Part shown: positions 1-64,000 of the stretch, in pieces
How the letters are laid out: each line of letters starts with the position of its first letter
How positions within the stretch are numbered: position 1 is the first letter of the stretch
Origin: a virus
Strand: one strand, 5' to 3'
Length of the DNA stretch: 64,000 nt
IMG/VR virus record: IMGVR_UViG_3300033183_000212
Span: 1 to 64,000 of that record
Made by a program: the position numbers and the translations under genes
Notes under the pieces: model-generated
The model's database searches: none
Told to the model about the DNA's origin: nothing
What the model saw: the letters and a program-made list of their open reading frames with translations, nothing else

Positions 1-270
1 CTTCAGATACAAGTAGCAGATGGTGTTATCACTGATGCCAAGTTCAAGACCTATGGCTGTGGTAGTGCAATTGCTTCTAGCTCACTTGTGACTGAATGGA
101 TAAAAGGCAGAACATTGGATCAAGCAACAGAGATCACTAACAGAGAGATTGCTAGTGAATTGGCTTTACCACCTGTTAAAATCCATTGTTCAATACTTGC
201 AGAAGATGCAATTAAAGCGGCTGTTGCCGACTACAGAGGTAAAAATGCTGACACTAACTGCGGATGCTAG
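1..270 (+). CDS. iscU: Fe-S cluster scaffold IscU/NifU-like (5' end cut by window edge)
   Basis: Frame 1 is open from nt 1. The translation ...[20 protein letters not shown]...[18 protein letters not shown] carries the conserved IscU Cys motifs. Stop TAG at 268-270. Confidence 0.85.
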
Positions 271-556
271 TGAGAAGATTAAAGATCTTATTGCTGAGGA
301 AGGTAATCCTAATTTAAAAGTTAGATTGTTTATTGAAGGCGGTGGTTGTTCTGGATTTAATTATGGATTTACATTTGATGAACTTCAGAACGATGATGAT
401 TGGGAACTTGACGGCTTGCTTGTAGATGCAATATCGATGCAGTATTTAGAAGGTGCTACTATCAATTGGAAAAAAGAAATCATGGGTAGTAGTTTTGTAA
501 TTGACAATCCAAACGCTAAACAGACGTGTGGGTGTGGAAGTAGTTTTGCAGTGTAA
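245..556 (+). CDS. iscA: A-type Fe-S cluster carrier (IscA/ErpA family)
   Basis: First ATG with a GAGG SD; the track start at 149 would lie inside isc[17 protein letters not shown]...[14 protein letters not shown]...QTCGCGSSF matches the A-type carrier C-x(n)-CGC signature. Confidence 0.85.
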
Positions 557-1182
557 TGTTAGAGACATGTTCAGACCTCATGCGCGAGGCTTACAAGCGC
601 AATTGGATTACGGCTAGAGACGGTAACATCTCTATTCGTTGGCACGATCGTGATCACTTTTGGATCACACCTTCTGCTATTCGCAAACCTGATCTTCAAC
701 CAGCAATGTGGAAGAAGATAGCAATTGAGGAAATCAATGGATACAAAGCAACGAGAGTCTTACCGTATTCCGAGCTTAGTAGCAATCTCAAGCCGAGTGG
801 AGAACTCCCTCTACACTTTGGCCTGCAAAAAAATATACCACATGGCATCGACACTCGAGTCGTGGTGCACTTACATCCGACTTACACGATCGCAGCGATG
901 CACAAAGGATTAAGTCTAGAAAATTTATCATTTGATTTTCCAGAGCTTCGCCGATATACAAGTGTAGGTAAATCTGTACCTGATGTATTACCAATCTCAG
1001 AAGAGCTTGGAGAAAAAAGTTGTAAAAATTTAGGATTGGATGATACAGGAGCCTTAAAGTATGATATAATAGGCATTAAAGGTCACGGTGTCGTAGCAGT
1101 TGATGAAACACCGTGGAGAGCCTTTGAACACATTGAACGCCTTGAACACATCTGTAAGATTGTATTAGCAAGTGGTAAATAA
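556..1182 (+). CDS. class II aldolase/adducin-fold protein
   Basis: RDGNISIR and VVVHLHPTYTIAAMH motifs are typical of the class II aldolase/epimerase fold. The start overlaps the iscA stop (TAATG). Confidence 0.65.
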   Translation: MLETCSDLMREAYKRNWITARDGNISIRWHDRDHFWITPSAIRKPDLQPAMWKKIAIEEINGYKATRVLPYSELSSNLKPSGELPLHFGLQKNIPHGIDTRVVVHLHPTYTIAAMHKGLSLENLSFDFPELRRYTSVGKSVPDVLPISEELGEKSCKNLGLDDTGALKYDIIGIKGHGVVAVDETPWRAFEHIERLEHICKIVLASGK

Positions 1183-1354
1183 ATGTAAGAGTTTTTGGAA
1201 GACGTGGCAATACGCCATTGGTTCCTTTGATGATGAAACGACCAAACCATATGACACTAAGGTCACGGTAATCAGAACATTCTGGGTTTTGCTACACATC
1301 ACAACCTGTTTGTTCATTATAATTGGTAATGGTAGAACTTTAGGACTTTGGTAA
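1172..1354 (+). CDS. small hypothetical protein with a hydrophobic C-terminal segment
   Basis: Fills the gap between two supported genes. Its stop overlaps the next ATG (TAATG). No recognisable motif. Confidence 0.3.
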   Translation: MVNKCKSFWKTWQYAIGSFDDETTKPYDTKVTVIRTFWVLLHITTCLFIIIGNGRTLGLW

Positions 1355-1770
1355 TGATTATTGGATTTACAGCATCGGCCTTTGACTTGTTGCACTCAGG
1401 CCACATCATGATGCTACGTGAAGCAAAGCAACAGTGCGACTATCTCATCTGTGGTTTACAAACAGATCCAACACTTGATAGACCTGATAAGAATAAACCT
1501 ATTCAATCTATCGTAGAGCGACATACACAACTCGCTGCAGTTAGATATGTTGATGAGATTATTCCTTATGCCACTGAAGAGGATCTAGAGGACATCTTAG
1601 AGATGTATCCTATCAACGTACGTATCCTTGGTGAGGAATATAAAGATAAAGATTTCACTGGCCGTGACATCTGTAAGAGCCGAGAGATCAAGCTACACTT
1701 TAACGTAAGATACCATAGGTTCTCTACCAGTGAACTTCGTAAAAGAACTAAAAATAATGAAACCCTTTGA
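1354..1770 (+). CDS. cytidylyltransferase-fold nucleotidyltransferase (glycerol-3-P cytidylyltransferase / RfaE domain II-like)
   Basis: MIIGFTASAFDLLHSGHIMML carries the G-x-FD-x-x-H-x-GH signature. First ATG at 1354; the track start at 1348 is TTG. Confidence 0.75.
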   Translation: MIIGFTASAFDLLHSGHIMMLREAKQQCDYLICGLQTDPTLDRPDKNKPIQSIVERHTQLAAVRYVDEIIPYATEEDLEDILEMYPINVRILGEEYKDKDFTGRDICKSREIKLHFNVRYHRFSTSELRKRTKNNETL

Positions 1771-2137
1771 ATTTCTAAACTCAATCAACTACAGTAAACA
1801 GAACTTAATCACTGATGATATCTCAGAGAAAGCATACAATGGTTTTATGGTTAACCGATCTCTATCGTATTTTCCGGACACTGTGCTTGCCGCTAATGAG
1901 ATGAACATCAACCATCACTTGGACAACAAGCTCCAAAATGACTTTCTTCTTAATTTAATTAGAAAACGTAAACGTTTCTCTAAATGGGAAAAGAAAAAAA
2001 GTGATGCCGACATAGAGGTCATAAAAGAATTCTATAGTTATAGTAATATCAAAGCTGAGCAAGCACTATCACTTTTGGATGAATCTCAACTCGAAATCTT
2101 AAGAAAAAAGGTATTAAAGGGTGGTAGAAAAGTTTGA
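1757..2137 (+). CDS. 62: clamp-loader small subunit, T4 gp62-like
   Basis: YNGFMVNRSLSYFPDTVLAANEMN and RKRFSKWEKKK resemble my recollection of T4 gp62 ([33 protein letters not shown]). Lies immediately upstream of regA, as in T4. Confidence 0.65.
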   Translation: MKPFEFLNSINYSKQNLITDDISEKAYNGFMVNRSLSYFPDTVLAANEMNINHHLDNKLQNDFLLNLIRKRKRFSKWEKKKSDADIEVIKEFYSYSNIKAEQALSLLDESQLEILRKKVLKGGRKV

Positions 2138-2281
2138 TGAGTTGCCTATTGATATTCAACAAGAATATCTTAGTAAAGCTAAATTTTTGATTGAAAATTC
2201 TTATATTGAAGAAGATATTTTAGCACTAGCAATTAAAATTTACAATTCTCACCATATCTTATAGCCGTAAACGTTAAAATT

Positions 2282-2289
2282 TATAAATA
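2282..2289 (+). promoter_or_regulatory. T4-type late promoter box TATAAATA
   Basis: Exact octamer in the intergenic region before regA. Confidence 0.35.
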
Positions 2290-2347
2290 TGTTTAGTTAT
2301 GAATTTCATAATGTTATAACAAGAATTACATAAGAAGGTGAGTAAAG

Positions 2348-2758
2348 GTGGAAGAAAGTAACTTGATTGAATGGACACCCAACAGCATGTTGGAAGTCAC
2401 CTTAAACGAACCGGATGATTTTTTAAAGATCCGTGAAACCCTAACAAGAATCGGTGTAGCATCTCGCAAAGAGAAGAAGCTATATCAGTCATGCCATATC
2501 CTACACAAGCAAGGTCGGTACTTCATCGTACACTTTAAAGAGCTGTTCTTGCTTGACGGTAAGAAATCAAACTTAGAAGAGAACGATGTTGCTCGTCGCA
2601 ACACTATCGCTCTGTTGATGAGTGACTGGGGTTTGCTATCGATCGACAATAAGTCAGCGGCACAACCAGTAGCGCCAATGCGTCAGATTAAGATCATTCC
2701 TTTTAAAGAGAAGAATGATTGGGAATTGTGCCCGAAATATAATATCGGTAATAAGTAG
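2348..2758 (+). CDS. regA: translational repressor RegA
   Basis: MLEVTLNEPDDFLKIRETLTRIGVASRKEKKLYQSCHILHKQGRYFIVHFKELF closely parallels T4 RegA. GTG start at 2348 has a GAAGGTGA SD. An ATG at 2387 would match the T4 N-terminus exactly. Confidence 0.85.
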   Translation: MEESNLIEWTPNSMLEVTLNEPDDFLKIRETLTRIGVASRKEKKLYQSCHILHKQGRYFIVHFKELFLLDGKKSNLEENDVARRNTIALLMSDWGLLSIDNKSAAQPVAPMRQIKIIPFKEKNDWELCPKYNIGNK

Positions 2759-2787
2759 TTTACAACCACGTAAAATCGTGGTATAAT
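2759..2787 (+). promoter_or_regulatory. sigma70-type promoter TTTACA-N17-TATAAT (TGG-extended -10)
   Basis: Exact 17-nt spacer. Immediately overlapped by TATAAATA at 2787-2794. Upstream of hsp20. Confidence 0.6.
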
Positions 2788-2794
2788 ATAAATA
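2787..2794 (+). promoter_or_regulatory. T4-type late promoter box TATAAATA
   Basis: Exact octamer before hsp20. Confidence 0.4.
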
Positions 2795-2857
2795 CATTAT
2801 GGATGCTGCAGTAGCAGGTCCATTTTCTACAACCTTGCTTAAATTAGGAGGTCTATT

Positions 2858-3328
2858 ATGACAGCTTATAAATTTCCGCGTTCTGCGTTTATTGGGTTCG
2901 ATAGTATCTTTGACGAGTTGGAGCGTATGGCTTCAACGGCTCAATCAGACAACTATCCCCCACATAATATTGTAAAACTATCCGACGACAAATACCAGAT
3001 TGAAATCGCTGTAGTTGGGTTCAAAGAGAAAGATCTAGAACTCAAAGTACAGGATGGCATCTTGTACGTCAATGGTTCTAAGACCTATCCAGGTTCTGAG
3101 CCAGTGTACTTGCACAAAGGTATTTCGGGTCGCTCGTTTAGGCGTTCCTTTAGACTGTCTGAGCACGTAGAGGTAAAAGGAGCCGATCTAAGGGATGGAT
3201 TGCTCGTTATTGGATTAGAGAGAATCGTCCCGGAAGAGAAGCGTCCACGAGTTATTCAAATTGGAACTAACACAGTGGAGAACACACATGACACAGGTAA
3301 AAAACTTCTTACAGAAAGTAATGCTTAA
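2858..3328 (+). CDS. small heat-shock protein (Hsp20/IbpA alpha-crystallin family)
   Basis: YPPHNIVKLSDDKYQIEIAVVGFKEKDLELKVQDGILYVNGSK...RSFRLSEHVEVKGADLRDGLLVI is a typical IbpA-like alpha-crystallin domain. AGGAGG SD. Confidence 0.85.
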   Translation: MTAYKFPRSAFIGFDSIFDELERMASTAQSDNYPPHNIVKLSDDKYQIEIAVVGFKEKDLELKVQDGILYVNGSKTYPGSEPVYLHKGISGRSFRRSFRLSEHVEVKGADLRDGLLVIGLERIVPEEKRPRVIQIGTNTVENTHDTGKKLLTESNA

Positions 3329-3464
3329 ACTTGAAAACTGGGGCGGCGCTGTTGCCCAAGCTCAAGTCGAGCACTATTTGTCTCAATCTCAGAATCTTGT
3401 CGAACTTGAAAGACGGATGAAAGATATTGAGCAATGTAAAACTCGTTACATGCATTACATCTAG
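3288..3464 (+). CDS. small hypothetical protein
   Basis: ATG preceded by a GGAGAA SD. Overlaps the last 41 nt of hsp20. No motif. Confidence 0.3.
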   Translation: MTQVKNFLQKVMLKLENWGGAVAQAQVEHYLSQSQNLVELERRMKDIEQCKTRYMHYI

Positions 3465-3472
3465 TATAAATA
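3465..3472 (+). promoter_or_regulatory. T4-type late promoter box TATAAATA
   Basis: Exact octamer before the gene at 3529. Confidence 0.4.
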
Positions 3473-3528
3473 AAAGTTGCCGGACCTTTTCAAAACCGGC
3501 ATTTCACAAACACACACAGGAGAGTAAA

Positions 3529-3744
3529 ATGTTTTCACCTAAATTCTATATCGAGCAGTTCCAATACGCCAAGAAGTTGGTTGGCGACCAGATGTTCAAG
3601 GATCAACCTGAACTCAAAGAAGCCGCCGAGAAGTATCTCGATGCTCAAACTCAATACGCTGAAATGCTTGTCGACAACTTCATCACCATGATGAAGTACA
3701 GTGTCGACCAATTCTCGGCTTTTTCAAAAATGGTAGCTAAATAA
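3529..3744 (+). CDS. hypothetical protein (helical)
   Basis: ATG at 3529 with an AGGAGAG SD, downstream of TATAAATA at 3465. The longer track ORF from 3427 lacks an SD. Confidence 0.5.
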   Translation: MFSPKFYIEQFQYAKKLVGDQMFKDQPELKEAAEKYLDAQTQYAEMLVDNFITMMKYSVDQFSAFSKMVAK

Positions 3745-3971
3745 TGGAGACAACTATGAAGAACCCGTTTGAGATCCGCCAAGAAGTTTTAAAGATGGCC
3801 AAGGACTACATGGACCGCCAATGGGAAATGAACTACATGTTCGCTCAGCAATTGTTCGATCAGGGCAAGAAGACTGCTGAAGACATGCAAGAAGCTCTTA
3901 AGCCATATTCAACTGAAGAATTGATGAAGAAAGCTGCAGAGCTATATACGTTTGTCTCTAAGCGAGATTAA
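3744..3971 (+). CDS. hypothetical protein
   Basis: TAATG-coupled to the previous gene and followed by a GC hairpin terminator. Confidence 0.5.
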   Translation: METTMKNPFEIRQEVLKMAKDYMDRQWEMNYMFAQQLFDQGKKTAEDMQEALKPYSTEELMKKAAELYTFVSKRD

Positions 3972-3975
3972 TCAG

Positions 3976-3995
3976 AGGGGCTTCGGCCCCTATTT
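3976..3995 (+). terminator. rho-independent terminator
   Basis: aggggc-ttcg-gcccct followed by attt. Confidence 0.6.
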
Positions 3996-4021
3996 ACTTT
4001 CTGTTGATTTTATGGTATAAT
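3993..4021 (+). promoter_or_regulatory. promoter TTTACT-N17-TATAAT upstream of the DNA polymerase gene
   Basis: tttactttctgttgattttatggtataat. The -10 ends 7 nt before the ATG at 4029. Confidence 0.6.
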
Positions 4022-4028
4022 AGACTTT

Positions 4029-6536
4029 ATGTCATTCTACACATCTGTTTTTCGTTATGGTAACTCCATCATGTATCGAGGGTATGATGGAGCAGGTCAC
4101 AGATACCAACGTAAGGAACCCTTTCAACCTACATACTTCGTACCGGCACAAAAAGATACTGGCTGGCGTGGCCTCGATGGTACACCCATTGGTCCAGTTA
4201 AGATGGACAACATGCGTGAAGGTAAGGAGTGGCTAGAGAAGTATAAAGATGTCTCTGGCTTTAACATCTATGGTAACCCAAACTATATTCATCAGTACAT
4301 CACTGAAAAGTTTCCTGGTGATATTAAGTTTGAGCGTGATCAGATCAACGTAACTACGATCGATATTGAAACTGCGTATGAAGGCGGATTCCCCGATCCG
4401 GCCAAAGCAGAGAATGAGATCCTGGCTATCACAGTCAAGAACAACATCGATGGCGTCTACTATGTCTGGGGTTACGGTGACTATAACAAAGAAGAAGCAC
4501 TTATTAAACCTGTGCACTATACAAAGTGCAAGGATGAGTACAACTTGCTTAAGTTATTCCTTGAACACTGGTCCAGTGAAAAGTTCTCGCCTGATGTCGT
4601 AACTGGCTGGAACTGCCGGTTCTTTGATATTCCATACCTTGTCAATCGCACGGCAAAAATCCTGGGTGTAGATGCAATCAAGAAGTTCTCACCTTGGAGT
4701 ATGGTAAGCTATCATAAAGTAAACCGGCGTGGTAAGGAAGATGAGTCCTACACGCTTGAAGGCATTCAGATTCTCGATTATCTTGAGCTCTTTCAAAAGT
4801 TTGGCTACTCCTATGGCGCACAGGAATCTTACAAGCTCAATCACATCGCATACGTAGTACTCGGTGAACGTAAGCTCTCGTTTGAAGAGTCTGGTTCACT
4901 GAAGAACCTGTACAAAGACGACTACCAGCGTTACATTGACTATAACATGAAAGACGTGCAGCTTGTCGATCGTCTTGAGGACAAGATGGGTTTAATTACA
5001 CTTGCTATGACTATAGCGTATAAAGGTGGTGTAAACTATACAGATACGTTTGGTGTGACTGCGATATGGGAATCAATCATCTATCGTAAGCTTAAGTCAC
5101 AGAAGATCATGCCGCCGATCAAGGAGAACGATAGTCATAAGACTGCGTTTGCAGGTGGATATGTTAAGGATCCTCAGGTCGGTATGCATGAGTGGGTTGT
5201 GTCGTTTGACTTAAACTCGCTGTATCCTAACATTATTGTCCAGTACAACATGTCACCAGAAACACTTACGAATAAGTTTGTGAAGTCTGGTGTTGACTAC
5301 TACCTGGATGGTAATAAGGCTGATGTAGATAACTACGCTGCAGCGGCCAATGGCTCTACATACTATAAAGAGTATCAAGGTGTAGTGCCAAACATCATTG
5401 TAGACTACTATGATGAACGTGCAGCGACTAAGAAGTTAATGCTCGCATCACAACAGGAATATGAACGAAACAAAACATATGAACTTGAGAAAGAAATCAA
5501 CCGCTACGAGAATATTCAGATGGCGCTCAAGATTCTTCTCAATAGTCTTTATGGTGCTCTTGGTAATCAGTATTTTCGATACTTCGACCTGAGACTCGCC
5601 GAGGGTGTAACACTCACCGGCCAGCTCACCATTCAATGGGCAGAGAAGGCGATCAACGCCGAGATGAATAAGATCCTTAAGACTAAGAATAAGGATTACG
5701 TCATCGCGATTGATACCGATTCTTTATACGTTAACTTTGGTCCTATTATCGATACTATTGTATGGAAACCAAACGATGGACAGGACAAGAAAGTTGCGTT
5801 CCTGGACAAGATATGCCGCGAACACTTTGAACCTATCCTTAGTGCATCATACGATGAGCTGTTCAAAAACATGAATGCATACACCAATCGCATGGTGATG
5901 AAGCGTGAAGTAATCGCTGATCGTGGTATATGGACTGCAAAGAAACGGTACATCTTGAACGTACACAACTCAGAAGGCGTGCAGTATGCTCAACCTAAGC
6001 TCAAGATCATGGGTATTGAGGCTATCAAGTCTTCAACACCTGAGGTTGTGCGCAGCAAGTTTAAGGAAGCGTTTAAGATTATAATTGAAGGTGATGAAGA
6101 AAAGACGCGTAAGTTTATCAATGACTTTAAAGCTGAGTTCAAGTCTCTGCCACCTGAAGAGGTATCTTTTCCTCGATCTGTAACAAACATCACCGAGTGG
6201 TCAGATCGTAAGACGATCTATAAGAAGGCCACACCGATTCACGTTCGTGGTGCGCTGCTGTACAACAAGTACACAAAAGAAAACAAGCTCGATAAGAGAT
6301 ATGAACTCATAAATAATGGTGACAAGATCAAGTTTGCATATCTGAAGATGCCTAACATCATCAAAGAAAACGTTATATCTTTTCCTGACTACTTACCAAA
6401 AGAGTTAGGCCTTCACAGATACGTAGACTATGACACACAGTTTGAAAAGACTTTCCTTGAACCTCTGCAGTTCATTCTTGATGCAGTCGGCTGGTCTCTA
6501 GAAGAAAAACAAACCTTAGAGGATTTCTTTGTATGA
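4029..6536 (+). CDS. 43: family B DNA polymerase, T4 gp43-like
   Basis: 835 aa. Exo motif TIDIET, pol motifs [22 protein letters not shown] and IAIDTDS. Confidence 0.95.
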
Positions 6537-7729
6537 AAGTTCTAGTCATTGGTTCTGGCATATCAGGTGTCATGGCCGCATACTTCCTTGCAAGAGACGG
6601 CCATGAAGTGACGATCGTTGAACAAGAGAGACACGCTGCCATGAAGACAAGCTATGCCAATGGTGGTCAGTTGTCTGTGTCAAACTCCGAGACCTGGAAT
6701 ACCTGGTCTAACGTATATCGTGGCATCAAGTGGCTATTCAAGAAGGATGCACCACTGCTGATTCGCATGAAGCCAGAGTGGGCGAAGATCAAGTGGCTAG
6801 CTCACTTCATGTATCATACGATCAAAGGTAGTTACAAGCCTGCGACTATACGATCGATTGAACTTGGCCTTGAGTCTCGTAAGCTGATCCAAGAGATCAT
6901 CGAGAGAGAAGGAATTGACTTTAACTACTCTCAATGTGGATTGCTTCACTTCTATAAAGATGAGAAGTACTTTCAAAAAGCTGTAGACGCGACTGAACTT
7001 TACGAGTCAAATGGATGTGAGTGGAGACAGAAGACTGAAGCTGAGATCCTGGACATCGAGTCCTCACTGCAGTTCATGAAGGGTAAGTTGCTAGGTGGTG
7101 TGTGGACTGAGAGTGATAGTTCTGGTGACATCCACAAGTTTTGTACAGAGCTCGTCAAGGTAATGCAGAGTAAATATAACGTGTTTGTCACGTATAGTCT
7201 GACTGTCGAGTTTGATAAGTTTCCTTTTGACGAGTATGACACAGTAGTTGTATCAGCTGGCGTCGGTAGCACTAAGCTTGCAAAGTCACTCGGTGACACG
7301 ATCAATGTATATCCGGTAAAAGGATACAGTATTACTATTAACAATGTAGACGCTGAGCACTTACCTAAAGCCACGTTACTTGACGATCAAGCTAAGATCG
7401 TAACGTCGACTCTTGGAAATCTATTTCGCGTTGCGGGTACTGCTGAACTTACAGGTGAGAACTACGATATCCCACGTGATCGTATTCAACCACTCCTAAA
7501 CTGGGTTCACGATAACTTTCCACAGATCGACACGAGCGACTATAGTATGTGGACCTGTTTACGCCCCATGACTCCGAACATGTTACCCATCGTGAAACAG
7601 AGTGAGCGTAATACTAAAGTATTCTATCACACCGGGCATGGCCATCTTGGTTGGACATATAGTGCTGCCACTGCAGTCGAGTTAAAAGATTTGATTTACA
7701 GTGTACAAACCAAAAATAACTTGGTATAA
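6533..7729 (+). CDS. FAD-dependent oxidoreductase (D-amino-acid dehydrogenase / glycine oxidase-like)
   Basis: N-terminal Rossmann motif [31 protein letters not shown] and C-terminal HTGHGHLGW, typical of the DAO/DadA family. ATGA overlap with the gp43 stop. Confidence 0.8.
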
Positions 7730-7730
7730 T
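7702..7730 (+). promoter_or_regulatory. promoter TGTACA-N17-TATAAT
   Basis: TGG-extended -10. Upstream of the MazG-like gene. Confidence 0.5.
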
Positions 7731-7753
7731 ATACATTGCAGAAAGGAAATATT

Positions 7754-8167
7754 ATGAAAACATGGTTTACTGACATGAGACAGATGCACGGAAAGTACGG
7801 TGTATCTCAATGGATTCACAACGCAAGACAAGAAGATCGAGAGAAACTTCGTAAGTTCCTTGAGTTTCGCATGAACTTCCTCAAAGAAGAGTACGAAGAA
7901 ACTCAGAAGGCTTACGCAGAGAAAGATGCAGAAGAGATCATCGACGGTCTCATCGATATCTGTGTTATCGCCATCGGTACTCTCGAAGCCTTTGGCGTCG
8001 ACGGTGACAAAGCATGGCGTGAAGTTTATCGTGCAAACATGAACAAAGAAGTTGGCGTCAAACCTGAAAGACCAAACCCTCTTGGTCTGCCTGACCTGAT
8101 TAAACCTGAAGGATGGACTGCACCAAGCCACAAGGACAATCATGGTTATATCGCTGACGCGTTTTAA
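7754..8167 (+). CDS. all-alpha NTP pyrophosphohydrolase (MazG-like); candidate dCTPase/dUTPase
   Basis: EFRMNFLKEEYEETQKA...EEIIDGLIDICVIAIGTLEAFG is a MazG-type EExxE/D helix pair. AAAGGA SD before the ATG at 7754. Confidence 0.6.
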   Translation: MKTWFTDMRQMHGKYGVSQWIHNARQEDREKLRKFLEFRMNFLKEEYEETQKAYAEKDAEEIIDGLIDICVIAIGTLEAFGVDGDKAWREVYRANMNKEVGVKPERPNPLGLPDLIKPEGWTAPSHKDNHGYIADAF

Positions 8168-9071
8168 GAGTGTATTCGATAACAAGACTCATAACTCATT
8201 GCAGTTTGAGTCTTTCGAACAGTTTCAGATGGCACTTCAGGCGCTGTCTGAAAAGGAGTGTGCGTCAAAGAAAGATGCATACTTGATCTCTCCAGCAACT
8301 TACATTGAAGGTACAACACGTGCAAATAAGAACGTAATCAACTGGGGAGGCTGGGCTGCAGTTGACGTAGATGAACACGATATTGAAGGAGACCTAAAAG
8401 ATGGACTTTATAGTAGGTTTGGTCGCTGGCATTATATTTGTTATAGTACTGCTAGCAGCACAGAGTCTCGGCCGAAGTTCCGGCTTGTCTTCCCGCTTAC
8501 ACGACACGTACAACAAAATGAGATCAAGCATTTCTGGTGGGCACTTAACTCTGAGCTTGGCTCCATCGGAGATCGACAGACTAAGGATCTCAGCCGAATG
8601 TATTACATCCCTGCGAAGTATGCTGGCGCTTACAACTTTTTTCATGTTAACGCTGGTGTGCCTCTTGATGTCGATGGTCTATGCGCCAAGTGGGAGTACA
8701 GTGATCGATCTGATTCAGCAAACTTTATCGACAGACTCCCAGAAGAGTGGCAGCGACAGATCATTGAGCACAGAAAAGCCCAGCTTGAAAATACATCGTT
8801 TCAATGGTCAGGATACAGAGACTGCCCGTTCTGGCCAAAGAAGCTAGCGTCTGAGTATCAGACAATCAATAGCACCGGTTGGTATCACAAGATGTATCAG
8901 ATCATGGTGGCTACAGCAAGTAAGGCTGTAAAGAGCCAGTATCCTATCACTGCAAATGAGATCACCGCATTATGCCGTGAATTTGATATTGATACTGGTA
9001 ACTGGTACGAGAATCGTCCGATGAACAAGGAAGCTGATCGTGCTCTTGAATACGTATATAAAAATATATGA
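8142..9071 (+). CDS. hypothetical; possibly a primase-polymerase/VirE-like N domain plus a PriCT-like C domain
   Basis: LISPATY..TTRANKNV..WAAVDVDEHD, YSTASSTESRPKFRLVFPL and SRMYYIPAKY recall BT4734/VirE-N type primase domains. This is recollection only. Confidence 0.4.
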   Translation: MVISLTRFKSVFDNKTHNSLQFESFEQFQMALQALSEKECASKKDAYLISPATYIEGTTRANKNVINWGGWAAVDVDEHDIEGDLKDGLYSRFGRWHYICYSTASSTESRPKFRLVFPLTRHVQQNEIKHFWWALNSELGSIGDRQTKDLSRMYYIPAKYAGAYNFFHVNAGVPLDVDGLCAKWEYSDRSDSANFIDRLPEEWQRQIIEHRKAQLENTSFQWSGYRDCPFWPKKLASEYQTINSTGWYHKMYQIMVATASKAVKSQYPITANEITALCREFDIDTGNWYENRPMNKEADRALEYVYKNI

Positions 9072-9077
9072 GCATGA

Positions 9078-9185
9078 GGAAAAGACGGACTCATATCTGA
9101 GCAAGACCATCACTGGAACGCTAGAGGTCATGAAATTGTAGCCGATGTATTCTATGAGAGATATCTAGAGATTTGTAATACTTAA
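9078..9185 (+). pseudogene. C-terminal remnant of an SGNH/GDSL hydrolase
   Basis: A 35-codon open stretch with no start codon: GKDGLISEQDHHWNARGHEIVADVFYERYLEICNT. It resembles SGNH block V (D-x-x-H...N..G...iA). Confidence 0.35.
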
Positions 9186-9193
9186 GTACTATA

Positions 9194-9222
9194 TGTACTT
9201 TTATCTAGAAACTGATTATAAT
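9194..9222 (+). promoter_or_regulatory. promoter TGTACT-N17-TATAAT
   Basis: Lies in the 185-nt gap before the gene at 9256. Confidence 0.45.
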
Positions 9223-9255
9223 AGCACTATTCATGTGAAATGAGAGGAATATATC

Positions 9256-9936
9256 ATGAGTATTTTTGACAAATATCCACTAGTAACACGAGTAAATATT
9301 CCTAAGGATTCGATCGAAACATTAGGTCAAAGCACGTTTAACTCAGATGATGAGTATACACCATTGATCGAAGGCATACGTAAGATAATGCCTCAAGTGA
9401 AAGAAGTATATAAGAGTGAAATCTTAGCTGGTTTCAAACGATTCAAACGTAAGGATGCAGTTGAGTACTTTAACTCTCTTCCCATGTCTCAACGGTCGGT
9501 CGAGCTCAGTAAACAAATGGGAGACTCAATCAATAACTTGTTCGAAGAGTTACTCATCGAGTCTGGCATTAACTTACTCGTTGATCAGGGTGATGGATTC
9601 GACTGGGTCTACCAAAACAATCGTAAGACATACATCGAGGATAAAAATGCAATGTCACAGGATCTATCCAATCGTATGTGGGTAGGCAACTCTGGCTCCG
9701 GTCGTAAAGTAAGTATGCACCTTTTAAAAAGATTTGAATTAAATGAAAACTATGAGTTGGTTGGAGCTCACATCTCTTTAGTCAACCTAGATGATACGAC
9801 TCAGTATTGGGTCAATACAGCAGGAGCTCGTAGCACTTTATCCTTTACAAAGAAGGACATTAGTGGTATAATTACTATCTACGGCTCATGGGAAGCAAAG
9901 ACGAAAAACATTTTTCCACGTTGGGAGGCAATCTAA
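9256..9936 (+). CDS. hypothetical protein (possible PD-(D/E)XK nuclease)
   Basis: GAGAGGAA SD. GDGFDWVYQNNRKTYIEDKNA fits D-x13-E-x-K. Confidence 0.5.
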   Translation: MSIFDKYPLVTRVNIPKDSIETLGQSTFNSDDEYTPLIEGIRKIMPQVKEVYKSEILAGFKRFKRKDAVEYFNSLPMSQRSVELSKQMGDSINNLFEELLIESGINLLVDQGDGFDWVYQNNRKTYIEDKNAMSQDLSNRMWVGNSGSGRKVSMHLLKRFELNENYELVGAHISLVNLDDTTQYWVNTAGARSTLSFTKKDISGIITIYGSWEAKTKNIFPRWEAI

Positions 9937-10298
9937 TGAAGGAATCAATTAAAGTTTTACAAGAGTGTGCTGAGTTGCAAGACAAAAAGTCTCGTGATTA
10001 TCAGAACCCTAACTCAAGAATCAAGCAGGCGGATTACTATCCACGTGGTGTATCGACTATCTTAGATACAGTTAACGCAAAAGTATTACGCATGTGGTCA
10101 GTGATCGAGGCAATGGAAAATGATCCGTACTATAAGCCTAACTTCGAGTCTATCGAAGACAGCGCTAAGGACATCATTAACTACTGCTCGTTCATTGTAG
10201 CGTACTGCCGTGGTAAGGTGCCAGGCCAAGATCCAAACAAAGACTTTCTCAATCGAGAGATCAAGCAACTAAAGAAGGAAAAAAGTGATGAAGTTTAA
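9936..10298 (+). CDS. DUF1599 (nucleotide-modification-associated domain 1) protein
   Basis: LQECAELQDKKSRDYQNPNSRIKQADYYPRGVSTILDTVNAKVLRMWS matches my recollection of DUF1599. GGGAGG SD and TAATG coupling. Confidence 0.6.
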   Translation: MKESIKVLQECAELQDKKSRDYQNPNSRIKQADYYPRGVSTILDTVNAKVLRMWSVIEAMENDPYYKPNFESIEDSAKDIINYCSFIVAYCRGKVPGQDPNKDFLNREIKQLKKEKSDEV

Positions 10299-11100
10299 GA
10301 TGGCCATTGTCGGTCACGGCTTTGTGGGTAAAGCCGTAGACTATGGGTTCAGTCACCCTAATGTAGAAAAGAATGTGATCGATCCGAACTACAATACCTC
10401 GATCAAAGATATTCCTATCGATGTCCAGCTCATCTTTATCTGTGTGCCTACACCGTTTGGTAACTTCGATATCTTTCGAGGAGTAATGAAAGAGCTTGAC
10501 CAAGGAGGATTCTTTGGTAACAGCGTAGTAGTGATTAAGTCGACAGTTCCGCCCAACGTCTTGTCTGAGTTTAAAGACACCGGCGTTGTCTATAATCCTG
10601 AGTTCTTGACTGAGAAGTTTGCCAGTGAAGACTTCATCAATCCTCCTATGCACGTGTTTGGTGGTAACCTGCACAACACTGAACTTCTAGAGCGGTATTA
10701 CAACGAGTACAGCCTGTGTAGTCCTGCTCCAGTCTTTAAGGTGTCGATTGAAGAGGCATCTATCATTAAGTACACGATCAATTCATTCCTTGCTACAAAA
10801 GTCATGTTCTTTAACCAGATCTTTCAGGTCTGTCAAGAGAACGGGTTTGACTTTAACAAGGTTGCGAACGCAGTTGGCGCTGAACCACGTATCGGTAAGA
10901 GCCACACAAAGGTGCCAGGCTTTGACGGAAAGCTTGGCTTCGGCGGTGCCTGTTTTCCAAAAGATACCAAGGCATTCATTGATTACAGCGATAAGTTGAG
11001 CGTGCTGCGTGCTGTTGTAGATGCGAACAATAAAGTTCGCGCTGGTTACGACCTTGATGATCGAGAAAAAGTTCAAGGTGTGGTGTACAAGATCGCATAA
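10285..11100 (+). CDS. UDP-glucose/GDP-mannose 6-dehydrogenase family protein, lacking the usual C-terminal UDP-binding domain
   Basis: MAIVGHGFVGKAV (NAD motif), KSTVPP, NPEFLTE and GGACFPKD (catalytic Cys box). Only 271 aa. Confidence 0.75.
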   Translation: MMKFKMAIVGHGFVGKAVDYGFSHPNVEKNVIDPNYNTSIKDIPIDVQLIFICVPTPFGNFDIFRGVMKELDQGGFFGNSVVVIKSTVPPNVLSEFKDTGVVYNPEFLTEKFASEDFINPPMHVFGGNLHNTELLERYYNEYSLCSPAPVFKVSIEEASIIKYTINSFLATKVMFFNQIFQVCQENGFDFNKVANAVGAEPRIGKSHTKVPGFDGKLGFGGACFPKDTKAFIDYSDKLSVLRAVVDANNKVRAGYDLDDREKVQGVVYKIA

Positions 11101-11112
11101 ACGATATATAAT
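11084..11112 (+). promoter_or_regulatory. promoter TGTACA-N17-TATAAT upstream of the dCMP hydroxymethylase gene
   Basis: The -10 ends 3 nt and 6 nt before the two tandem ATGs at 11116 and 11119. Confidence 0.5.
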
Positions 11113-11115
11113 ATT

Positions 11116-12030
11116 ATGATGAATGTAAAACATGTCCGCGACCATTTCGTCCAAGCGCTATCTGACCAACAGTTCACGATAGATCGCACTGGTGCTAAAA
11201 CCATCGAGCTCCTAGGTGCTTCGTTCATCGCTGATGAACCTGCAATCTTTGGTACTCCTAACTATGACTACATCCAGCGTGAGCTTCGATGGTACGCTGC
11301 TCAATCGACTAATGTCAACGATATTGAAGGTGATACTCCTCAAGCTTGGAAGATGACCGCTAATAAACACGGTGAGATCAACTCTAACTACGGCCACCTC
11401 ATCTACTCTAAGCGATACTATAAGCAGTTTCAGCACGTAGTTGATGAGCTAAAAGAGAATCCTGACTCACGCCGCGCGTCTATGATCTATACTCGTCCGT
11501 CTATCTGGCATGAGTATCATGAGAATGGCAAGAACGACTTTATCTGCACTAACTCTGTAACGTATTATATTCGTAATAATAAAGTTCATTGTGTTGTTCA
11601 GATGCGTTCAAATGACGTAGTGTTTGGTTATAAGAACGACTATGCTTGGCAGCAGCACGTACTCAGCGCCGTTGCTCGGCACGTTCATCGCGATCCTGGT
11701 ACTATTACTTGGCAGGTACAAAATCTTCATGTATATGAACGTCACTTCCATCTTGTGGAAGAGCAGGGTGAAGATCACCAAGATCTTTTTAGAGATGAGA
11801 TTGCATTTATCTTCACGCCTTCTACCGTTGATGTCAATGTTAGCATCGATGATATAACTCCACAGCAGTGGAACACGGCTCATCTCCATCACCTGCAAAA
11901 GTCAATGGTGCAAAACGTACAAGAACACTCTGAACATTACTACGACACTGAAAGAAACAAGCCATCACAAGGATTTGTTGGATTTAACGGAACATCATAT
12001 GACGACTTCAAATCTAACTTGGGACTCTAG
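11116..12030 (+). CDS. 42: deoxycytidylate 5-hydroxymethyltransferase, T4 gp42-like
   Basis: FTIDRTGAKTIELLGASFIADEPAIFG, YIQRELRWY, GEINSNYG, NPDSRRASMIYTRPS, DFICTN (catalytic Cys) and MRSNDVVFGYKNDYAWQQHV parallel T4 gp42 almost block for block. Confidence 0.9.
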   Translation: MMNVKHVRDHFVQALSDQQFTIDRTGAKTIELLGASFIADEPAIFGTPNYDYIQRELRWYAAQSTNVNDIEGDTPQAWKMTANKHGEINSNYGHLIYSKRYYKQFQHVVDELKENPDSRRASMIYTRPSIWHEYHENGKNDFICTNSVTYYIRNNKVHCVVQMRSNDVVFGYKNDYAWQQHVLSAVARHVHRDPGTITWQVQNLHVYERHFHLVEEQGEDHQDLFRDEIAFIFTPSTVDVNVSIDDITPQQWNTAHLHHLQKSMVQNVQEHSEHYYDTERNKPSQGFVGFNGTSYDDFKSNLGL

Positions 12031-12457
12031 ATTTCTCAAATTAGCAAAACAAGTAGCAGAGTGGTCGAAAGATCCTTCTACAAAGATTGGAGCAGTTGCA
12101 GTTGGACCAAAGGGTAACGTATTAGCGCAAGGTTATAATGGATTTCCTCGAGGAATCTTTGATTACGAAGAGCGTTACAATAAGAGAGAAACGAAGTATA
12201 AGCTTGTAGTTCACGCTGAAATGAACGTGATCTATAATGCTACATATAATGGTGTATCTCTTGATGGTGCTTCTTTGTATGTAGCTGGTTTACCTATATG
12301 TAATGAGTGTGCCAAGGGTATCATACAAGTTGGTATCAGGCGAGTTATAATAGAAGAGGTGGTTGTACCACCGAAGTGGGAAGAGTCATGGCACTGGTCG
12401 AAACTGATGTTCAACGAAGCGGGAGTGGATGTTATGATGTTATCTTTGTCGGATTAA
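11999..12457 (+). CDS. cd: dCMP deaminase
   Basis: VHAEMNVI and PCNECAKGIIQVGIRRV zinc motifs. First ATG at 11999. Confidence 0.85.
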   Translation: MTTSNLTWDSRFLKLAKQVAEWSKDPSTKIGAVAVGPKGNVLAQGYNGFPRGIFDYEERYNKRETKYKLVVHAEMNVIYNATYNGVSLDGASLYVAGLPICNECAKGIIQVGIRRVIIEEVVVPPKWEESWHWSKLMFNEAGVDVMMLSLSD

Positions 12458-12825
12458 ATCCAGCAAAGGTAAAGAACAGTACGTCAAAAGGATCTGCCTA
12501 CGTTCGCTTCACGCAGTGGATGGACTCAATTGGAATCCATTACTATTCATTTGTAAATCTTTCTGGTGACCCAAACTGGGACTTTAGGTTTACAACGATT
12601 GATAAACAGTTTATAATAGACATCCTCAGTAAGCATGATAAGATTGTTTGCTGGGGTGATCGCGTAACAAGTTACGTTAAGCGACTAGGATTCGAATGCT
12701 TTACACTGCCACATCCATCGGGTCTAAATAGAAAAATCAATAATCATAAATACATTACACACACTTTAAACGAATGTAAGGATTTCATCAATGAAGACAA
12801 TCATTGTACTTGGACGCGGCACTGA
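12388..12825 (+). CDS. uracil-DNA-glycosylase-fold (UDG superfamily) protein
   Basis: VIFVGLNP (motif A-like) and LPHPSGLN (motif B-like, compare Mug PNPSGLS). The start is uncertain and overlaps cd by 70 nt. Confidence 0.45.
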   Translation: MALVETDVQRSGSGCYDVIFVGLNPAKVKNSTSKGSAYVRFTQWMDSIGIHYYSFVNLSGDPNWDFRFTTIDKQFIIDILSKHDKIVCWGDRVTSYVKRLGFECFTLPHPSGLNRKINNHKYITHTLNECKDFINEDNHCTWTRH

Positions 12826-14035
12826 AGGCTGTGGCGTAACTCAATGCGCCATTCAGATGCAGAAAGTAACTGGTGCAACTATTCTATCAGCCAACGATAA
12901 GAAGTGGGGTAGAGCCAAAGGCCTAGACCTACAGCAGGTTGAAATGAACATGGGTAGCCAGTGGAAAGAGATGGCAGATCTCGTTAACGAGAACGATCTC
13001 TGTGTGGTCTACTCCATTCCATCTAAGTCCCATCCACAAGATTGTCAAGACAACTTTCTCAAGTTTCTTGACGCTGTAAAGATTCGTAAAGCCTTTATTA
13101 ATGTAGACCACAAGGCTGCATCGATTGCTCGTAACGCAAACTTAAAAGAGGTGTCTGAAAAGGTTGACGTCATTATGACTCACAGCCTGCAGAACGACTT
13201 CAGCTCGTTTATGAGTAAGAACAAAGTAAAGACTCCTTTAACAAAGATGGGTCTGGGCTTTGACTACGATGGCCACCGAGCAAAGTACTGGCGTCCTATT
13301 CAAGAGCAGCAGCACAACATGGTGCGATGGATTGGTCGCACTGCAATGTGGAAAGGTCCTGCCTTGATGATTGACTTTCATGAGCAGGCACTGATGGAAC
13401 ATGGATTCATCACAGTGATGGAAGGCCTAGAGGCTTCTATTCAATATCCCTTGGTCTTGTATCGAGATAACAAGAACGAGAATCCAGTTGATCGTCGTAA
13501 GGTTGTCAACTACTTCCGTCCAGAAAAACAACACGGTGAGACTCAAAAGTTTTTGGAAGAGTTTCACGGCCAAGAAAAGACGGGCCAAGGCGCCTACTTA
13601 TATCCCCAATACATAAATGATGAGGCCATGAAACGCATGGCTCTATCTGCGTTTGGTTCAGACCTGTATCACCTCAAGGCTGAAACATACGGCAACAACA
13701 TCGAGAACTGTCATGCCGAATGCATTGCATCTGGCACAGTCCCTTTGTTTCATAAACACTTCTGCGACAACGTGATTCACGCCAAGCAGGGTAAACCGAT
13801 TAGTCAATGCCAGTATTCAGGCACCATTGGTGTTGACTATACAAACTTTCAAGAGTGCCGAGAACTAATGGTAAAGTTAAGTAACGATCCGTCTATGAGA
13901 GATGATTGGCGTGAAATGGCTTTTGAATTTTGGAAGCAACACTCTGACGCTAAACCAGTTGTTGAAGATATTATTCAGAAGGCTGTGGATACCACTTCGA
14001 CCCAACCACAAGGACTAGAGGAATTTTTTGCATGA
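12791..14035 (+). CDS. agt: DNA alpha-glucosyltransferase, T4 Agt-like
   Basis: MKTIIVLGRGTEGCGVTQ, RWIGRTAMWKGPALMIDFHEQ and VMEGLEAS parallel my recollection of T4 Agt (MRICIFMARGLEGCGVTK, RWIGRTTTWKGFYQMFDFHEK, VMEGLERS). Similar length (414 aa). Confidence 0.75.
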   Translation: MKTIIVLGRGTEGCGVTQCAIQMQKVTGATILSANDKKWGRAKGLDLQQVEMNMGSQWKEMADLVNENDLCVVYSIPSKSHPQDCQDNFLKFLDAVKIRKAFINVDHKAASIARNANLKEVSEKVDVIMTHSLQNDFSSFMSKNKVKTPLTKMGLGFDYDGHRAKYWRPIQEQQHNMVRWIGRTAMWKGPALMIDFHEQALMEHGFITVMEGLEASIQYPLVLYRDNKNENPVDRRKVVNYFRPEKQHGETQKFLEEFHGQEKTGQGAYLYPQYINDEAMKRMALSAFGSDLYHLKAETYGNNIENCHAECIASGTVPLFHKHFCDNVIHAKQGKPISQCQYSGTIGVDYTNFQECRELMVKLSNDPSMRDDWREMAFEFWKQHSDAKPVVEDIIQKAVDTTSTQPQGLEEFFA

Positions 14036-14979
14036 AGATTTTAATCACCGGCGCTGCAGGAATGATTGGCTATCACTCTGCAATGCAGTTTAAAAAAGCA
14101 GGCCACAGCGTCATCGGCGTTGATAACTTCAATGACTATTATGAAGTTCAATTGAAGAAAGATCGAGCAAAGATCTTAAAAGATGAGTATGATGTTGAAG
14201 TACAGAACGTCGATATTCGAGATGTAGTGTGGGCAGACTCTACTCGAGATGTAGATGTAGTACTCCATCTGGCCGCGTACGCGAACCCACGCCACGCGCT
14301 CGCGGAGCCTCAGCCGTACATTGATACAAACATCACTGGCACTCAGCGCTTGGTGGAAGGTTGTGAAGCAACACAGACTCCTGTTGTATACGCTTCTAGC
14401 TCATGCGTAATGCATGGTCAACCTCTCCCTTGGAACGAGCATGATAAAGGTGCTCACCAGAACAATCCCTATGGCTGGTCGAAGTATGTTAATGAGTGTC
14501 AATTCTCTCACTCTAAAGTTCCAGCATCAGTTGGTCTAAGGTTCTTTACTGTGTATGGTCCTTATGGCCGGCCAGACATGGCGCTGTTTAAGTTCACTGA
14601 TGGTATCGTGAATCAAACACCGATTGATGTGTTTAACTATGGTAACATGAAGCGAGACTTCACGTTTGTTGATGATATCGTTCAAGGCGTAGAGATCGTA
14701 GTGAACTCTCTGCTTGACGGCAAGATTGAAAAGACGCATGACATCTTCAACATCGGCTATGGCCAACAGGTTCAGCTCATGGACTTCATTCACCGCATTG
14801 AAGCCTGTGTTGGTAAGAAGGCTATCATGAACATGTTGCCGCCTCATCCCGCCGATACACCCGAGACTTGGTCTGACACGACCAAGCTTCAGAAACTGGG
14901 TTACATGCCTACTACATCGATTCATGACGGTGTGGCTAAGTTTGTTGAGTGGTACTTGGACTACTATCTTACCGCATGA
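14032..14979 (+). CDS. NAD-dependent epimerase, UDP-glucuronate 4-epimerase-like
   Basis: ITGAAGMIGYH, YGWSKY (YxxxK) and the hallmark LRFFTVYGPYGRPDMALFKFT. Confidence 0.8.
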   Translation: MKILITGAAGMIGYHSAMQFKKAGHSVIGVDNFNDYYEVQLKKDRAKILKDEYDVEVQNVDIRDVVWADSTRDVDVVLHLAAYANPRHALAEPQPYIDTNITGTQRLVEGCEATQTPVVYASSSCVMHGQPLPWNEHDKGAHQNNPYGWSKYVNECQFSHSKVPASVGLRFFTVYGPYGRPDMALFKFTDGIVNQTPIDVFNYGNMKRDFTFVDDIVQGVEIVVNSLLDGKIEKTHDIFNIGYGQQVQLMDFIHRIEACVGKKAIMNMLPPHPADTPETWSDTTKLQKLGYMPTTSIHDGVAKFVEWYLDYYLTA

Positions 14980-16166
14980 ATTACGCAAGCATCATCCCTC
15001 TGATTGGTGGAGAAACAATTGCGATGCAGCAGGTATTCGGGAAACGACCTGAGTACCTGCTCAGCTATGAAGCGTTCTCTGCTAATGATCGCCATCTCGT
15101 AGAATACTATAACAAAGAGGTGCCCTACTATGTCCTTGATAACAGATCTGATAATCGGTTTCCTAGTGTTGACGTGGTCAATACTGTTTGCCCCTGCGCT
15201 GGCCTTAGCAGTCTATCTCCTACTTCTAATAGCGATAGTCTTACTAACGACTGGATGGTTAACACTGCAGGCTATGTCCTGGAGTCTCTATCCCCTCGTG
15301 TTTTTTGGGGTGAGAACGCCCCACGACTCGCTTCGAAGATGGGCGCGCCAGTTGTAAACAGACTGAAGGATATCGCGAGTAAGAACGGATACACCTTCTC
15401 GATCTTTAAGACTAAATCTATACTTCACGGATTGAGCCAGGTTCGTGATCGTACATTTTATTTCTTTTGGAAAGGTAATACCGTACCTGTTTTCAAATAT
15501 ATAAAAAGAGAGCACGAAAAGATTGAGGAAACGATTCGTTCCGTGAAACGCGATCCAAGTGATCCAATGAGTGTCCTCGCTAACAAGCGTGTTCCATCAG
15601 AGAATCCGTACTATAAGTACGTACTAGAAGAGATCGAGGGTGGCATTACTCATCCAGAGTTTGTGCAACTTATCGATAAGACAACGAATCCAATGCACTA
15701 TATTGAGGAAAAGAAAGTCTCTTACCTCGAGGTTGCAAAGTGGATGAAGACCCACGGCTTTGAGAAAGAATCTCTTCGCTGTGAAGTTGTCCACCGCAAG
15801 TTGTCAGAAGGTGGTAATGTAATGCGTAAGCTGGTAGAGATTCCTAAAGGACACATCGGCGCGTTTGTTGGTCACTTTCCTACTCAGCTCACTCATCCCG
15901 ATGAAGATCGTTTTCTTACGATTAGAGAATGTCTGTCTATCATGAAGTTACCTACAGACTTTAACCTACAAGGTGGAGTCCGTAACATCAATCACATCTG
16001 TCAAAACGTACCAGTGTCGACTGCAAAAGACATGGCATGGAACGTACAGGAACACCTACTTGGAAATCTAGAAACAATAGAGACACCGTTCCTCATACAG
16101 GACAATAAGACACAAACCTACGAATACGACAAGCAGAGTTTACAACTTGATGATTTTATGGTATAA
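14976..16166 (+). CDS. DNA (cytosine-5)-methyltransferase
   Basis: IPLIGGE (motif I variant), CPCAGLS (PC motif IV), WGENAPRL (ENV motif VI) and TIRECLSIMKLPTDF. ATGA overlap with the upstream gene. Confidence 0.85.
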   Translation: MNYASIIPLIGGETIAMQQVFGKRPEYLLSYEAFSANDRHLVEYYNKEVPYYVLDNRSDNRFPSVDVVNTVCPCAGLSSLSPTSNSDSLTNDWMVNTAGYVLESLSPRVFWGENAPRLASKMGAPVVNRLKDIASKNGYTFSIFKTKSILHGLSQVRDRTFYFFWKGNTVPVFKYIKREHEKIEETIRSVKRDPSDPMSVLANKRVPSENPYYKYVLEEIEGGITHPEFVQLIDKTTNPMHYIEEKKVSYLEVAKWMKTHGFEKESLRCEVVHRKLSEGGNVMRKLVEIPKGHIGAFVGHFPTQLTHPDEDRFLTIRECLSIMKLPTDFNLQGGVRNINHICQNVPVSTAKDMAWNVQEHLLGNLETIETPFLIQDNKTQTYEYDKQSLQLDDFMV

Positions 16167-16167
16167 T
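16139..16167 (+). promoter_or_regulatory. promoter TTTACA-N17-TATAAT
   Basis: tttacaacttgatgattttatggtataat shares tgattttatggtataatag with the gp43 promoter. Confidence 0.6.
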
Positions 16168-16189
16168 AGCACTTCAGTTGGAGAGCATT

Positions 16190-16516
16190 ATGGCTAACTA
16201 CGCTAATCGCACTTGTTATGAATGTGGTGTTAAGTTACCCCAGCCAGAGATGGTGAGAAAAGAGATCTCATACAACTCTGGTTCGTCTAACACCGGACTC
16301 GCTAATCGAACTATATTTGGCGCTTTTCTTGGAGATAAGCGAGCCGAAAGCACTGTTGGCAAGTGGCTGTTCAGTCCTAACAAGCGAGTGTATAAGCGTA
16401 AGAGAACAGTGTGGATGTGTAAGAGCTGTGCTGGTGAAGGCGGAGTGTTATCTTCAATTGGTGCACTGATCTTCTGGATTTTTGTGATTGCTTTTGTCGT
16501 GGGGTTGTTTAAATAG
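16190..16516 (+). CDS. zinc-ribbon protein with a C-terminal transmembrane anchor
   Basis: CYECG...CKSC pairs and LSSIGALIFWIFVIAFVVGLF. GGAGAG SD. Confidence 0.55.
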   Translation: MANYANRTCYECGVKLPQPEMVRKEISYNSGSSNTGLANRTIFGAFLGDKRAESTVGKWLFSPNKRVYKRKRTVWMCKSCAGEGGVLSSIGALIFWIFVIAFVVGLFK

Positions 16517-16524
16517 GAAATAAC

Positions 16525-17562
16525 ATGGGTATAATGGATAAACTGAAGAAGAACTCTAAGGTAGCTCATACCGAGGTTCTGTCTGAATCTAAGTTCTTCA
16601 CCGAAAAAGATATGGTACCGACTGATGTACCTATGATTAACGTGGCGTTGTCTGGCCGCGTTGATGGTGGATTGGCACCAGGCCTGACCGTGTTGGCTGG
16701 TCCTTCTAAACACTTTAAGACATCCTTTGCACTGATCATGGCCAGTGCATATCTCAAGAAGTATCCTGAGTCTGTATTGCTGTTCTATGATTCGGAGTTT
16801 GGCTCGCCTCAAGATTACTTCAAGCAGTTTGGTATCGATACTTCTCGTGTACTGCACACTCCTATCACAAACGTTGAAGAACTCAAGTTTGATCTAATCG
16901 CTCAGCTTGAAGGTCTTGAGCGCGGTGATAAGGTTGTCGTGGTGATTGACTCTGTTGGTAACCTTGCTTCGAAGAAAGAACTTGAAGACGCAATCAATGA
17001 GAAGTCTGTGGCTGATATGAGTCGTGCTAAGGCTCTGAAAGGTTTGTTCCGCATGTGTACGCCTTACCTGAACATGAAGGACATTCCAATGATTGCAGTG
17101 AACCACACTTACAAAGAGATCGGCCTGTTTCCAAAGGACATTGTCTCTGGTGGCACTGGTATCTACTACTCAGCAGATAACATCTGGATCCTTGGCCGTC
17201 AGCAAGACAAGGTTGGCACTGAGATCCAAGGGTATCACTTCATCATTAACGTTGAGAAGTCTCGCTATGTAAAAGAAAAATCCAAGGTGCCGATCTCTGT
17301 ATCTTGGGAAGGCGGTGTACAGAAGTGGTCTGGCCTATTGGACATCGCTTTAGACACTGGTTATGTTGCTAAGCCTAGCAACGGTTGGTATCAGCGAGTT
17401 GATCGAGCAACTGGTGAACTCGTTGACGGTAAGGTACGTGAAAAAGATACGTTGACCAAAGAGTTCTGGCAACCAATCTTTGATAACTCTGACTTCAAGC
17501 AGGCTCTTGAAAACAAGTTTACGATTGTTAGAGAGGCTATTGTAGATGTCGAATCTGATTGA
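16525..17562 (+). CDS. uvsX: recombinase UvsX (RecA family)
   Basis: SKFFTEKDMVPTDVPMINVALSG and GPSKHFKTSF (Walker A) parallel T4 UvsX. Confidence 0.9.
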   Translation: MGIMDKLKKNSKVAHTEVLSESKFFTEKDMVPTDVPMINVALSGRVDGGLAPGLTVLAGPSKHFKTSFALIMASAYLKKYPESVLLFYDSEFGSPQDYFKQFGIDTSRVLHTPITNVEELKFDLIAQLEGLERGDKVVVVIDSVGNLASKKELEDAINEKSVADMSRAKALKGLFRMCTPYLNMKDIPMIAVNHTYKEIGLFPKDIVSGGTGIYYSADNIWILGRQQDKVGTEIQGYHFIINVEKSRYVKEKSKVPISVSWEGGVQKWSGLLDIALDTGYVAKPSNGWYQRVDRATGELVDGKVREKDTLTKEFWQPIFDNSDFKQALENKFTIVREAIVDVESD

Positions 17563-17854
17563 GAACATAGACTATCAGCTCGTACCAGTTGAGGACATGC
17601 CTGATGCTTGGGCTGTCAGGATCCTCACCGGCGAGTTTATCGAAACAGTCATAGCGTATGGTGCTGTTTCGTTTAATGAAGTAAAAGATCACTTGTCATT
17701 TAACTTTGTTGTCGTTACTTCTCCAAACGATCAAGCTGTAACTGAAAATGAAGATCTTCAATTATTGGCTGGTAACATCTTGAACAGCATCATCGCAAAT
17801 GGAATTGAAGACGGATCAGTAGAGTTTAAGGATAAGAATGCAGACGAATCTTGA
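17546..17854 (+). CDS. hypothetical acidic protein
   Basis: ORF lying between uvsX and the helicase gene. No motif. Confidence 0.5.
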   Translation: MSNLIENIDYQLVPVEDMPDAWAVRILTGEFIETVIAYGAVSFNEVKDHLSFNFVVVTSPNDQAVTENEDLQLLAGNILNSIIANGIEDGSVEFKDKNADES

Positions 17855-19211
17855 ACAAACAATCTTACGTAACATCCTCACGAATGAACAGTACATGCGG
17901 AAGGTTCTGCCTTTCGTAAAGCCTGAATACTTCGAGGGGATCTATCGTACGTTGTTCAAAGAGGCAGGTAAGTTTGTTGCTAAGTACAACAGACTACCTA
18001 CAGCTGAGTCGTTTAAGATCGAGCTTGATCAGTCTGACAAGCTATCTAATGAACAGCACAACATGGCTGTCGATATCCTGCCGCATATCTTTTCTGATGA
18101 GAAGGTTGACGAGGAGTGGTTGATCGACACTACAGAGAAGTGGTGTCAGGACCGTGCTGTATACAACGCCATCATGGAATCTATCTCTATCATCGATGGC
18201 AAGCATGAGACTTTGACTAAGAACGCTTTACCTGACATCTTACAAAAGGCACTGGGTGTGGCTTTCGATGTAAATGTCGGTCACGACTATATCGAGAACG
18301 TGGAGAAGCGCTATGAGTTCTATCATACCGAAGAGGCGAGGATCCCTTTCGACCTTGAATACTTCAACAAGATCACGAAAGGCGGACTACCAAACAAGAC
18401 ACTTAATATTGCTCTTGCTGGCACCGGTGTTGGTAAGTCTCTTTTTATGTGTCACGTTGCTGCTTCTTGCCTAACACAGAATCATAACGTCCTTTATATT
18501 ACTCTTGAAATGGCAGAGGAACGTATTGCTGAACGTATCGATGCGAATCTGCTAAATGTTGCCATTGACCAAATTGATAAGTTGTCGAAGGATATATTTA
18601 CTACCAAGGTGGCTAATATATCTCGTCAAACGACCGGTAAGTTGATCATTAAGGAATATCCTACTGGTCAAGCTCACACCGGTCACTTCCGTGGTCTCTT
18701 GAATGAACTCAAGCTCAAAAAACAATTTGTGCCTGACATTATATTCATTGACTACTTAAATATCAGTGCCTCATCGAGAATGAAAGGAATGGGCGGTGCC
18801 ATCAACTCGTACAACTACATCAAAGCGATTGCCGAAGAAATACGTGGCCTTGCTGTCGAATTTGACGTACCAATCGTATCTGCAACTCAAACAACAAGAA
18901 GCGGATACTCAAACTCAGACGTCGGACTTGAAGACACCAGCGAGTCCTTTGGCCTCCCAGCCACGGCAGACTTTATGTTCGCTCTTATCTCCACAGAAGA
19001 ACTTGAGCAGCAAGGTCAGATGATGGTCAAGCAACTGAAGAATAGATATAATGATCCAACCTATCATAAAAGGTTTGTTATAGGAGTTGACAGATCAAAA
19101 ATGAGACTTTATGATGTTGCTGAGACACAACAGACTTTGACTGACGATACGCCATTGTTTGATAGGTCTCAAGAAGCAAAGAGATCTAAGTTTGAAGGAT
19201 TTAAGTTATGA
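17838..19211 (+). CDS. 41: replicative DNA helicase, T4 gp41/DnaB-like
   Basis: LAGTGVGKS Walker A, IIFIDYL Walker B and SATQTTRSG. Confidence 0.9.
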   Translation: MQTNLEQTILRNILTNEQYMRKVLPFVKPEYFEGIYRTLFKEAGKFVAKYNRLPTAESFKIELDQSDKLSNEQHNMAVDILPHIFSDEKVDEEWLIDTTEKWCQDRAVYNAIMESISIIDGKHETLTKNALPDILQKALGVAFDVNVGHDYIENVEKRYEFYHTEEARIPFDLEYFNKITKGGLPNKTLNIALAGTGVGKSLFMCHVAASCLTQNHNVLYITLEMAEERIAERIDANLLNVAIDQIDKLSKDIFTTKVANISRQTTGKLIIKEYPTGQAHTGHFRGLLNELKLKKQFVPDIIFIDYLNISASSRMKGMGGAINSYNYIKAIAEEIRGLAVEFDVPIVSATQTTRSGYSNSDVGLEDTSESFGLPATADFMFALISTEELEQQGQMMVKQLKNRYNDPTYHKRFVIGVDRSKMRLYDVAETQQTLTDDTPLFDRSQEAKRSKFEGFKL

Positions 19212-19450
19212 TAAAACACTTTACAGTCTGGACAAAAGACAACTGTGGTTACTGTGTAAGGGCCAAGCAATTGATTCTTATGCGTGGTCACCAATATCAA
19301 GAGAAGAAGGTAGCCAATGGTTACTATCAAATTGAAGACTTAGTTGAAGCTGTTCCTAATGCGAGAACATTTCCACAGATCATACTTGAAGGTGAAGTAA
19401 TTGGTGGTTATGACGAGCTTGTAAAATACTTTGAGAAGCATCGTGACTGA
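19208..19450 (+). CDS. glutaredoxin/NrdC-like thioredoxin-fold protein
   Basis: VWTKDNCGYCVRAKQLI...TFPQIILEGEVIGGYDEL. Confidence 0.8.
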   Translation: MIKHFTVWTKDNCGYCVRAKQLILMRGHQYQEKKVANGYYQIEDLVEAVPNARTFPQIILEGEVIGGYDELVKYFEKHRD

Positions 19451-19631
19451 AGAAGAACTGTTGGCAAGAGCTGAGTGGTTTAGTAATCGACTCGATGAGG
19501 TCATTCAGCTGGCAGACGACGAGCAGGATCTGAAGATCTTATCGTTTGTCATGATGAACAAGTCGTGTCATTCACTAGATATGATTGCGGGTGAAGAAGA
19601 GAGAAAGTTTCATTTTAGAGAGTTTTCATGA
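19431..19631 (+). CDS. hypothetical protein (non-ATG start)
   Basis: ORF fills the gap to thyX. Only TTG/GTG starts are available. Confidence 0.35.
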   Translation: MRSIVTEEELLARAEWFSNRLDEVIQLADDEQDLKILSFVMMNKSCHSLDMIAGEEERKFHFREFS

Positions 19632-20314
19632 AAGCAAAATTAATTAGCGTTTCGAAACCCACAAGGGAGATGTACAGTGAAGGAATTGATAACGCGCAGG
19701 ACCTTATCGCATTCTGCGCCAGGGTCTCCAATCCCAGTAATCAGCTCAATCTCGGCACGGCAGAAAAGCTCATCAGATACCTGGCCAAACACAAGCATTG
19801 GTCACCCTTTGAAATGGTTTCAGTTTGTGTCGAAGTCGAAACAACCCGAGACATCGCGCGTCAGCTATTACGACATCGTTCCTTTTCCTTCCAAGAGTTT
19901 TCCCAACGCTACGCCGATCCAACGAAAGATCTGGAATTCGTACATCGGGATGCACGTCTTCAAGACGAGAAAAATCGACAGAACAGTATAGAACTCGACA
20001 TGACTGATGAACACCGTCGGCTATCTTACATGTGGGAGAATCTTCAGCGTGATCTGATCGAGAAAGCCAAGGATGTTTATACTTGGGCTATTAAAAATGG
20101 TATCGCTAAGGAGCAGGCAAGAGCCGTACTGCCAGAAGGCCTGACTATGTCCAGGCTGTATGTGAATGGAACCATCCGCTCGTGGATCCATTATATTGAG
20201 CTGAGGTCCGGCAATGGCACTCAGCTAGAGCATATCGAGCTGGCTCGAGCCTGTGCTTGTGCCATTCACGAGGCCTTCCCTATGATCGAGGAATACCTCC
20301 AGCCTCATGATTAA
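19628..20314 (+). CDS. thyX: flavin-dependent thymidylate synthase ThyX
   Basis: RHRSFSFQEFSQRY is the ThyX signature (RHR..S.N/Q..S.RY). Confidence 0.9.
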   Translation: MKAKLISVSKPTREMYSEGIDNAQDLIAFCARVSNPSNQLNLGTAEKLIRYLAKHKHWSPFEMVSVCVEVETTRDIARQLLRHRSFSFQEFSQRYADPTKDLEFVHRDARLQDEKNRQNSIELDMTDEHRRLSYMWENLQRDLIEKAKDVYTWAIKNGIAKEQARAVLPEGLTMSRLYVNGTIRSWIHYIELRSGNGTQLEHIELARACACAIHEAFPMIEEYLQPHD

Positions 20315-20347
20315 TACTTTTTTATTAAAAGTAATACTTTTTTATTA
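20312..20347 (+). repeat. two direct copies of TAATACTTTTTTATTA spaced 20 nt apart
   Basis: 20312-20327 and 20332-20347 are identical. Each is an inverted repeat TAATA-N6-TATTA. Confidence 0.8.
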
Positions 20348-20370
20348 TAAAAATATAAACTTTTGATATA

Positions 20371-20399
20371 TTTACTTTTCCTGAGAACTGATATAGAAT
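20371..20399 (+). promoter_or_regulatory. cassette promoter copy 1 (TTTACT-N17-TAGAAT) with upstream cttttGATATA
   Basis: Part of the repeated motif cttttgatatatttacttt. Confidence 0.6.
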
Positions 20400-20432
20400 A
20401 CACTATATCAACAGTTAAAAAGGAAGGTAAAA

Positions 20433-20534
20433 ATGATCAAGAACTTACTACTCGAGCTTTTCCCTGCGGTGCTCCTGGCTGCCCTCATCGGGATGCCTTT
20501 TGCCCTGTACTTCTTATTTGTGATGCAACCTTAA
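20433..20534 (+). CDS. 33-aa hydrophobic peptide (MIKNLLLELFPAVLLAALIGMPFALYFLFVMQP)
   Basis: Below the 60-aa cutoff of the track. Strong AAGGAAGG SD, correct distance from cassette promoter copy 1, and a single TM helix. Confidence 0.45.
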   Translation: MIKNLLLELFPAVLLAALIGMPFALYFLFVMQP

Positions 20535-20574
20535 TACTTTTGGATAAGAATGCAAAATGAATACTTTTGATATA

Positions 20575-20603
20575 TTTACTTTTGCAATTCACTAGTATAT
20601 AAT
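20575..20603 (+). promoter_or_regulatory. cassette promoter copy 2 (TTTACT-N17-TATAAT)
   Basis: aatgaatacttttgatatatttactttt is identical to copy 4 over 28 nt. Confidence 0.65.
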
Positions 20604-20635
20604 TGATCTATCGATTGTTGGAAAGGACTCTCAAA

Positions 20636-20974
20636 ATGGTTATCACTTGCCGCACTCAAATCTTCGAAAACTTCGGTTCGGTCGCTCAGCCCGACTGGAA
20701 AGCTCAAGGTATGCGTCTGTACGTGGTCCGTGACGTGTCCGAGTGGCCCGAGGACGCTGTGCTCGTCAAGACGTGGTTCGAGCATCAGGTTTGGACCGAG
20801 GAGGAAGGCTATGACGAGATCGTCATGGAGACTGGCGAGCTTGCCTCTACCGAGTACCTTGACGAGCTCGGCGGCCGCTACATTGATGTGACGAACGAGT
20901 TTCGTAACAACGAAGAGGCGTTCCGTGAAAAGTTTGCGTTTACCATCAACAGCTGGGAACTTGAGAAGATTTAA
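20636..20974 (+). CDS. hypothetical protein, GC-rich cassette cargo
   Basis: ATG at 20636 with a GGAAAGGA SD downstream of cassette promoter copy 2. About 60% GC in a 60-nt sample. Confidence 0.55.
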   Translation: MVITCRTQIFENFGSVAQPDWKAQGMRLYVVRDVSEWPEDAVLVKTWFEHQVWTEEEGYDEIVMETGELASTEYLDELGGRYIDVTNEFRNNEEAFREKFAFTINSWELEKI

Positions 20975-21014
20975 ACCGCTATAAAGATTTCTTAAACTTT
21001 CTAGGAGTTTCTCC

Positions 21015-21209
21015 ATGTCTTCAATTCAAACCCCCACCTGCCCGGCTTGCAAAGCCGAGATGAAACCCTACTATTACGTAGGGTACTACGAGGAGTTCTC
21101 GTGCTGGCGTTGCGAGTGCGAGGTCACTCCCGGCTCAGTCGTCCTGGCCGGCGGCTGGTCGAGTGGCACGGACGGAATGCCGGCTGAGGATTACCTCGCC
21201 TTAGAATAG
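21015..21209 (+). CDS. zinc-ribbon protein, GC-rich
   Basis: CPACK...CWRCEC. AGGAG SD. Followed by a terminator. Confidence 0.55.
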   Translation: MSSIQTPTCPACKAEMKPYYYVGYYEEFSCWRCECEVTPGSVVLAGGWSSGTDGMPAEDYLALE

Positions 21210-21215
21210 GCGAGG

Positions 21216-21234
21216 CCCGCTTCGGCGGGTTTTC
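21216..21234 (+). terminator. rho-independent terminator
   Basis: cccgc-ttcg-gcggg followed by tttt. Preceded by a second hairpin, cctcgcc/ggcgagg. Confidence 0.65.
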
Positions 21235-21255
21235 AATCAATAAAGGAGATAGGAT

Positions 21256-21513
21256 ATGATGTCAGCTAAGGAAAAAGCACTTGACAGCCAAAAGATTGCT
21301 GCGCAAGTAGCCTTGAATCGGCTCAGCTCGTGGGCTGCTGATTTCAAGATGGGTATTATTGATGACAAGCGTGTTGTCACTATCATGCGCGCCATTGTGG
21401 ATGGCTTCGAGGGATTCAGTGACGAAGAGCGTGAAGTCGCTCTTGAGGAAGCTCTCGAGGACTGGGGCATTAACTATCAACTCTACATGATGCAGGAGAA
21501 TGATGATGCGTGA
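21256..21513 (+). CDS. hypothetical protein
   Basis: AAAGGAG SD. No motif. Confidence 0.5.
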   Translation: MMSAKEKALDSQKIAAQVALNRLSSWAADFKMGIIDDKRVVTIMRAIVDGFEGFSDEEREVALEEALEDWGINYQLYMMQENDDA

Positions 21514-21769
21514 AGCGACGATTCAACTTTTGGACATGGATTTTTCTCAACGAGATGCATTCACTCGACATGGTGGTGCATATGATCGAGGTAGTGCTGA
21601 TGCATACTACGGTCGTGAGGCACAACCTCATCTCTTTACTGGTGATACATATAGGTCTACTCGCTTAGAAGAGTGTGACATGTCAGAGGAAGAGATCGCT
21701 GCATATTATCAAGGTTATTACGATCAGAATGAAAGAAAAGACTGGGGTACTTTAGAGTTACCATATTAA
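21500..21769 (+). CDS. hypothetical protein
   Basis: Overlap-coupled ORF. No motif. Confidence 0.45.
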   Translation: MMMREATIQLLDMDFSQRDAFTRHGGAYDRGSADAYYGREAQPHLFTGDTYRSTRLEECDMSEEEIAAYYQGYYDQNERKDWGTLELPY

Positions 21770-21772
21770 TAG

Positions 21773-21801
21773 TTTACTTTTCTCGAGATCTGTGGTATAA
21801 T
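21773..21801 (+). promoter_or_regulatory. promoter TTTACT-N17-TATAAT
   Basis: Its spacer shares ctcgaga.tct.tgg with the promoter at 50857. Followed by an about 80-nt GC-rich leader. Confidence 0.6.
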
Positions 21802-21880
21802 ATACATTCAAAACATGAGGAGGGGGTCGCCTCACTCCTTCTCGTGACGTGAACCGAGGCATTTCATTATGGAGTATTTT

Positions 21881-22126
21881 ATGTCGAAACTTGCTAAACT
21901 TGAGTCTTATTTGGTTGACGGTGGCGTTGTTACCGCTAAACAAATCAAGAGCATGTTCAAGCTTGCTAACCCTACCGCTGCCGTGAGTGAGCTGCGCCGT
22001 AAAGGTGTATGCATCTACTCGAATCCGGCCACGTTGTACACTGGTGAGCAAACTACCAAGTACCGTGTTGGTAAGCCTTCGAAGGCAATGGTTGCTGCAG
22101 CCTTTGCTGCTGGTTTCGCAGCCTAA
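21881..22126 (+). CDS. hypothetical small protein (possible winged-helix)
   Basis: ATG at 21881 with a GGAG SD about 80 nt downstream of the promoter at 21773. Followed by a hairpin terminator. Confidence 0.5.
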   Translation: MSKLAKLESYLVDGGVVTAKQIKSMFKLANPTAAVSELRRKGVCIYSNPATLYTGEQTTKYRVGKPSKAMVAAAFAAGFAA

Positions 22127-22132
22127 ATCAGT

Positions 22133-22154
22133 GAGGGGCTTAGTCCCCTCTGTT
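22133..22154 (+). terminator. hairpin terminator
   Basis: gagggg-cttagt-cccctc. Weak T tract. Confidence 0.45.
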
Positions 22155-22175
22155 CAACTCTTTAAAAGAAATTAT

Positions 22176-22475
22176 ATGATGAAATGTACTATGAAATTAA
22201 CAGAGCTTCCTCGCTTTTCGAAATATAAAGAGAGTGATAAGGCTAAGCAATTTTTAAAACAATTTGGCGATAATCGATATGTCTTACTCAAAGATGTAAC
22301 AGGTAATAAACCAACCGCGGTTGTTCCTGCATCTGGTTTTGCCACGCCTCTTGATCAACATGTATACCTTTACAAGCTTAAGCGTAGACTTGAAGCAACA
22401 AAATCTAAATACCATCATCAGAATGAATCAATTGAACTAGAATACGTTTTTTACTCGCATTACTCCTATGTTTAA
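22176..22475 (+). CDS. hypothetical protein
   Basis: First ATG after the terminator. The longer track ORF from 21987 runs through the previous gene and the terminator. Confidence 0.45.
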   Translation: MMKCTMKLTELPRFSKYKESDKAKQFLKQFGDNRYVLLKDVTGNKPTAVVPASGFATPLDQHVYLYKLKRRLEATKSKYHHQNESIELEYVFYSHYSYV

Positions 22476-22656
22476 AAGATACTATGACATCGACTGGAAC
22501 AAAGTAATGAATGAGACTATTGTGGTGTACGATAAAGTGTACCTACAGTCTTATGTTACGCCTGCGCTCATTGAGCAGATGGAATATCTAGAGAAAGAAG
22601 TATCTCAAAGCGATTTGTCTGAAGCTAAAGACGTGTTGAAGAGGATTAAAAAGTGA
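22468..22656 (+). CDS. hypothetical protein
   Basis: Overlap-coupled ORF. Confidence 0.45.
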   Translation: MFKRYYDIDWNKVMNETIVVYDKVYLQSYVTPALIEQMEYLEKEVSQSDLSEAKDVLKRIKK

Positions 22657-22985
22657 TCGATTATAAGTTCGATGAAGGTAGACACATAGGTGAGTTTAAG
22701 GATTATATCGACTCTACCTACAGCGGTCACTACTCAACCAATAAGTTTCAAGCAACTGAGTTTATTATTGACGGTGGACATGGTACAGGCTTTTGTATCG
22801 GTAACGTACTGAAGTACGCACAGCGTTATGGTAAAAAGGGCACCAGAGGTGATGCCCGTAAAGATCTAATGAAAGTGCTGCACTACGCTCTGATCCAGCT
22901 ATACATACACGATAATGAATTGGATCAACTAAAAGAGGATAGCAGCGAACAACCAAGCGGTTCCGCCAAGCGCCGCACCAAGTAA
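22653..22985 (+). CDS. DUF3310-like phage protein
   Basis: GHGTGFCIGNVLKYAQRYGKKG resembles the DUF3310 core. GTG start overlaps the upstream stop. Confidence 0.55.
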   Translation: MIDYKFDEGRHIGEFKDYIDSTYSGHYSTNKFQATEFIIDGGHGTGFCIGNVLKYAQRYGKKGTRGDARKDLMKVLHYALIQLYIHDNELDQLKEDSSEQPSGSAKRRTK

Positions 22986-23393
22986 ACCAAGCGCTACACT
23001 ATACTCTACAAAAGCCCTACGCCGGCGCATCTGTTCATAGATCATCCTTTCCCTCTGATCTTTGATGCGCCGGCGTTCCTTTATGAACTCCTCGTACGCA
23101 CCGGGTGGTCCATACCACTGGAACATCTCACGGATCTCTTTCTCCATGACTAGGATCTTGTTGCGATACGCAACTGCCTCAAGCGCAGCCTTAGTGTCAT
23201 CTTGAAACGTAAGCTTCTTGAATATAGAAGGCTTTGTTCTCTGACCAGCCCACTCTTGAACGTCGGATACATGGCCAGCCCACTTAGCAAGCTGACCAAA
23301 CACTTCTTCAATATCACGTCCATGATTTACAAGGGTTTGTACACCCTTGAAGGCTGCAGACGCAGCAGCCATTGCAGTGATAGGATCTATCAT
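22929..23393 (-). CDS. membrane-anchored hypothetical protein
   Basis: C-terminal TM segment VALGLLGAALGGTAWLFAAILF. Last gene of the minus-strand block. Confidence 0.5.
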   Translation of the reverse strand: MIDPITAMAAASAAFKGVQTLVNHGRDIEEVFGQLAKWAGHVSDVQEWAGQRTKPSIFKKLTFQDDTKAALEAVAYRNKILVMEKEIREMFQWYGPPGAYEEFIKERRRIKDQRERMIYEQMRRRRAFVEYSVALGLLGAALGGTAWLFAAILF

Positions 23394-23402
23394 AATACCT
23401 CC

Positions 23403-23987
23403 CTAGTTGGCTAGTGGATTATCCAAAGCCTCCTTGATTTTCTGGTCCATTTCTTTCTTGACTTCTTTAAGTCCTGTATCTACTTCTTTCTGTAGATCTC
23501 TCATCTCATTTCTCGCTACCTTCAAGTCAGCGTCAACTTGACGTTGCTGTTCTTTAGTTGAACGCTCTATACTTTCTACTACCTTCTCTACTCTACGAAT
23601 ATCACTCTTTAAATCATTTTTAATCTCATTTGTGTATTCTGTAGATTGTTGAACGTTGGCAGCAATGCCTTCCATCTTCTTGTCGACAGCAGTCAATCGC
23701 TCGTTGATACTACTGAGATCAGGAGCAACATATTCTTGGATCTGTTGCTTCATTTCCATATAATCTTTGTAAACTTCAAACGCACCATACAGCGAGCCAA
23801 CGCCAGCTGATATGATTGCGAACGCTGCGCTGATAGTCATCGCAGTCATCTTGATACCGAACAGACGAAACTCTTTGTTCTTGAGACCTTCTATCTCTTG
23901 TTCAAAGTTTTCAATACCTTCGCCTAGATCTTTACTTGCCATCTTCCTTCTCTTTTTGTTTTGTTTGTTCTTTGAGTTGTCTTCCAA
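23403..23987 (-). CDS. coiled-coil protein with one TM helix
   Basis: TM segment MTAMTISAAFAIISAGVGSLYGAF followed by a long heptad-like region. Confidence 0.5.
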   Translation of the reverse strand: MEDNSKNKQNKKRRKMASKDLGEGIENFEQEIEGLKNKEFRLFGIKMTAMTISAAFAIISAGVGSLYGAFEVYKDYMEMKQQIQEYVAPDLSSINERLTAVDKKMEGIAANVQQSTEYTNEIKNDLKSDIRRVEKVVESIERSTKEQQRQVDADLKVARNEMRDLQKEVDTGLKEVKKEMDQKIKEALDNPLAN

Positions 23988-24066
23988 TTGGAGTGTTCCT
24001 ATTTGGTGGATAAGGAATTCCTTCTTTCGGTTTGGGTCTGTGTTTAAACCAGCTCATTGAACCTCC

Positions 24067-25500
24067 CTAGTTGTATTGTTGCCTCACCATCTCTCGGTGT
24101 AATCTATCAGAGCCAAGTCCTCTCATAGCTCTACGATTATCAACGTTGACCTGTCCTTTATAGATCTCTTTTGGTGCATAAAAAGAAGCGTCTGCTAACT
24201 GTGTTTGATATGCACCAAACCCTGCAGGTGTCTTTGCAAAACTATCCATGCTCACACCACCCGCTGCTGCTTCGTTTGGTTGCTTCTTTGCCTGCTGCTG
24301 TGTCGTTTGTTGTGTTGTTTGAGTAGTCTCTGTTTGTGTTGTCTGTGTATTGTTATTATTATCCTGACTCATAGTAACATTTGTTACTGGTGAGTCTTGA
24401 GTTGTAGATGATTGTTCAATCGTTGTCTCTGTTAGTGCAATATCCTCAACTCCAGATGATGAACCTGCAGGAACTTGTGATTCTGTAGATTGCATAATGC
24501 TTTGATTCACCACATTCATTACGTTTGTTAAATCAGTTGCTTGTCTCACTACCAACGCAATCAAGCTATAATCAATAGTGACTTTCTTTTCCTCTTTTTT
24601 CTCTTCAGCTACTTGCTTTTGTTCTACTGTTTCCTTTGGTGCATCACCAGGTATTGTCAATTCACCAGTAGTGGATACCTCAATGCCACCAGCATCAATT
24701 GTTGGTGTAGCTGCTACTGTAGTTTCCTCAGGTACACTTGAAGTGCTGGTATTACCATATTGTGTAACTTCAGGCACTCCCGTTGTATCTTCTGTAGTCG
24801 GTGTGGCTGATGCAGTGAGTTCGGCTAGTGCTGCAGCAAAACCAGAACACGTAGGAGAATAGAGTGGATTATCTACACATGGATCTACGGAGTAGTTCAC
24901 TGATAACGTTACGTTCATGAACTCTGGACCATAATAACCAGCCCAGTTCCCGCTATCTCGACCAGTGATACTCAATCGAATCGAATCTGCCTGAGTTAAG
25001 CTGTAAGGGTTTGTATATGTTCTTGTGCCACTTGGAGTGATCCAATTTGGTATGTGATAACCATAATCATACTTGTCTGATTCAAGTATACCGCCATTTG
25101 AGCTCAATAAATCAACGTTGATATAAGCAATCGGATCATAACTACCAGGCTGATTTCCGTTGATGTTTGAGTTCTTTACGTGCCAGTGCCAGTTATATCC
25201 GTTCACTTGTAAACCGGTACCTGAGTTAGGTAACGCGTTTGAAAGTGCAAATGACTGACTCAGTGTCCCTTGTAGATAACTAAAGATGATCTGATTGCTA
25301 CCTGCATATCCTTCAGTGCTCATTGCTGGACAAGGACCGCCAGAAGTTCCACCCCAAAATGCACCAGACGCAGTCGTATAACAACCAGTCCAGTTGTTGT
25401 TCTGGATTAAGTTGCCGGTTGAACTGACCTGTGCGTTAGAATACGACACCGAGCACAGCAGCAATGCCAAGCCCAATGCCAATCTTTTGGAAAGTGTCAT
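24067..25500 (-). CDS. secreted protein with a Thr/Gln-rich linker
   Basis: Signal peptide MTLSKRLALGLALLLCSVSYSNAQ, a Cys-containing beta-rich N domain and a NNNNTQTTQTETTQTTQQTTQQQ tract. Confidence 0.6.
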   Translation of the reverse strand: MTLSKRLALGLALLLCSVSYSNAQVSSTGNLIQNNNWTGCYTTASGAFWGGTSGGPCPAMSTEGYAGSNQIIFSYLQGTLSQSFALSNALPNSGTGLQVNGYNWHWHVKNSNINGNQPGSYDPIAYINVDLLSSNGGILESDKYDYGYHIPNWITPSGTRTYTNPYSLTQADSIRLSITGRDSGNWAGYYGPEFMNVTLSVNYSVDPCVDNPLYSPTCSGFAAALAELTASATPTTEDTTGVPEVTQYGNTSTSSVPEETTVAATPTIDAGGIEVSTTGELTIPGDAPKETVEQKQVAEEKKEEKKVTIDYSLIALVVRQATDLTNVMNVVNQSIMQSTESQVPAGSSSGVEDIALTETTIEQSSTTQDSPVTNVTMSQDNNNNTQTTQTETTQTTQQTTQQQAKKQPNEAAAGGVSMDSFAKTPAGFGAYQTQLADASFYAPKEIYKGQVNVDNRRAMRGLGSDRLHREMVRQQYN

Positions 25501-26245
25501 CTTCTTTCTTTACTTCATGTTTAGGGATACGATCAGGGTGTGCTTCCCAAGCTAACTTGGCAGCGTTACCGATCATGCCTTCAAACGGACAGGGCGTACC
25601 AGCGTGCCACATTGCATCAAAGATTCTTCTGTCTTGACACATCGTCGCAACTGCTGCCACCTTCATACCCATGTCATACAATGTCTTAGCGTTCTTCAAT
25701 CTCTCACAGTTCAAGTCTCTTACAGTTGAACCACCAGAGATGCCAAGGATCTGAGTCTGAACTGCACCACTTACACCAGTCGTACACAAGTCATTACCAC
25801 CACCACTCATCATCGATGGTGCTACGGCTGTAGGAGGCGGAGACTTAACAGTTTGTTCTACCTTAGAGTCGTTGATGTTACGATTCGTCATGTCACCAGA
25901 GTTTACATTCTGATTGACATTAGTATTTGAATTCGTATTAGTACTTGTACTCGTACTTGTGTTTGTGTTGACATTCGTATTATTATTTGTATTAGTCGAC
26001 GTTGCTGTGCTTGTAGACGTCGATGTATTGGTATTATTATTTGTGTTTGTCGCAGACGAAGTACTGTTCACCGTCGTGTTGTTGGTGTTAGTATTCGTGT
26101 TTGTGTTGGTATTTGTATTGGTGCTTGTGACAGTGCTCGTAGATGTGGAACTGTTGTTCGTATCTACGAGTGTTGTGCTATCATAGGTTTGAGCACTTAC
26201 AGAAGCTGCAACACATAATATAGTCGCAGCGATGATTTTACGCAC
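25436..26245 (-). CDS. secreted Thr/Asn/Ser-repeat protein with a C-terminal TM anchor
   Basis: GTG start with a GGAGGA SD. Signal peptide RKIIAATILCVAASVSAQ, about 85 residues of TNTNTN/TSTSTS, a Cys-rich domain and the C-terminal anchor IGIGLGIAAVLGVVF. Confidence 0.6.
   Translation of the reverse strand: MRKIIAATILCVAASVSAQTYDSTTLVDTNNSSTSTSTVTSTNTNTNTNTNTNTNNTTVNSTSSATNTNNNTNTSTSTSTATSTNTNNNTNVNTNTSTSTSTNTNSNTNVNQNVNSGDMTNRNINDSKVEQTVKSPPPTAVAPSMMSGGGNDLCTTGVSGAVQTQILGISGGSTVRDLNCERLKNAKTLYDMGMKVAAVATMCQDRRIFDAMWHAGTPCPFEGMIGNAAKLAWEAHPDRIPKHEVKKEDDTFQKIGIGLGIAAVLGVVF
25903..26158 (-). repeat. imperfect (ACN-AAY)n coding micro-repeat encoding the TN/TS tract
   Basis: The plus strand reads gtatt(t/a)gt(a/g)tt(g/a)gt... 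repeatedly. It also creates the spurious VLVLV ORF at 25914-26186. Confidence 0.7.
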
Positions 26246-26321
26246 GATTTCCTCCGGTTATATTTATGAATATGATATAACATAACTGAAGGTGTTCAAG
26301 TCGCTTCCCAAGCTTCAATTC

Positions 26322-26333
26322 TATTTATAAATA
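26322..26333. promoter_or_regulatory. palindromic TATTTATAAATA: back-to-back TATAAATA boxes on both strands
   Basis: Lies in the divergent intergenic region between the minus block (start 26245) and the plus genes (26340, pstS). Confidence 0.45.
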
Positions 26334-26339
26334 ATTTAA

Positions 26340-26456
26340 ATGGATTTGCTAGCCTTCTGGAAACAATGGTACTTTGTCGGTGGATTCTCCACAGGCTTTC
26401 TTATTGCCTGTTGTCTGATAGGCATCATCTATCTACTGTTTAAGATTTACAGATGA
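26340..26456 (+). CDS. 38-aa small membrane protein (MDLLAFWKQWYFVGGFSTGFLIACCLIGIIYLLFKIYR)
   Basis: Below the track cutoff. The ATG lies 7 nt after a TATAAATA box. One TM helix. Confidence 0.35.
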   Translation: MDLLAFWKQWYFVGGFSTGFLIACCLIGIIYLLFKIYR

Positions 26457-26539
26457 GAAGAAAATATTTAATCTCTCTGTAACATAGTCTCCGATATATA
26501 CGAATGTAAGGATGTCCTTACTAATGTTTAGGAGAAAAA

Positions 26540-27403
26540 ATGAAATCAATCCTCGCAGTCCTTGCTGCTACAGTCACGATCACAGCACAGGCAGCAATCA
26601 CTGGCGCTGGTGCGTCATTCCCGGCTCCGGTCTACTTCAAGTGGGCTGAGGCATATAAACAAGCGACTGGTAAAGAAGTTAATTATCAGTCAATCGGTTC
26701 GTCCGGTGGTATCAAACAGATCGTTAAGAAGACGGTCGACTTTGGTGCTTCGGATGTTGCACGTAAACAAGCTGACCTCGATAAGGATGGTCAAGTACAA
26801 TTCCCCACAGTGATGGGTGGAGTTGTTGTCGTTGTCAATCTACCAGGCGTGGAGAAAAACCAGATCAATCTTACAACCGATCAAGTCGGTAAGTTGTTTG
26901 CAGGGAAGGTAAGCAACTGGAAAGATTTGGATTCTTCGTTGCCTGACCTACCTGTGACAGTTGCACACAGAGCTGATGGTTCTGGTACGACTGCAATCTT
27001 CACAACCTACCTTGCAGAGAACGCCAAAGACTTTCATCTGAAAGCTGGTAAGTCTGTTAAGTGGGAAGGTAACACTGTTGGTGGTAAGGGTAATGCCGGT
27101 GTTGCGGCTATGGTCTCTAAGATCAAAGGAGCAGTCGGCTATGTGGAATATGCTTTTGCTAAACAAAACAATCTTACGACAACTACTCTCAATGGAGTAG
27201 CACCAAGTGCCGATACGTTCAAGTCAGGTGACTGGGACATCACTGCACAGACATTCATTATTGTATACCCCGATGGTAAGAATACAAAAGAGGTTTACAA
27301 GTTCTTTGAATGGTGTTATAATAATGACCAGATTGCAGAAGGTCTAGATTATGTTCCTCTGTCAGAAAAGACAAAGAACGAGTCAAGAAAACTTTGGCAA
27401 TAA
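26540..27403 (+). CDS. pstS: phosphate ABC transporter substrate-binding protein PstS
   Basis: Signal peptide plus ITGAGASFPAPVYFKWAEAYKQATGKEVNYQSIGSSGGIKQI and GSGTT. AGGAGAA SD. Confidence 0.9.
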   Translation: MKSILAVLAATVTITAQAAITGAGASFPAPVYFKWAEAYKQATGKEVNYQSIGSSGGIKQIVKKTVDFGASDVARKQADLDKDGQVQFPTVMGGVVVVVNLPGVEKNQINLTTDQVGKLFAGKVSNWKDLDSSLPDLPVTVAHRADGSGTTAIFTTYLAENAKDFHLKAGKSVKWEGNTVGGKGNAGVAAMVSKIKGAVGYVEYAFAKQNNLTTTTLNGVAPSADTFKSGDWDITAQTFIIVYPDGKNTKEVYKFFEWCYNNDQIAEGLDYVPLSEKTKNESRKLWQ

Positions 27404-27479
27404 ATAAATTATGGATCTGACGAGCAGTAATGTGTCGTCTTCACCGGATGCCTAGAGCGAGCAAACCCAGCTATCGGAT

Positions 27480-27830
27480 CCTAAAACATGGCTCACCCCT
27501 CTGCCTAGTGTACGGGTGGGTTCTCTTATATTGCTGTATGAAGCAATGAGAAAGGTGTCTTGGACGGCGGTTCGATTCCGCCCACCTCCACCATAAGGGT
27601 ACTAAGATAAGCTTGGTACTCGATGCATAGGGAACGCCTCCTCTGGTATCCTTATGATGGGGGTGTACTGGTTTCGACAGGGCAATGAGTAACAGAGTGG
27701 ACAGCACGTCAGGCGATCGACGTTAATGAAGCGAAAACTATAAATGCCAATGATGAGGTATTTTTGATGGCAGCTTAGTGCTAGATGGGGATTCGCAGGT
27801 GTTCCTTATTACCCAAACACCTGCACTATC
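27480..27830 (+). ncRNA. ssrA: circularly permuted (two-piece) tmRNA gene. The acceptor piece ends at CCA 27591-27593, the coding piece starts at 27659, and the tag ORF is 27746-27778.
   Basis: ggacggcggttcgattccgcccacctccacca is a T-arm plus acceptor 3' strand plus ACCA. 65 nt downstream, gggggtgtactggtttcgacaggg is the tmRNA 5' consensus. 27659-27665 pairs with 27583-27589 and includes a G3:U wobble. Resume frame: GCC AAT GAT GAG GTA TTT TTG ATG GCA GCT TAG = ANDEVFLMAA*. The outer ends are approximate. Confidence 0.8.
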
Positions 27831-27832
27831 AT

Positions 27833-27840
27833 TATAAATA
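27833..27840 (+). promoter_or_regulatory. T4-type late promoter box TATAAATA
   Basis: Exact octamer 8 nt before the desaturase ATG. Confidence 0.35.
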
Positions 27841-27848
27841 GTTATATT

Positions 27849-28481
27849 ATGGAAACAATAATCATAGCAATTATATTAGGTCTTGTATGGAGCCAAGTGA
27901 TATCGCATTTTGGCGCTAGTATATTATTACACCGATATTATTGTCATAAACAATTTAAAGTGCCAAAATGGTTTGAATGGGTTGGTTTATCCATGTTAAT
28001 GATTGCATGTATAAGAACACCAATAGGATGGATTGCATCTCATCGAATGCATCATGCATATTCAGACGGCCCTAAAGATCCTCATTCTGTAAAATACGTA
28101 GGATTCTGGAAAGTTTTATTTACTATGTGGGATATTCCAAAAATACCTATTAAATTTGCAAAGGATTTGTACCAAAATAAGACACTGGTATTTTTCCATA
28201 ATAATTGGCTAAAAATATTGATCTTTGTTTGGATTATATCCTATCTAATCAGCCCATATTTTTTTATTTCGTTTGCTCTTACACCATTTATTTTTGCTAA
28301 AATAGGATTTGGTTTATTAAATACTGTTGGACATAAAAACGGTCCAAGTAATGTGCCGTGGTTGAATCTTTTTATTGCTGGGGAAGGCTATCATAAAAAT
28401 CACCATGATAATGGTAAAAGAATTAGATTACATAAATTTGATACCGGTGGGTGGATAGCTGAAAAGGTATTTAAACCATGA
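27849..28481 (+). CDS. membrane fatty-acid desaturase (delta-9/stearoyl-CoA desaturase family, short form)
   Basis: Three His boxes: HRYYCH, HRMHHAYSDGPKDPH and GEGYHKNHH. Multiple TM segments. Confidence 0.8.
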   Translation: METIIIAIILGLVWSQVISHFGASILLHRYYCHKQFKVPKWFEWVGLSMLMIACIRTPIGWIASHRMHHAYSDGPKDPHSVKYVGFWKVLFTMWDIPKIPIKFAKDLYQNKTLVFFHNNWLKILIFVWIISYLISPYFFISFALTPFIFAKIGFGLLNTVGHKNGPSNVPWLNLFIAGEGYHKNHHDNGKRIRLHKFDTGGWIAEKVFKP

Positions 28482-29101
28482 AAAAACATGAATTGCCTTT
28501 AGTTGCTGAATTTGATTTAAAAATTGATCTACTAAGACTTAAAGAAGCATCAGACAATATAGCTTACACATATACTAATGTAATTGATGCAAATCCGGGA
28601 TTATGTATGAATCATAAGGAACTCGTAAAAAATGTATATGATAATTTTGAACAAATTAATTTGACAACAGCATCTGAAATTTTATCATCAACAACTTCAA
28701 TCAAAGAAAGATTAAAACGTAAAGAAGAACATCTATTTAATGTTCCAACCAAAAATTATACTAATAGTATTTTTGAAGAAATAGTAACACAATTAAAAGC
28801 ACCTGCAAGTAGAGTTAGACTTACTAAATTAGCAGCTGGAAAGGAAATTCCTTTTCACGTTGATTATGATGTTAATTATGCTGTAAGATGTATTGTTCCA
28901 ATTTACACAAATACAAAAGTAATCAATCAATTTAAAATTGCTGATAAAATTGAAAGTTATAATTTAGAAGCTGGTAAAGCTTATTTTTTGAATATAGGTT
29001 ATCCACATAGAGTGCATAACAATTCAAATGAAGATAGAATTGCGTTAATGTTTAGTTTGGATGGAACAGATGATTTGGAATCATTTAGAAATAGCAGATG
29101 A
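28478..29101 (+). CDS. cupin-fold 2OG/Fe(II) hydroxylase (Asp/Asn beta-hydroxylase-like), paralog 1
   Basis: IPFHVDYDVNYAVRCIVPIYTN ... GYPHRVHNNSNEDRIALMFSL. Confidence 0.55.
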   Translation: MKKHELPLVAEFDLKIDLLRLKEASDNIAYTYTNVIDANPGLCMNHKELVKNVYDNFEQINLTTASEILSSTTSIKERLKRKEEHLFNVPTKNYTNSIFEEIVTQLKAPASRVRLTKLAAGKEIPFHVDYDVNYAVRCIVPIYTNTKVINQFKIADKIESYNLEAGKAYFLNIGYPHRVHNNSNEDRIALMFSLDGTDDLESFRNSR

Positions 29102-29858
29102 AGTTCAAAATAAAGGCTATAAAGTTTTTAATGATATAGAATTTTCTGAACAACAATATATTGATTTTATGAAAGGCTTTGGTGAGTTAGAAGCACCAGG
29201 CCTTTTTATGAATCCAAAAAAATATCCTCAGTTGTTTATTGTTACCGGAATGAAAGATAAAGAAGGTAACAAAATTGGCATGTTTGGAGATGGCGAATTA
29301 GGTTGGCATTCAAATGGTAATAGCCGACATTTAATTGATAAAATTTTAATCAGTTTATATTGTGTACAAGGTGATCCTAATACTACACTAAGTGTATGCA
29401 ATACCTCAGATCCATTTTACCATCTTTCCGAAGAAGAACAAGAATACTGGAAATCAATTACTATTCGTTTAAAATTTCAGAATGATACAATGTATCATTT
29501 GGATGAAGATGATCCTGAATTAGAATTCATGAGTAAAAATAAAGGTAGTATTCGTAAACTGGTTGATGTTCATCCCCATACCGGAAAGTATTATTTCTAT
29601 TTCCCTTATCATTTTATTGTTAAAGCATGGGAAGGTAAAAGGCAAATCAATCATGAAAAAATGATTGAAAAATTGAAACCAATTATATTTAGAAGCAAAT
29701 ATCAATATCATCATATTTTTATGAAAGGTGATATGCTTTTAATGGATCAGTTTACTACACTACATAGAAGAACACCAGTGATGGGTAACAGACTTTTATG
29801 GAGAATTGCAGGGGATTATCAAAACGTATGCAAGGCGAACAAATCAAACGAAAGTTAA
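29061..29858 (+). CDS. TauD/TfdA-family 2OG/Fe(II) dioxygenase-like protein with H-S-N in place of HxD
   Basis: LGWHSNGN, LVDVHPHTGKYYFYF and GDMLLMDQFTTLHRR align with TauD blocks WHxD, HP.tG and GD..iWDN...H. Confidence 0.55.
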   Translation: MEQMIWNHLEIADEVQNKGYKVFNDIEFSEQQYIDFMKGFGELEAPGLFMNPKKYPQLFIVTGMKDKEGNKIGMFGDGELGWHSNGNSRHLIDKILISLYCVQGDPNTTLSVCNTSDPFYHLSEEEQEYWKSITIRLKFQNDTMYHLDEDDPELEFMSKNKGSIRKLVDVHPHTGKYYFYFPYHFIVKAWEGKRQINHEKMIEKLKPIIFRSKYQYHHIFMKGDMLLMDQFTTLHRRTPVMGNRLLWRIAGDYQNVCKANKSNES

Positions 29859-30700
29859 AAGCGTATCCTTGGGTTGATATTCCATGTCATAAAGATGTTT
29901 TGTTTCTATTAAAAGAACAAGATTTATCTCAGACATATTATAAACGTGGAAGCGGTAAAGCAACTCGTGATTTAGATAAAGTTGAAAAAGCACATCGAGA
30001 ATGGGTTAATGATATTATAGACCTATCGGAGTTTCCTCATTGCTATTTTACTAATGGTATAACAGATGCAATTCATCTTTGGCGAATAATAGAAACCAGG
30101 CCTTGGCAAAAATTCGATGGCGATTATCAATATATAAATATAATAGGTTCTGAGAGTTCTATTTGTTATGACGCATCAGACATTGATTTAAATAAACCAT
30201 TATATGTCTCAATTCCATCTGCTATTGATGGTAATATATTTGATTTAGATGACATTAGTGCTCCAGTTATTCTAGATTGCACATATGTAGGATCTACACA
30301 AATTAAAAAAATTAAAGTACCAAAAAACACAGAACAAGTGTTCTTTAGTTTCTCAAAAGGGTTTGGACTGATAGGACAGAGACTAGGCTTAATATATACA
30401 AAAGAGCCACACCCAATCTTAGATAGATTAAAAAAATTCGAAAACTGGAATTATGCAGGAGTAAAGACTATTGAATTATTGATTAATAATTTTAAAGTCG
30501 ATACTATGTGGAATAGATATAGAAAAAGACAATTAAAGATTTGTAGTCAATATAATTTTGAACCATCTGATTGTTTCTTTCTAGCAACTACAAAAGATGC
30601 ATATTATGCAAAACGGAGAAGGATGAAATTCAGCGACGATGCTCGTATTTGTATAACACCTCTATTTGATGATTACTTAAGTACAGAGAATAGTAAATGA
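29828..30700 (+). CDS. PLP-dependent aminotransferase-like protein (short)
   Basis: FFSFSKGFGLIGQRLGLIY matches the SxSK..G..G.R.G PLP-lysine block. The start is uncertain (29798 or 29828). Confidence 0.45.
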   Translation: MQGEQIKRKLKAYPWVDIPCHKDVLFLLKEQDLSQTYYKRGSGKATRDLDKVEKAHREWVNDIIDLSEFPHCYFTNGITDAIHLWRIIETRPWQKFDGDYQYINIIGSESSICYDASDIDLNKPLYVSIPSAIDGNIFDLDDISAPVILDCTYVGSTQIKKIKVPKNTEQVFFSFSKGFGLIGQRLGLIYTKEPHPILDRLKKFENWNYAGVKTIELLINNFKVDTMWNRYRKRQLKICSQYNFEPSDCFFLATTKDAYYAKRRRMKFSDDARICITPLFDDYLSTENSK

Positions 30701-31302
30701 CTATACGAAGATTTAAATTACAATACGACATTAATAAATTTCGAGATGAAATAGATGCGCTATGGCCTTTAGAAAAATACGGGTTTCACGGTGAATTTCC
30801 TACTCCTAATGGAACATATTATCAAAATATAAGAGAAGGCGAAATGCCTTCACATTTAAGAAAAGCTATTGAAAATAGTATTGGTAAAGCAATAAAAGAT
30901 TATTATTTTTTATGGGACTGGAGATGCTTAACTAAAGTTTTGTTAAAACACAGAGATGGTTGGGAAGATGCAAAGGGCAATCCAGATGGGATTTCAGAAT
31001 TCGATAAACATGTATTTGAAGAAGATGCTGAAATAATAGGAGTTCCTCCTCTAACGGTTGTAGTAGCATTAGAAAACAATTTTAGAATTGATATTCAAGA
31101 TAGTAAAACCAGTGAATGGAGAAGCGTAACATATGGTCCTGGAGATATAATATTTTTTAATAATGCAAAAGATCTTCATGGTGGTGAAGTATTAAATGAT
31201 CCAGATAACATACCAAGGAGATCTCTTAATTGTTATGTTGGACATGACCAACTTGCTAATGATTTAACATTCTGGGATAACCCGGATTATGATAAACAAT
31301 AA
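30697..31302 (+). CDS. hypothetical protein (possible 2OG oxygenase fold)
   Basis: GDIIFFNNAKDLHGGEVL...RRSLNCYV is only suggestive. Confidence 0.45.
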   Translation: MTIRRFKLQYDINKFRDEIDALWPLEKYGFHGEFPTPNGTYYQNIREGEMPSHLRKAIENSIGKAIKDYYFLWDWRCLTKVLLKHRDGWEDAKGNPDGISEFDKHVFEEDAEIIGVPPLTVVVALENNFRIDIQDSKTSEWRSVTYGPGDIIFFNNAKDLHGGEVLNDPDNIPRRSLNCYVGHDQLANDLTFWDNPDYDKQ

Positions 31303-31930
31303 TATCCCTTGGCCAGATATCCATATTAATAATGGAATAGGTAGAGTACCACTCAAAGAAAATTATGCCTTTGAAGATATGTGGTATCTTGATACACCTC
31401 AAGCTTTACCTATTTTTGAAAAACAAGCTGATATTATTATCGAACATCAATCAAAGGGAATAGTTGATATTGGATGTAGGCATGGACCTATCCTTGATAT
31501 TTTATATAAAAGAGGATATACAAATTTCAAATATATGGGATTTGACACTTCTGAAGAACCTATCAGATTAGCTCAAGAAAAATGGACGAATTCTAATAAT
31601 ATAGAATTCCGTAATGAAAGTTGGGAAAATATGGAAACTTTCATTGTTGATTTTGATGTCGATCAAGTTATCTGGTCAGGAGTATTGTTATATAAGCCAG
31701 AAGATCATTTTAATTTTTTTAATAATATTACAAAAGATTTTTATAATGCACGTAATGCAATTATACAAGAACCTTGTAACGATCAAAAATATTGGGATGA
31801 AAGATTAATACTTAACACAATCTCTGAAGAATTTGAAATTTATAAAAAGGAATATAAATCATTTAAAGAGCATATAATCAATGCCGAAATATTTGCTGGA
31901 CGTAGAATGATAATTGATATTGAATTATGA
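31289..31930 (+). CDS. SAM-dependent methyltransferase
   Basis: Motif I IVDIGCRHGPILDIL. Confidence 0.65.
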   Translation: MINNNIPWPDIHINNGIGRVPLKENYAFEDMWYLDTPQALPIFEKQADIIIEHQSKGIVDIGCRHGPILDILYKRGYTNFKYMGFDTSEEPIRLAQEKWTNSNNIEFRNESWENMETFIVDFDVDQVIWSGVLLYKPEDHFNFFNNITKDFYNARNAIIQEPCNDQKYWDERLILNTISEEFEIYKKEYKSFKEHIINAEIFAGRRMIIDIEL

Positions 31931-32544
31931 AAATTTGCGGAATAGCTTTTAGTTACAGTAAAAACTCTATGGCTTTTCGTGGATTAAGTTTGATGAACAA
32001 TTATTTAAATTTTCAATGGTATTGCCAAGTAACAGATATTCCATTATGCAATAGTAATATTCCGGATGGTAATGTTCCTAAATCCGTAGAAAGATTATGG
32101 AATAATATGAATAAATGTGACGTATTTGTTTTCTCTATACCAGAAACAACCGGCCATTATTCAGCTGCATTTAAAAACGTAATGGATTGGTTTGTTGTTA
32201 AATCTCAATTTAATTCTGATCTTGGTCAGAAATATCCAATGTCAAATAAACCGGTTGTTGTAATAACATTTACGCCAGTTTATAAAAATGCTGGCGACAG
32301 ACATTTTAATATGACTAAACATATATTGCAAGAAAAGCTTGGCGCAGATGTCATAGATATGATAGTTAAAAACGATTGTTGGCAACATGTTATACCAAAT
32401 AACTTTGAATTTGTAGCTGAAGAATGTAAACAAATATTAAGTATACCCCTTGAAAATAAAATTATTGAAAAGCCAGACATGGCTAAAGAGGTAGATGATT
32501 GGCAAAAAAAATATAAGGAATGGAACAATAAATGGCAAAATTAG
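31927..32544 (+). CDS. flavodoxin-fold NAD(P)H-dependent FMN reductase-like protein
   Basis: MKICGIAFSYSKNS... and DVFVFSIPETTGHYSAAFKNVMDW resemble the PF03358 pattern (tPeYn.s....lKnaiDw). Confidence 0.55.
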   Translation: MKICGIAFSYSKNSMAFRGLSLMNNYLNFQWYCQVTDIPLCNSNIPDGNVPKSVERLWNNMNKCDVFVFSIPETTGHYSAAFKNVMDWFVVKSQFNSDLGQKYPMSNKPVVVITFTPVYKNAGDRHFNMTKHILQEKLGADVIDMIVKNDCWQHVIPNNFEFVAEECKQILSIPLENKIIEKPDMAKEVDDWQKKYKEWNNKWQN

Positions 32545-32966
32545 ATACTACTGGATTGTTAATTTATAAAGACAATGATTTTAAACCATTTGAAATTGAT
32601 GAAACCAAACGTTATGTAATGTGTGGAGTTCCTGGAGCATTTACGCCTGGATGTACAGAAAAACATCTTCCGGGATATGTACAAGCATTAAATCAATTTT
32701 ATGAAAAAGGTATAGATCATATTATTTTCATGGGGGTAAATGACCCATGCGTAATGGATGCATGGAATAAGTTTCATGGTCATAAAGACATCATTGCGGT
32801 TGCTGATGCTGAAGCTGAGTTTACAAAAAGAATGGGATTTGATCATGATTATGGTCCTGGAATGGGTATTCGTTGCCGCCGCTTTGCTATTTTAATTGAA
32901 AACGGTGAAATGAAAAAAGAGATGCATATTCCATTTGCTCAAGGTGCGTTAGGGGAAATTTATTGA
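32532..32966 (+). CDS. peroxiredoxin (Prx5/atypical 2-Cys type)
   Basis: VPGAFTPGCTEKHLPGY active-site block. Confidence 0.8.
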   Translation: MAKLDTTGLLIYKDNDFKPFEIDETKRYVMCGVPGAFTPGCTEKHLPGYVQALNQFYEKGIDHIIFMGVNDPCVMDAWNKFHGHKDIIAVADAEAEFTKRMGFDHDYGPGMGIRCRRFAILIENGEMKKEMHIPFAQGALGEIY

Positions 32967-33607
32967 TTGATGCCGTTGCCGAATATTTAGATATTGATTT
33001 AGAGATTGAAAAATATCATTTAATATTTGATCAAGTAAATCAAGGCTATAATACATTTGGTAAAACCGAATGGCATAGCTATTCATTAGAAGATAATATC
33101 ACTGGAAAGGATTTACCGTTCTTAGAACTGTTTGAACCAATCCTTATTGAAATGCGCAATGTGCATCCTCATATACAAAAAAGATCTACTGGTTTTAATT
33201 ATGCAAATTCTTTAGAAAAAGATTTGTTTATTCATACCGATGTAGATTATGATACAAAACACCCAAAACATTTTAATATGGTTATTCCCATATTTGGTAA
33301 AGCTATAATAAATTATTATGAAACCCGTGAAGAAGAGATTTGGTTACCAGAAAAAAATGCACATGGCTATGCATATTATCATGAATTTTATTTGCGTAAT
33401 AAATCTGGCTATGAAGAATTTAAAAAGAAAAGAAAGATTGGTGAAATTATAGTAGAAGATAAGCCGGTTTTAATTGATACTAATCTAATGCATGGTGTTG
33501 AAATCCTTAAATCTCCTCGTTGTGCTTGGGTCACACGCTGGAATAATATTCCAGTTCACCATGATTTTTATACATGGAAATCTAGAGTAGAAAGAATATT
33601 AAAATGA
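32963..33607 (+). CDS. cupin-fold hydroxylase-like protein, paralog 2
   Basis: LFIHTDVDYDTKHPKHFNMVIPIFG and LMHGVEIL resemble 28478-29101. TTG start overlaps the upstream stop. Confidence 0.45.
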   Translation: MIDAVAEYLDIDLEIEKYHLIFDQVNQGYNTFGKTEWHSYSLEDNITGKDLPFLELFEPILIEMRNVHPHIQKRSTGFNYANSLEKDLFIHTDVDYDTKHPKHFNMVIPIFGKAIINYYETREEEIWLPEKNAHGYAYYHEFYLRNKSGYEEFKKKRKIGEIIVEDKPVLIDTNLMHGVEILKSPRCAWVTRWNNIPVHHDFYTWKSRVERILK

Positions 33608-34158
33608 TGCGAGTTGTTCCGTATATAGAAAATGGAAAAAGACTGTATGTAAATGATGATTTATGTATGGATGCTTTTTTAAAAATGGAAATAGAAAGCC
33701 AAAAAGATAGACTATACAAAAATTATACTTTTAATAATTTAAAATTAAATGAAATGTATAATTTTAATTTTGTATTTGATAATGACAATCCTGTGTTAGC
33801 ATCAGGATGCCAAGTATTTAATGAGAATGTAATTAGAGTTTTTAGTAGATATTATGTATTTGATGAATATAGAACCGATGGTAAAAAATTATTAGATAAA
33901 TCAGATGACTTTATGGAATTAAAATATAGTCTTAATCTTATTAAAAAATTTCCATTAATAATATGGGCTAGAGATAAATCATCTGGTTTTTTTAAAAGAC
34001 TTAAAGCCGAAAGATCTGATATATTCAAAAATTGGCAAATACACCATGAAAAAATAGAATTAAAATATAAAAACAATTTTCATAATATATTTTATATTGG
34101 TGACATTAGTCATTTACACAACCTACAATATGAAGTCTATAGTCAAAAGAAGCGTTAA
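33604..34158 (+). CDS. hypothetical protein
   Basis: ATGA-coupled ORF. AT-rich. No motif. Confidence 0.45.
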   Translation: MMRVVPYIENGKRLYVNDDLCMDAFLKMEIESQKDRLYKNYTFNNLKLNEMYNFNFVFDNDNPVLASGCQVFNENVIRVFSRYYVFDEYRTDGKKLLDKSDDFMELKYSLNLIKKFPLIIWARDKSSGFFKRLKAERSDIFKNWQIHHEKIELKYKNNFHNIFYIGDISHLHNLQYEVYSQKKR

Positions 34159-34552
34159 CAAAAGTATGCATTTTTGTGGTATCTATTAAATAATAATTCC
34201 CATTGGCTGGGCATCTAATTATTTCATCATCTATTACAAAAAAACATTTATCATTTGTTATAAGCGGTATATGTATTCTTTTCGTATAGTCTTGATGATA
34301 TGAATAGCATGTTTTCGGCTTCATTTTCATAAGTCGAGTTCTATACATTTTTAATTCAGATATAATAGAATTTACATATGGTATATTGAATAAAAATTCA
34401 GTAAATTCATTTTCGCTATGATCTTTGTTTAATATACTTCCAGTTGCATAAAACGGATCTTTCATATTTTTTACTGTTTGTAAACCAATTTGATCATCGT
34501 AATCAGGTATTGAACTAAGTTCAAATAATATTTGATCTATATCTAACAACAT
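34106..34552 (-). CDS. cupin-fold hydroxylase-like protein, paralog 3
   Basis: YSYHQDYTKRIHIPLITNDKCFFVIDD...MHTFVNASFDYRLHIV. Confidence 0.5.
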   Translation of the reverse strand: MLLDIDQILFELSSIPDYDDQIGLQTVKNMKDPFYATGSILNKDHSENEFTEFLFNIPYVNSIISELKMYRTRLMKMKPKTCYSYHQDYTKRIHIPLITNDKCFFVIDDEIIRCPANGNYYLIDTTKMHTFVNASFDYRLHIVGCVND

Positions 34553-34965
34553 ATTGTTAATTCCATAACTCTATGTGGTTGTTTAATTATCCAATCAATA
34601 ACACTAACACAATAATCCATAGAAAGTTTTGGCTCATTTACGTCCATTGATCTTTCATTATCAATATAACCAAAATTTATACAAGTCGTATTTATGCCAA
34701 GAGAAAATATATAATGATTAGCTTCTCTAAGAGCTTTCTTTTCTACAGCATAACGATTTCTAAAAGTATAATCACTTGCTCGTGATCCAATGTTAATTAT
34801 TCTTTTTTTTAATTTTGCTGCTTTATATAACATTTCAACTTGTTGAAATCCATCATGTTTGCAATTAATGAATACATCACATTCCTCTAATGAATTACAA
34901 TTACCATAATATTTTTGTATTACCTTACCCAACCCCCGTCTTGTGCCTGTGATAAAAAATTTCAT
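34543..34965 (-). CDS. short-chain dehydrogenase/reductase-like protein (short, 140 aa)
   Basis: MKFFITGTRRGLGKVI is a TGxxxGxG Rossmann motif. Confidence 0.55.
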   Translation of the reverse strand: MKFFITGTRRGLGKVIQKYYGNCNSLEECDVFINCKHDGFQQVEMLYKAAKLKKRIINIGSRASDYTFRNRYAVEKKALREANHYIFSLGINTTCINFGYIDNERSMDVNEPKLSMDYCVSVIDWIIKQPHRVMELTICC

Positions 34966-34985
34966 AAATTAATACCTTTGATATA

Positions 34986-35014
34986 TTTACTTTCTCGTTT
35001 CAATAGTATATAAT
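34986..35014 (+). promoter_or_regulatory. cassette promoter copy 3 (TTTACT-N17-TATAAT)
   Basis: aatacctttgatatatttactttc, at the right edge of the AT-rich island. Confidence 0.65.
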
Positions 35015-35044
35015 ACAACTTCCACTGTTAAAAAGGAGTTTGTT

Positions 35045-36001
35045 ATGGTAGCAGCAGTTGAAACGATGGCCTTTGCTAGTGAAACCCCCTGGCATGGTCT
35101 CGGTGAGAAGGTCTCGAACGACTTGACCCCGAAACAGATGATGAAAAAAGCCGGGGTTGACTGGGAAGTTATTGAGGTCGAATCTTTCATCGAGTTCAAC
35201 GACAAGAAAATCCCTACCGGTGACAAGTCGCTAGTTCGCTCGACTGATGGTAAAGTCTTGACCAACACTGGTCCTGGCTGGAAACCAGTTCAGAACGAGC
35301 AAGCATTTGAGTTCTTCTCTGAATATGTATACGCCGGTGACATGGAAATGCATACCGCTGGTTCGTTGAAAGACGGTCGGATGGTGTGGGCTTTGGCAAA
35401 AGTCAAAGAATCCTTTGAGCTCTTCAAGGGTGATGAGGTTGAGTCGTACCTCCTGTTCTCGAATCCACATCAGTACGGCAAGTGTATCGATGTTCGATTC
35501 ACGCCGATCCGCGTAGTGTGTAACAACACGCTGACTCTTGCGCTCGAGGTTGAAGCTCAACGAGGTGTCCGCATTGGTCACCGCTCAGAGTTCGATCCTG
35601 ACATGGTCAAGCAGCAGCTTGGTCTAGCTCATGAGAAGTTTGCTAAGTATCGTGAGATGGCTGAGTTCTTGGGCAGCAAGCAGTTCAAGATGGAAACTCT
35701 CATCAACTACTACAACGACGTCTTTCCTCGTACCACGGACAAGCGTGTGCAAGGCAAAGAGCTGTCTGTTGAGACTCTGTCTCGTCCGGCTCGCATGGCC
35801 TTCGATGTCCTTGAGTCACAGCCTGGATCTGAGTTTGCCAAGGGTTCTTGGTGGCAGGCCTTCAACTCAGTGACTTATGTCACTGACCACCTGCAGGGTC
35901 GTAGCCAAGAGACTCGACTCTACTCGAGCTGGTTTGGTGGCAATCAACTCCGTAAGAGGAACGCCATCAACACGGCGGTAGAGTACGCTGAGGCAGCCTA
36001 A
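35045..36001 (+). CDS. DUF932 (phage/plasmid-like TIGR03299) protein, GC-rich cassette cargo
   Basis: ETPWHGLG...DWEV...GWKPVQNEQAFEFF...AGSLKDGRMVWALAKV...VVCNNTL is typical of DUF932. AAAGGAG SD downstream of cassette promoter copy 3. Confidence 0.75.
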   Translation: MVAAVETMAFASETPWHGLGEKVSNDLTPKQMMKKAGVDWEVIEVESFIEFNDKKIPTGDKSLVRSTDGKVLTNTGPGWKPVQNEQAFEFFSEYVYAGDMEMHTAGSLKDGRMVWALAKVKESFELFKGDEVESYLLFSNPHQYGKCIDVRFTPIRVVCNNTLTLALEVEAQRGVRIGHRSEFDPDMVKQQLGLAHEKFAKYREMAEFLGSKQFKMETLINYYNDVFPRTTDKRVQGKELSVETLSRPARMAFDVLESQPGSEFAKGSWWQAFNSVTYVTDHLQGRSQETRLYSSWFGGNQLRKRNAINTAVEYAEAA

Positions 36002-36011
36002 TCTGGCGGCT

Positions 36012-36038
36012 CACGAGAGGCCTCACGTGCCTCTCGTG
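36012..36038 (+). terminator. perfect 10-bp hairpin after the DUF932 gene
   Basis: cacgagaggc-ctcacgt-gcctctcgtg. No clear T tract. Confidence 0.4.
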
Positions 36039-36175
36039 TCTATTGGCCAATGGTATCCTATGGACTTAGGATCTCGAGGGCTCTCGTGCCCTTCTGCTGA
36101 CCATCAAAAAGTAATACTTTAGTATTACAGACTGAAAAAAGTGAAAAAAAGTTCAAAATGAATACTTTTGATATA

Positions 36176-36204
36176 TTTACTTTTCACGATAGCTGTGGTA
36201 TTAT
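36176..36204 (+). promoter_or_regulatory. cassette promoter copy 4 (TTTACT-N17-TATTAT, TGG-extended)
   Basis: aatgaatacttttgatatatttacttttc. Confidence 0.65.
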
Positions 36205-36230
36205 CTATCTAACGTTGGAAAGGAACTGAT

Positions 36231-36488
36231 ATGATTTACAACTCTCTACTAGGCCAAACCCCAGTCGAAATCCCCACCGAGGCCCTCAGCACCTACATCA
36301 CTCGTGATGCCGCTATCAAGGCTATCCTGTCTCTTGGTGGCATAAGTGCTCCTCTGACTCCAGAGGTTAATGCCCTTCGCAAGATTGTTCTCAGCTGCCG
36401 CCGCAAGATTGAGCGCAATGGTTGGTGGTGCAAACTTGTTCCAGTCAAGCGCGGTGACTGCAGTCAACCCATGAAAGAAATTTGCTAA
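36231..36488 (+). CDS. hypothetical protein, GC-rich cassette cargo
   Basis: GGAAAGGA SD downstream of cassette promoter copy 4. Confidence 0.5.
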   Translation: MIYNSLLGQTPVEIPTEALSTYITRDAAIKAILSLGGISAPLTPEVNALRKIVLSCRRKIERNGWWCKLVPVKRGDCSQPMKEIC

Positions 36489-36495
36489 GGAGATT

Positions 36496-36678
36496 ATGAT
36501 GGCTACGATTCATGAATTGGTCCTCAAGGACTATCCCATGCTGATGGAGGAGGTCATGTACCTCAACAAAGGTTTTGGTTGGTCTGGTTTTAATGATGCT
36601 CTTCGATTCATTGAAGAAAACTCAACACACTACGATCACCTCGCTCAAGAATTCAAGGAGTTTGTCTATGGAAACTAA
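36496..36678 (+). CDS. hypothetical protein
   Basis: AAGGAG SD. Confidence 0.45.
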   Translation: MMATIHELVLKDYPMLMEEVMYLNKGFGWSGFNDALRFIEENSTHYDHLAQEFKEFVYGN

Positions 36679-36973
36679 AGTTCGTAAGTCACCGTGCTAT
36701 CAGTGCACCGTCGATCTGAGCAATGAGGTCGACATGAAGTGGGTCAAAGAGGTTCGTGAGAAAACTGCTCTCGTCAACAAGTCGTTGCGTAAGATCGGTC
36801 AGACTCCTTTTCGTGTACGCTTGGCTCTTCGCGATCCTATCCGTAAAGTCACTTATTGGAACAAATGGACTAACAGGAAAAACAGCCGTGGTTACGATTT
36901 TGGTGGTAACGTCTATGGCGGTATCGCTAATGCCCGTAAAGCCGACGTCTATATCTATGAACGTCGAGTTTGA
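36668..36973 (+). CDS. hypothetical basic protein
   Basis: ATG at 36668 with an AAGGAG SD. Followed by a strong terminator. Confidence 0.5.
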   Translation: METKVRKSPCYQCTVDLSNEVDMKWVKEVREKTALVNKSLRKIGQTPFRVRLALRDPIRKVTYWNKWTNRKNSRGYDFGGNVYGGIANARKADVYIYERRV

Positions 36974-36995
36974 TTAGTCTTATTATGTACGGGCA

Positions 36996-37024
36996 GGGGC
37001 GGGCAATCCGCCCCTTTTTTATTT
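36996..37024 (+). terminator. strong rho-independent terminator
   Basis: ggggcgg-gcaat-ccgcccc followed by ttttttatttt. Confidence 0.8.
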
Positions 37025-37032
37025 TAAAAACA

Positions 37033-37040
37033 TATAAATA
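37033..37040 (+). promoter_or_regulatory. T4-type late promoter box TATAAATA
   Basis: Exact octamer just after the terminator at 36996 and before the gene at 37054. Confidence 0.45.
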
Positions 37041-37053
37041 TAGAGTGTAATCA

Positions 37054-38430
37054 ATGCCTTTCTTATTGGAGAACTATATGCCTGTTTCAATGTTCGGCTC
37101 AATGAGTCGCGCTGAATGGTTTAAATATGGTCCTAAAAGATTAGACACTCTTATTGATGTTATTAAAAGCGGTAATCCAGTGCCTAGTGTTTCAGGATTA
37201 AGTTTAGAAATTTTAGTCGACAAAAATAACATCAAAAGTGTCGAAGAGTTTAAATCTAGTGATGATAAGACTAAGACTTTTACTCTTAAATTAAAGAATG
37301 GCAATACGATTGAATCTAATATTATCGGAAAGTCTCCAATATTTGGAGGTAAAGGAGCTGGAGCTGGAGCGACGGGTGATACTTCAAAAGGTGAATCATT
37401 ACAATGTTTATATTTAGAAGCTATGTTAAACGAGGGAGTTACAAAACCATTTATGCATTTTACTCCTAAATTACTAGAAAAATATTCTAAGGAAATTGAT
37501 ACTGATGTTTCATTTAAAGATATGATGTCATCTGAAGCACCTTGGCACTTTTCTGCTTATGTTACAGCAGCGCATTTAATCTCTAACAAATTTGTAAATA
37601 AAAATCAAAAATTTCATAGAGGTTCTACAATTATGAAAGCCATATACAAAGCTAAAAAGGTAGCATTAGCAAATGAAGGATTGCCTGATTTGACAGATGA
37701 CAAATGGAATCCGGGTGACATATGGGCTGTTAAAAATGGTTTAGATCTGTCTAAAGCATTAAACACTACTTCAATAAAAAACTTAAATGCATCTTTAAAG
37801 AAAAAATTTCAGAGTAGAGAAATTGTCGGTATATCTCTTAAACAGGTAGATAGTTTAAAGAAATCAGCAAAGCATGAAATCTTGAATCTAGATGCAGTAG
37901 AACCTGATAAACATACTTTTACATCTGTAAAAATTCGTGGTACATCTTTTTGGTCAAATAAAAATGGTATGCTAATATATGATGGAACTAAAAAAGCAGA
38001 TATTAGAGCTCCTAGTTCTATGGGAGCTATGAATATTGAGGTTCAAGGTAAAGGAGCAAGAGGCGGAAGAGCTGGTTATAGTATTGTTGAATATGCAGCA
38101 AAAACTTTTTTGAAAAAGAATCTTCCTTCTAATGCCCAATTAAAAACAGAAGCAACTGAGATCCATAAAAAGAAAAATAAAAGATCTATTGATAATCTTC
38201 GAATGATGGCTCAGAGTGTTGACTCTACTATAACTAAACAAGAATTTGATAATGGATTAAAAGAAGCTGCTTTAGATAAAGTTCATGCAAAACTCGGCGT
38301 AACTTATATCGCATACGCTCTAACAAAAAGCACAAAAGCTCAAAGAAACGATTTCATTTCATATATGATAAATTATGCAGGATCTAAATTAGAAACTTCA
38401 TCGGTTTATGTTAAAGTGAGTGCTAAGTAA
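37054..38430 (+). CDS. hypothetical AT-rich 458-aa protein (possible PD-(D/E)XK nuclease)
   Basis: TATAAATA box at 37033. NPGDIWAV ... VGISLKQV could be a D...(S/E)xK nuclease core. Weak. Alternative start at 37078. Confidence 0.55.
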   Translation: MPFLLENYMPVSMFGSMSRAEWFKYGPKRLDTLIDVIKSGNPVPSVSGLSLEILVDKNNIKSVEEFKSSDDKTKTFTLKLKNGNTIESNIIGKSPIFGGKGAGAGATGDTSKGESLQCLYLEAMLNEGVTKPFMHFTPKLLEKYSKEIDTDVSFKDMMSSEAPWHFSAYVTAAHLISNKFVNKNQKFHRGSTIMKAIYKAKKVALANEGLPDLTDDKWNPGDIWAVKNGLDLSKALNTTSIKNLNASLKKKFQSREIVGISLKQVDSLKKSAKHEILNLDAVEPDKHTFTSVKIRGTSFWSNKNGMLIYDGTKKADIRAPSSMGAMNIEVQGKGARGGRAGYSIVEYAAKTFLKKNLPSNAQLKTEATEIHKKKNKRSIDNLRMMAQSVDSTITKQEFDNGLKEAALDKVHAKLGVTYIAYALTKSTKAQRNDFISYMINYAGSKLETSSVYVKVSAK

Positions 38431-38442
38431 AGGAATAATCCA

Positions 38443-38574
38443 ATGTACGGACGAAGCGCAGTAACAGAACAAAATATAAAATGGTATACTAACGGTGTAG
38501 ATAACCTATATGTTACTGAAGGAACACAACCAGATGGCTATCACCGAGGCCGCACAGTTAAGAAAAGGAGGTAA
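38443..38574 (+). CDS. 43-aa protein MYGRSAVTEQNIKWYTNGVDNLYVTEGTQPDGYHRGRTVKKRR
   Basis: Below the track cutoff. AAGGA SD. The KWYTNG...P.G...GR motif recalls short stand-alone phage ORFs and endonuclease C-terminal modules. Confidence 0.4.
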   Translation: MYGRSAVTEQNIKWYTNGVDNLYVTEGTQPDGYHRGRTVKKRR

Positions 38575-38582
38575 AGCCGATT

Positions 38583-39818
38583 ATGAATACATTTCAGCAG
38601 TTCGTAACAGAACAAAAGAATACTCATATGACGCACCTTTAGCTTGAGGACAAGGTCCTCTATGGTGGTGTGAATGGTACGCGTCAGGCAATCCTCGCAT
38701 TGCGTTCACTCAGAGACATGTTGGCAGGAGTCCACGATGGAAAAGTTTCTGTTAAGTGGGATGGTGCTCCTGCTATTTTTGCTGGCATCGATCCTCGTGA
38801 TGGTAAGTTTTTTGTGGCAAAAAAAGGAATTTTTAACAAGTCACCAAAGGTTTATAAATCAGACGCTGATATTGACGCTGATACTAGCGGTGATCTCGCT
38901 GATAAACTCAAGTCTGCTCTTAAGCATCTCCCCGCACTAGGCATCAAGGGTGTAGTGCAAGGTGACTTCTTGTTCTCTAAAGCAGATATAAGAAATGAAA
39001 AGATCAAAGGACAGCAGTATGTTACTTTTCATCCCAATACTATTGTTTATGCTGTGCCTGCGAATACACAGATGGCCAAGGACATCAAGTCAGCACAGAT
39101 AGGTATTGTCTGGCACACCACATACACTGGTAACTCGTTTGAAACAATGAAAGCATCTTATGGCGTTGATGTGACTAAGTTTAACAAATCTACGAAGGTC
39201 TGGTCTCAGGACGCCATGCTGAAAGACATGACTCGTTACACAATGTCTAAACAGGACACTGACGAAGTCAATGAACACTTATCAAACGCAGGGAAGATAT
39301 TCAACCAGATTGCATCTAGTACGCTCCGTGAGCTGGAAGCTAATCAAGTTCTTGCCGGGACTATTGAAACATTCAATAATACTTTTGTACGAAGAGGGGA
39401 AGTTGTCATTGACACGAACAAGCATGTCAATAATCTCATTCGTTACATCGCTAATAAGTATAAGGTGCAGATAGACAAGGCAAAGAGCGAGAGAGGCAAG
39501 GCTTCTCAAACTGCAAAGATGCAAGAGACGTTGAAATTCTTTTCGGCTACAAACAAAAAGAATCTCAAATTAATGTTCGATTTGCAAAAATCTTTGATTC
39601 TTGCTAAATTAAAAATTATAAATATATTACAGCGACTGTCAAGCACGGCTACTTTTCTTAAAACTAAGAATGGTTTTAAAGTAACGGGCCAGGAAGGATA
39701 TGTTGCGATAGACACACTTGGTGGTGATGCAGTGAAAATTGTGGACCGTATGGAGTTCTCATACGCAAACTTTTCACCCGATATATTAAAAGGATGGGAT
39801 AAACCAACGAGGAACTGA
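38583..39818 (+). CDS. CTS-tagged ligase-like nucleotidyltransferase (KxDG), interrupted by an in-frame TAG at 38640-38642
   Basis: Strong AAGGAGG SD before the ATG at 38583. MNTFQQFVTEQKNTHMTHL*LEDKVLYGGVNGTRQA... is in the same frame as the track ORF (GTG 38670, no SD). VSVKWDGAPAIF is nucleotidyltransferase motif I. Confidence 0.55.
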
Positions 39819-40258
39819 TGTTAGACTTTAAAGACTTTATTGTCGCCGATTATCGTCCAGGCGAACCAGACATACTTAAGTACAGAGCTCAGCGTCGCCG
39901 TCGTTTAGGCGAAGAGGTTGAGCAGACTGATGAAGCATTGACCACAACGCAACGACTTGCTCGTAAGCGTCAGATGCAAAGAACCAAAGCCAAGATCAAG
40001 TTAGGCAGAGAGCGTGCCAAGCGTCGCTTTGCCTCGAAAGAGAAGCTGGAGAAGAGAGCAATTCGTCAAGCACGCATGATGATCTTCAAGAAGCTGACAA
40101 AAGACATTCCGAAAGACGAGCTGACATACGCTCGTAGAGCAGAGATTGAGAAGCGCTTGGAGAAACCAGCGCTCAAACAAAGGATTAAGATGATTGCTCG
40201 TAAGAATCTACCCAAGGTCCGTAAACAAGAGATCGAGAGAAAGAGAAGACAAAGCTAA
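39818..40258 (+). CDS. highly basic Arg/Lys-rich protein with a CTS-like N-terminus
   Basis: MLDFKDFIVAD..., then RRRR, KRQMQRTKAKIKLGRERAKRR. Confidence 0.6.
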   Translation: MLDFKDFIVADYRPGEPDILKYRAQRRRRLGEEVEQTDEALTTTQRLARKRQMQRTKAKIKLGRERAKRRFASKEKLEKRAIRQARMMIFKKLTKDIPKDELTYARRAEIEKRLEKPALKQRIKMIARKNLPKVRKQEIERKRRQS

Positions 40259-41439
40259 TGATTAGCTCTTTTAAATCGTACCTTGTCGAGGAAGAGAAAA
40301 CTGTTTATTTTACCTTCGGTAGAATGAACCCTCCTACTATTGGTCATGAGAAACTTCTTAATTCCCTCGCCACTAAGTCTGGCAATAATCCTTACCGTGT
40401 TTTTCTTTCGCAGTCTCAAGACAAAGCTAAGAATCCTATTGGGTATAAAGACAAAGTAAAGTTTGCACGTAAGATGTTTCCTCGTCATGCTCGCTCGATT
40501 ATGATGAATCCTAAGATCAAGACGTTCCTTGACGCTGCAGTTTCTCTGTATAACGAAGGCTTTAAGAATGTGGTCATGGTCGTAGGCGAAGATCGCGTCA
40601 ATGAGTTTGATATCTTGTTGAGCAAGTATAACGGTAAAAAGATGCGGCACGGTTTCTTTAACTTTGCTCGCATTAACGTCGTATCTGCTGGCCAGCGTGA
40701 TCCTGATGCAGAGGGAACAGAAGGCGCATCTGCTACAAAGCAGCGTCAACACGCAAAAGCAAAAGATTTCACTGGCTTCAGTCAAGGCTTGCCTAAGGGT
40801 GTAAGCAACGCTGATGCCAAAGCTCTGTTCAATGCCGTAAGAGTTGGCATGGGTCTGAAAGAAACCACAGACTTCACAACTCACGTCAAACTAGACACAG
40901 TGTCTGAGACGAGAGAGCAGTACGTTCAGGGAGATTTGTTTCAGGTTGGCGATCGAGTAGTTGTCATTGCGGACGACACGATCGCCACCGTTTCTCATCT
41001 GGGTTCTAACTACGTCATCATCGAGCAAGAAGGCTTGAAATTGCGTAAATGGTTACAGGATGTTGAGCTGTTAGAAAAAACCAGATCTCCTCAGGATCCT
41101 GATATCGGCGATCGTAAAGGTACACAGCCTAAAGCCTATCACTCTGGTTTGTCAAAGGCTACTAAGATCAAGAGAGACGCTCAGTTTAAAAAGCAGTCGA
41201 AGATGGATGATAATAATCCAAGGGCATATAAGCCTGCTCCTGGTGATAAGACAGCTAAGACAAAACCGAGTAAATATACGCTGAAGTTCAAGCAGATGTA
41301 TGGTGAACAGATGTCAGCCACTGATATCGCTAAGAAAAGAATTGATCAAGAAAAGAAAGCCGATGCCAAACGTCATGATAGAATGATGGATAGAGCACGG
41401 ACTAAGGATACTCAATCAATCAATAAGGCTACGAAATGA
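40258..41439 (+). CDS. CTS-tagged HxGH nucleotidyltransferase-fold protein with a Lys-rich C-terminal tail
   Basis: MISSFKSYLVEEE..., FTFGRMNPPTIGHEKLL (HIGH motif, compare NMNAT/cytidylyltransferase), and a disordered K-rich tail. Confidence 0.65.
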   Translation: MISSFKSYLVEEEKTVYFTFGRMNPPTIGHEKLLNSLATKSGNNPYRVFLSQSQDKAKNPIGYKDKVKFARKMFPRHARSIMMNPKIKTFLDAAVSLYNEGFKNVVMVVGEDRVNEFDILLSKYNGKKMRHGFFNFARINVVSAGQRDPDAEGTEGASATKQRQHAKAKDFTGFSQGLPKGVSNADAKALFNAVRVGMGLKETTDFTTHVKLDTVSETREQYVQGDLFQVGDRVVVIADDTIATVSHLGSNYVIIEQEGLKLRKWLQDVELLEKTRSPQDPDIGDRKGTQPKAYHSGLSKATKIKRDAQFKKQSKMDDNNPRAYKPAPGDKTAKTKPSKYTLKFKQMYGEQMSATDIAKKRIDQEKKADAKRHDRMMDRARTKDTQSINKATK

Positions 41440-41663
41440 TTACTTTCAAAGCGTATCTTAAAGAAGCTGAGTCTTGGGAAGCCGGTTACAAGCGCAGAGT
41501 TGTAAAGACTACCAGTGCTGATCATAAAGAAAAAGGTTACAACTGGAGAATCAAAGGTAAGGAACGCCCCGAGATCTCTATTAAGTTGTATAAGAGTAAG
41601 CCTTCTCAATCCGAGTTTAATAAGCAGATGAGAAGAGTTGCAGGACATGAGTTTGGTGGATAA
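41436..41663 (+). CDS. small basic CTS-tagged protein
   Basis: MITFKAYLKEAE...; ATGA overlap. Confidence 0.55.
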   Translation: MITFKAYLKEAESWEAGYKRRVVKTTSADHKEKGYNWRIKGKERPEISIKLYKSKPSQSEFNKQMRRVAGHEFGG

Positions 41664-41664
41664 C

Positions 41665-41904
41665 ATGATAACATTTAAGACATTCATCAGTGAAAGCGGT
41701 ACCACAACGGCTTTGAAAAACAAAGCTGCTAAATCTGGTATTTCACTTGGTATTCTTCGCAAAGTTTACAACCGTGGTGTTGCCGCATGGCGCACCGGCC
41801 ACAGACCTGGAACTACACCTGCACAATGGGGTATGGCTAGAGTCAACTCATATATTACAAAAGGCAAGACCTATCATACGGCAGATAAGGACCTAAGGAG
41901 TTAA
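41665..41904 (+). CDS. small CTS-tagged protein
   Basis: MITFKTFISESG...GVAAWRTGHRPGTTPAQWGMARVNSYI. ATG 1 nt after the upstream stop. Confidence 0.6.
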   Translation: MITFKTFISESGTTTALKNKAAKSGISLGILRKVYNRGVAAWRTGHRPGTTPAQWGMARVNSYITKGKTYHTADKDLRS

Positions 41905-41906
41905 AA

Positions 41907-42875
41907 ATGTCACTCAAAGTATCACATGGAATCGGTGCATGGATTAAGGACTTCCAGAAATCAGATGCTCCCCAATTCAAAGGTAAATCAGATAAAGAGC
42001 GTAGAGATCAGGCCATTGCTGCTTATCTCTCTGCCAAGCGGGCCCAAAAAGAAGGTAAAGAAGAAACACCACCTTTTGATGGTCCGTATAAAAAAGTAAA
42101 GTCTGTTGTTCCTGGCAAACATGGTGAAGGTCCTTCTACCGCTAAGCATCTTGCTAAGCAAGGTATGAAACAGGCTGAGAAGAAGCCAGTAAAAGAAGGT
42201 CTTAAACCAGGTTGGATGCTCAAGAAAGATCCTGAGCTGGCAAAGAAATTAAAAGCTAAAATTGATCTTGCCAAGAAGCGCCAAGCCACCTATGGTGATA
42301 AGAGCGCTGGTAAATCCGTAGGTGAGGCTACTACTTTTGAAGTTGACATTGAAGGTTTGCCAAAGATGTACATCAAGGACAAGTCTCCTGGTGCCGTCAA
42401 AGCTAAGTTGCGTGGCATCGTCAAGCAACCTTCTATGATTCAAGGTGTTGATCGCGTGACCGATGCTGAGATGAAAAAGACATATCGTGATAAGGCACAA
42501 GGCCGTGATGAGGTTGATGAGGCTGTCAAACCTCGTCCAACAGATAGTGCTTTATACAAGACACTTGGTCCAACCAGGCATTATAATCAAGGTGTTGAGG
42601 CTTTGAAGAAGGCTCATGGTTTTACTGCTGCTCAAGCCAAAGGTCATATCAATCGTTTAATGACTCAGATCGCTAAGGCTGATAAGACACAAAAAGAATC
42701 TGTCAAAGAAGTATCTGGCGCAATGGCTCAACGCTATCACGACAAAGCCGCAAAGACACCTCTACCTGCTAATAAGAAGACTCCTGAGAAAGCACTCAAG
42801 AGATTTGCAGGTATGATGAAGGCTCAGGATAGAATCCATCGTGATGAGTTGAAGCGTATTGGAGGCCAGAAATGA
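41907..42875 (+). CDS. Lys-rich hypothetical protein
   Basis: AGGAG SD. 322 aa, basic, low complexity. Confidence 0.55.
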   Translation: MSLKVSHGIGAWIKDFQKSDAPQFKGKSDKERRDQAIAAYLSAKRAQKEGKEETPPFDGPYKKVKSVVPGKHGEGPSTAKHLAKQGMKQAEKKPVKEGLKPGWMLKKDPELAKKLKAKIDLAKKRQATYGDKSAGKSVGEATTFEVDIEGLPKMYIKDKSPGAVKAKLRGIVKQPSMIQGVDRVTDAEMKKTYRDKAQGRDEVDEAVKPRPTDSALYKTLGPTRHYNQGVEALKKAHGFTAAQAKGHINRLMTQIAKADKTQKESVKEVSGAMAQRYHDKAAKTPLPANKKTPEKALKRFAGMMKAQDRIHRDELKRIGGQK

Positions 42876-43204
42876 GAAACATCTGGCAAAAATATGTTAA
42901 TGAAGTAATGGACAAAGACTACGGTACTACCAAAGGTACCAAGTTGGCTAAATCCATGACACCCGGTCAGAATGAAGCTAAGGATGAAGATCCTGGTGAA
43001 TATGATCAAGAAGGCGATATGGCCAAGACGCAGCTACGTACTATCGCTGACGCAGCCAAAGAGCTACATGACATGCTGAGCGATGATCAGAACATGCCAG
43101 AATGGTGTCAAAACAAAATTACAAAGGCACAGGATTATATTGATTCTGTCCGCGACTATCTTAAAGCAGAAAACGACGAGGATGACGAAGATGGAAAAGA
43201 TTGA
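42872..43204 (+). CDS. acidic protein with a CTS-like N-terminus
   Basis: MRNIWQKYVNEV...; C-terminal NDEDDEDGKD. Confidence 0.5.
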   Translation: MRNIWQKYVNEVMDKDYGTTKGTKLAKSMTPGQNEAKDEDPGEYDQEGDMAKTQLRTIADAAKELHDMLSDDQNMPEWCQNKITKAQDYIDSVRDYLKAENDEDDEDGKD

Positions 43205-43553
43205 AAAGTTCAACAAGTTCCGTAGCGACATGATCGACGACATCTGCGAATGCACTAAGATGTATGAAGAGCTTGAGATTGAAGAGGCGACTTATCAAGG
43301 TAAGTCGGTAAAGCTTAACGATCCGGTAAGGTCTTCAGATGGAAAAAAGAAGTTCCATGTTTATGTCCGAAATGATAAGGGCAATATTGTCAAGGTTGGA
43401 TTCGGTGATCCCAACATGGAAATTAAACGTGATGATCCTGCTCGTCGGGCTTCATTTAGGGCTCGCCATAATTGCGATAATCCTGGCCCCAAGTGGAAAG
43501 CAAGATACTGGAGCTGCTATCAGTGGCGCGCCGGTGCAAAGGTCGACAACTGA
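43191..43553 (+). CDS. conserved phage hypothetical protein
   Basis: KKKFHVYVRNDKGNIVKVGFGDPNMEIKRDDPARRASFRARHNC is a block I recall from phage and giant-virus ORFs of unknown function. Confidence 0.5.
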   Translation: MEKIEKFNKFRSDMIDDICECTKMYEELEIEEATYQGKSVKLNDPVRSSDGKKKFHVYVRNDKGNIVKVGFGDPNMEIKRDDPARRASFRARHNCDNPGPKWKARYWSCYQWRAGAKVDN

Positions 43554-43849
43554 TGACAACGCTAGAAGAACACGCAGCGAATGAAAATTCGCGCCTAGAT
43601 AGAATTGAAAGTAAGATAGATAGATTATCTGATGCTGTAGTTGCCATTGCAAGAGCCGAAGAGAAGTTGGCAAGCTTGCAAGGCGACCACACAAAGCTAT
43701 ATGATAGGATGAACAGGTTTTCAGAGAAGCTAGATCATATCGAAGCTTCTGTGAACAAGAACGAGTCTGCAGTGAAGTTGATTAACTTCCTGTTGGGCAC
43801 AATCGTAGTTGCCGTGGCCGGCGCACTAGCCACGATGTGGCTTAACTAA
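43553..43849 (+). CDS. coiled-coil protein with a C-terminal TM helix (XhlA-like topology)
   Basis: SRLDRIESKIDRLSDAV...LINFLLGTIVVAVAGALATMWL. TGATG coupling. Confidence 0.5.
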   Translation: MTTLEEHAANENSRLDRIESKIDRLSDAVVAIARAEEKLASLQGDHTKLYDRMNRFSEKLDHIEASVNKNESAVKLINFLLGTIVVAVAGALATMWLN

Positions 43850-43858
43850 GGAGTAAAA

Positions 43859-44713
43859 ATGAAAAAACTAAGCGAATATACATCGAAAGATGGTAAGTTC
43901 GTGCACCAAGCGAAGGCCGGCAGATACGGCGGCTCTAAGCCTGATGTACAGAAACCTCTGAGAGCACCAAAGAATAAGGACCTTGACAAACTTAAGGACA
44001 ATGAGAAGAAGCCAGAATTGGCTGATGAGAGTTATGGCGCTCAATATAGAAATCCTGGCCTTGAAAAGCTAGCAGCCAAGAAAAGACAAGAAAAAGAAAT
44101 GGCAGCCAAACAGAAAAAAGAAGGTGTTGATGAGAAGTTGGTTGGTAACCAACACAAGATCGATGCTAACAAAGATGGCAAGATCACGTCGCATGATTTC
44201 AAGAAGCTTCGTAAGCAAAAAGGTGAGACCGCTATCATGGATCCTAAGTTGAATATGGAAGTCGTGAAGTCGGCTGACAAAGAGCCGGAAGCTTATACAG
44301 ATCCCAGAACCGGTAAGATTAAATACCGTATGGTCGCTAAGGATAGGGATATGATTAAACAAGAGTCTACAATTCGTCAGAAGTTGTTGTCGATCTTTGA
44401 GAAGAAAGATCCTCATACAAAAGGTGCTGTGTCAGATCCTATGGGTAGCAACATTAAGGGTGCCGGTGCACAGAAGATGGTTGATGACAATAAGGATGAT
44501 GGTAGATATAAGGACCTGGAAAAGCAATCTCACGATGATGCTTCGAAAGCTGGACGCGTAGGCCCTAACGCTAAGGCTCGTCCTAACGACAACAAGCAAG
44601 GCGACAAGAAGATCATTAATCCCGTTGATGATGTCACCAAGAAAGCTGGTGGATCTGCCGAAGTTAAAGAAGAGTCCATCATGGACAAGGTGATCGCTTA
44701 TCTAAGAAAGTAA
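43859..44713 (+). CDS. Lys-rich hypothetical protein
   Basis: AAGGAG SD. Low-complexity and basic. Confidence 0.5.
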   Translation: MKKLSEYTSKDGKFVHQAKAGRYGGSKPDVQKPLRAPKNKDLDKLKDNEKKPELADESYGAQYRNPGLEKLAAKKRQEKEMAAKQKKEGVDEKLVGNQHKIDANKDGKITSHDFKKLRKQKGETAIMDPKLNMEVVKSADKEPEAYTDPRTGKIKYRMVAKDRDMIKQESTIRQKLLSIFEKKDPHTKGAVSDPMGSNIKGAGAQKMVDDNKDDGRYKDLEKQSHDDASKAGRVGPNAKARPNDNKQGDKKIINPVDDVTKKAGGSAEVKEESIMDKVIAYLRK

Positions 44714-44716
44714 ATC

Positions 44717-44890
44717 ATGCAACAATTGAATGAAGCACCTCGTAATAACAAGAGCTTGGAGGAAATGACTAAGGCTGAACTCCAAGCTCTTGCTGAACAG
44801 TTTGGTATGAAACTCGAACCTAACTTGTCTCGTGGTCAGATGATCGCAGAAGTAGAAGAGATTCAGATTCTGAATAAGATGTACGGTTAA
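44717..44890 (+). CDS. 57-aa helix-extension-helix (Rho-N/SAP-like) protein
   Basis: Below the track cutoff. LEEMTKAELQALAEQFGMKL. Its stop overlaps the next ATG (TAATG). Confidence 0.45.
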   Translation: MQQLNEAPRNNKSLEEMTKAELQALAEQFGMKLEPNLSRGQMIAEVEEIQILNKMYG

Positions 44891-45264
44891 TGATTCATGA
44901 ATTGACTGAAGAGAACTTGTTTCTCTACGCTGCAAAGCATTATTATAATCCTAAGTTCACCGATGTTGAAGAGTTTAAAGAAGACTTAAATAGATTCAAG
45001 TATATTAAAAGACTCTTTAATAGATATCTTCAAGATGGTGACTTAGCTGATCGATTAATCATGAATCACTTGATCGTAGTATCTAACGTGTTCGGTATTG
45101 AACCGATGCTGAAGATGTTAGAGTTAAAGTTAGATGATAAGCACTGGCCTGTCATAAAGCCCTTTCTTATCTTCTTAAAGTATATCACTAACGAACAGTA
45201 CATCGATGTGCCGTTAGATAAAGTTGTTGTTGAGAGGTTAAGAGAAGTACATGGGAATCGTTAA
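44890..45264 (+). CDS. hypothetical protein
   Basis: Coupled ORF. Confidence 0.5.
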   Translation: MIHELTEENLFLYAAKHYYNPKFTDVEEFKEDLNRFKYIKRLFNRYLQDGDLADRLIMNHLIVVSNVFGIEPMLKMLELKLDDKHWPVIKPFLIFLKYITNEQYIDVPLDKVVVERLREVHGNR

Positions 45265-45838
45265 GAGAGCTGCGGATCTAGCATACACAATCAGGTTTGT
45301 TACCCTGATGGCTACTCCTTTCGAGAACATGGACGCCTACAAGCTCGGTGTCATCGATAGGGAAGGCAATCGAATTAGATCTGTTAAATTAGACAGTGAC
45401 GAAAAGAAGAGCTCCTACACACCTTTTATTCGTCTAGCAGTAAATCTCAAACGATTAGTGTCAAACATTCCCGGTGGTGGAACTCGTTTAGGAAGTCTTG
45501 CTTCAGCTCTGTTTCTCATTAAAGAGAACTATAATCTAGAAGATAAAAACATCAGTAAGATCTTAGAGAAGTTTGATATTGAACCTCTTGATTTTATCAC
45601 TGAAAGATCTGAATGGTTTGTTACAAAGGATGATATGTTGAGTCCTGGCATTTATAGACTAGGTGCTAGGAAGATGATAAACACTACGTATGATTTTGTT
45701 TGTAATCCAAAAGATATGATACGTGTTCATGAAGACTGCTATCCTTCAGGTGATGTGTTTGGAATAAATATATACAAAGCCACACACATGCCGACTAAGC
45801 AAGAAATCTTCATCACCGCAACAGAGATCTACAAATGA
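45251..45838 (+). CDS. hypothetical protein
   Basis: Coupled ORF. Confidence 0.5.
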   Translation: MGIVKRAADLAYTIRFVTLMATPFENMDAYKLGVIDREGNRIRSVKLDSDEKKSSYTPFIRLAVNLKRLVSNIPGGGTRLGSLASALFLIKENYNLEDKNISKILEKFDIEPLDFITERSEWFVTKDDMLSPGIYRLGARKMINTTYDFVCNPKDMIRVHEDCYPSGDVFGINIYKATHMPTKQEIFITATEIYK

Positions 45839-46119
45839 AAGAACAATCACAAGGTCTATGGGCAAACATCTGGGCCAAGCGCCGCAGAGGTGAACGTATG
45901 CGTAAGAAAGGCGAAAAGGGTGCACCTTCCGCTAAAGATATTAAGTCGGCTCAAGAAAGCATGATGACTGCAGCCGATGCTGGTATTCCTCATGACACCA
46001 AGACGATGGGTCCTAGATTTAAGACTACAGTCATGCATGATCGTAGGCGTAAGAAGAACGCTATGCCAGTTCTTTTGAAAAGATTTCGTAAGTACATTGA
46101 GGACAACAACATAGGATAA
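45835..46119 (+). CDS. basic hypothetical protein
   Basis: ATGA-coupled ORF. Confidence 0.45.
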   Translation: MKEQSQGLWANIWAKRRRGERMRKKGEKGAPSAKDIKSAQESMMTAADAGIPHDTKTMGPRFKTTVMHDRRRKKNAMPVLLKRFRKYIEDNNIG

Positions 46120-46123
46120 CATT

Positions 46124-46600
46124 ATGTTTGGTGCAGGACAGATCATCAAGATCGTCGCTATATTAATTATTGTTTTAGTTATAGCAGGTGGAATTTATTA
46201 CATCACCGATCTCAAAGCAGCCTTAGTCACTTCTCAGATGAATGAGCAGAAGTTAGAAGAAGGCATAGAAGCTCAGAACAGATTACTCGAGTCGATGAAG
46301 GCTGACATCGAGGCAATTCAAAAGACGAACGAAGAGCTTCGTAAAGAGAATGAACAACAAAAGAAAGATGTAGACGCATTGGCGAAGAAGTTCGACAAGC
46401 GTGACCTTGGCGTGTTTGCTATTGCTAATACAGCCAAACTACAAGAATTGATCGAACGTGGTACAAAGAACGCACTACGTTGTTTAGAAATTGCAACTGG
46501 CTCTCCCTTGACTGAGGAAGAAAAGAATGCAGCCACACCATTAGAGGCCAACCGTGAATGCCCGGCACTTATTAATCCTAACTATTCCTCTGCTAATTAG
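46124..46600 (+). CDS. i-spanin-like protein (N-terminal TM plus coiled coil)
   Basis: IIKIVAILIIVLVIAGGIYYI followed by a long charged helical region. Confidence 0.55.
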   Translation: MFGAGQIIKIVAILIIVLVIAGGIYYITDLKAALVTSQMNEQKLEEGIEAQNRLLESMKADIEAIQKTNEELRKENEQQKKDVDALAKKFDKRDLGVFAIANTAKLQELIERGTKNALRCLEIATGSPLTEEEKNAATPLEANRECPALINPNYSSAN

Positions 46601-46946
46601 TGGCTGTGGTACTCTGTGGCCAAGTGCTCCGGAGGTCAAGCAGGTACAGATACAAACCAAAGCGGTTGAGCGTACGCGTCTCAATTTAAAAGAGCCTGAG
46701 CCTCTCAAGGCTCGTGAGATCAAGTTCATCATTATTACTAAAGAGAACTTTGAAACTGTAATGAAGGACCTTGTTGATAAAAACATGGATCCTGTCGTAT
46801 TTGCACTTACCGATGACGGTTATCAACAGCTATCACTTACTATTGCTGAGATTAGAAATATACTTGCAACTCAACGATCTATCATCACTCGATACAAAGA
46901 ATATTATGAGCCAGAAGTGAAAAAAGATAGTGTACAAGATCAGTGA
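46554..46946 (+). CDS. o-spanin-like outer-membrane lipoprotein
   Basis: GTG start. MNARHLLILTIPLLISGC contains the lipobox I-S-G-C. Starts inside the 3' end of the i-spanin gene in another frame. Confidence 0.5.
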   Translation: MNARHLLILTIPLLISGCGTLWPSAPEVKQVQIQTKAVERTRLNLKEPEPLKAREIKFIIITKENFETVMKDLVDKNMDPVVFALTDDGYQQLSLTIAEIRNILATQRSIITRYKEYYEPEVKKDSVQDQ

Positions 46947-46959
46947 TTTGATATATAAT
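46931..46959 (+). promoter_or_regulatory. promoter TGTACA-N17-TATAAT upstream of nrdA
   Basis: Exact spacing. Confidence 0.5.
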
Positions 46960-47009
46960 ACTACTTCCAGATAAATTTACACGACCCCATACGGGCGTAA
47001 GGGGATACT

Positions 47010-49007
47010 ATGCCTATACACTTGTCGAGAGACAGAGATGACCTATTGACTGAATATGCAATAGGGATGCTCAAAGACTTCTATATGAATGATTATGAGA
47101 AGTCTCCCCAGGAAGCTTTCTCGAGAGCTTCACAAGCTTGGTCTAAATACAAAGGTCAGGCTGATGATGAACTAGCTCAAAGACTATATGATTATGTAAG
47201 TAAGAAGTGGTTCATGTTTGCTAGTCCGGTGTTATCAAATGCACCGAATGGATCTAAGAAAGATAAGGGTCTTCCTATCTCTTGTTTCCTCACTTATGTA
47301 CCAGACACACTCGAAGGATTGATCTCTCATTCAAGTGAACTGCGTTGGTTGTCCGTCTTTGGTGGTGGCGTCGGTGGCCACTGGTCAGACGTACGTTCTG
47401 TGACTGACAAGGCTCCTGGTCCTATTCCTTTCTTGCACACTGTCGATGCAGACATGATTGCATACAGACAAGGTAAGACACGTAAGGGATCGTACGCTGC
47501 ATACATGGACATCTCTCACCCTGACGTGGTTGAGTTCATGAACCTGCGTATTCCGACAGGTGACGTACAGCGTAAGGCATTGAACCTACACAACGCCATC
47601 AACATCACCGACGACTTCATGAAAGCTGTAGTTGCCGGTGAGATGTGGCAGTTAAAAGATCCACACGACGGCAAGGTCACTGAGGAGATCAGTGCACGTA
47701 AGTTGTGGGAACGTATCCTTGAGATTCGGTTCCGCACCGGTGAACCTTACTTGAACTTTATTGACCGTGCAAACGAGCACTTGCCACAACCTTTGAAAGA
47801 TTTAGGATTAAAGATTCATGGCTCGAACCTTTGTAATGAAATTCATCTACCTACCAGTCCTGATCGCACTGCGGTCTGTTGCCTATCTTCTCTTAACCTT
47901 GAGTTCTATGAGGATTGGAAGCATACGACCATTGTCGAAGACCTCATCACTATGCTGGACAATGTACTCGAATATTTTATCGAGAACGCTCCAGATGAAA
48001 TTTCCAGAGCGCGCTACTCAGCTCAAAGAGAGCGTTCAATTGGTCTCGGAACAATGGGATTCCATTCCCTACTACAAAGCCAGCACGTGGCTTGGGAATC
48101 AGAACTCGCAAGAGAGATCAACGAAGTAGTATTCAAGACAATCAATGAGAGAGCGGTGAAGCAGACGATGCAACTAGCTCAAGAACGCGGTGAGTATCCA
48201 GATGGTATAGGATCTGGTCGCCGCAACGCCCACCTCTTGGCTATCGCCCCCAATGCATCGTCTGCTATCATCCTTGGTGCATCACCTTCGATTGAACCTA
48301 ACAAGGCAAATGCATACACTCATCGTACACGTGCAGGTTCATTCCTTGTCAAGAACAGATACCTTGAGAGAGTACTTGATCAGCATAGAGAAAACAACGA
48401 ATCGAATTGGACAAGCATTATTACAAATAAAGGATCGGTACAGCACTTGCCGTTCCTTACAGAAGGTGAAAAGGCGATATTTAAGACTGCTGACGAACTC
48501 AACCAAGAATGGGTAGTTCAGCATCCGGCCGACAGGCAGAAGTACATCTGTCAGGGTCAGTCGGTTAACCTGTTCTTCCCGTCTGGTGCATCGCGTTCCT
48601 ATGTGAACAAGGTACACATCAAGGCGTGGAAAGAAGGACTTAAGGGTTTATATTATCTGAGAACTGAATCGAAGGCAAGGGCCGAGAACGTCTCAGAGAA
48701 GGTTGAACGCGTTGCGTTGCAAGACGACAACCGCACTATTGTATATGGTAAGATGGATTGCCCGTGGTGCGCAAGAGCCAAAGAGGAACTTGCAGTGCGT
48801 GGTATTCCTTTTGACTATATCGATCTACAAGAGATCGGCAAGACTGCGAAGGAGGTCACAGGTCGTGATGTGAAGACCGTACCGCAGATCTATGTCGAAG
48901 GTAAATACGTTGGTGGTTATGAACAACTAATGGAACATTTAAACAACACACAGACACAAGAGTTGGCAATGGCTGACGGTGATGAGTGTAAGGCATGCGA
49001 GGGATAA
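47010..49007 (+). CDS. nrdA: class I ribonucleotide reductase alpha subunit with a C-terminal glutaredoxin domain
   Basis: GSNLCNEI catalytic block and no ATP-cone. C-terminal IVYGKMDCPWCARAKEEL...VPQIYVEGKYVGGYEQL is a Grx fold, followed by the tail DECKACEG. Confidence 0.9.
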   Translation: MPIHLSRDRDDLLTEYAIGMLKDFYMNDYEKSPQEAFSRASQAWSKYKGQADDELAQRLYDYVSKKWFMFASPVLSNAPNGSKKDKGLPISCFLTYVPDTLEGLISHSSELRWLSVFGGGVGGHWSDVRSVTDKAPGPIPFLHTVDADMIAYRQGKTRKGSYAAYMDISHPDVVEFMNLRIPTGDVQRKALNLHNAINITDDFMKAVVAGEMWQLKDPHDGKVTEEISARKLWERILEIRFRTGEPYLNFIDRANEHLPQPLKDLGLKIHGSNLCNEIHLPTSPDRTAVCCLSSLNLEFYEDWKHTTIVEDLITMLDNVLEYFIENAPDEISRARYSAQRERSIGLGTMGFHSLLQSQHVAWESELAREINEVVFKTINERAVKQTMQLAQERGEYPDGIGSGRRNAHLLAIAPNASSAIILGASPSIEPNKANAYTHRTRAGSFLVKNRYLERVLDQHRENNESNWTSIITNKGSVQHLPFLTEGEKAIFKTADELNQEWVVQHPADRQKYICQGQSVNLFFPSGASRSYVNKVHIKAWKEGLKGLYYLRTESKARAENVSEKVERVALQDDNRTIVYGKMDCPWCARAKEELAVRGIPFDYIDLQEIGKTAKEVTGRDVKTVPQIYVEGKYVGGYEQLMEHLNNTQTQELAMADGDECKACEG

Positions 49008-49976
49008 ATGTCACTATTCAAACAATCAAGAACATACAAGCCGTTCATGTATCCTTGGGCGGTAGAACTAGCAAAAAAACATGAAGAGATTCACTGGGTT
49101 GAAGATGAGGCTGAACTTTCAGAAGACGTACAGGACTGGCGCACTAAGCTTTCTTCTGATGAGAAAGAATTTATCACACAGGTTCTACGTCTCTTTACTC
49201 AGTCCGATGTACAGGTTGGCGAGAACTATCATGAGTTCTTGATCCCCAAGTTCAAGAACAATGAGGTCAGAAACATGTTGTCGTCTTTCGCTGCAAGAGA
49301 GACGGTACATCAGAGAGCTTATGCCCTATTGAACGATACTCTGGGTTTGCCTGATGAGGAGTATCATAAGTTCCTCGAATACAAGGCGATGGCTGACAAG
49401 ATCGACTTCATGTCTGAAGGTAAGATCGTTACGCAGACAGACCTGGCACTAACACTAGCTCAATCGGTGTTTAACGAAGGAATGTCATTGTTCTCATCAT
49501 TTGTTATGTTGTTGAACTTCCAGCGCTTCGGTAAGATGAAGGGTATGGGTACAATCGTTGAGTGGTCGATTCGTGATGAGACGATTCACGTACAAGGCAA
49601 CGCTAAGTTGTTCCGCACTATGTGTGACGAGCATCCTCGTATCGTAAACGACGAGCTCAAGTCGAAGATCTACGAGATGGCCAAGCGTGCAGTTGAACTT
49701 GAAGACAAGTTTGTACAACTGGCATTTAATGGTTCTGACGTACAAGGTCTGACAAGAGATGAGGTAAAACTCTATATCCGTCACATCGCTGACCGTCGTC
49801 TGTTGCAACTCGGCCTGAAGCCAAAGTTCAAGGTAAAAGACAATCCACTGCCTTGGTTGGATTGGGTGCTCAACGGTGCTTCTCATGATAACTTCTTTGA
49901 GAAGCGTGTTACAGAATACTCGGTCACTGGTATGGAGGGTGACTGGGGTTGGGAAGATGAAAGGCTTGCAGCATGA
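49008..49976 (+). CDS. nrdB: ribonucleotide reductase beta subunit
   Basis: HWVEDEAELSEDVQDW, ARETVHQRAY and SIRDETIHV are di-iron ligand blocks. Confidence 0.9.
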   Translation: MSLFKQSRTYKPFMYPWAVELAKKHEEIHWVEDEAELSEDVQDWRTKLSSDEKEFITQVLRLFTQSDVQVGENYHEFLIPKFKNNEVRNMLSSFAARETVHQRAYALLNDTLGLPDEEYHKFLEYKAMADKIDFMSEGKIVTQTDLALTLAQSVFNEGMSLFSSFVMLLNFQRFGKMKGMGTIVEWSIRDETIHVQGNAKLFRTMCDEHPRIVNDELKSKIYEMAKRAVELEDKFVQLAFNGSDVQGLTRDEVKLYIRHIADRRLLQLGLKPKFKVKDNPLPWLDWVLNGASHDNFFEKRVTEYSVTGMEGDWGWEDERLAA

Positions 49977-50125
49977 CAGAATATCGTATAGAGTGCGAAG
50001 AGTGCAATAATGTATCAACCGTCCTAACACAATATACAATTGATGAACCACAGTTCTGCCCTATGTGTGGTCGTAGGGCAGAGCCAGAAGAGATAGACGA
50101 GGAAGACGATTACGATGATACTTGA
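49973..50125 (+). CDS. 50-aa zinc-ribbon protein with an acidic tail
   Basis: Below the track cutoff. ATGA overlap with nrdB. CEEC...CPMC. Confidence 0.4.
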   Translation: MTEYRIECEECNNVSTVLTQYTIDEPQFCPMCGRRAEPEEIDEEDDYDDT

Positions 50126-50447
50126 TATACTCATTCAGATTGTAGTGATTTGGCTAGCCGTTCAGACAGGAGCATACTTACAGAGATTGAAGGATGAACT
50201 AGAAGATGAAATGGATGAAGAGCCTGGCAAGGTTGACTCTATCACTGCCATCGTTGAGTATCATGACGGTACCATGTACGCTTGGGAGTCCGAACATCAT
50301 GACTTCCTAGGCCAAGGTAAAACCCTTGAACAACTAGAAGATCACATTGAAAAGAGATGCAAAGAACTCTATACACAAGATGTAAGAGTTCGCATGACAA
50401 CCGAAGATCCAACTCTCATAAAGAACTTTGCCACGCGTAATACATAA
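50115..50447 (+). CDS. hypothetical protein with an N-terminal TM helix
   Basis: ILDILIQIVVIWLAVQTGAYL. Confidence 0.45.
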   Translation: MILDILIQIVVIWLAVQTGAYLQRLKDELEDEMDEEPGKVDSITAIVEYHDGTMYAWESEHHDFLGQGKTLEQLEDHIEKRCKELYTQDVRVRMTTEDPTLIKNFATRNT

Positions 50448-50451
50448 TTAC

Positions 50452-50853
50452 ATGTGGACATATAATGGCAAAGAGTTAACCGAAACACCAGAAGAGTATC
50501 AGGGATTCGTCTACTGTATCACAGAGCTTGATACAGGAATGATGTATATCGGTAAGAAGTTCTTTTGGAAACCAAAGATCCTACCAAAGAATAAGACACG
50601 AAAGCGTAGAGTGCGTACTCGTGTCGAGTCTGACTGGAGGGATTACTACGGCTCAAACAAACTCGTCATCCAACTCGTTGAAGAGAAGGGACGGGATAAC
50701 TATAAGCGTGAGATCTTACGTATGTGTAAGACCAGAGGAGAGTGTGCCTACTATGAGGCTAAGCTCCAGTTCGAACATGATGTATTATTAAATCCAAAGT
50801 ATTACAATGAGTTTATTGGTTGTAAGATTAACGCCTCTCACCTTAAAAATTAA
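50452..50853 (+). CDS. GIY-YIG-like nuclease domain protein
   Basis: YQGFVYCITELDTGMMYIGKK resembles GIY-(x10)-YIG. Located just after nrdAB. Confidence 0.45.
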   Translation: MWTYNGKELTETPEEYQGFVYCITELDTGMMYIGKKFFWKPKILPKNKTRKRRVRTRVESDWRDYYGSNKLVIQLVEEKGRDNYKREILRMCKTRGECAYYEAKLQFEHDVLLNPKYYNEFIGCKINASHLKN

Positions 50854-50856
50854 TGG

Positions 50857-50885
50857 TTTACAAGCTCGAGAATCTATGGTATAAT
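50857..50885 (+). promoter_or_regulatory. promoter TTTACA-N17-TATAAT upstream of rnh
   Basis: tttacaagctcgagaatctatggtataat. Confidence 0.6.
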
Positions 50886-50914
50886 CTCTATACTATGGCA
50901 GGCTGGGATATACT

Positions 50915-51766
50915 ATGCTAATTTATGATTACAATGGAATTGCTCTTGGATCGATCATCGTAAATCGTGATCTAAATCAAGACTTGATTCGACACATGAT
51001 TCTCAACACGATTCGCATGTATCGTGTAAAGTTTCCAAGAAAAGAATACGGTGAAGTTGTTATTGCATGTGATGGTGCAAACAACTGGCGTCGTGGCGCG
51101 TTTCCTCAATACAAAGCGAATCGCCGTAAGAGTCGTGATAAGTCAGACTTCGATTGGAACGAAGCTTTCCGTATTCTTAATGAGGTGCGTGAAGAAATTC
51201 GCGAATCTTTTCCTTATAAGGTTGTCCATATAGAAGGTTGCGAGGCAGATGACGTCATTGGTACTCTCGTTGCAAACACTCAAGAGTTTGGCCAATACGA
51301 AAACGTAATGATCATCTCAGCCGATAGGGACTTTGCTCAGCTGCAGCGTTTTGATAACGTTCGCCAGTTCAGTCCTTTAACTAAGAAGTTTATCGATGAA
51401 AAGAATCCTAAGCTTCGACTCATAGAACATATTATCAAGGGTGATGCTGGTGATGGCGTACCTAACATTCTATCTAATGACGATGTATTTGTTGAGGGTC
51501 TTCGTCAGACTCCTGTCAGTAAGAAAAAGATGGAAGCCATAATGGCTGACCTTGAAGAAGACGAGTTGTTATATGCTGCCTCTTGGTATCGTAACTATCA
51601 ACGCAATCGTCTACTCATTGATCTGACCTATACACCTGAACATCTTAAAGAAAATATTCTCAAAGAGTTTGAGAAAGATCCTGTCGGAAAGGGTTCTCTT
51701 GTCTTACCGTATTTGATAAATAAAAAGTGTAAGATGCTAATTGAAGTTGCAGCGGAGTTTAATTGA
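50915..51766 (+). CDS. rnh: RNase H / FEN-type 5'-3' exonuclease (T4 rnh-like)
   Basis: VVIACDGANNWRRGAFPQYKANRRKSRDKSDFDW, EGCEADDVIG and ISADRDFAQL. Confidence 0.85.
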   Translation: MLIYDYNGIALGSIIVNRDLNQDLIRHMILNTIRMYRVKFPRKEYGEVVIACDGANNWRRGAFPQYKANRRKSRDKSDFDWNEAFRILNEVREEIRESFPYKVVHIEGCEADDVIGTLVANTQEFGQYENVMIISADRDFAQLQRFDNVRQFSPLTKKFIDEKNPKLRLIEHIIKGDAGDGVPNILSNDDVFVEGLRQTPVSKKKMEAIMADLEEDELLYAASWYRNYQRNRLLIDLTYTPEHLKENILKEFEKDPVGKGSLVLPYLINKKCKMLIEVAAEFN

Positions 51767-51767
51767 T

Positions 51768-52190
51768 ATGGCAAACCTACTTATTCATGAAGTAATTGAT
51801 CTTGTAAACAAAAAAAAGTCTAAAGCAGACAAAGTAAAAGTCCTAAAGGAAAATGAATCCTGGGCACTTAAGGACATCATCCGAGGTTCTATGGACTCTA
51901 CAGTCAAGTGGAACCTACCGGTTGGTACTCCTCCATACACCCCAAACAAGCCAGAAAGTACGCCAACAAACTTGTTGCGTGAAAACGTAAAGTTTAAGTA
52001 CTTTGTGCAAGGCGGTCCTGGTACTAAGATGCCGTCTTTTAAAAGAGAGCAGATGTTTATCGGCCTGATTGAAGGTATTCATCCAGAAGATGCTAAGTTA
52101 GTTATCGATATGATAGCTAAGAATCCACCAAAGGGCTTGACGCGACCACTAGTAAAGGAGGCATTTCCAGGTCTACTTCGTGATGAGTAA
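51768..52190 (+). CDS. hypothetical protein
   Basis: ATG 1 nt after the rnh stop. Confidence 0.5.
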   Translation: MANLLIHEVIDLVNKKKSKADKVKVLKENESWALKDIIRGSMDSTVKWNLPVGTPPYTPNKPESTPTNLLRENVKFKYFVQGGPGTKMPSFKREQMFIGLIEGIHPEDAKLVIDMIAKNPPKGLTRPLVKEAFPGLLRDE

Positions 52191-52217
52191 CATCAACCAT
52201 TAACAGGAGACCAATAC

Positions 52218-52376
52218 ATGGTATTGAATCAACTCGACAGACTAAAAAAAGATTACGCTGAACTCGAAATATACACAAAGCGCCTGCAGAAACGAGGCGA
52301 TATCGAAAAGATGAAGCGAATGCAGCAAAAGAAAGATTTTATTAGTCAACGAATTGAGGCAAGTCAATTACATTAA
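52218..52376 (+). CDS. 52-aa coiled-coil protein
   Basis: Below the track cutoff. CAGGAGA SD. Confidence 0.4.
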   Translation: MVLNQLDRLKKDYAELEIYTKRLQKRGDIEKMKRMQQKKDFISQRIEASQLH

Positions 52377-52392
52377 CGGTCTAAAATAGGAG

Positions 52393-52421
52393 TGTACAAT
52401 CCCCATGTTCTATGGTATAAT
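52393..52421 (+). promoter_or_regulatory. promoter TGTACA-N17-TATAAT embedded in a stem-loop
   Basis: The -10 lies in the loop of the hairpin at 52399-52439. Confidence 0.5.
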
Positions 52422-52444
52422 AATCATGTTCATGGGGATTTTTA
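52399..52444 (+). terminator. stem-loop plus T tract enclosing a promoter -10
   Basis: atccccatg ... catggggat followed by tttt. Confidence 0.4.
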
Positions 52445-52447
52445 ATT

Positions 52448-53065
52448 ATGAATATCTTTGTACTTGATACTGATCCAGTAAAAGCAGCTCAGTTGCAGTG
52501 TGATAAGCACGTCGTCAAGATGATTGTCGAGTCTGCGCAGATGCTATCGACGGCACATCGTATCCTTGACGGAGACGTGTTCCTTGGTCCGTCTAAGTCT
52601 GGCCTACGCACAGTCAAGCAGTGGCGGCATCCGGATCCTGAATTGGATCATAAACTTTACAAAGCGGTCCACGTGAAACATCCATGTACCATCTGGACCA
52701 TGGAGTCTGCCTGTAACTATGAGTGGCACTATCAACACTTCATGGCTCTCTGTGCCGAGTACTCGTATCGATATGGACGTCCTGGACCGTTAGACTACTC
52801 GCGCTATTCTCATGATGTTAAGATGCATGATACTGAGTGTAAGCTTGGCCATGTGCTCAAGCAACATCCAAAGAATATAAGTAATAGAGGTCTGACACCA
52901 TTTGCTCTTGCAATGAAGTCAAACCCCGAGTGCATGTTCGATGATCCTGTCAAATCGTATCGTGCGTTTTACAAAACTAAACTTGCCAGGTTCTCTATGA
53001 AGTGGACCTGTAGGGAGATGCCGGAGTGGTTCCATGAACACAAAGTTGAATCAGTTGTTGGTTAA
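52448..53065 (+). CDS. conserved hypothetical protein
   Basis: MNIFVLDTDPVKAAQLQCDKHVVKMIVESAQMLSTAHR is an N-terminal block I recall from widespread phage and bacterial ORFs of unclear function. Confidence 0.55.
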   Translation: MNIFVLDTDPVKAAQLQCDKHVVKMIVESAQMLSTAHRILDGDVFLGPSKSGLRTVKQWRHPDPELDHKLYKAVHVKHPCTIWTMESACNYEWHYQHFMALCAEYSYRYGRPGPLDYSRYSHDVKMHDTECKLGHVLKQHPKNISNRGLTPFALAMKSNPECMFDDPVKSYRAFYKTKLARFSMKWTCREMPEWFHEHKVESVVG

Positions 53066-53201
53066 ATTAAGTTGGATATGTAAAGAGATAGCGGCCGCTG
53101 AGAAAGATGGCTGCAGCGAAGAGACCGTTGCTTGGCTCAAAGAACGTATGAAACTAATAGAACAAGAGATTGTGGAATCAGATGCCAACCTACACGCTTA
53201 A
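53034..53201 (+). CDS. 55-aa hypothetical protein
   Basis: Below the track cutoff. Bridges two ORFs and overlaps both. Confidence 0.3.
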   Translation: MNTKLNQLLVKLSWICKEIAAAEKDGCSEETVAWLKERMKLIEQEIVESDANLHA

Positions 53202-53415
53202 AGATATCAAGAACCAAGAAGTATGGGACATCCGGTGCTCATACGACGACCTGCAAAAGATGCTTGATGAGAATCAAGATATCGTTCAAGTCATGACTGC
53301 GCCTGCACTAGTCTCAGGCGTAAGGAGCAATATTTCTCGAGCGGGCAGTGAGTGGAGAGATCTACTCGGTAAAGTGAAAAAAACATCTGGCCGAGGGAAC
53401 ACTATTAATGACTAG
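53182..53415 (+). CDS. hypothetical protein
   Basis: ATG at 53182 (MPTYTLKD...). Confidence 0.45.
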   Translation: MPTYTLKDIKNQEVWDIRCSYDDLQKMLDENQDIVQVMTAPALVSGVRSNISRAGSEWRDLLGKVKKTSGRGNTIND

Positions 53416-54085
53416 TGCGAAAGTTAGAGACACAGATCTTTACGAATTTGATGCCATCACTGTAAATCAGAAAAAAGTTTTTGATGCATGGGATGATGGC
53501 GACAATATAGTGATGGTTGGTTCTGCAGGAACCGGTAAGACCTTCATTGCGCTTTATCTAGCTCTTGAAGAGATACTAGATAAATCAACGGTGTATGATC
53601 GGATAGTCATCATCCGGTCAGTTGTACCAGTTCGTGACATGGGCTTTCTCCCGGGTACAGTCGAGGAAAAGAAGTCCCAGTACGAGACTCCGTATAAGTA
53701 CATATGTGAGGAGCTTTTCAGAGATGGCGCTGCGTATAGCAAACTCAAGAACAACAAACAGATTGATTTTGAGACAACATCCTTTATACGTGGCACTACG
53801 TTTCAACGCACCATCATTATCGTTGATGAGATGCAGAACCTAAATTTCCATGAGCTCGATTCAGTGATGACACGGGTAGGCGATCATTGCCGTATCATCT
53901 TCTGTGGAGACTATCTCCAATCAGATTTTAAACACGATGATGAACGCGACGGCGTTATGAAGTTTCTTCGTATCGTCGACCAGCTAAAGTATTTTTCAGT
54001 CGTGACGTTTGGCTGGGACGACATCGTTCGATCAGGTTTGGTCCGCGATTACATCATGACAAAGGAAATGTTAGGTGTCAAATGA
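53408..54085 (+). CDS. phoH: PhoH-like ATPase
   Basis: VMVGSAGTGKTF Walker A, IIVDEMQN Walker B, and a C-terminal block typical of PhoH. Confidence 0.9.
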   Translation: MTSAKVRDTDLYEFDAITVNQKKVFDAWDDGDNIVMVGSAGTGKTFIALYLALEEILDKSTVYDRIVIIRSVVPVRDMGFLPGTVEEKKSQYETPYKYICEELFRDGAAYSKLKNNKQIDFETTSFIRGTTFQRTIIIVDEMQNLNFHELDSVMTRVGDHCRIIFCGDYLQSDFKHDDERDGVMKFLRIVDQLKYFSVVTFGWDDIVRSGLVRDYIMTKEMLGVK

Positions 54086-54411
54086 AAATCATCATGGCCG
54101 TATTGGCCTCACTCGCCATCTTAGGTATGGCAGATTCAGCAAAAGCACAAGCTCCAGCAATTGTACCGGAGTGTATGCCCGCTGAGAAGTTCCCAAAGTT
54201 TCTCAAAAAATCTGGTGAAAAGATCGTTGCGATCGGCAAAAGCTTCAGACATTTGAGACAATCAGGTCAAGAATTTACTACCGAAATGTATATCACTGTC
54301 AATCCTAAAGATAAGCAGTGGTCGTTCTTTGAAAATCTTGAAGGTAACATGTGTGCTCTTGCTTATGGTGTAAACTTTAAATCTTTTGTTGACTTGAAAA
54401 AATATTACTAA
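54082..54411 (+). CDS. small secreted protein
   Basis: Signal peptide MKIIMAVLASLAILGMADSAKAQA. Confidence 0.55.
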   Translation: MKIIMAVLASLAILGMADSAKAQAPAIVPECMPAEKFPKFLKKSGEKIVAIGKSFRHLRQSGQEFTTEMYITVNPKDKQWSFFENLEGNMCALAYGVNFKSFVDLKKYY

Positions 54412-55082
54412 TGCCCTTTATACATGAACACATTGATCTCGGTTATGATGACCTTAAAGCTGAGACTACTGACAATGGCAGACGATACGTTGACCCAGAT
54501 GGGAATACTTACCCTTCTGTTACTACAGTACTTAGCATACTAACAGAAGACGCCATACGCGCCTGGAAGGCTCGTGTGGGCGACGAGGAGGCTAACAGAG
54601 TTGGTGGCCGTGCATCTGCGCGCGGTACTTCGGTTCACTCAATTATAGAAAGGTATCTAAAGAATGAAGATACAAGCGATTTCCTCCCTCACATCAGGCA
54701 AAGCCTGGCAAACGTTAAGCCGATACTTGACAACCGTATCGGGAAGATCTACGGCATCGAGAGTCCTCTTTACTCTCGCCATCTCGGCCTGGCTGGTCGT
54801 TGTGATTGCGTGGCTGAGTTCGACAGTGTTCCGTCTATTATAGACTTCAAGACATCTAAGCGAGTCAAAGAGAAAGACAAGATCTCTAACTACTTCGCTC
54901 AGATGTCTGCGTACGCTATCATGTGGGAGGAGCGTACTGGGATGCCAATTATAAATACAGTTGTAATCATGGACGTCGATGACCATGAGCCTCTGGTATT
55001 CAAAGAACACCGTGATAATTATACTAATCTCTTGACTGATACAATTAAAGAATACAACAGGAGGCAATTGTTTCACAAATAA
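54411..55082 (+). CDS. PD-(D/E)XK (RecB/Cas4-like) exonuclease
   Basis: YPSVTTVL, GTSVHSIIE and GRCDCVAEF...IIDFKTSKR. Confidence 0.75.
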   Translation: MPFIHEHIDLGYDDLKAETTDNGRRYVDPDGNTYPSVTTVLSILTEDAIRAWKARVGDEEANRVGGRASARGTSVHSIIERYLKNEDTSDFLPHIRQSLANVKPILDNRIGKIYGIESPLYSRHLGLAGRCDCVAEFDSVPSIIDFKTSKRVKEKDKISNYFAQMSAYAIMWEERTGMPIINTVVIMDVDDHEPLVFKEHRDNYTNLLTDTIKEYNRRQLFHK

Positions 55083-55094
55083 CAGGGAGATAGT

Positions 55095-55442
55095 ATGGCT
55101 ACAGAAAAGAAAACCGTGACGATTGACGAAGAAGCAGTCGCTGGTATGGATACGAATGGAGACGGTCACGTCTCTGCCGAAGAATATAAGATGAATCTTG
55201 AGTTTAGGCGGAAAGAATTGGAAGACAAAGATGCACAGCGTGATGCCATTCGTAAGATGGCTTGGTTCTCGCTGATTGGTTTATTGGTATATCCAATTGG
55301 TATTGCTCTTACATCTTTGCTTGGCATGGATAAGGCAGCAACGCTGATTGCAGATATTGCACCAACATACTTTGCATCTATTGCTGTTTTGGTTTCAGCC
55401 TTCTTTGGTGCTGATGCCCTTTCAAAGAAAAACGGTAAATAA
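55095..55442 (+). CDS. membrane protein with an N-terminal EF-hand loop
   Basis: DTNGDGHVSAEE fits the 12-residue EF-hand loop consensus. Two TM helices follow. Confidence 0.55.
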   Translation: MATEKKTVTIDEEAVAGMDTNGDGHVSAEEYKMNLEFRRKELEDKDAQRDAIRKMAWFSLIGLLVYPIGIALTSLLGMDKAATLIADIAPTYFASIAVLVSAFFGADALSKKNGK

Positions 55443-55564
55443 TGTTTACAGCGGGAATGCTTATTGTTCTCGCTTTCACGGTTTGGTGGTTGATTGACTA
55501 TCACTTTCGTTATGGTTTTAGGAACTTGATACATGATGTACAGCTGGGAAAAAAAGTGTTATAA
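55442..55564 (+). CDS. 40-aa small membrane protein
   Basis: Below the track cutoff. TAATG coupling. MFTAGMLIVLAFTVWWLI. Confidence 0.3.
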   Translation: MFTAGMLIVLAFTVWWLIDYHFRYGFRNLIHDVQLGKKVL

Positions 55565-55736
55565 TTATATTAAGTACTCAGGGATTTGGATTGGGATTGT
55601 GCTCAATCCATTTCACTGGAAGTTAAAGTATCAAACAAAAGCAGTTGAGTTTCCTGACTGCGACAACTTATTTGATAACTGTTTGTACGTTGGTCCAGTT
55701 TGGATTCGCGTAATCATCGATGATGGGCGTTGGTAA
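55533..55736 (+). CDS. hypothetical protein
   Basis: Track ORF. Its stop overlaps the next ATG (TAATG). Confidence 0.35.
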   Translation: MMYSWEKKCYNYIKYSGIWIGIVLNPFHWKLKYQTKAVEFPDCDNLFDNCLYVGPVWIRVIIDDGRW

Positions 55737-56530
55737 TGAAAAGAATGATATATCAGGTTTACGTCGGTAAACCAAGCAAACTATACGATCACTGCACGGC
55801 TTCTGTGGCCGCATACTGTAGTAGACACGGTATAGACTACACAATACAAAAGACTCCAATCTTAAAGATCAAACCTGACGTATTCGCTACGAATCGCAGT
55901 AAAGAGTCGTATGAGAAGCACGGTGGCTTCTTACCGATCTTTGAGAAAGAGAACGCGTTCGGATACTTCCCTGAGTATGATCAGATCGCGATTGTAGACG
56001 CTGACATCTACATTCGTTCTGATGCGCCAAACATTTTCGAAGAGCTTGAAGAAGAGACAGAGTTTGCCGGTGTTGTAGAGCGTGAGATGCCTATCACGCA
56101 TCAGTACGCTCAGAAGATCATCAATTACTCTCGCATGCAGTATCACAACCTGCACATCAACAAAGTTGCTAACTTTCAACCTAACCCACTAGGTTATGAG
56201 TTCTATAACATGGGCCTGATGGTGATGCAGTGTCATATTAAGAAGTACTTTAAGCCAGGTGAATCGCCTCACCAGTTTATTTCACGCCCAGAGTTTAAAG
56301 ACTTTGTTGATGGTCAAGGCGCTTGGAAATGGTCTACTGATCAGACCCTACTCAATACTTGGGTAAGAAAAGAGAAGATGAGACAGCATCACCTCGATTG
56401 GAAATGGAACGCGCTGTATAAAGGTGTGAGAGATGATAAGCTACCTGAAGCATACTTTGTACACTTTTTCTTAAAAGATCTTTTGCCTGAACGAGGTGAG
56501 AACGTACAACAGTTAATGAAACTGATATGA
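55736..56530 (+). CDS. glycosyltransferase (GT8-like nucleotide-diphospho-sugar transferase fold)
   Basis: QIAIVDADIYI DxD block. N-terminus MKRMIYQVYVG is related to the 58685, 59491 and 60177 paralogs. Confidence 0.6.
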   Translation: MKRMIYQVYVGKPSKLYDHCTASVAAYCSRHGIDYTIQKTPILKIKPDVFATNRSKESYEKHGGFLPIFEKENAFGYFPEYDQIAIVDADIYIRSDAPNIFEELEEETEFAGVVEREMPITHQYAQKIINYSRMQYHNLHINKVANFQPNPLGYEFYNMGLMVMQCHIKKYFKPGESPHQFISRPEFKDFVDGQGAWKWSTDQTLLNTWVRKEKMRQHHLDWKWNALYKGVRDDKLPEAYFVHFFLKDLLPERGENVQQLMKLI

Positions 56531-57544
56531 AATTTTTGATTTCATGGCCACGGCCTGAAGGTGAAGATCTGATTCAATACTTTGAAGGAGCTCAGAAGAA
56601 AAGCTCTGAGATAGCAAAGCGACCGTATCTTCATGATAAAGACCTGTACGCAGTTCCTTCTTTCTATCACACATTAGAAAAAGTGTTAGATGATATGGGT
56701 GTACCTCATGATAGGTTATATAGAAAGAGGTATAAGAGGATAGCCGCTCCAAACAAAGACGCAGTGGTGTTGTGTTATCACGCTCATTCAGACATCATAG
56801 AAAACAATGTGTGGTACGTACACACCTCTTCATTGGCTGGATACTTCACGGTTGATCGTAGAGGTTTTGCTGGATTCAGTGAACCAGCACATAACAAAAG
56901 CTTCTTTGAAGAAAGCAAAGGAGTAGACTTAGATCAAGCTAGAGAGTTCTTTGATAAGTTCTCTAAAGATTTTATTGAGTCCAGCTCAAGCAGAAACTTT
57001 CAACCTAAAGAAGATCTATCAATTGATGAACCCTATATCTTTATTGCTGGCCAACTTAGCTATGACTCTGTAGTCACTCAGCTCTGTCACATTAGACCTC
57101 CTCAAGAATACTATAACGAGATCGCAAAGGTTGCAAAGTGCAAGGTTGTGTATAAGAAACATCCAGCCGACGGCTTAAACAATAAGAAGAACGATCTAAA
57201 AAAACCAAATTATCCTAACGTTATAGAATATAATGGCTCTATACATAAAAGCTATTCAAGGAGCGCTTGGCGTATTTGTAATTAACTCCGGTGTGGGGTT
57301 TGAGGCTCTGCTACATAAGAAGAGAGTGTTTACGGCCGGTGAGTGTGACTATAAGTATATTACAGAGATCATAAATGACAACAGCCAAGTAGCTGCAAAG
57401 ATGAAGACTCTAGGTAAACCTATTGATGAAGAGTCGATCATTAAATATATGTACTACTTGATAAATGAAGTTTATGTTGATACGAGCTCTTATGACTCAA
57501 TTCGTAAAAAAGTGGAACGCATTATTAGAATGAATGGTAAATGA
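56527..57544 (+). pseudogene. capsule-polysaccharide-synthesis (KpsS/KpsC, Capsule_synth-like) gene split by a 1-nt frameshift at the A4 run 57247-57250
   Basis: ORF 56527-57285 (IFIAGQLSYDSVV, YKKHPAD) and ORF 57233-57544 (VFVINSGVGFEALLHKKRVF) read as one protein if one A is removed (...NGSIHK/AIQGALGVFVINSG...). Confidence 0.5.
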
Positions 57545-58683
57545 AAGTAATTGTACTTGGTGGTGATGGATTCTGTGGTTGGCCTACATCGTTAAAGCTA
57601 GCCAAGCGTGGTCATGATGTATTGATTCTAGATAACTTGTCGCGCAGAAGAATCGATGACGAGCTTCAGAGTAACTCGCTCACAAGAATCAGGGCCATAC
57701 ACGACAGGTGCCTTGCTGCAAACAGGATTGTAGGTAGCATAGACTGGCGCTTCTGTGATATCGCAAAGTCGTATGGCCAGTTAGTTCAGTGGGTAGAGAT
57801 GTTTGAGCCTGACGCTATCGTTCACTTCGCTGAACAACGTGCAGCTCCGTACTCAATGATCTCAAACAAAGAGAGACGGTACACCGTAGACAACAACATC
57901 ACTGCGACGAGTAACGTACTGAACGCAATCGTTGATGTAAATAAAGACATTCACTTAGTTCACCTAGGCACTATGGGTGTGTATGGATACTCGAAAGACT
58001 TTGGTGATATTCCAGAGGGATACCTAAACGTTAAGGTAAACTCGACTGAGAAAGACGTTGACATCCTGTATCCTACAAATCCTGGTAGCGTCTATCACAT
58101 GACTAAGTCAATGGACCAGTTGTTGTTTCAGTTTTACAAGAAGAACTGGAACCTTAAGATCACTGACCTACACCAAGGTATCGTATGGGGTACAGAGACG
58201 GCAGAGACTAAACTTCATCCAGATCTAGTAAACAGATTTGATTATGACGGTATCTATGGAACTGTATTGAATAGATTTATCTCACAAGCAGCAGTCGGTG
58301 TTCCATTGACTGTATACGGCACAGGCGGTCAGAAGCGCGCCTTCATTCACATTGAAGACACAACCAACTGTGTATCACTTGCGGTAGAGAATCCAGCTGA
58401 GACTGAAAAAGTTCGTATCTTCAACCAAGTGTCAGAGGTTCGTAGCGTAAAGGAACTTGCAGAGATCATACATAATCAGTATGGATCAGAGATATTCTAT
58501 CACGACAATCCAAGAAAAGAACTCGCCGAGAACGATCTCGCCGTAAGTAATGAAGGTCTGAGATCCTTAGGCTTTGATCCTATCCTGTTGAACCAGTGGC
58601 TGATCGATGACGTAAAGTTTATTGCAGCCGAGCTGAAGCAGAACTTTAACAAAGACAACATAATGACATCACCGAAGTGGTAA
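57541..58683 (+). CDS. sqdB: UDP-sulfoquinovose synthase (SQD1/SqdB-like)
   Basis: VLGGDGFCGWPTSLKL, DNLSRRRIDDEL, FAEQRAAPYSM, HLGTMGVYGY, VYHMTKS, DLHQGIVWG and GTVLNRFISQAAVGVPLTVYGTGGQKRAFIHIEDT parallel plant and cyanobacterial SQD1 blocks. Confidence 0.8.
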   Translation: MKVIVLGGDGFCGWPTSLKLAKRGHDVLILDNLSRRRIDDELQSNSLTRIRAIHDRCLAANRIVGSIDWRFCDIAKSYGQLVQWVEMFEPDAIVHFAEQRAAPYSMISNKERRYTVDNNITATSNVLNAIVDVNKDIHLVHLGTMGVYGYSKDFGDIPEGYLNVKVNSTEKDVDILYPTNPGSVYHMTKSMDQLLFQFYKKNWNLKITDLHQGIVWGTETAETKLHPDLVNRFDYDGIYGTVLNRFISQAAVGVPLTVYGTGGQKRAFIHIEDTTNCVSLAVENPAETEKVRIFNQVSEVRSVKELAEIIHNQYGSEIFYHDNPRKELAENDLAVSNEGLRSLGFDPILLNQWLIDDVKFIAAELKQNFNKDNIMTSPKW

Positions 58684-58684
58684 T

Positions 58685-59494
58685 ATGAACACCTTGATAT
58701 ATCAATGTTGGGACGGACCAGAGCGTCCTGGAAATCTCGCTGGAATCAAAGAGACTCAAGCATATGCCAAGCGAATCGGCTCTGAATACATGTATGAACA
58801 TGATGCTAAGTTTAGAACAGATCTTGGATCTTATTCTCCTAACTTTGGTAAGCTTAAACCCGTATATGATAAACAGTTTGAAAAGTATGACTATGTGATG
58901 TACACAGACTGTGACGTCATTCCAGTTAAAGACTGCAGAGAAAACATCTTTGAATGGTTTGCATCTACTGGAGCTGAAGTTGGAATCTGTGAAGAGTGGA
59001 ACGCACCACTTGCAAGAAAGAAGCACACCATCGGTGGTGGAATCAATAATGAGAACGATGAGAAGTGGGTAGGTATCGTACAGAAGAAGTGGCCTGTTGT
59101 CATGCCTAGGACTGTTGATGGCTTACCTAAAGTGTACAACACCGGTGTTCTCATGTTTTCTCGTGAAGGTTTACTCAAGGCAAGAGAAAGACTCTTTGAC
59201 TTTGCAAAGTATGTCAACCTAGCGAGAGTGTTTAATCTTCCTGCGTTCTATGGCTGCGATCAACCTTACTTTCATGCCATGTTAGAGGTGTGTAAGTTTA
59301 ACTGGATCACCATGCCTTACAAATGGAACAGCTCGGTTCACTACGATCCAGGTGTCAAGACTAAACCGAGGCCCGTGATTGACCTGAGAAAAGATGCCAA
59401 CTTTGTGCACGTTCAACTCAACGGAGCAGACCATTGGGATGAAGATAAGATCTTGAGAGTAGTGAATGAGCCAGTGAGTGAGTGGAACCTATGA
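58685..59494 (+). CDS. glycosyltransferase, paralog A
   Basis: MNTLIYQCWDG...; YVMYTDCDVIP DxD block. Confidence 0.6.
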   Translation: MNTLIYQCWDGPERPGNLAGIKETQAYAKRIGSEYMYEHDAKFRTDLGSYSPNFGKLKPVYDKQFEKYDYVMYTDCDVIPVKDCRENIFEWFASTGAEVGICEEWNAPLARKKHTIGGGINNENDEKWVGIVQKKWPVVMPRTVDGLPKVYNTGVLMFSREGLLKARERLFDFAKYVNLARVFNLPAFYGCDQPYFHAMLEVCKFNWITMPYKWNSSVHYDPGVKTKPRPVIDLRKDANFVHVQLNGADHWDEDKILRVVNEPVSEWNL

Positions 59495-60180
59495 AGAACC
59501 TGATCCTTCAGTACTGGACTGGCAACATGCCTGAGTGGGCCAGACTTGCAATGGAGTCCATTAAGTTATACTCGAGTAAGATCGGTGCTGAGTATCAGCT
59601 AGTGAGCGGATGGCCTGTTGGAGAGTACAGAGGTGTAGTGTCACAGAAGATATGTCTAGTCAATGAAGAGTATGATGAGTATGATAATGTGCTGATGCTT
59701 GACACGGACATGGTTTACTCTGGCATTGTAGATGATGTGTTTCAGTATGAAGGTGTAGGTCGACTGCACTTGAAAGCAATGGGATCTAAGGAAGCAACTA
59801 AGCAAGGAAGGTACTGGCCTAATCTCTATAAGCAGGGTGCACCTTTATTCTTTGGTAACTTCGTCAAGTTAAATCGTGAGGAGAGAATCAAGCTTCGCGA
59901 GCACATGCCTTCAGAGCAGATGATTCGTGAAAACATGAGTAATCCAAACCTGTCTAGATTTAAGACTTCTAACCCGCCAAACGATGAACAGAACATGCAC
60001 TATATGATTCATCATAGCGGTGCACTTAAGGATAAGGCTGAGCTCATGGTTCCACACGATAGGTTCTGTGATCTGCCTGAAGAAGCTCATCCAAAGGCAA
60101 CGCTACTGCACTTCTGCAATCACAGAAAGAACTTCATCATTGATTATATTCGTAAGAATCATAAGTTAAAATTACTATGA
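59491..60180 (+). CDS. glycosyltransferase, paralog B
   Basis: MKNLILQYWTG...; NVLMLDTDMVY. ATGA overlap. Confidence 0.55.
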   Translation: MKNLILQYWTGNMPEWARLAMESIKLYSSKIGAEYQLVSGWPVGEYRGVVSQKICLVNEEYDEYDNVLMLDTDMVYSGIVDDVFQYEGVGRLHLKAMGSKEATKQGRYWPNLYKQGAPLFFGNFVKLNREERIKLREHMPSEQMIRENMSNPNLSRFKTSNPPNDEQNMHYMIHHSGALKDKAELMVPHDRFCDLPEEAHPKATLLHFCNHRKNFIIDYIRKNHKLKLL

Positions 60181-60875
60181 AAAATATTATTCTTCAGCAC
60201 TTTCATCCTATGCGTCCTAAAGTTATTGAGGAGATGGAGAAGCGCAAAGGTCTTCCTTTTATCGTTGAGAAGAGCATTGAAAACATTCGTAAGTACGCCG
60301 AGAAGCTAAGCGCAGAGTATAAGCTGCTCGATGGTGAGCCGTTTCAAAAAGGACTCAGAGCTCAGTGTCAGAAGTGTGCAGCGATCAATGAAGAGTATGA
60401 TGACTATGACGTGGTGGTTGTACTAGACACTGATAAGTTTGTTACGACTACGTGCACTGAAAACGTGTTTGAGGCTAAAGGTATCGCGCCGTTTGACGAT
60501 GTACATAGAAACAGACAGCTGCCTCAGTTTATTCAAGAGTTTCCACACTTAGGCAACAAGAACTATCCACTCTGGTCTGGCGCAATCTATGTCATGCCTC
60601 GAGACTTTCGTCAGTTAATGAGAGCACAGATCAACGATTCAATGCGTAAAGTCTTTGAGCTGATCAGTCCTCGTCCATACGTTGATGAAGGCATCTTCCA
60701 TGTCTTGTGCCACAAGGCTAAGTTTAAGTTAGATAAGTACTTAGATGAGAAGTGGGATTATAGCAGCTACTTGCCTAATCCTGAGAAAGCAAACATGATT
60801 CACATTCGTCACCGACCAAAGAGTCGTGATGAGAACTATATGGATTTAGTGAAAGCAGGAATTATTGCGGAATGA
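60177..60875 (+). CDS. glycosyltransferase, paralog C
   Basis: MKNIILQHF...; VVVVLDTDKFV. ATGA overlap. Confidence 0.55.
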   Translation: MKNIILQHFHPMRPKVIEEMEKRKGLPFIVEKSIENIRKYAEKLSAEYKLLDGEPFQKGLRAQCQKCAAINEEYDDYDVVVVLDTDKFVTTTCTENVFEAKGIAPFDDVHRNRQLPQFIQEFPHLGNKNYPLWSGAIYVMPRDFRQLMRAQINDSMRKVFELISPRPYVDEGIFHVLCHKAKFKLDKYLDEKWDYSSYLPNPEKANMIHIRHRPKSRDENYMDLVKAGIIAE

Positions 60876-61561
60876 AAAACTTAGAGAGAACTTGTCCTGT
60901 TGTCGTAAATGAACTGCGGGATCACGGCCATCAGATAAACGTAGTGTATGACATCGGAGCAAACGATGGAAGATGGTACAAAGACTGGAAGCCTCTTCTA
61001 CCTAAAGCTCAGTTCATTATGTTTGAAGCAAATCCAAACAGCAAGCTGAGATACAGTATAGAGAAACATGAAAAACGTTTTCTTCAAGTGCTGTCTGATG
61101 CAGATGATAAAACAGTTCAGTTCTTTCTGGCAAACAATGGTAAAGAATCAACTGGTGATAGCTATTACAAAGAGTTGACTGCTAACTACTCTGAAGGAAA
61201 GTCAGTGTTGCTGAAGACTAAAACTCTCAACACGATGATCTCTGAAAACAACTTGCCTCTTCCAGACTTTATTAAGATGGACACTCAAGGTTCAGAGGTT
61301 GATATCATGAAGGGAGGGTCTGATGCGTTGAATCACGCTAAGGTTGCACTGATTGAAGTTTCAGTGATGCCTTATAACACCAACGCACCAATCTTTAACG
61401 ATTACATAGATACAATGTACTCTTATGGTTTCATTCCTTCTGGAGTACACAACATTGCAATGAGAAAAGGCGTAGTGAACCAGATGGACATCGTCTTTAC
61501 TAAGTCTGACATCAATAACGAGATTCATCAGCACAGAGACCGGTATAAAGGATTTGTATAA
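60872..61561 (+). CDS. FkbM-family methyltransferase
   Basis: VYDIGANDGRW and FIKMDTQGSEVDIMKG. Confidence 0.7.
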   Translation: MKNLERTCPVVVNELRDHGHQINVVYDIGANDGRWYKDWKPLLPKAQFIMFEANPNSKLRYSIEKHEKRFLQVLSDADDKTVQFFLANNGKESTGDSYYKELTANYSEGKSVLLKTKTLNTMISENNLPLPDFIKMDTQGSEVDIMKGGSDALNHAKVALIEVSVMPYNTNAPIFNDYIDTMYSYGFIPSGVHNIAMRKGVVNQMDIVFTKSDINNEIHQHRDRYKGFV

Positions 61562-62277
61562 TGCACGCATATGTAATCACAGTCGACGGCAATCTCATCT
61601 CTCAAAGTGCCGCGAACAACTGCATTGATTCTCATAAAAAATTTAAGCAAGACTTTCCTATTGAAAGATATAATGCAGTAAGGCCTGAACAAGTAGATGA
61701 AGAGTTTAAGTATCTTTCATTTGTTTGGACTTATCCTTGGGATGAACCGAGGACCGACTTTAAGAGTGGCTTAAAGCTCACTCCTTACAGGACTGCAGAC
61801 CGCAAGAAGAGGATCGCTTGTTTTTTAAGTCACTATCAACTATGGCAAAGGTGTGTACTTAAAAAGAGGCCTATCCTAGTGCTTGAACACGATGCGCTAT
61901 TTATTCGACCTTTTAACTACCAGTATACATTAGATTCAAAGTATGGTATAATTGGCATCAACAATCCGCTTGGCGCGACGCGTCGGGCTGATGTGTTTGA
62001 CAGTCAGGTACAAACTATGCGAGGAGAGAACTTAGATGCTGATGGAGTTTTACCGGTACCAACTATTGATAACTTCGATATACCTCAAGGTCTGGCAGGG
62101 AATTCTGCCTACGTCATCAAGCCACACGGCGCAGAGGAACTCTTAGACGCGGTGAACGCTCACGGTGCGTGGCCAAACGACGCAATCATGTGCAAGCAGA
62201 TCTTACCAAACGTACTAGGCGTTACAAAGAAGTACTACACAAAAGTGCAAGGCACTAGATCTACAACTACACTATGA
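61561..62277 (+). CDS. glycosyltransferase family 25-like, copy 1
   Basis: RIACFLSHYQLWQRC and ILVLEHDALF. Confidence 0.7.
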   Translation: MHAYVITVDGNLISQSAANNCIDSHKKFKQDFPIERYNAVRPEQVDEEFKYLSFVWTYPWDEPRTDFKSGLKLTPYRTADRKKRIACFLSHYQLWQRCVLKKRPILVLEHDALFIRPFNYQYTLDSKYGIIGINNPLGATRRADVFDSQVQTMRGENLDADGVLPVPTIDNFDIPQGLAGNSAYVIKPHGAEELLDAVNAHGAWPNDAIMCKQILPNVLGVTKKYYTKVQGTRSTTTL

Positions 62278-62930
62278 ACTTTAAAGCATTCGTCATTACA
62301 GTAAAAGACAACGAAAAGTCAGAGGAAGCAGCAGATAGGTGCATCAAGTCTGCTGTTCGATTTGATCTTGAAGTTGAGAAGCACTACGGATATAACGCAA
62401 AGGATGACGTTATAGCGGTTGCTAAGCAAGAAGGAATCCTGTCAATCGACCGGTTCAGGGCAAATGAGTACTCACGATTTCCAAACGTACTCGCTGCGTT
62501 TTTATCTCATAGGTCTCTGTGGAAGAAATCTCACCTTGAAGAGCAGCCAGTCATCATCTTTGAGCATGATGCGGTTGTAGTTGACGCTATTCCTTTTAAC
62601 ACGCCGTTTAAGCACCTAGTGTCTCTCGGCAAACCATCCTATGGTAAGTTCAACATTCCATCTGTCATTGGACTAGGTCCTCTAAAGTCTAAGCCGTACT
62701 TGCCTGGTGCTCATGCTTATATGCTCAAGCCTAGTGGAGCAAATATGCTTCTCAGAGCTGCGGTGCAGAAAGCTGAACCGACAGACATCTTTATCAACAT
62801 GTATAACTTCCCTTGGCTCCAAGAGTACTATCCTTGGCCAGTTGAGGTGATAGATAATTTTTCGACGATTCAATACATCTATGGAAGCTATGCAAAGCAC
62901 AGTTATGATGAGAACTATCAGATAGTATGA
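62274..62930 (+). CDS. glycosyltransferase family 25-like, copy 2
   Basis: LAAFLSHRSLWKK and VIIFEHDAVV. Tandem paralog of the previous gene. Confidence 0.65.
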   Translation: MNFKAFVITVKDNEKSEEAADRCIKSAVRFDLEVEKHYGYNAKDDVIAVAKQEGILSIDRFRANEYSRFPNVLAAFLSHRSLWKKSHLEEQPVIIFEHDAVVVDAIPFNTPFKHLVSLGKPSYGKFNIPSVIGLGPLKSKPYLPGAHAYMLKPSGANMLLRAAVQKAEPTDIFINMYNFPWLQEYYPWPVEVIDNFSTIQYIYGSYAKHSYDENYQIV

Positions 62931-63607
62931 TTTCAGTTGCATGCGTGTACTGGGGAAACAAGTTTCCTATTGAGTACGTTTATAATCTTAGATCTGCTGT
63001 AAAGAGAAACACAAGTGTTCCTCATGAATTTGTCGTGTTCTCTGACAGGCAGATACCAGACGTAAAGACAAAGATCCTTGACAAAGGACTAGAAGGTTGG
63101 TGGAACAAGCTTCAGATGTTCAACACTAAGTTTGCGTTGAACAAAGAGGTTGTTTACTTTGATCTCGATACACTCATCACCGGTAATATAGACTGGCTAA
63201 TGAAGTATGAAACAACGTTTATGGGTATTGAAGACTTAGGATCTATAAACGCTCATCAGCCGCACTTGAAAGGAAGACTGCAGAGTGGAGTGATGAAGTG
63301 GAACTATCCTCTCGGTAAGTCTATCTGGGACATCTTTGTTCAGAACCAACATGTAATGGGAATGATTCGAGGAGACGGAGAGTTCTTAAACGAATACATA
63401 CCAAAAGAGAGGAGAGAGCTGATTCAGCGAATCTTTCCGGGCAAGTTAAAGTCTTATAAGTATCAGGTCTATAAAGAAGGCGTGAAGGACACTGCAATCG
63501 TGTGCTTTCACGGGCGGCCTAGTATCATACAGGCGATGACTGAAACTGTACAGACGCCTAGAGCTAAGTTTGAGCCTAGAGAGTGGATCAAGGATTATTG
63601 GAAATGA
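62927..63607 (+). CDS. putative glycosyltransferase
   Basis: VVYFDLDTLITGNIDWL is a DxD-like block. Confidence 0.45.
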   Translation: MISVACVYWGNKFPIEYVYNLRSAVKRNTSVPHEFVVFSDRQIPDVKTKILDKGLEGWWNKLQMFNTKFALNKEVVYFDLDTLITGNIDWLMKYETTFMGIEDLGSINAHQPHLKGRLQSGVMKWNYPLGKSIWDIFVQNQHVMGMIRGDGEFLNEYIPKERRELIQRIFPGKLKSYKYQVYKEGVKDTAIVCFHGRPSIIQAMTETVQTPRAKFEPREWIKDYWK

Positions 63608-64000
63608 AGAAGGTTGTTCATATAATTGGAAACGGAGACAGCGCCGACTTGTACAACAAGAAGCAGAGAGTCGGTCTTAAACTTACATGTAACATTGCTC
63701 CTTTTCCTGTACAAGGCGCGTATGCCACATGTATCGTTGACTTTAAGATGATGAGATCTATCACCAATGGTGAGATCGATGTGCCAGGCGAATGGGTACT
63801 AGGTTATCGTCCTAAGATCTGGATGGACCAACATCCTAACTTTTATATGAAGAGAGCTAATCAGATCAAAGAGTTCTTTACAAAGAAGCCAGACTACGCC
63901 AAGAACTACACTGATTTAAACTGTGGCCACATGGCTACTTACTACGCAATTCATAAGTTTAAACCAGATGAGATCGATCTATATGGGTTTGACTCTATCT
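63604..64000 (+). CDS. partial ORF (3' end beyond the window), sialyl/Kdo-transferase or MAF-like fold
   Basis: Open frame from ATG 63604 to the window end. IIGNGDSA...GHMATYYAIHKFKPDEIDLYGFDSI. Confidence 0.4.
   Translation, partial: MKKVVHIIGNGDSADLYNKKQRVGLKLTCNIAPFPVQGAYATCIVDFKMMRSITNGEIDVPGEWVLGYRPKIWMDQHPNFYMKRANQIKEFFTKKPDYAKNYTDLNCGHMATYYAIHKFKPDEIDLYGFDSI

Follow-up and report, generated by a model that had tools for sequence, protein, structure and literature searches.

UDP-sulfoquinovose synthases and viral glycan clusters

UDP-sulfoquinovose synthases of the SQD1/SqdB/Agl3 family have been described in plants, bacteria and archaea. In alphaproteobacteria, the lipid-pathway enzyme SqdB is encoded in an sqdB-sqdD-sqdC operon, where sqdB is directly followed by the gene for SqdD, a GT8 protein. 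In Sulfolobus acidocaldarius, UDP-sulfoquinovose (UDP-SQ) formed with Agl3 goes to an N-glycan and not to a lipid (PMC8987622, PMC4388408). The sole earlier report of a viral UDP-SQ synthase that we found concerns a putative enzyme of a Mu-like virus from the Cariaco Basin, for which the authors considered glycosylation; that virus is of another type, was represented by a single contig, and was described with neither a glycosyltransferase island nor clade-wide conservation (PMC7785012). Clusters of many small glycosyltransferases, including the GT25 and GT24/GT8-like types, accompanied by a nucleotide-sugar enzyme, are found in the marine T4-like cyanophages P-SSM2, S-SCSM1 and S-SCSM2R, and these cell-wall or 'LPS' clusters are usually taken to serve modification of the host surface (PMC12801897). 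The eukaryotic virus PBCV-1 also carries its own glycan toolkit, with methylation and the soluble, retaining GT-A transferase A64R (PDB 2p6w).

The window analysed here comprises 64,000 nucleotides of the IMG/VR record IMGVR_UViG_3300033183_000212 and belongs to an uncultured marine T4-like phage related to the Kyanoviridae. Its + strand carries a glycan operon that extends from position 55736 to past 64000. The operon resembles the cyanophage clusters in gene content, but those phages have neither an SQD1 homolog nor the GT8-like family seen here, and the island in the window implies a sulfonated sugar. As in the sqdB-sqdD-sqdC operon, the SQD1-type gene adjoins a small GT8-superfamily gene; however, the gene order is reversed, sqdC is absent, the GT8-like protein has no detectable relationship to SqdD beyond the DxD motif, and nine further glycan genes are present. 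The archaeal pathway differs in being dolichol-linked and in using an oligosaccharyltransferase, and none of this machinery is encoded in the phage island.

Organization of the island

The first-pass annotation had described a glycan-synthesis island centred on an SQD1 homolog in a T4-like phage, and this description is borne out: an ORF check recovered every gene that it had listed, with position and strand, and the SQD1 homolog lies among about ten sugar-transferring or sugar-methylating enzymes. The genes are tightly packed, with overlapping stop and start codons at the island junctions from 56527 to 63607. No TM-like segments were detected in any island protein, and the island encodes no initiating phosphoglycosyltransferase, flippase or polymerase. 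Only one of the two ORFs thought to run off the window does so (63604 onward), whereas the other (62927–63607) is complete. In related phages the island closes with a homolog of the last ORF (202 aa), so very little of it should lie beyond the window.

The SQD1 homolog

The central gene (57541–58683, + strand, 380 aa) encodes a homolog of UDP-sulfoquinovose synthase. Its translation contains the sequence blocks from which it had originally been recognized (GGDGFCGW, FAEQRAAPYSM, GTMGVYGY and GTVLNRF..QAAVG.PLTVYG.GGQ.R.F), and a profile check separated it from ordinary 4,6-dehydratases, an identity that is ruled out by its matches to NCBIfam NF041015 (E 1e-106, 357 bits, with GalE as the runner-up at 55 bits) and to Arabidopsis SQD1 (PDB 1qrr, E 3.6e-91, residues 2–380). 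The NF041015 score is below the family cut-off of 575 bits, but this is uninformative, since Arabidopsis SQD1 (483 bits) and operon-confirmed SqdB proteins (335–338 bits) also fall short of it. The phage protein matches plant SQD1 (1qrr/1i24) over its full length with 44% identity, and its identity to the SqdB proteins from Ensifer, Rhodovulum and Nodosilinea is 55–57%. Both the NAD site (G-xx-G-xx-G) and the TMG...Yx3K signature, here in the form TMG...YHMTK, are present, together with equivalents of all the residues His95, Arg101, Met145, Tyr182, His183, Lys186 and Gln209 of SQD1/SqdB/Agl3. The corresponding phage residues (H95, R100, M145, Y185, H186, K189 and Q212) are kept in 37 of 37 phage copies. 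Only one position deviates from the plant and archaeal sequences, with Val in place of Glu after TMG, and this change is common to all 27 SqdB proteins of sqdBDC operons. The ORF thus belongs to the SQD1 family with an intact active site and is very probably a UDP-SQ synthase, with the enzymatic activity predicted from sequence.

The syntenic island is common to 46 of 74 related IMG/VR loci, and SQD1 in these islands is under purifying selection (dN/dS ~0.05–0.18), so that both the island and its SQD1 are conserved across a phage clade. No SQD1 homolog was found in 50,697 GenBank phage records, and cultured phages show nothing comparable. The closest cellular relatives are encoded by Neptuniibacter (69%), within a Wzx/Wzz/Bac_transf locus, and by Paramylibacter (70%), adjoining two Stf0 sulfotransferases and a GT4-GT2 fusion. 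In a neighbour-joining tree without support values, these two copies form the sister group of the phage clade and stand apart from 27 sqdB-sqdD-sqdC loci; the T4-like-encoded enzyme differs from the described SQD1/SqdB/Agl3 proteins in its separate clade with these polysaccharide-locus copies and in showing no link to a lipid transferase. In both sister homologs Gln replaces His95, a residue that Agl3 cannot do without, which leaves some doubt about the reaction they catalyse. SQD1 copies acquired independently by other viruses adjoin FkbM and Caps_synth, sulfotransferase, NeuB or GT25 genes, the last of these in a giant-virus MAG.

Glycosyltransferases and methyltransferase

Upstream of SQD1, the GT8-like transferase noted at first inspection (55736–56530, + strand, 264 aa from the ATG at 55736, DADIY motif) scores below the Pfam cut-off by sequence (PF01501, E 2.5e-4, 21.2 bits against 24.3), but its AlphaFold2 model (pLDDT 85.9) has a GT-A fold, predicted to be of the retaining type. 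Foldseek matched this model to UGGT (E 3e-10) and PBCV-1 A64R (E 5e-9, TMt 0.65–0.69), and also to XXYLT1, WbbM, LgtC and glycogenin. The similarity to A64R is structural, with a sequence identity of 13–14%, and no sulfonated sugar is known from PBCV-1. The GT8-like gene was found in 41 of the 46 syntenic loci; none of the 50,697 GenBank phage records contained a homolog.

Downstream of SQD1 lie three genes for DxD transferases, which we refer to as DxD-A (58685–59494, 269 aa), DxD-B (59482–60180, 232 aa) and DxD-C (60177–60875, 232 aa), all on the + strand. They had been described as three paralogs, and their relationship to each other holds (DxD-B versus DxD-C, BLASTP E 6e-10; the B/C family versus DxD-A, profile-profile probability 99.2%, E 2e-19). 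The number does not, because DxD-A also matches the GT8-like family (hhalign probability 98.7%, E 4e-16), making the GT8-like protein the fourth paralog of one divergent GT8-clan family. DxD-A has weak matches to the GT8 domain of LARGE1 (E 0.009) and to PF01501 (E 0.068), while DxD-C, searched by itself, matched no sequence in Pfam or PDB. A GT8-clan paralog directly flanks SQD1 in 28 of the 34 loci in which both flanks were available.

The split KpsS/KpsC-like gene proved to be a single gene (56527–57544, + strand) whose reading frame shifts by 1 nt within the A-run at 57247–57250; the shift divides it into the ORFs 56527–57285 and 57233–57544. Its C-terminal piece matches PF05159 (E 1.5e-5); the repaired 338-aa protein scores 29.8 bits across the junction (cut-off 20) and resembles the beta-Kdo transferase WbbB (5fa0/8csb, E 0.003). 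This KpsS/KpsC/WbbB-like gene is absent from the 74 related viral loci, IMG/VR and GenBank phages and is an insertion unique to the window. Its GC content is 0.38, as opposed to about 0.43 in the adjoining genes.

The FkbM methyltransferase and two tandem GT25 genes named in the first-pass annotation were confirmed by family matches above curated cut-offs. The former (60872–61561, + strand, 229 aa) matches PF05050 (62.5 bits) and TIGR01444 (62.1 bits). The two GT25 proteins (61561–62277, 238 aa, and 62274–62930, 218 aa, both + strand) match PF01755 with 48.9 and 29.5 bits (cut-off 24) and are paralogous (E 2e-10). The next ORF (62927–63607, + strand, 226 aa) is a putative transferase by its DLDT motif; it has no Pfam match, its hhalign comparison with the DxD-A family was not significant, its best PDB match is the Skp1 galactosyltransferase (E 0.12), and homologs occur in only 4 related loci. 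The last gene (63604–64000, + strand), of which the window contains the first 132 of about 202 codons, has full-length homologs at the island end in 25 related loci. The AlphaFold2 model of one homolog, P0241 (84% identical, pLDDT 90.8), matched the sialyltransferases ST3Gal-I (2wml, E 3.7e-3, probability 0.96) and ST6GALNAC2 in Foldseek. Matches in a viral library include DUF115 and MptE-like proteins, and a Pfam comparison gave PF01973 with E 0.027.

Predicted product and its acceptor

With about ten sugar-transferring and methylating enzymes around it in the operon, SQD1 is more indicative of a sulfonated glycan built by the phage than of a classical sulfolipid. Among the roles suggested at first, a shift of the host toward sulfolipid is the weakest and appears improbable. 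Phage SQD1 would in this case raise the UDP-SQ supply so that more SQDG is made in the infected cell and phosphorus is spared for phage DNA, with host SqdX/SqdD or the GT8-like protein as an SqdD analog performing the transfer. The GT8-clan gene abuts SQD1 much as sqdD abuts sqdB, pstS and phoH lie within the window, and the phage enzyme keeps every catalytic residue although it is only 55–57% identical to lipid-pathway SqdB. However, a profile-profile comparison of the GT8-like and SqdD families aligned just 25 columns around DxD (probability 7%), and the GT8-like protein was rejected as SqdD. A tblastn search with SqdD and SqdC found neither in the window, no viral locus contains an SqdD homolog, and, as had been observed by eye, no GT4/SqdX domain is present in the island. 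For SQDG synthesis, 8 or 9 extra transferases and a methyltransferase would be superfluous; the phage clade is nested in neither the sqdBDC nor the cyanobacterial SqdB proteins, and the independent viral acquisitions of SQD1 also sit within glycan clusters. The pstS gene (26540–27403) is 29 kb from the island with its own late-promoter-like motif upstream, and its product is closer to enterobacterial (42%) than to cyanophage (34%) PstS, which hints at a heterotrophic host. We therefore regard a glycan as the probable product in preference to SQDG, most likely a phage-made methylated oligosaccharide that contains sulfoquinovose. It is quite unlikely that the enzyme instead yields UDP-glucose-5,6-ene or an adduct of another nucleophile, leading to a glycan with a different 6-modified sugar. 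In the absence of sulfite SQD1 and Agl3 behave as 5,6-dehydratases (PMC8987622; PMC4388408). No sulfite source encoded by the phage was found: a CysH motif is missing, and the TauD-family ORF does not qualify as a taurine dioxygenase equivalog. In the sister bacterial homologs, Gln stands at the His95 position. But sulfite is normally supplied by host sulfate assimilation, the residues essential in Agl3/SQD1 are invariant in the phage copies, and the Glu to Val change is shared with the SqdB proteins of sqdBDC operons. It seems very improbable that the transferases glycosylate hydroxymethylated bases in the phage DNA, with SQ among the sugars added. T4-like phages do glycosylate DNA, a thymidylate-synthase-like enzyme and an alpha-glucosyltransferase PHROG are encoded in the window, and DNA glucosylation has been raised as a possible role of phage glycosyltransferases (PMC12801897). 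These candidates, however, form a separate block at 9.9–16.2 kb, 40 kb from the island. We know of no DNA-modifying precedent in the GT8-clan, GT25, sialyltransferase-like or FkbM families.

For the acceptor, two possibilities have to be weighed. The soluble transferases might place a methylated, SQ-containing glycan on phage structural proteins in the cytoplasm and so change the charge, stability or recognition of the particle, as in the glycosylated capsids of chloroviruses and virions of mycobacteriophages. All island enzymes are soluble and lack partners for lipid-carrier synthesis, flipping or polymerization; the GT8-like model resembles the protein-glycosylating enzymes UGGT, A64R and XXYLT1; and an SQD1–GT25 pairing recurs in giant viruses, for which there is no LPS to alter. 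These fold matches and this pairing agree no less well with virion glycosylation than with envelope modification. Thr/Asn/Ser-rich ORFs without family matches (25436–26245 and 24067–25500), located behind a late-promoter-like motif, could be targets, and the island has a mosaic make-up among relatives, as is usual for surface-glycan loci. Nevertheless, virion glycosylation is by a small margin the less likely of the two: the island is away from the structural genes, LOS, LPS and capsule synthesis is the best-known setting of its GT25, GT8 and Kdo-transferase-like families, and we know of no direct evidence for glycosylation of any marine T4-like virion. A host envelope acceptor, which we favour tentatively and at somewhat less than even probability, is consistent with the LOS/LPS-core precedents of GT8 and GT25, with the recruitment of a beta-Kdo-transferase-like gene into the island and with its position in a replication/metabolism module. 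The late motif TATAAATA, present at pstS and other blocks, occurs neither in nor just upstream of the island, which is weak evidence. Similar cyanomyovirus islands have been interpreted in terms of cell-surface modification (PMC12801897). Since the island encodes no phosphoglycosyltransferase, flippase or polymerase, this route would need host lipid A-core or host carriers.

During infection, the phage enzyme would convert host UDP-glucose and sulfite to UDP-SQ, and a soluble GT-A transferase from the same island would add SQ to an oligosaccharide built in the cytoplasm by the four GT8-clan paralogs, the two GT25 proteins, the sialyltransferase-like enzyme and the FkbM O-methyltransferase. The resulting sulfonated and methylated glycan may be assembled on an envelope glycolipid of the lipid A-core/LOS or capsule-linker type and exported by host machinery. 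The cell surface altered in this way during infection might block superinfection or keep progeny from adsorbing to debris.

A UDP-sulfoquinovose synthase homolog in a T4-like phage

Against NF041015, the NCBIfam model for UDP-sulfoquinovose synthase, the ORF at 57541–58683 (+ strand, 380 aa) gives an E-value of 1e-106 and 357 bits, whereas no other SDR model, GalE (55 bits) and dTDP-glucose 4,6-dehydratase included, exceeds 55 bits. The first-pass annotation had recognized this ORF as an SQD1/SqdB homolog and would have given up that identity had a profile search placed it in another SDR subfamily; the identity survived this search. The sequence of the Arabidopsis SQD1 crystal structure (1qrr) aligns with it end to end (residues 2–380, 44% identity, E = 3.6e-91), the second PDB family being UXS at 8e-12. 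The NCBIfam equivalog cut-off for NF041015, 575 bits, lies above the score of the window protein but is too narrow to be diagnostic, because Arabidopsis SQD1 (483 bits) and the operon-confirmed SqdB proteins of Ensifer, Rhodovulum and a cyanobacterium (335–338 bits) also miss it.

Members of the SQD1 family carry the signature [ST]MG...Yx3K, in contrast to 4,6-dehydratases, which have [ST]DE or [ST]DK at that position (PMC8987622). The window protein has LGTMGVYG...YHMTK, and its G-xx-G-xx-G NAD site reads GGDGFCG. The archaeal enzyme Agl3 is inactivated by alanine at His95, Arg101, Met145, Tyr182 or Lys186 (PMC4388408); these residues, as well as SQD1 His183 and Gln209, are all present in the window protein and do not vary among the 37 full-length phage copies. 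The sole deviation from the plant and archaeal enzymes is Val instead of Glu (Agl3 Glu147) after TMG, and this Val is common to the SqdB proteins of sqdB-sqdD-sqdC operons (27 of 27). Pairwise dN/dS among the phage copies is about 0.05–0.18, with synonymous sites near saturation. As far as sequence can tell, the ORF belongs to the SQD1/SqdB/Agl3 family and displays every defining feature that is visible at this level.

A phage-encoded source of sulfite was also considered. The TauD-family ORF at 29061–29858, together with an FMN reductase, looked suggestive but was dropped as a candidate: this ORF has no match to the taurine-dioxygenase equivalog (top match PtlD, 28 bits), and no CysH motif was found in the window.

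Organization and gene content of the island

The phage backbone is T4-like, and the contig that contains the window is about 146.6 kb long. The gp43 DNA polymerase matches phrog_262 with 1040 bits, and the window also encodes a gp41-like helicase, UvsX, RNase H, RegA, NrdAB and PhoH. In GenBank, the polymerase is closest to that of Kyanoviridae phage C48C1 (53%), with cyanomyoviruses next (about 49%); no near-identical DNA was found in GenBank phages. On this backbone, several small glycosyltransferases accompany the nucleotide-sugar enzyme, so that the proposal of a glycan-synthesis island around SQD1 is upheld. The island ORFs run unbroken on the + strand from 55736 to the window end. Between 56527 and 63607, stop and start codons overlap at every junction, as they would in one operon. 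No conserved promoter was detected 5' of the island, as the sigma70-like site at 55537–55565 is not kept in relatives and their upstream regions differ. This site and a second one at 52393–52421, ahead of a denV-like gene, both have the form TGTACA-17 nt-TATAAT with an upstream TG; the region contains 24 promoter-like sites versus 30 expected from shuffled sequence, i.e., no enrichment.

The assignments of an FkbM methyltransferase and two tandem GT25 genes hold at curated Pfam and TIGR thresholds. FkbM (60872–61561) scores 62.5 bits with PF05050 and 62.1 bits with TIGR01444, and the GT25 genes (61561–62277 and 62274–62930), which are paralogues, score 48.9 and 29.5 bits with PF01755 (cut-off 24). 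The GT8-like ORF (55736–56530) reaches only 21.2 bits with PF01501, under the cut-off of 24.3. Its AF2 model (pLDDT 85.9) has a GT-A fold, for which the closest structures are the UGGT catalytic domain, the PBCV-1 capsid glycosyltransferase A64R, XXYLT1, WbbM, LgtC and glycogenin; the fold matches the GT8/GT24 clan with E-values of 1e-6 to 3e-10, with TM-scores of only about 0.5, and the protein is probably best labelled 'GT8-clan, divergent'. The three small transferases with a DxD motif, DxD-A (58685–59494), DxD-B (59482–60180) and DxD-C (60177–60875), have no Pfam match. In profile-profile comparisons, DxD-B and DxD-C match DxD-A (probability 99.2%, E = 2e-19) and DxD-A matches the GT8-like family (98.7%, E = 4e-16), which links all of them as four paralogues of one divergent GT8-clan family. 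The paralogy noted in the first-pass annotation is therefore correct, but its count of three is not, since the GT8-like protein joins the set.

The last ORF (63604 onward, + strand) is cut by the window end; the end of the island beyond 64000 was judged from the related loci L001 and L159, and 202-aa full-length homologs close the island in relatives. The model of this family (pLDDT 90.8) bears a weak likeness to GT29 sialyltransferases (Foldseek match to ST3Gal-I, E = 3.7e-3, probability 0.96, TM 0.41) and to viral DUF115 and MptE-like proteins (E = 1e-3 to 6e-3; PF01973, E = 0.027). PDB sequence-profile searches with DxD-B, DxD-C, the last ORF and the ORF at 62927–63607 returned no significant match, and the ORF at 62927–63607 has no family assignment.

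What had been described as a split KpsS/KpsC-like gene (56527–57544) turned out to be a single gene with a 1-nt frameshift in an A-run (A4) at 57247–57250; the family likeness stands. As sequenced, no intact ORF passes PF05159 (GT99/GT107), and the profile is passed only after repair: with one A removed at 57247–57250, the protein scores 29.8 bits across the junction and also matches the beta-Kdo transferase WbbB. With the KpsS equivalog model the score is just 18.9 bits against a cut-off of 600. The GC content of the gene is below that of its neighbours, and no relatives were found in related loci, IMG/VR or GenBank phages. We read it as a gene that was probably inserted recently and is now decaying, or else is mis-assembled; the frameshift may reflect a pseudogene, an assembly error or slippage.

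None of the island proteins has a TM-like hydrophobic segment, and no Pfam domain of an initiating phosphoglycosyltransferase, flippase, polymerase or exporter was found in any island ORF. The Neptuniibacter locus described below, in contrast, has such genes, which are those of Wzx/Wzy- or ABC-dependent polysaccharide assembly.

Distribution among viruses and cellular relatives

No SQD1 homolog was found among 50,697 GenBank phage records, where the top matches are generic epimerases (22–26%). The GT8-like and DxD-C families likewise have no match in GenBank phages, the only relative of DxD-A and of the last ORF is a distant one in C48C1, and a few proteins match GT25a, the first of the two GT25 proteins, at 27%. 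IMG/VR, on the other hand, yielded 74 loci with SQD1 homologs, 46 of which share the order phoH ... GT8-like, SQD1, DxD paralogues, FkbM, GT25, GT25, last ORF, with mosaic gene content. A GT8-clan paralogue directly flanks SQD1 in 28 of the 34 loci with both flanks available.

Other large phage contigs acquired SQD1 independently, and on these the gene is part of glycan clusters. It is found with an epimerase, FkbM and Caps_synth in L039 (9090–12545), with a methyltransferase and a sulfotransferase in L042 (11194–13028), and with NeuB and DUF4910 in L045 (9286–12508). Homologs with 50–52% identity are present on the giant-virus MAG contigs L048 and L049 and on L060; the gene after SQD1 in L048 encodes a GT25 (11199–11975), and L060 (GC 0.23) has RFC subunits and Asn/Asp-tRNA synthetase nearby.

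The closest cellular SQD1 in a set of 185,579 species genomes is that of Paramylibacter ulvae (70%), and the remaining matches are at 54–59%; a Neptuniibacter genome has a copy that is 69% identical. The Neptuniibacter gene lies in a classical surface-polysaccharide locus, with a Wzx-type flippase, an acyltransferase, a pyruvyl transferase, GT4, GT2, Bac_transf, a PglF-like protein and Wzz, and the Paramylibacter copy adjoins two Stf0 sulfotransferases and a GT4-GT2 fusion. In these sister copies (L075 and L076, Neptuniibacter, and L078, Paramylibacter ulvae; 10001–11146 in each), Gln occupies the position of the essential His95 of Agl3. The canonical order sqdB-sqdD(GT8)-sqdC is found in 27 of 80 cellular loci. 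In a neighbor-joining tree (no support values), the syntenic phage clade is monophyletic and sister to Paramylibacter plus Neptuniibacter, apart from the 27 sqdBDC loci. The sister bacterial copies suggest that bacterial polysaccharides may contain undescribed sulfoquinovose-like sugars, possibly made by altered chemistry.

Destination of the sulfonated sugar

The first-pass annotation had offered three destinations for the sugar, namely host LPS or capsule, the phage's own proteins, and sulfolipid, the last in view of pstS and phoH. Service of the phage enzyme in the SQDG pathway now appears quite unlikely. Rhodobacter SqdD is a GT8 enzyme, as we confirmed for the Ensifer and Rhodovulum loci, and the GT8-like protein was accordingly considered as an SqdD member; it was rejected, having no kinship with SqdD past the DxD motif (hhalign probability 7% over 25 columns, DxD region only). 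Searches with SqdD (tblastn) gave no match in the window or viral loci, SqdC queries gave none in the window, and no SqdX/SQD2-type GT4/GT-B domain is present in any island ORF, in agreement with the earlier failure to see an SqdX-type lipid transferase by eye. No lipid transferase adjoins SQD1 in any of the examined cases, viral or cellular, other than sqdBDC. The phage clade lies apart from the lipid-pathway sqdBDC copies (in the same tree, no bootstrap), and the remaining nine island genes are not needed for SQDG synthesis. The pstS gene is real (26540–27403; PF12849, E = 3e-38) but is separated from the island by 29 kb and follows a TATAAATA motif of its own. The PstS protein is 42% identical to enterobacterial PstS versus 34% to cyanophage PstS, which hints at a heterotrophic, non-cyanobacterial host. 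As the searches found none of these partner enzymes, the island does not appear to belong to the SQDG pathway.

The glycan part of the earlier interpretation fared better. In the best-supported reading, UDP-sulfoquinovose, which the enzyme would form from UDP-glucose and sulfite, would feed a phage-encoded cytoplasmic assembly line, the product of which would be a methylated oligosaccharide. A host envelope glycolipid, either LOS/LPS core or a capsule linker, is the likelier, if tentative, of two plausible acceptors. Biochemical precedents in the GT8, GT25 and Kdo-transferase families favour such an acceptor, and so do the polysaccharide context of the sister bacterial genes and the position of the island within the replication/metabolism module with no late-promoter-like motif. 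The prevailing interpretation of cyanomyovirus islands of this kind also counts for the host envelope (PMC12801897). That the phage instead coats its own virion proteins with the sulfoquinovose-containing oligosaccharide is somewhat less probable; this alternative draws on the wholly soluble enzyme set without carrier, flippase or polymerase genes, the resemblance of the GT8-like structure to A64R, UGGT and XXYLT1, the SQD1–GT25 pair in a giant-virus MAG, and the association of Thr/Asn-rich ORFs of the window with late-promoter-like motifs. We regard a product of the SQD1 enzyme other than sulfoquinovose as very improbable, and modification of DNA by the island transferases as more improbable still.

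The Thr/Asn/Ser-rich ORFs at 25436–26245 (T 18%, N 14%) and 24067–25500, both on the – strand and divergent from pstS, have no family match and are candidate glycosylation targets or fibre proteins. Overlapping TATAAATA late-promoter-like motifs are found on both strands at 26322–26333, between these ORFs and pstS.

Other features of the window

The segment 27849–34158 is a low-GC block (0.30 versus about 0.43) in which 11 ORFs, each of about 200 aa, all run in one direction, with TATAAATA ahead of it at 27833. It contains a DesA-like desaturase fragment (27849–28481), the TauD-family dioxygenase gene and a methyltransferase-like ORF (31289–31930), and looks like a separately acquired island. 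A second sugar/DNA-modification block at about 9888–16166 starts with an ORF at 9888–10298, followed by a UDP-glucose dehydrogenase-like ORF (10285–11100) that appears split or truncated, a thymidylate-synthase-like ORF (11116–12030), an alpha-glucosyltransferase PHROG (12791–14035), an NDP-sugar epimerase (14032–14979) and a DNA methyltransferase-like ORF (14949–16166); this block may constitute a glycosylated-base DNA modification system. The gene for a DUF6267 protein (38670–39818, E = 6.5e-94) is followed by a small ORF (39818–40258) and then by the gene for a cytidylyltransferase-like PHROG protein that weakly matches DUF5824 (40258–41439); a role in the metabolism of nucleotides or NAD is more probable here than one in making CMP-sugars.

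Biological implications

To our knowledge, the acceptors of the 'LPS-like' glycosyltransferase islands of marine T4-like phages have long been an open question. Sulfoquinovose is a sulfur-containing mass tag of about 226 Da that can be labelled with 35S, which makes this question directly testable. Islands for 'cell-wall synthesis and modification' in marine T4-like cyanophages are similar to the present one, but all of them lack its sulfonated-sugar donor. A putative viral UDP-sulfoquinovose synthase was reported earlier from a single Mu-like contig of the Cariaco Basin (PMC7785012), and our literature search on sqdB or sulfoquinovose as a viral AMG found nothing beyond that virus; a search on sulfoquinovose in bacterial O-antigens or capsules found nothing relevant.

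Nearly all sulfoquinovose production has been ascribed to phototroph sulfolipid (PMC13436972). The presence of an intact UDP-sulfoquinovose synthase gene within glycan operons, both in a conserved phage clade and in independent acquisitions by large phages and giant-virus MAGs, suggests a second, virus-driven route, in which the sugar would become part of glycans on virions or in infected heterotrophic bacteria. If true, the marine sulfur cycle would have a source and a sink not recognized so far. The bacterial polysaccharide loci flagged here probably make sulfoquinovose-containing polymers. If virions carry sulfoquinovose, no other sulfonated sugar would have been found on a virus particle before it, and the biology of this sugar would extend past photosynthetic sulfolipid and archaeal N-glycans, with the corollary that the Neptuniibacter and Paramylibacter homologs would make undescribed surface polysaccharides that contain it. 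The gene set, which is conserved across a sizeable clade of uncultured phages, implies that sulfoquinovose-containing glycans may exist outside the archaea.
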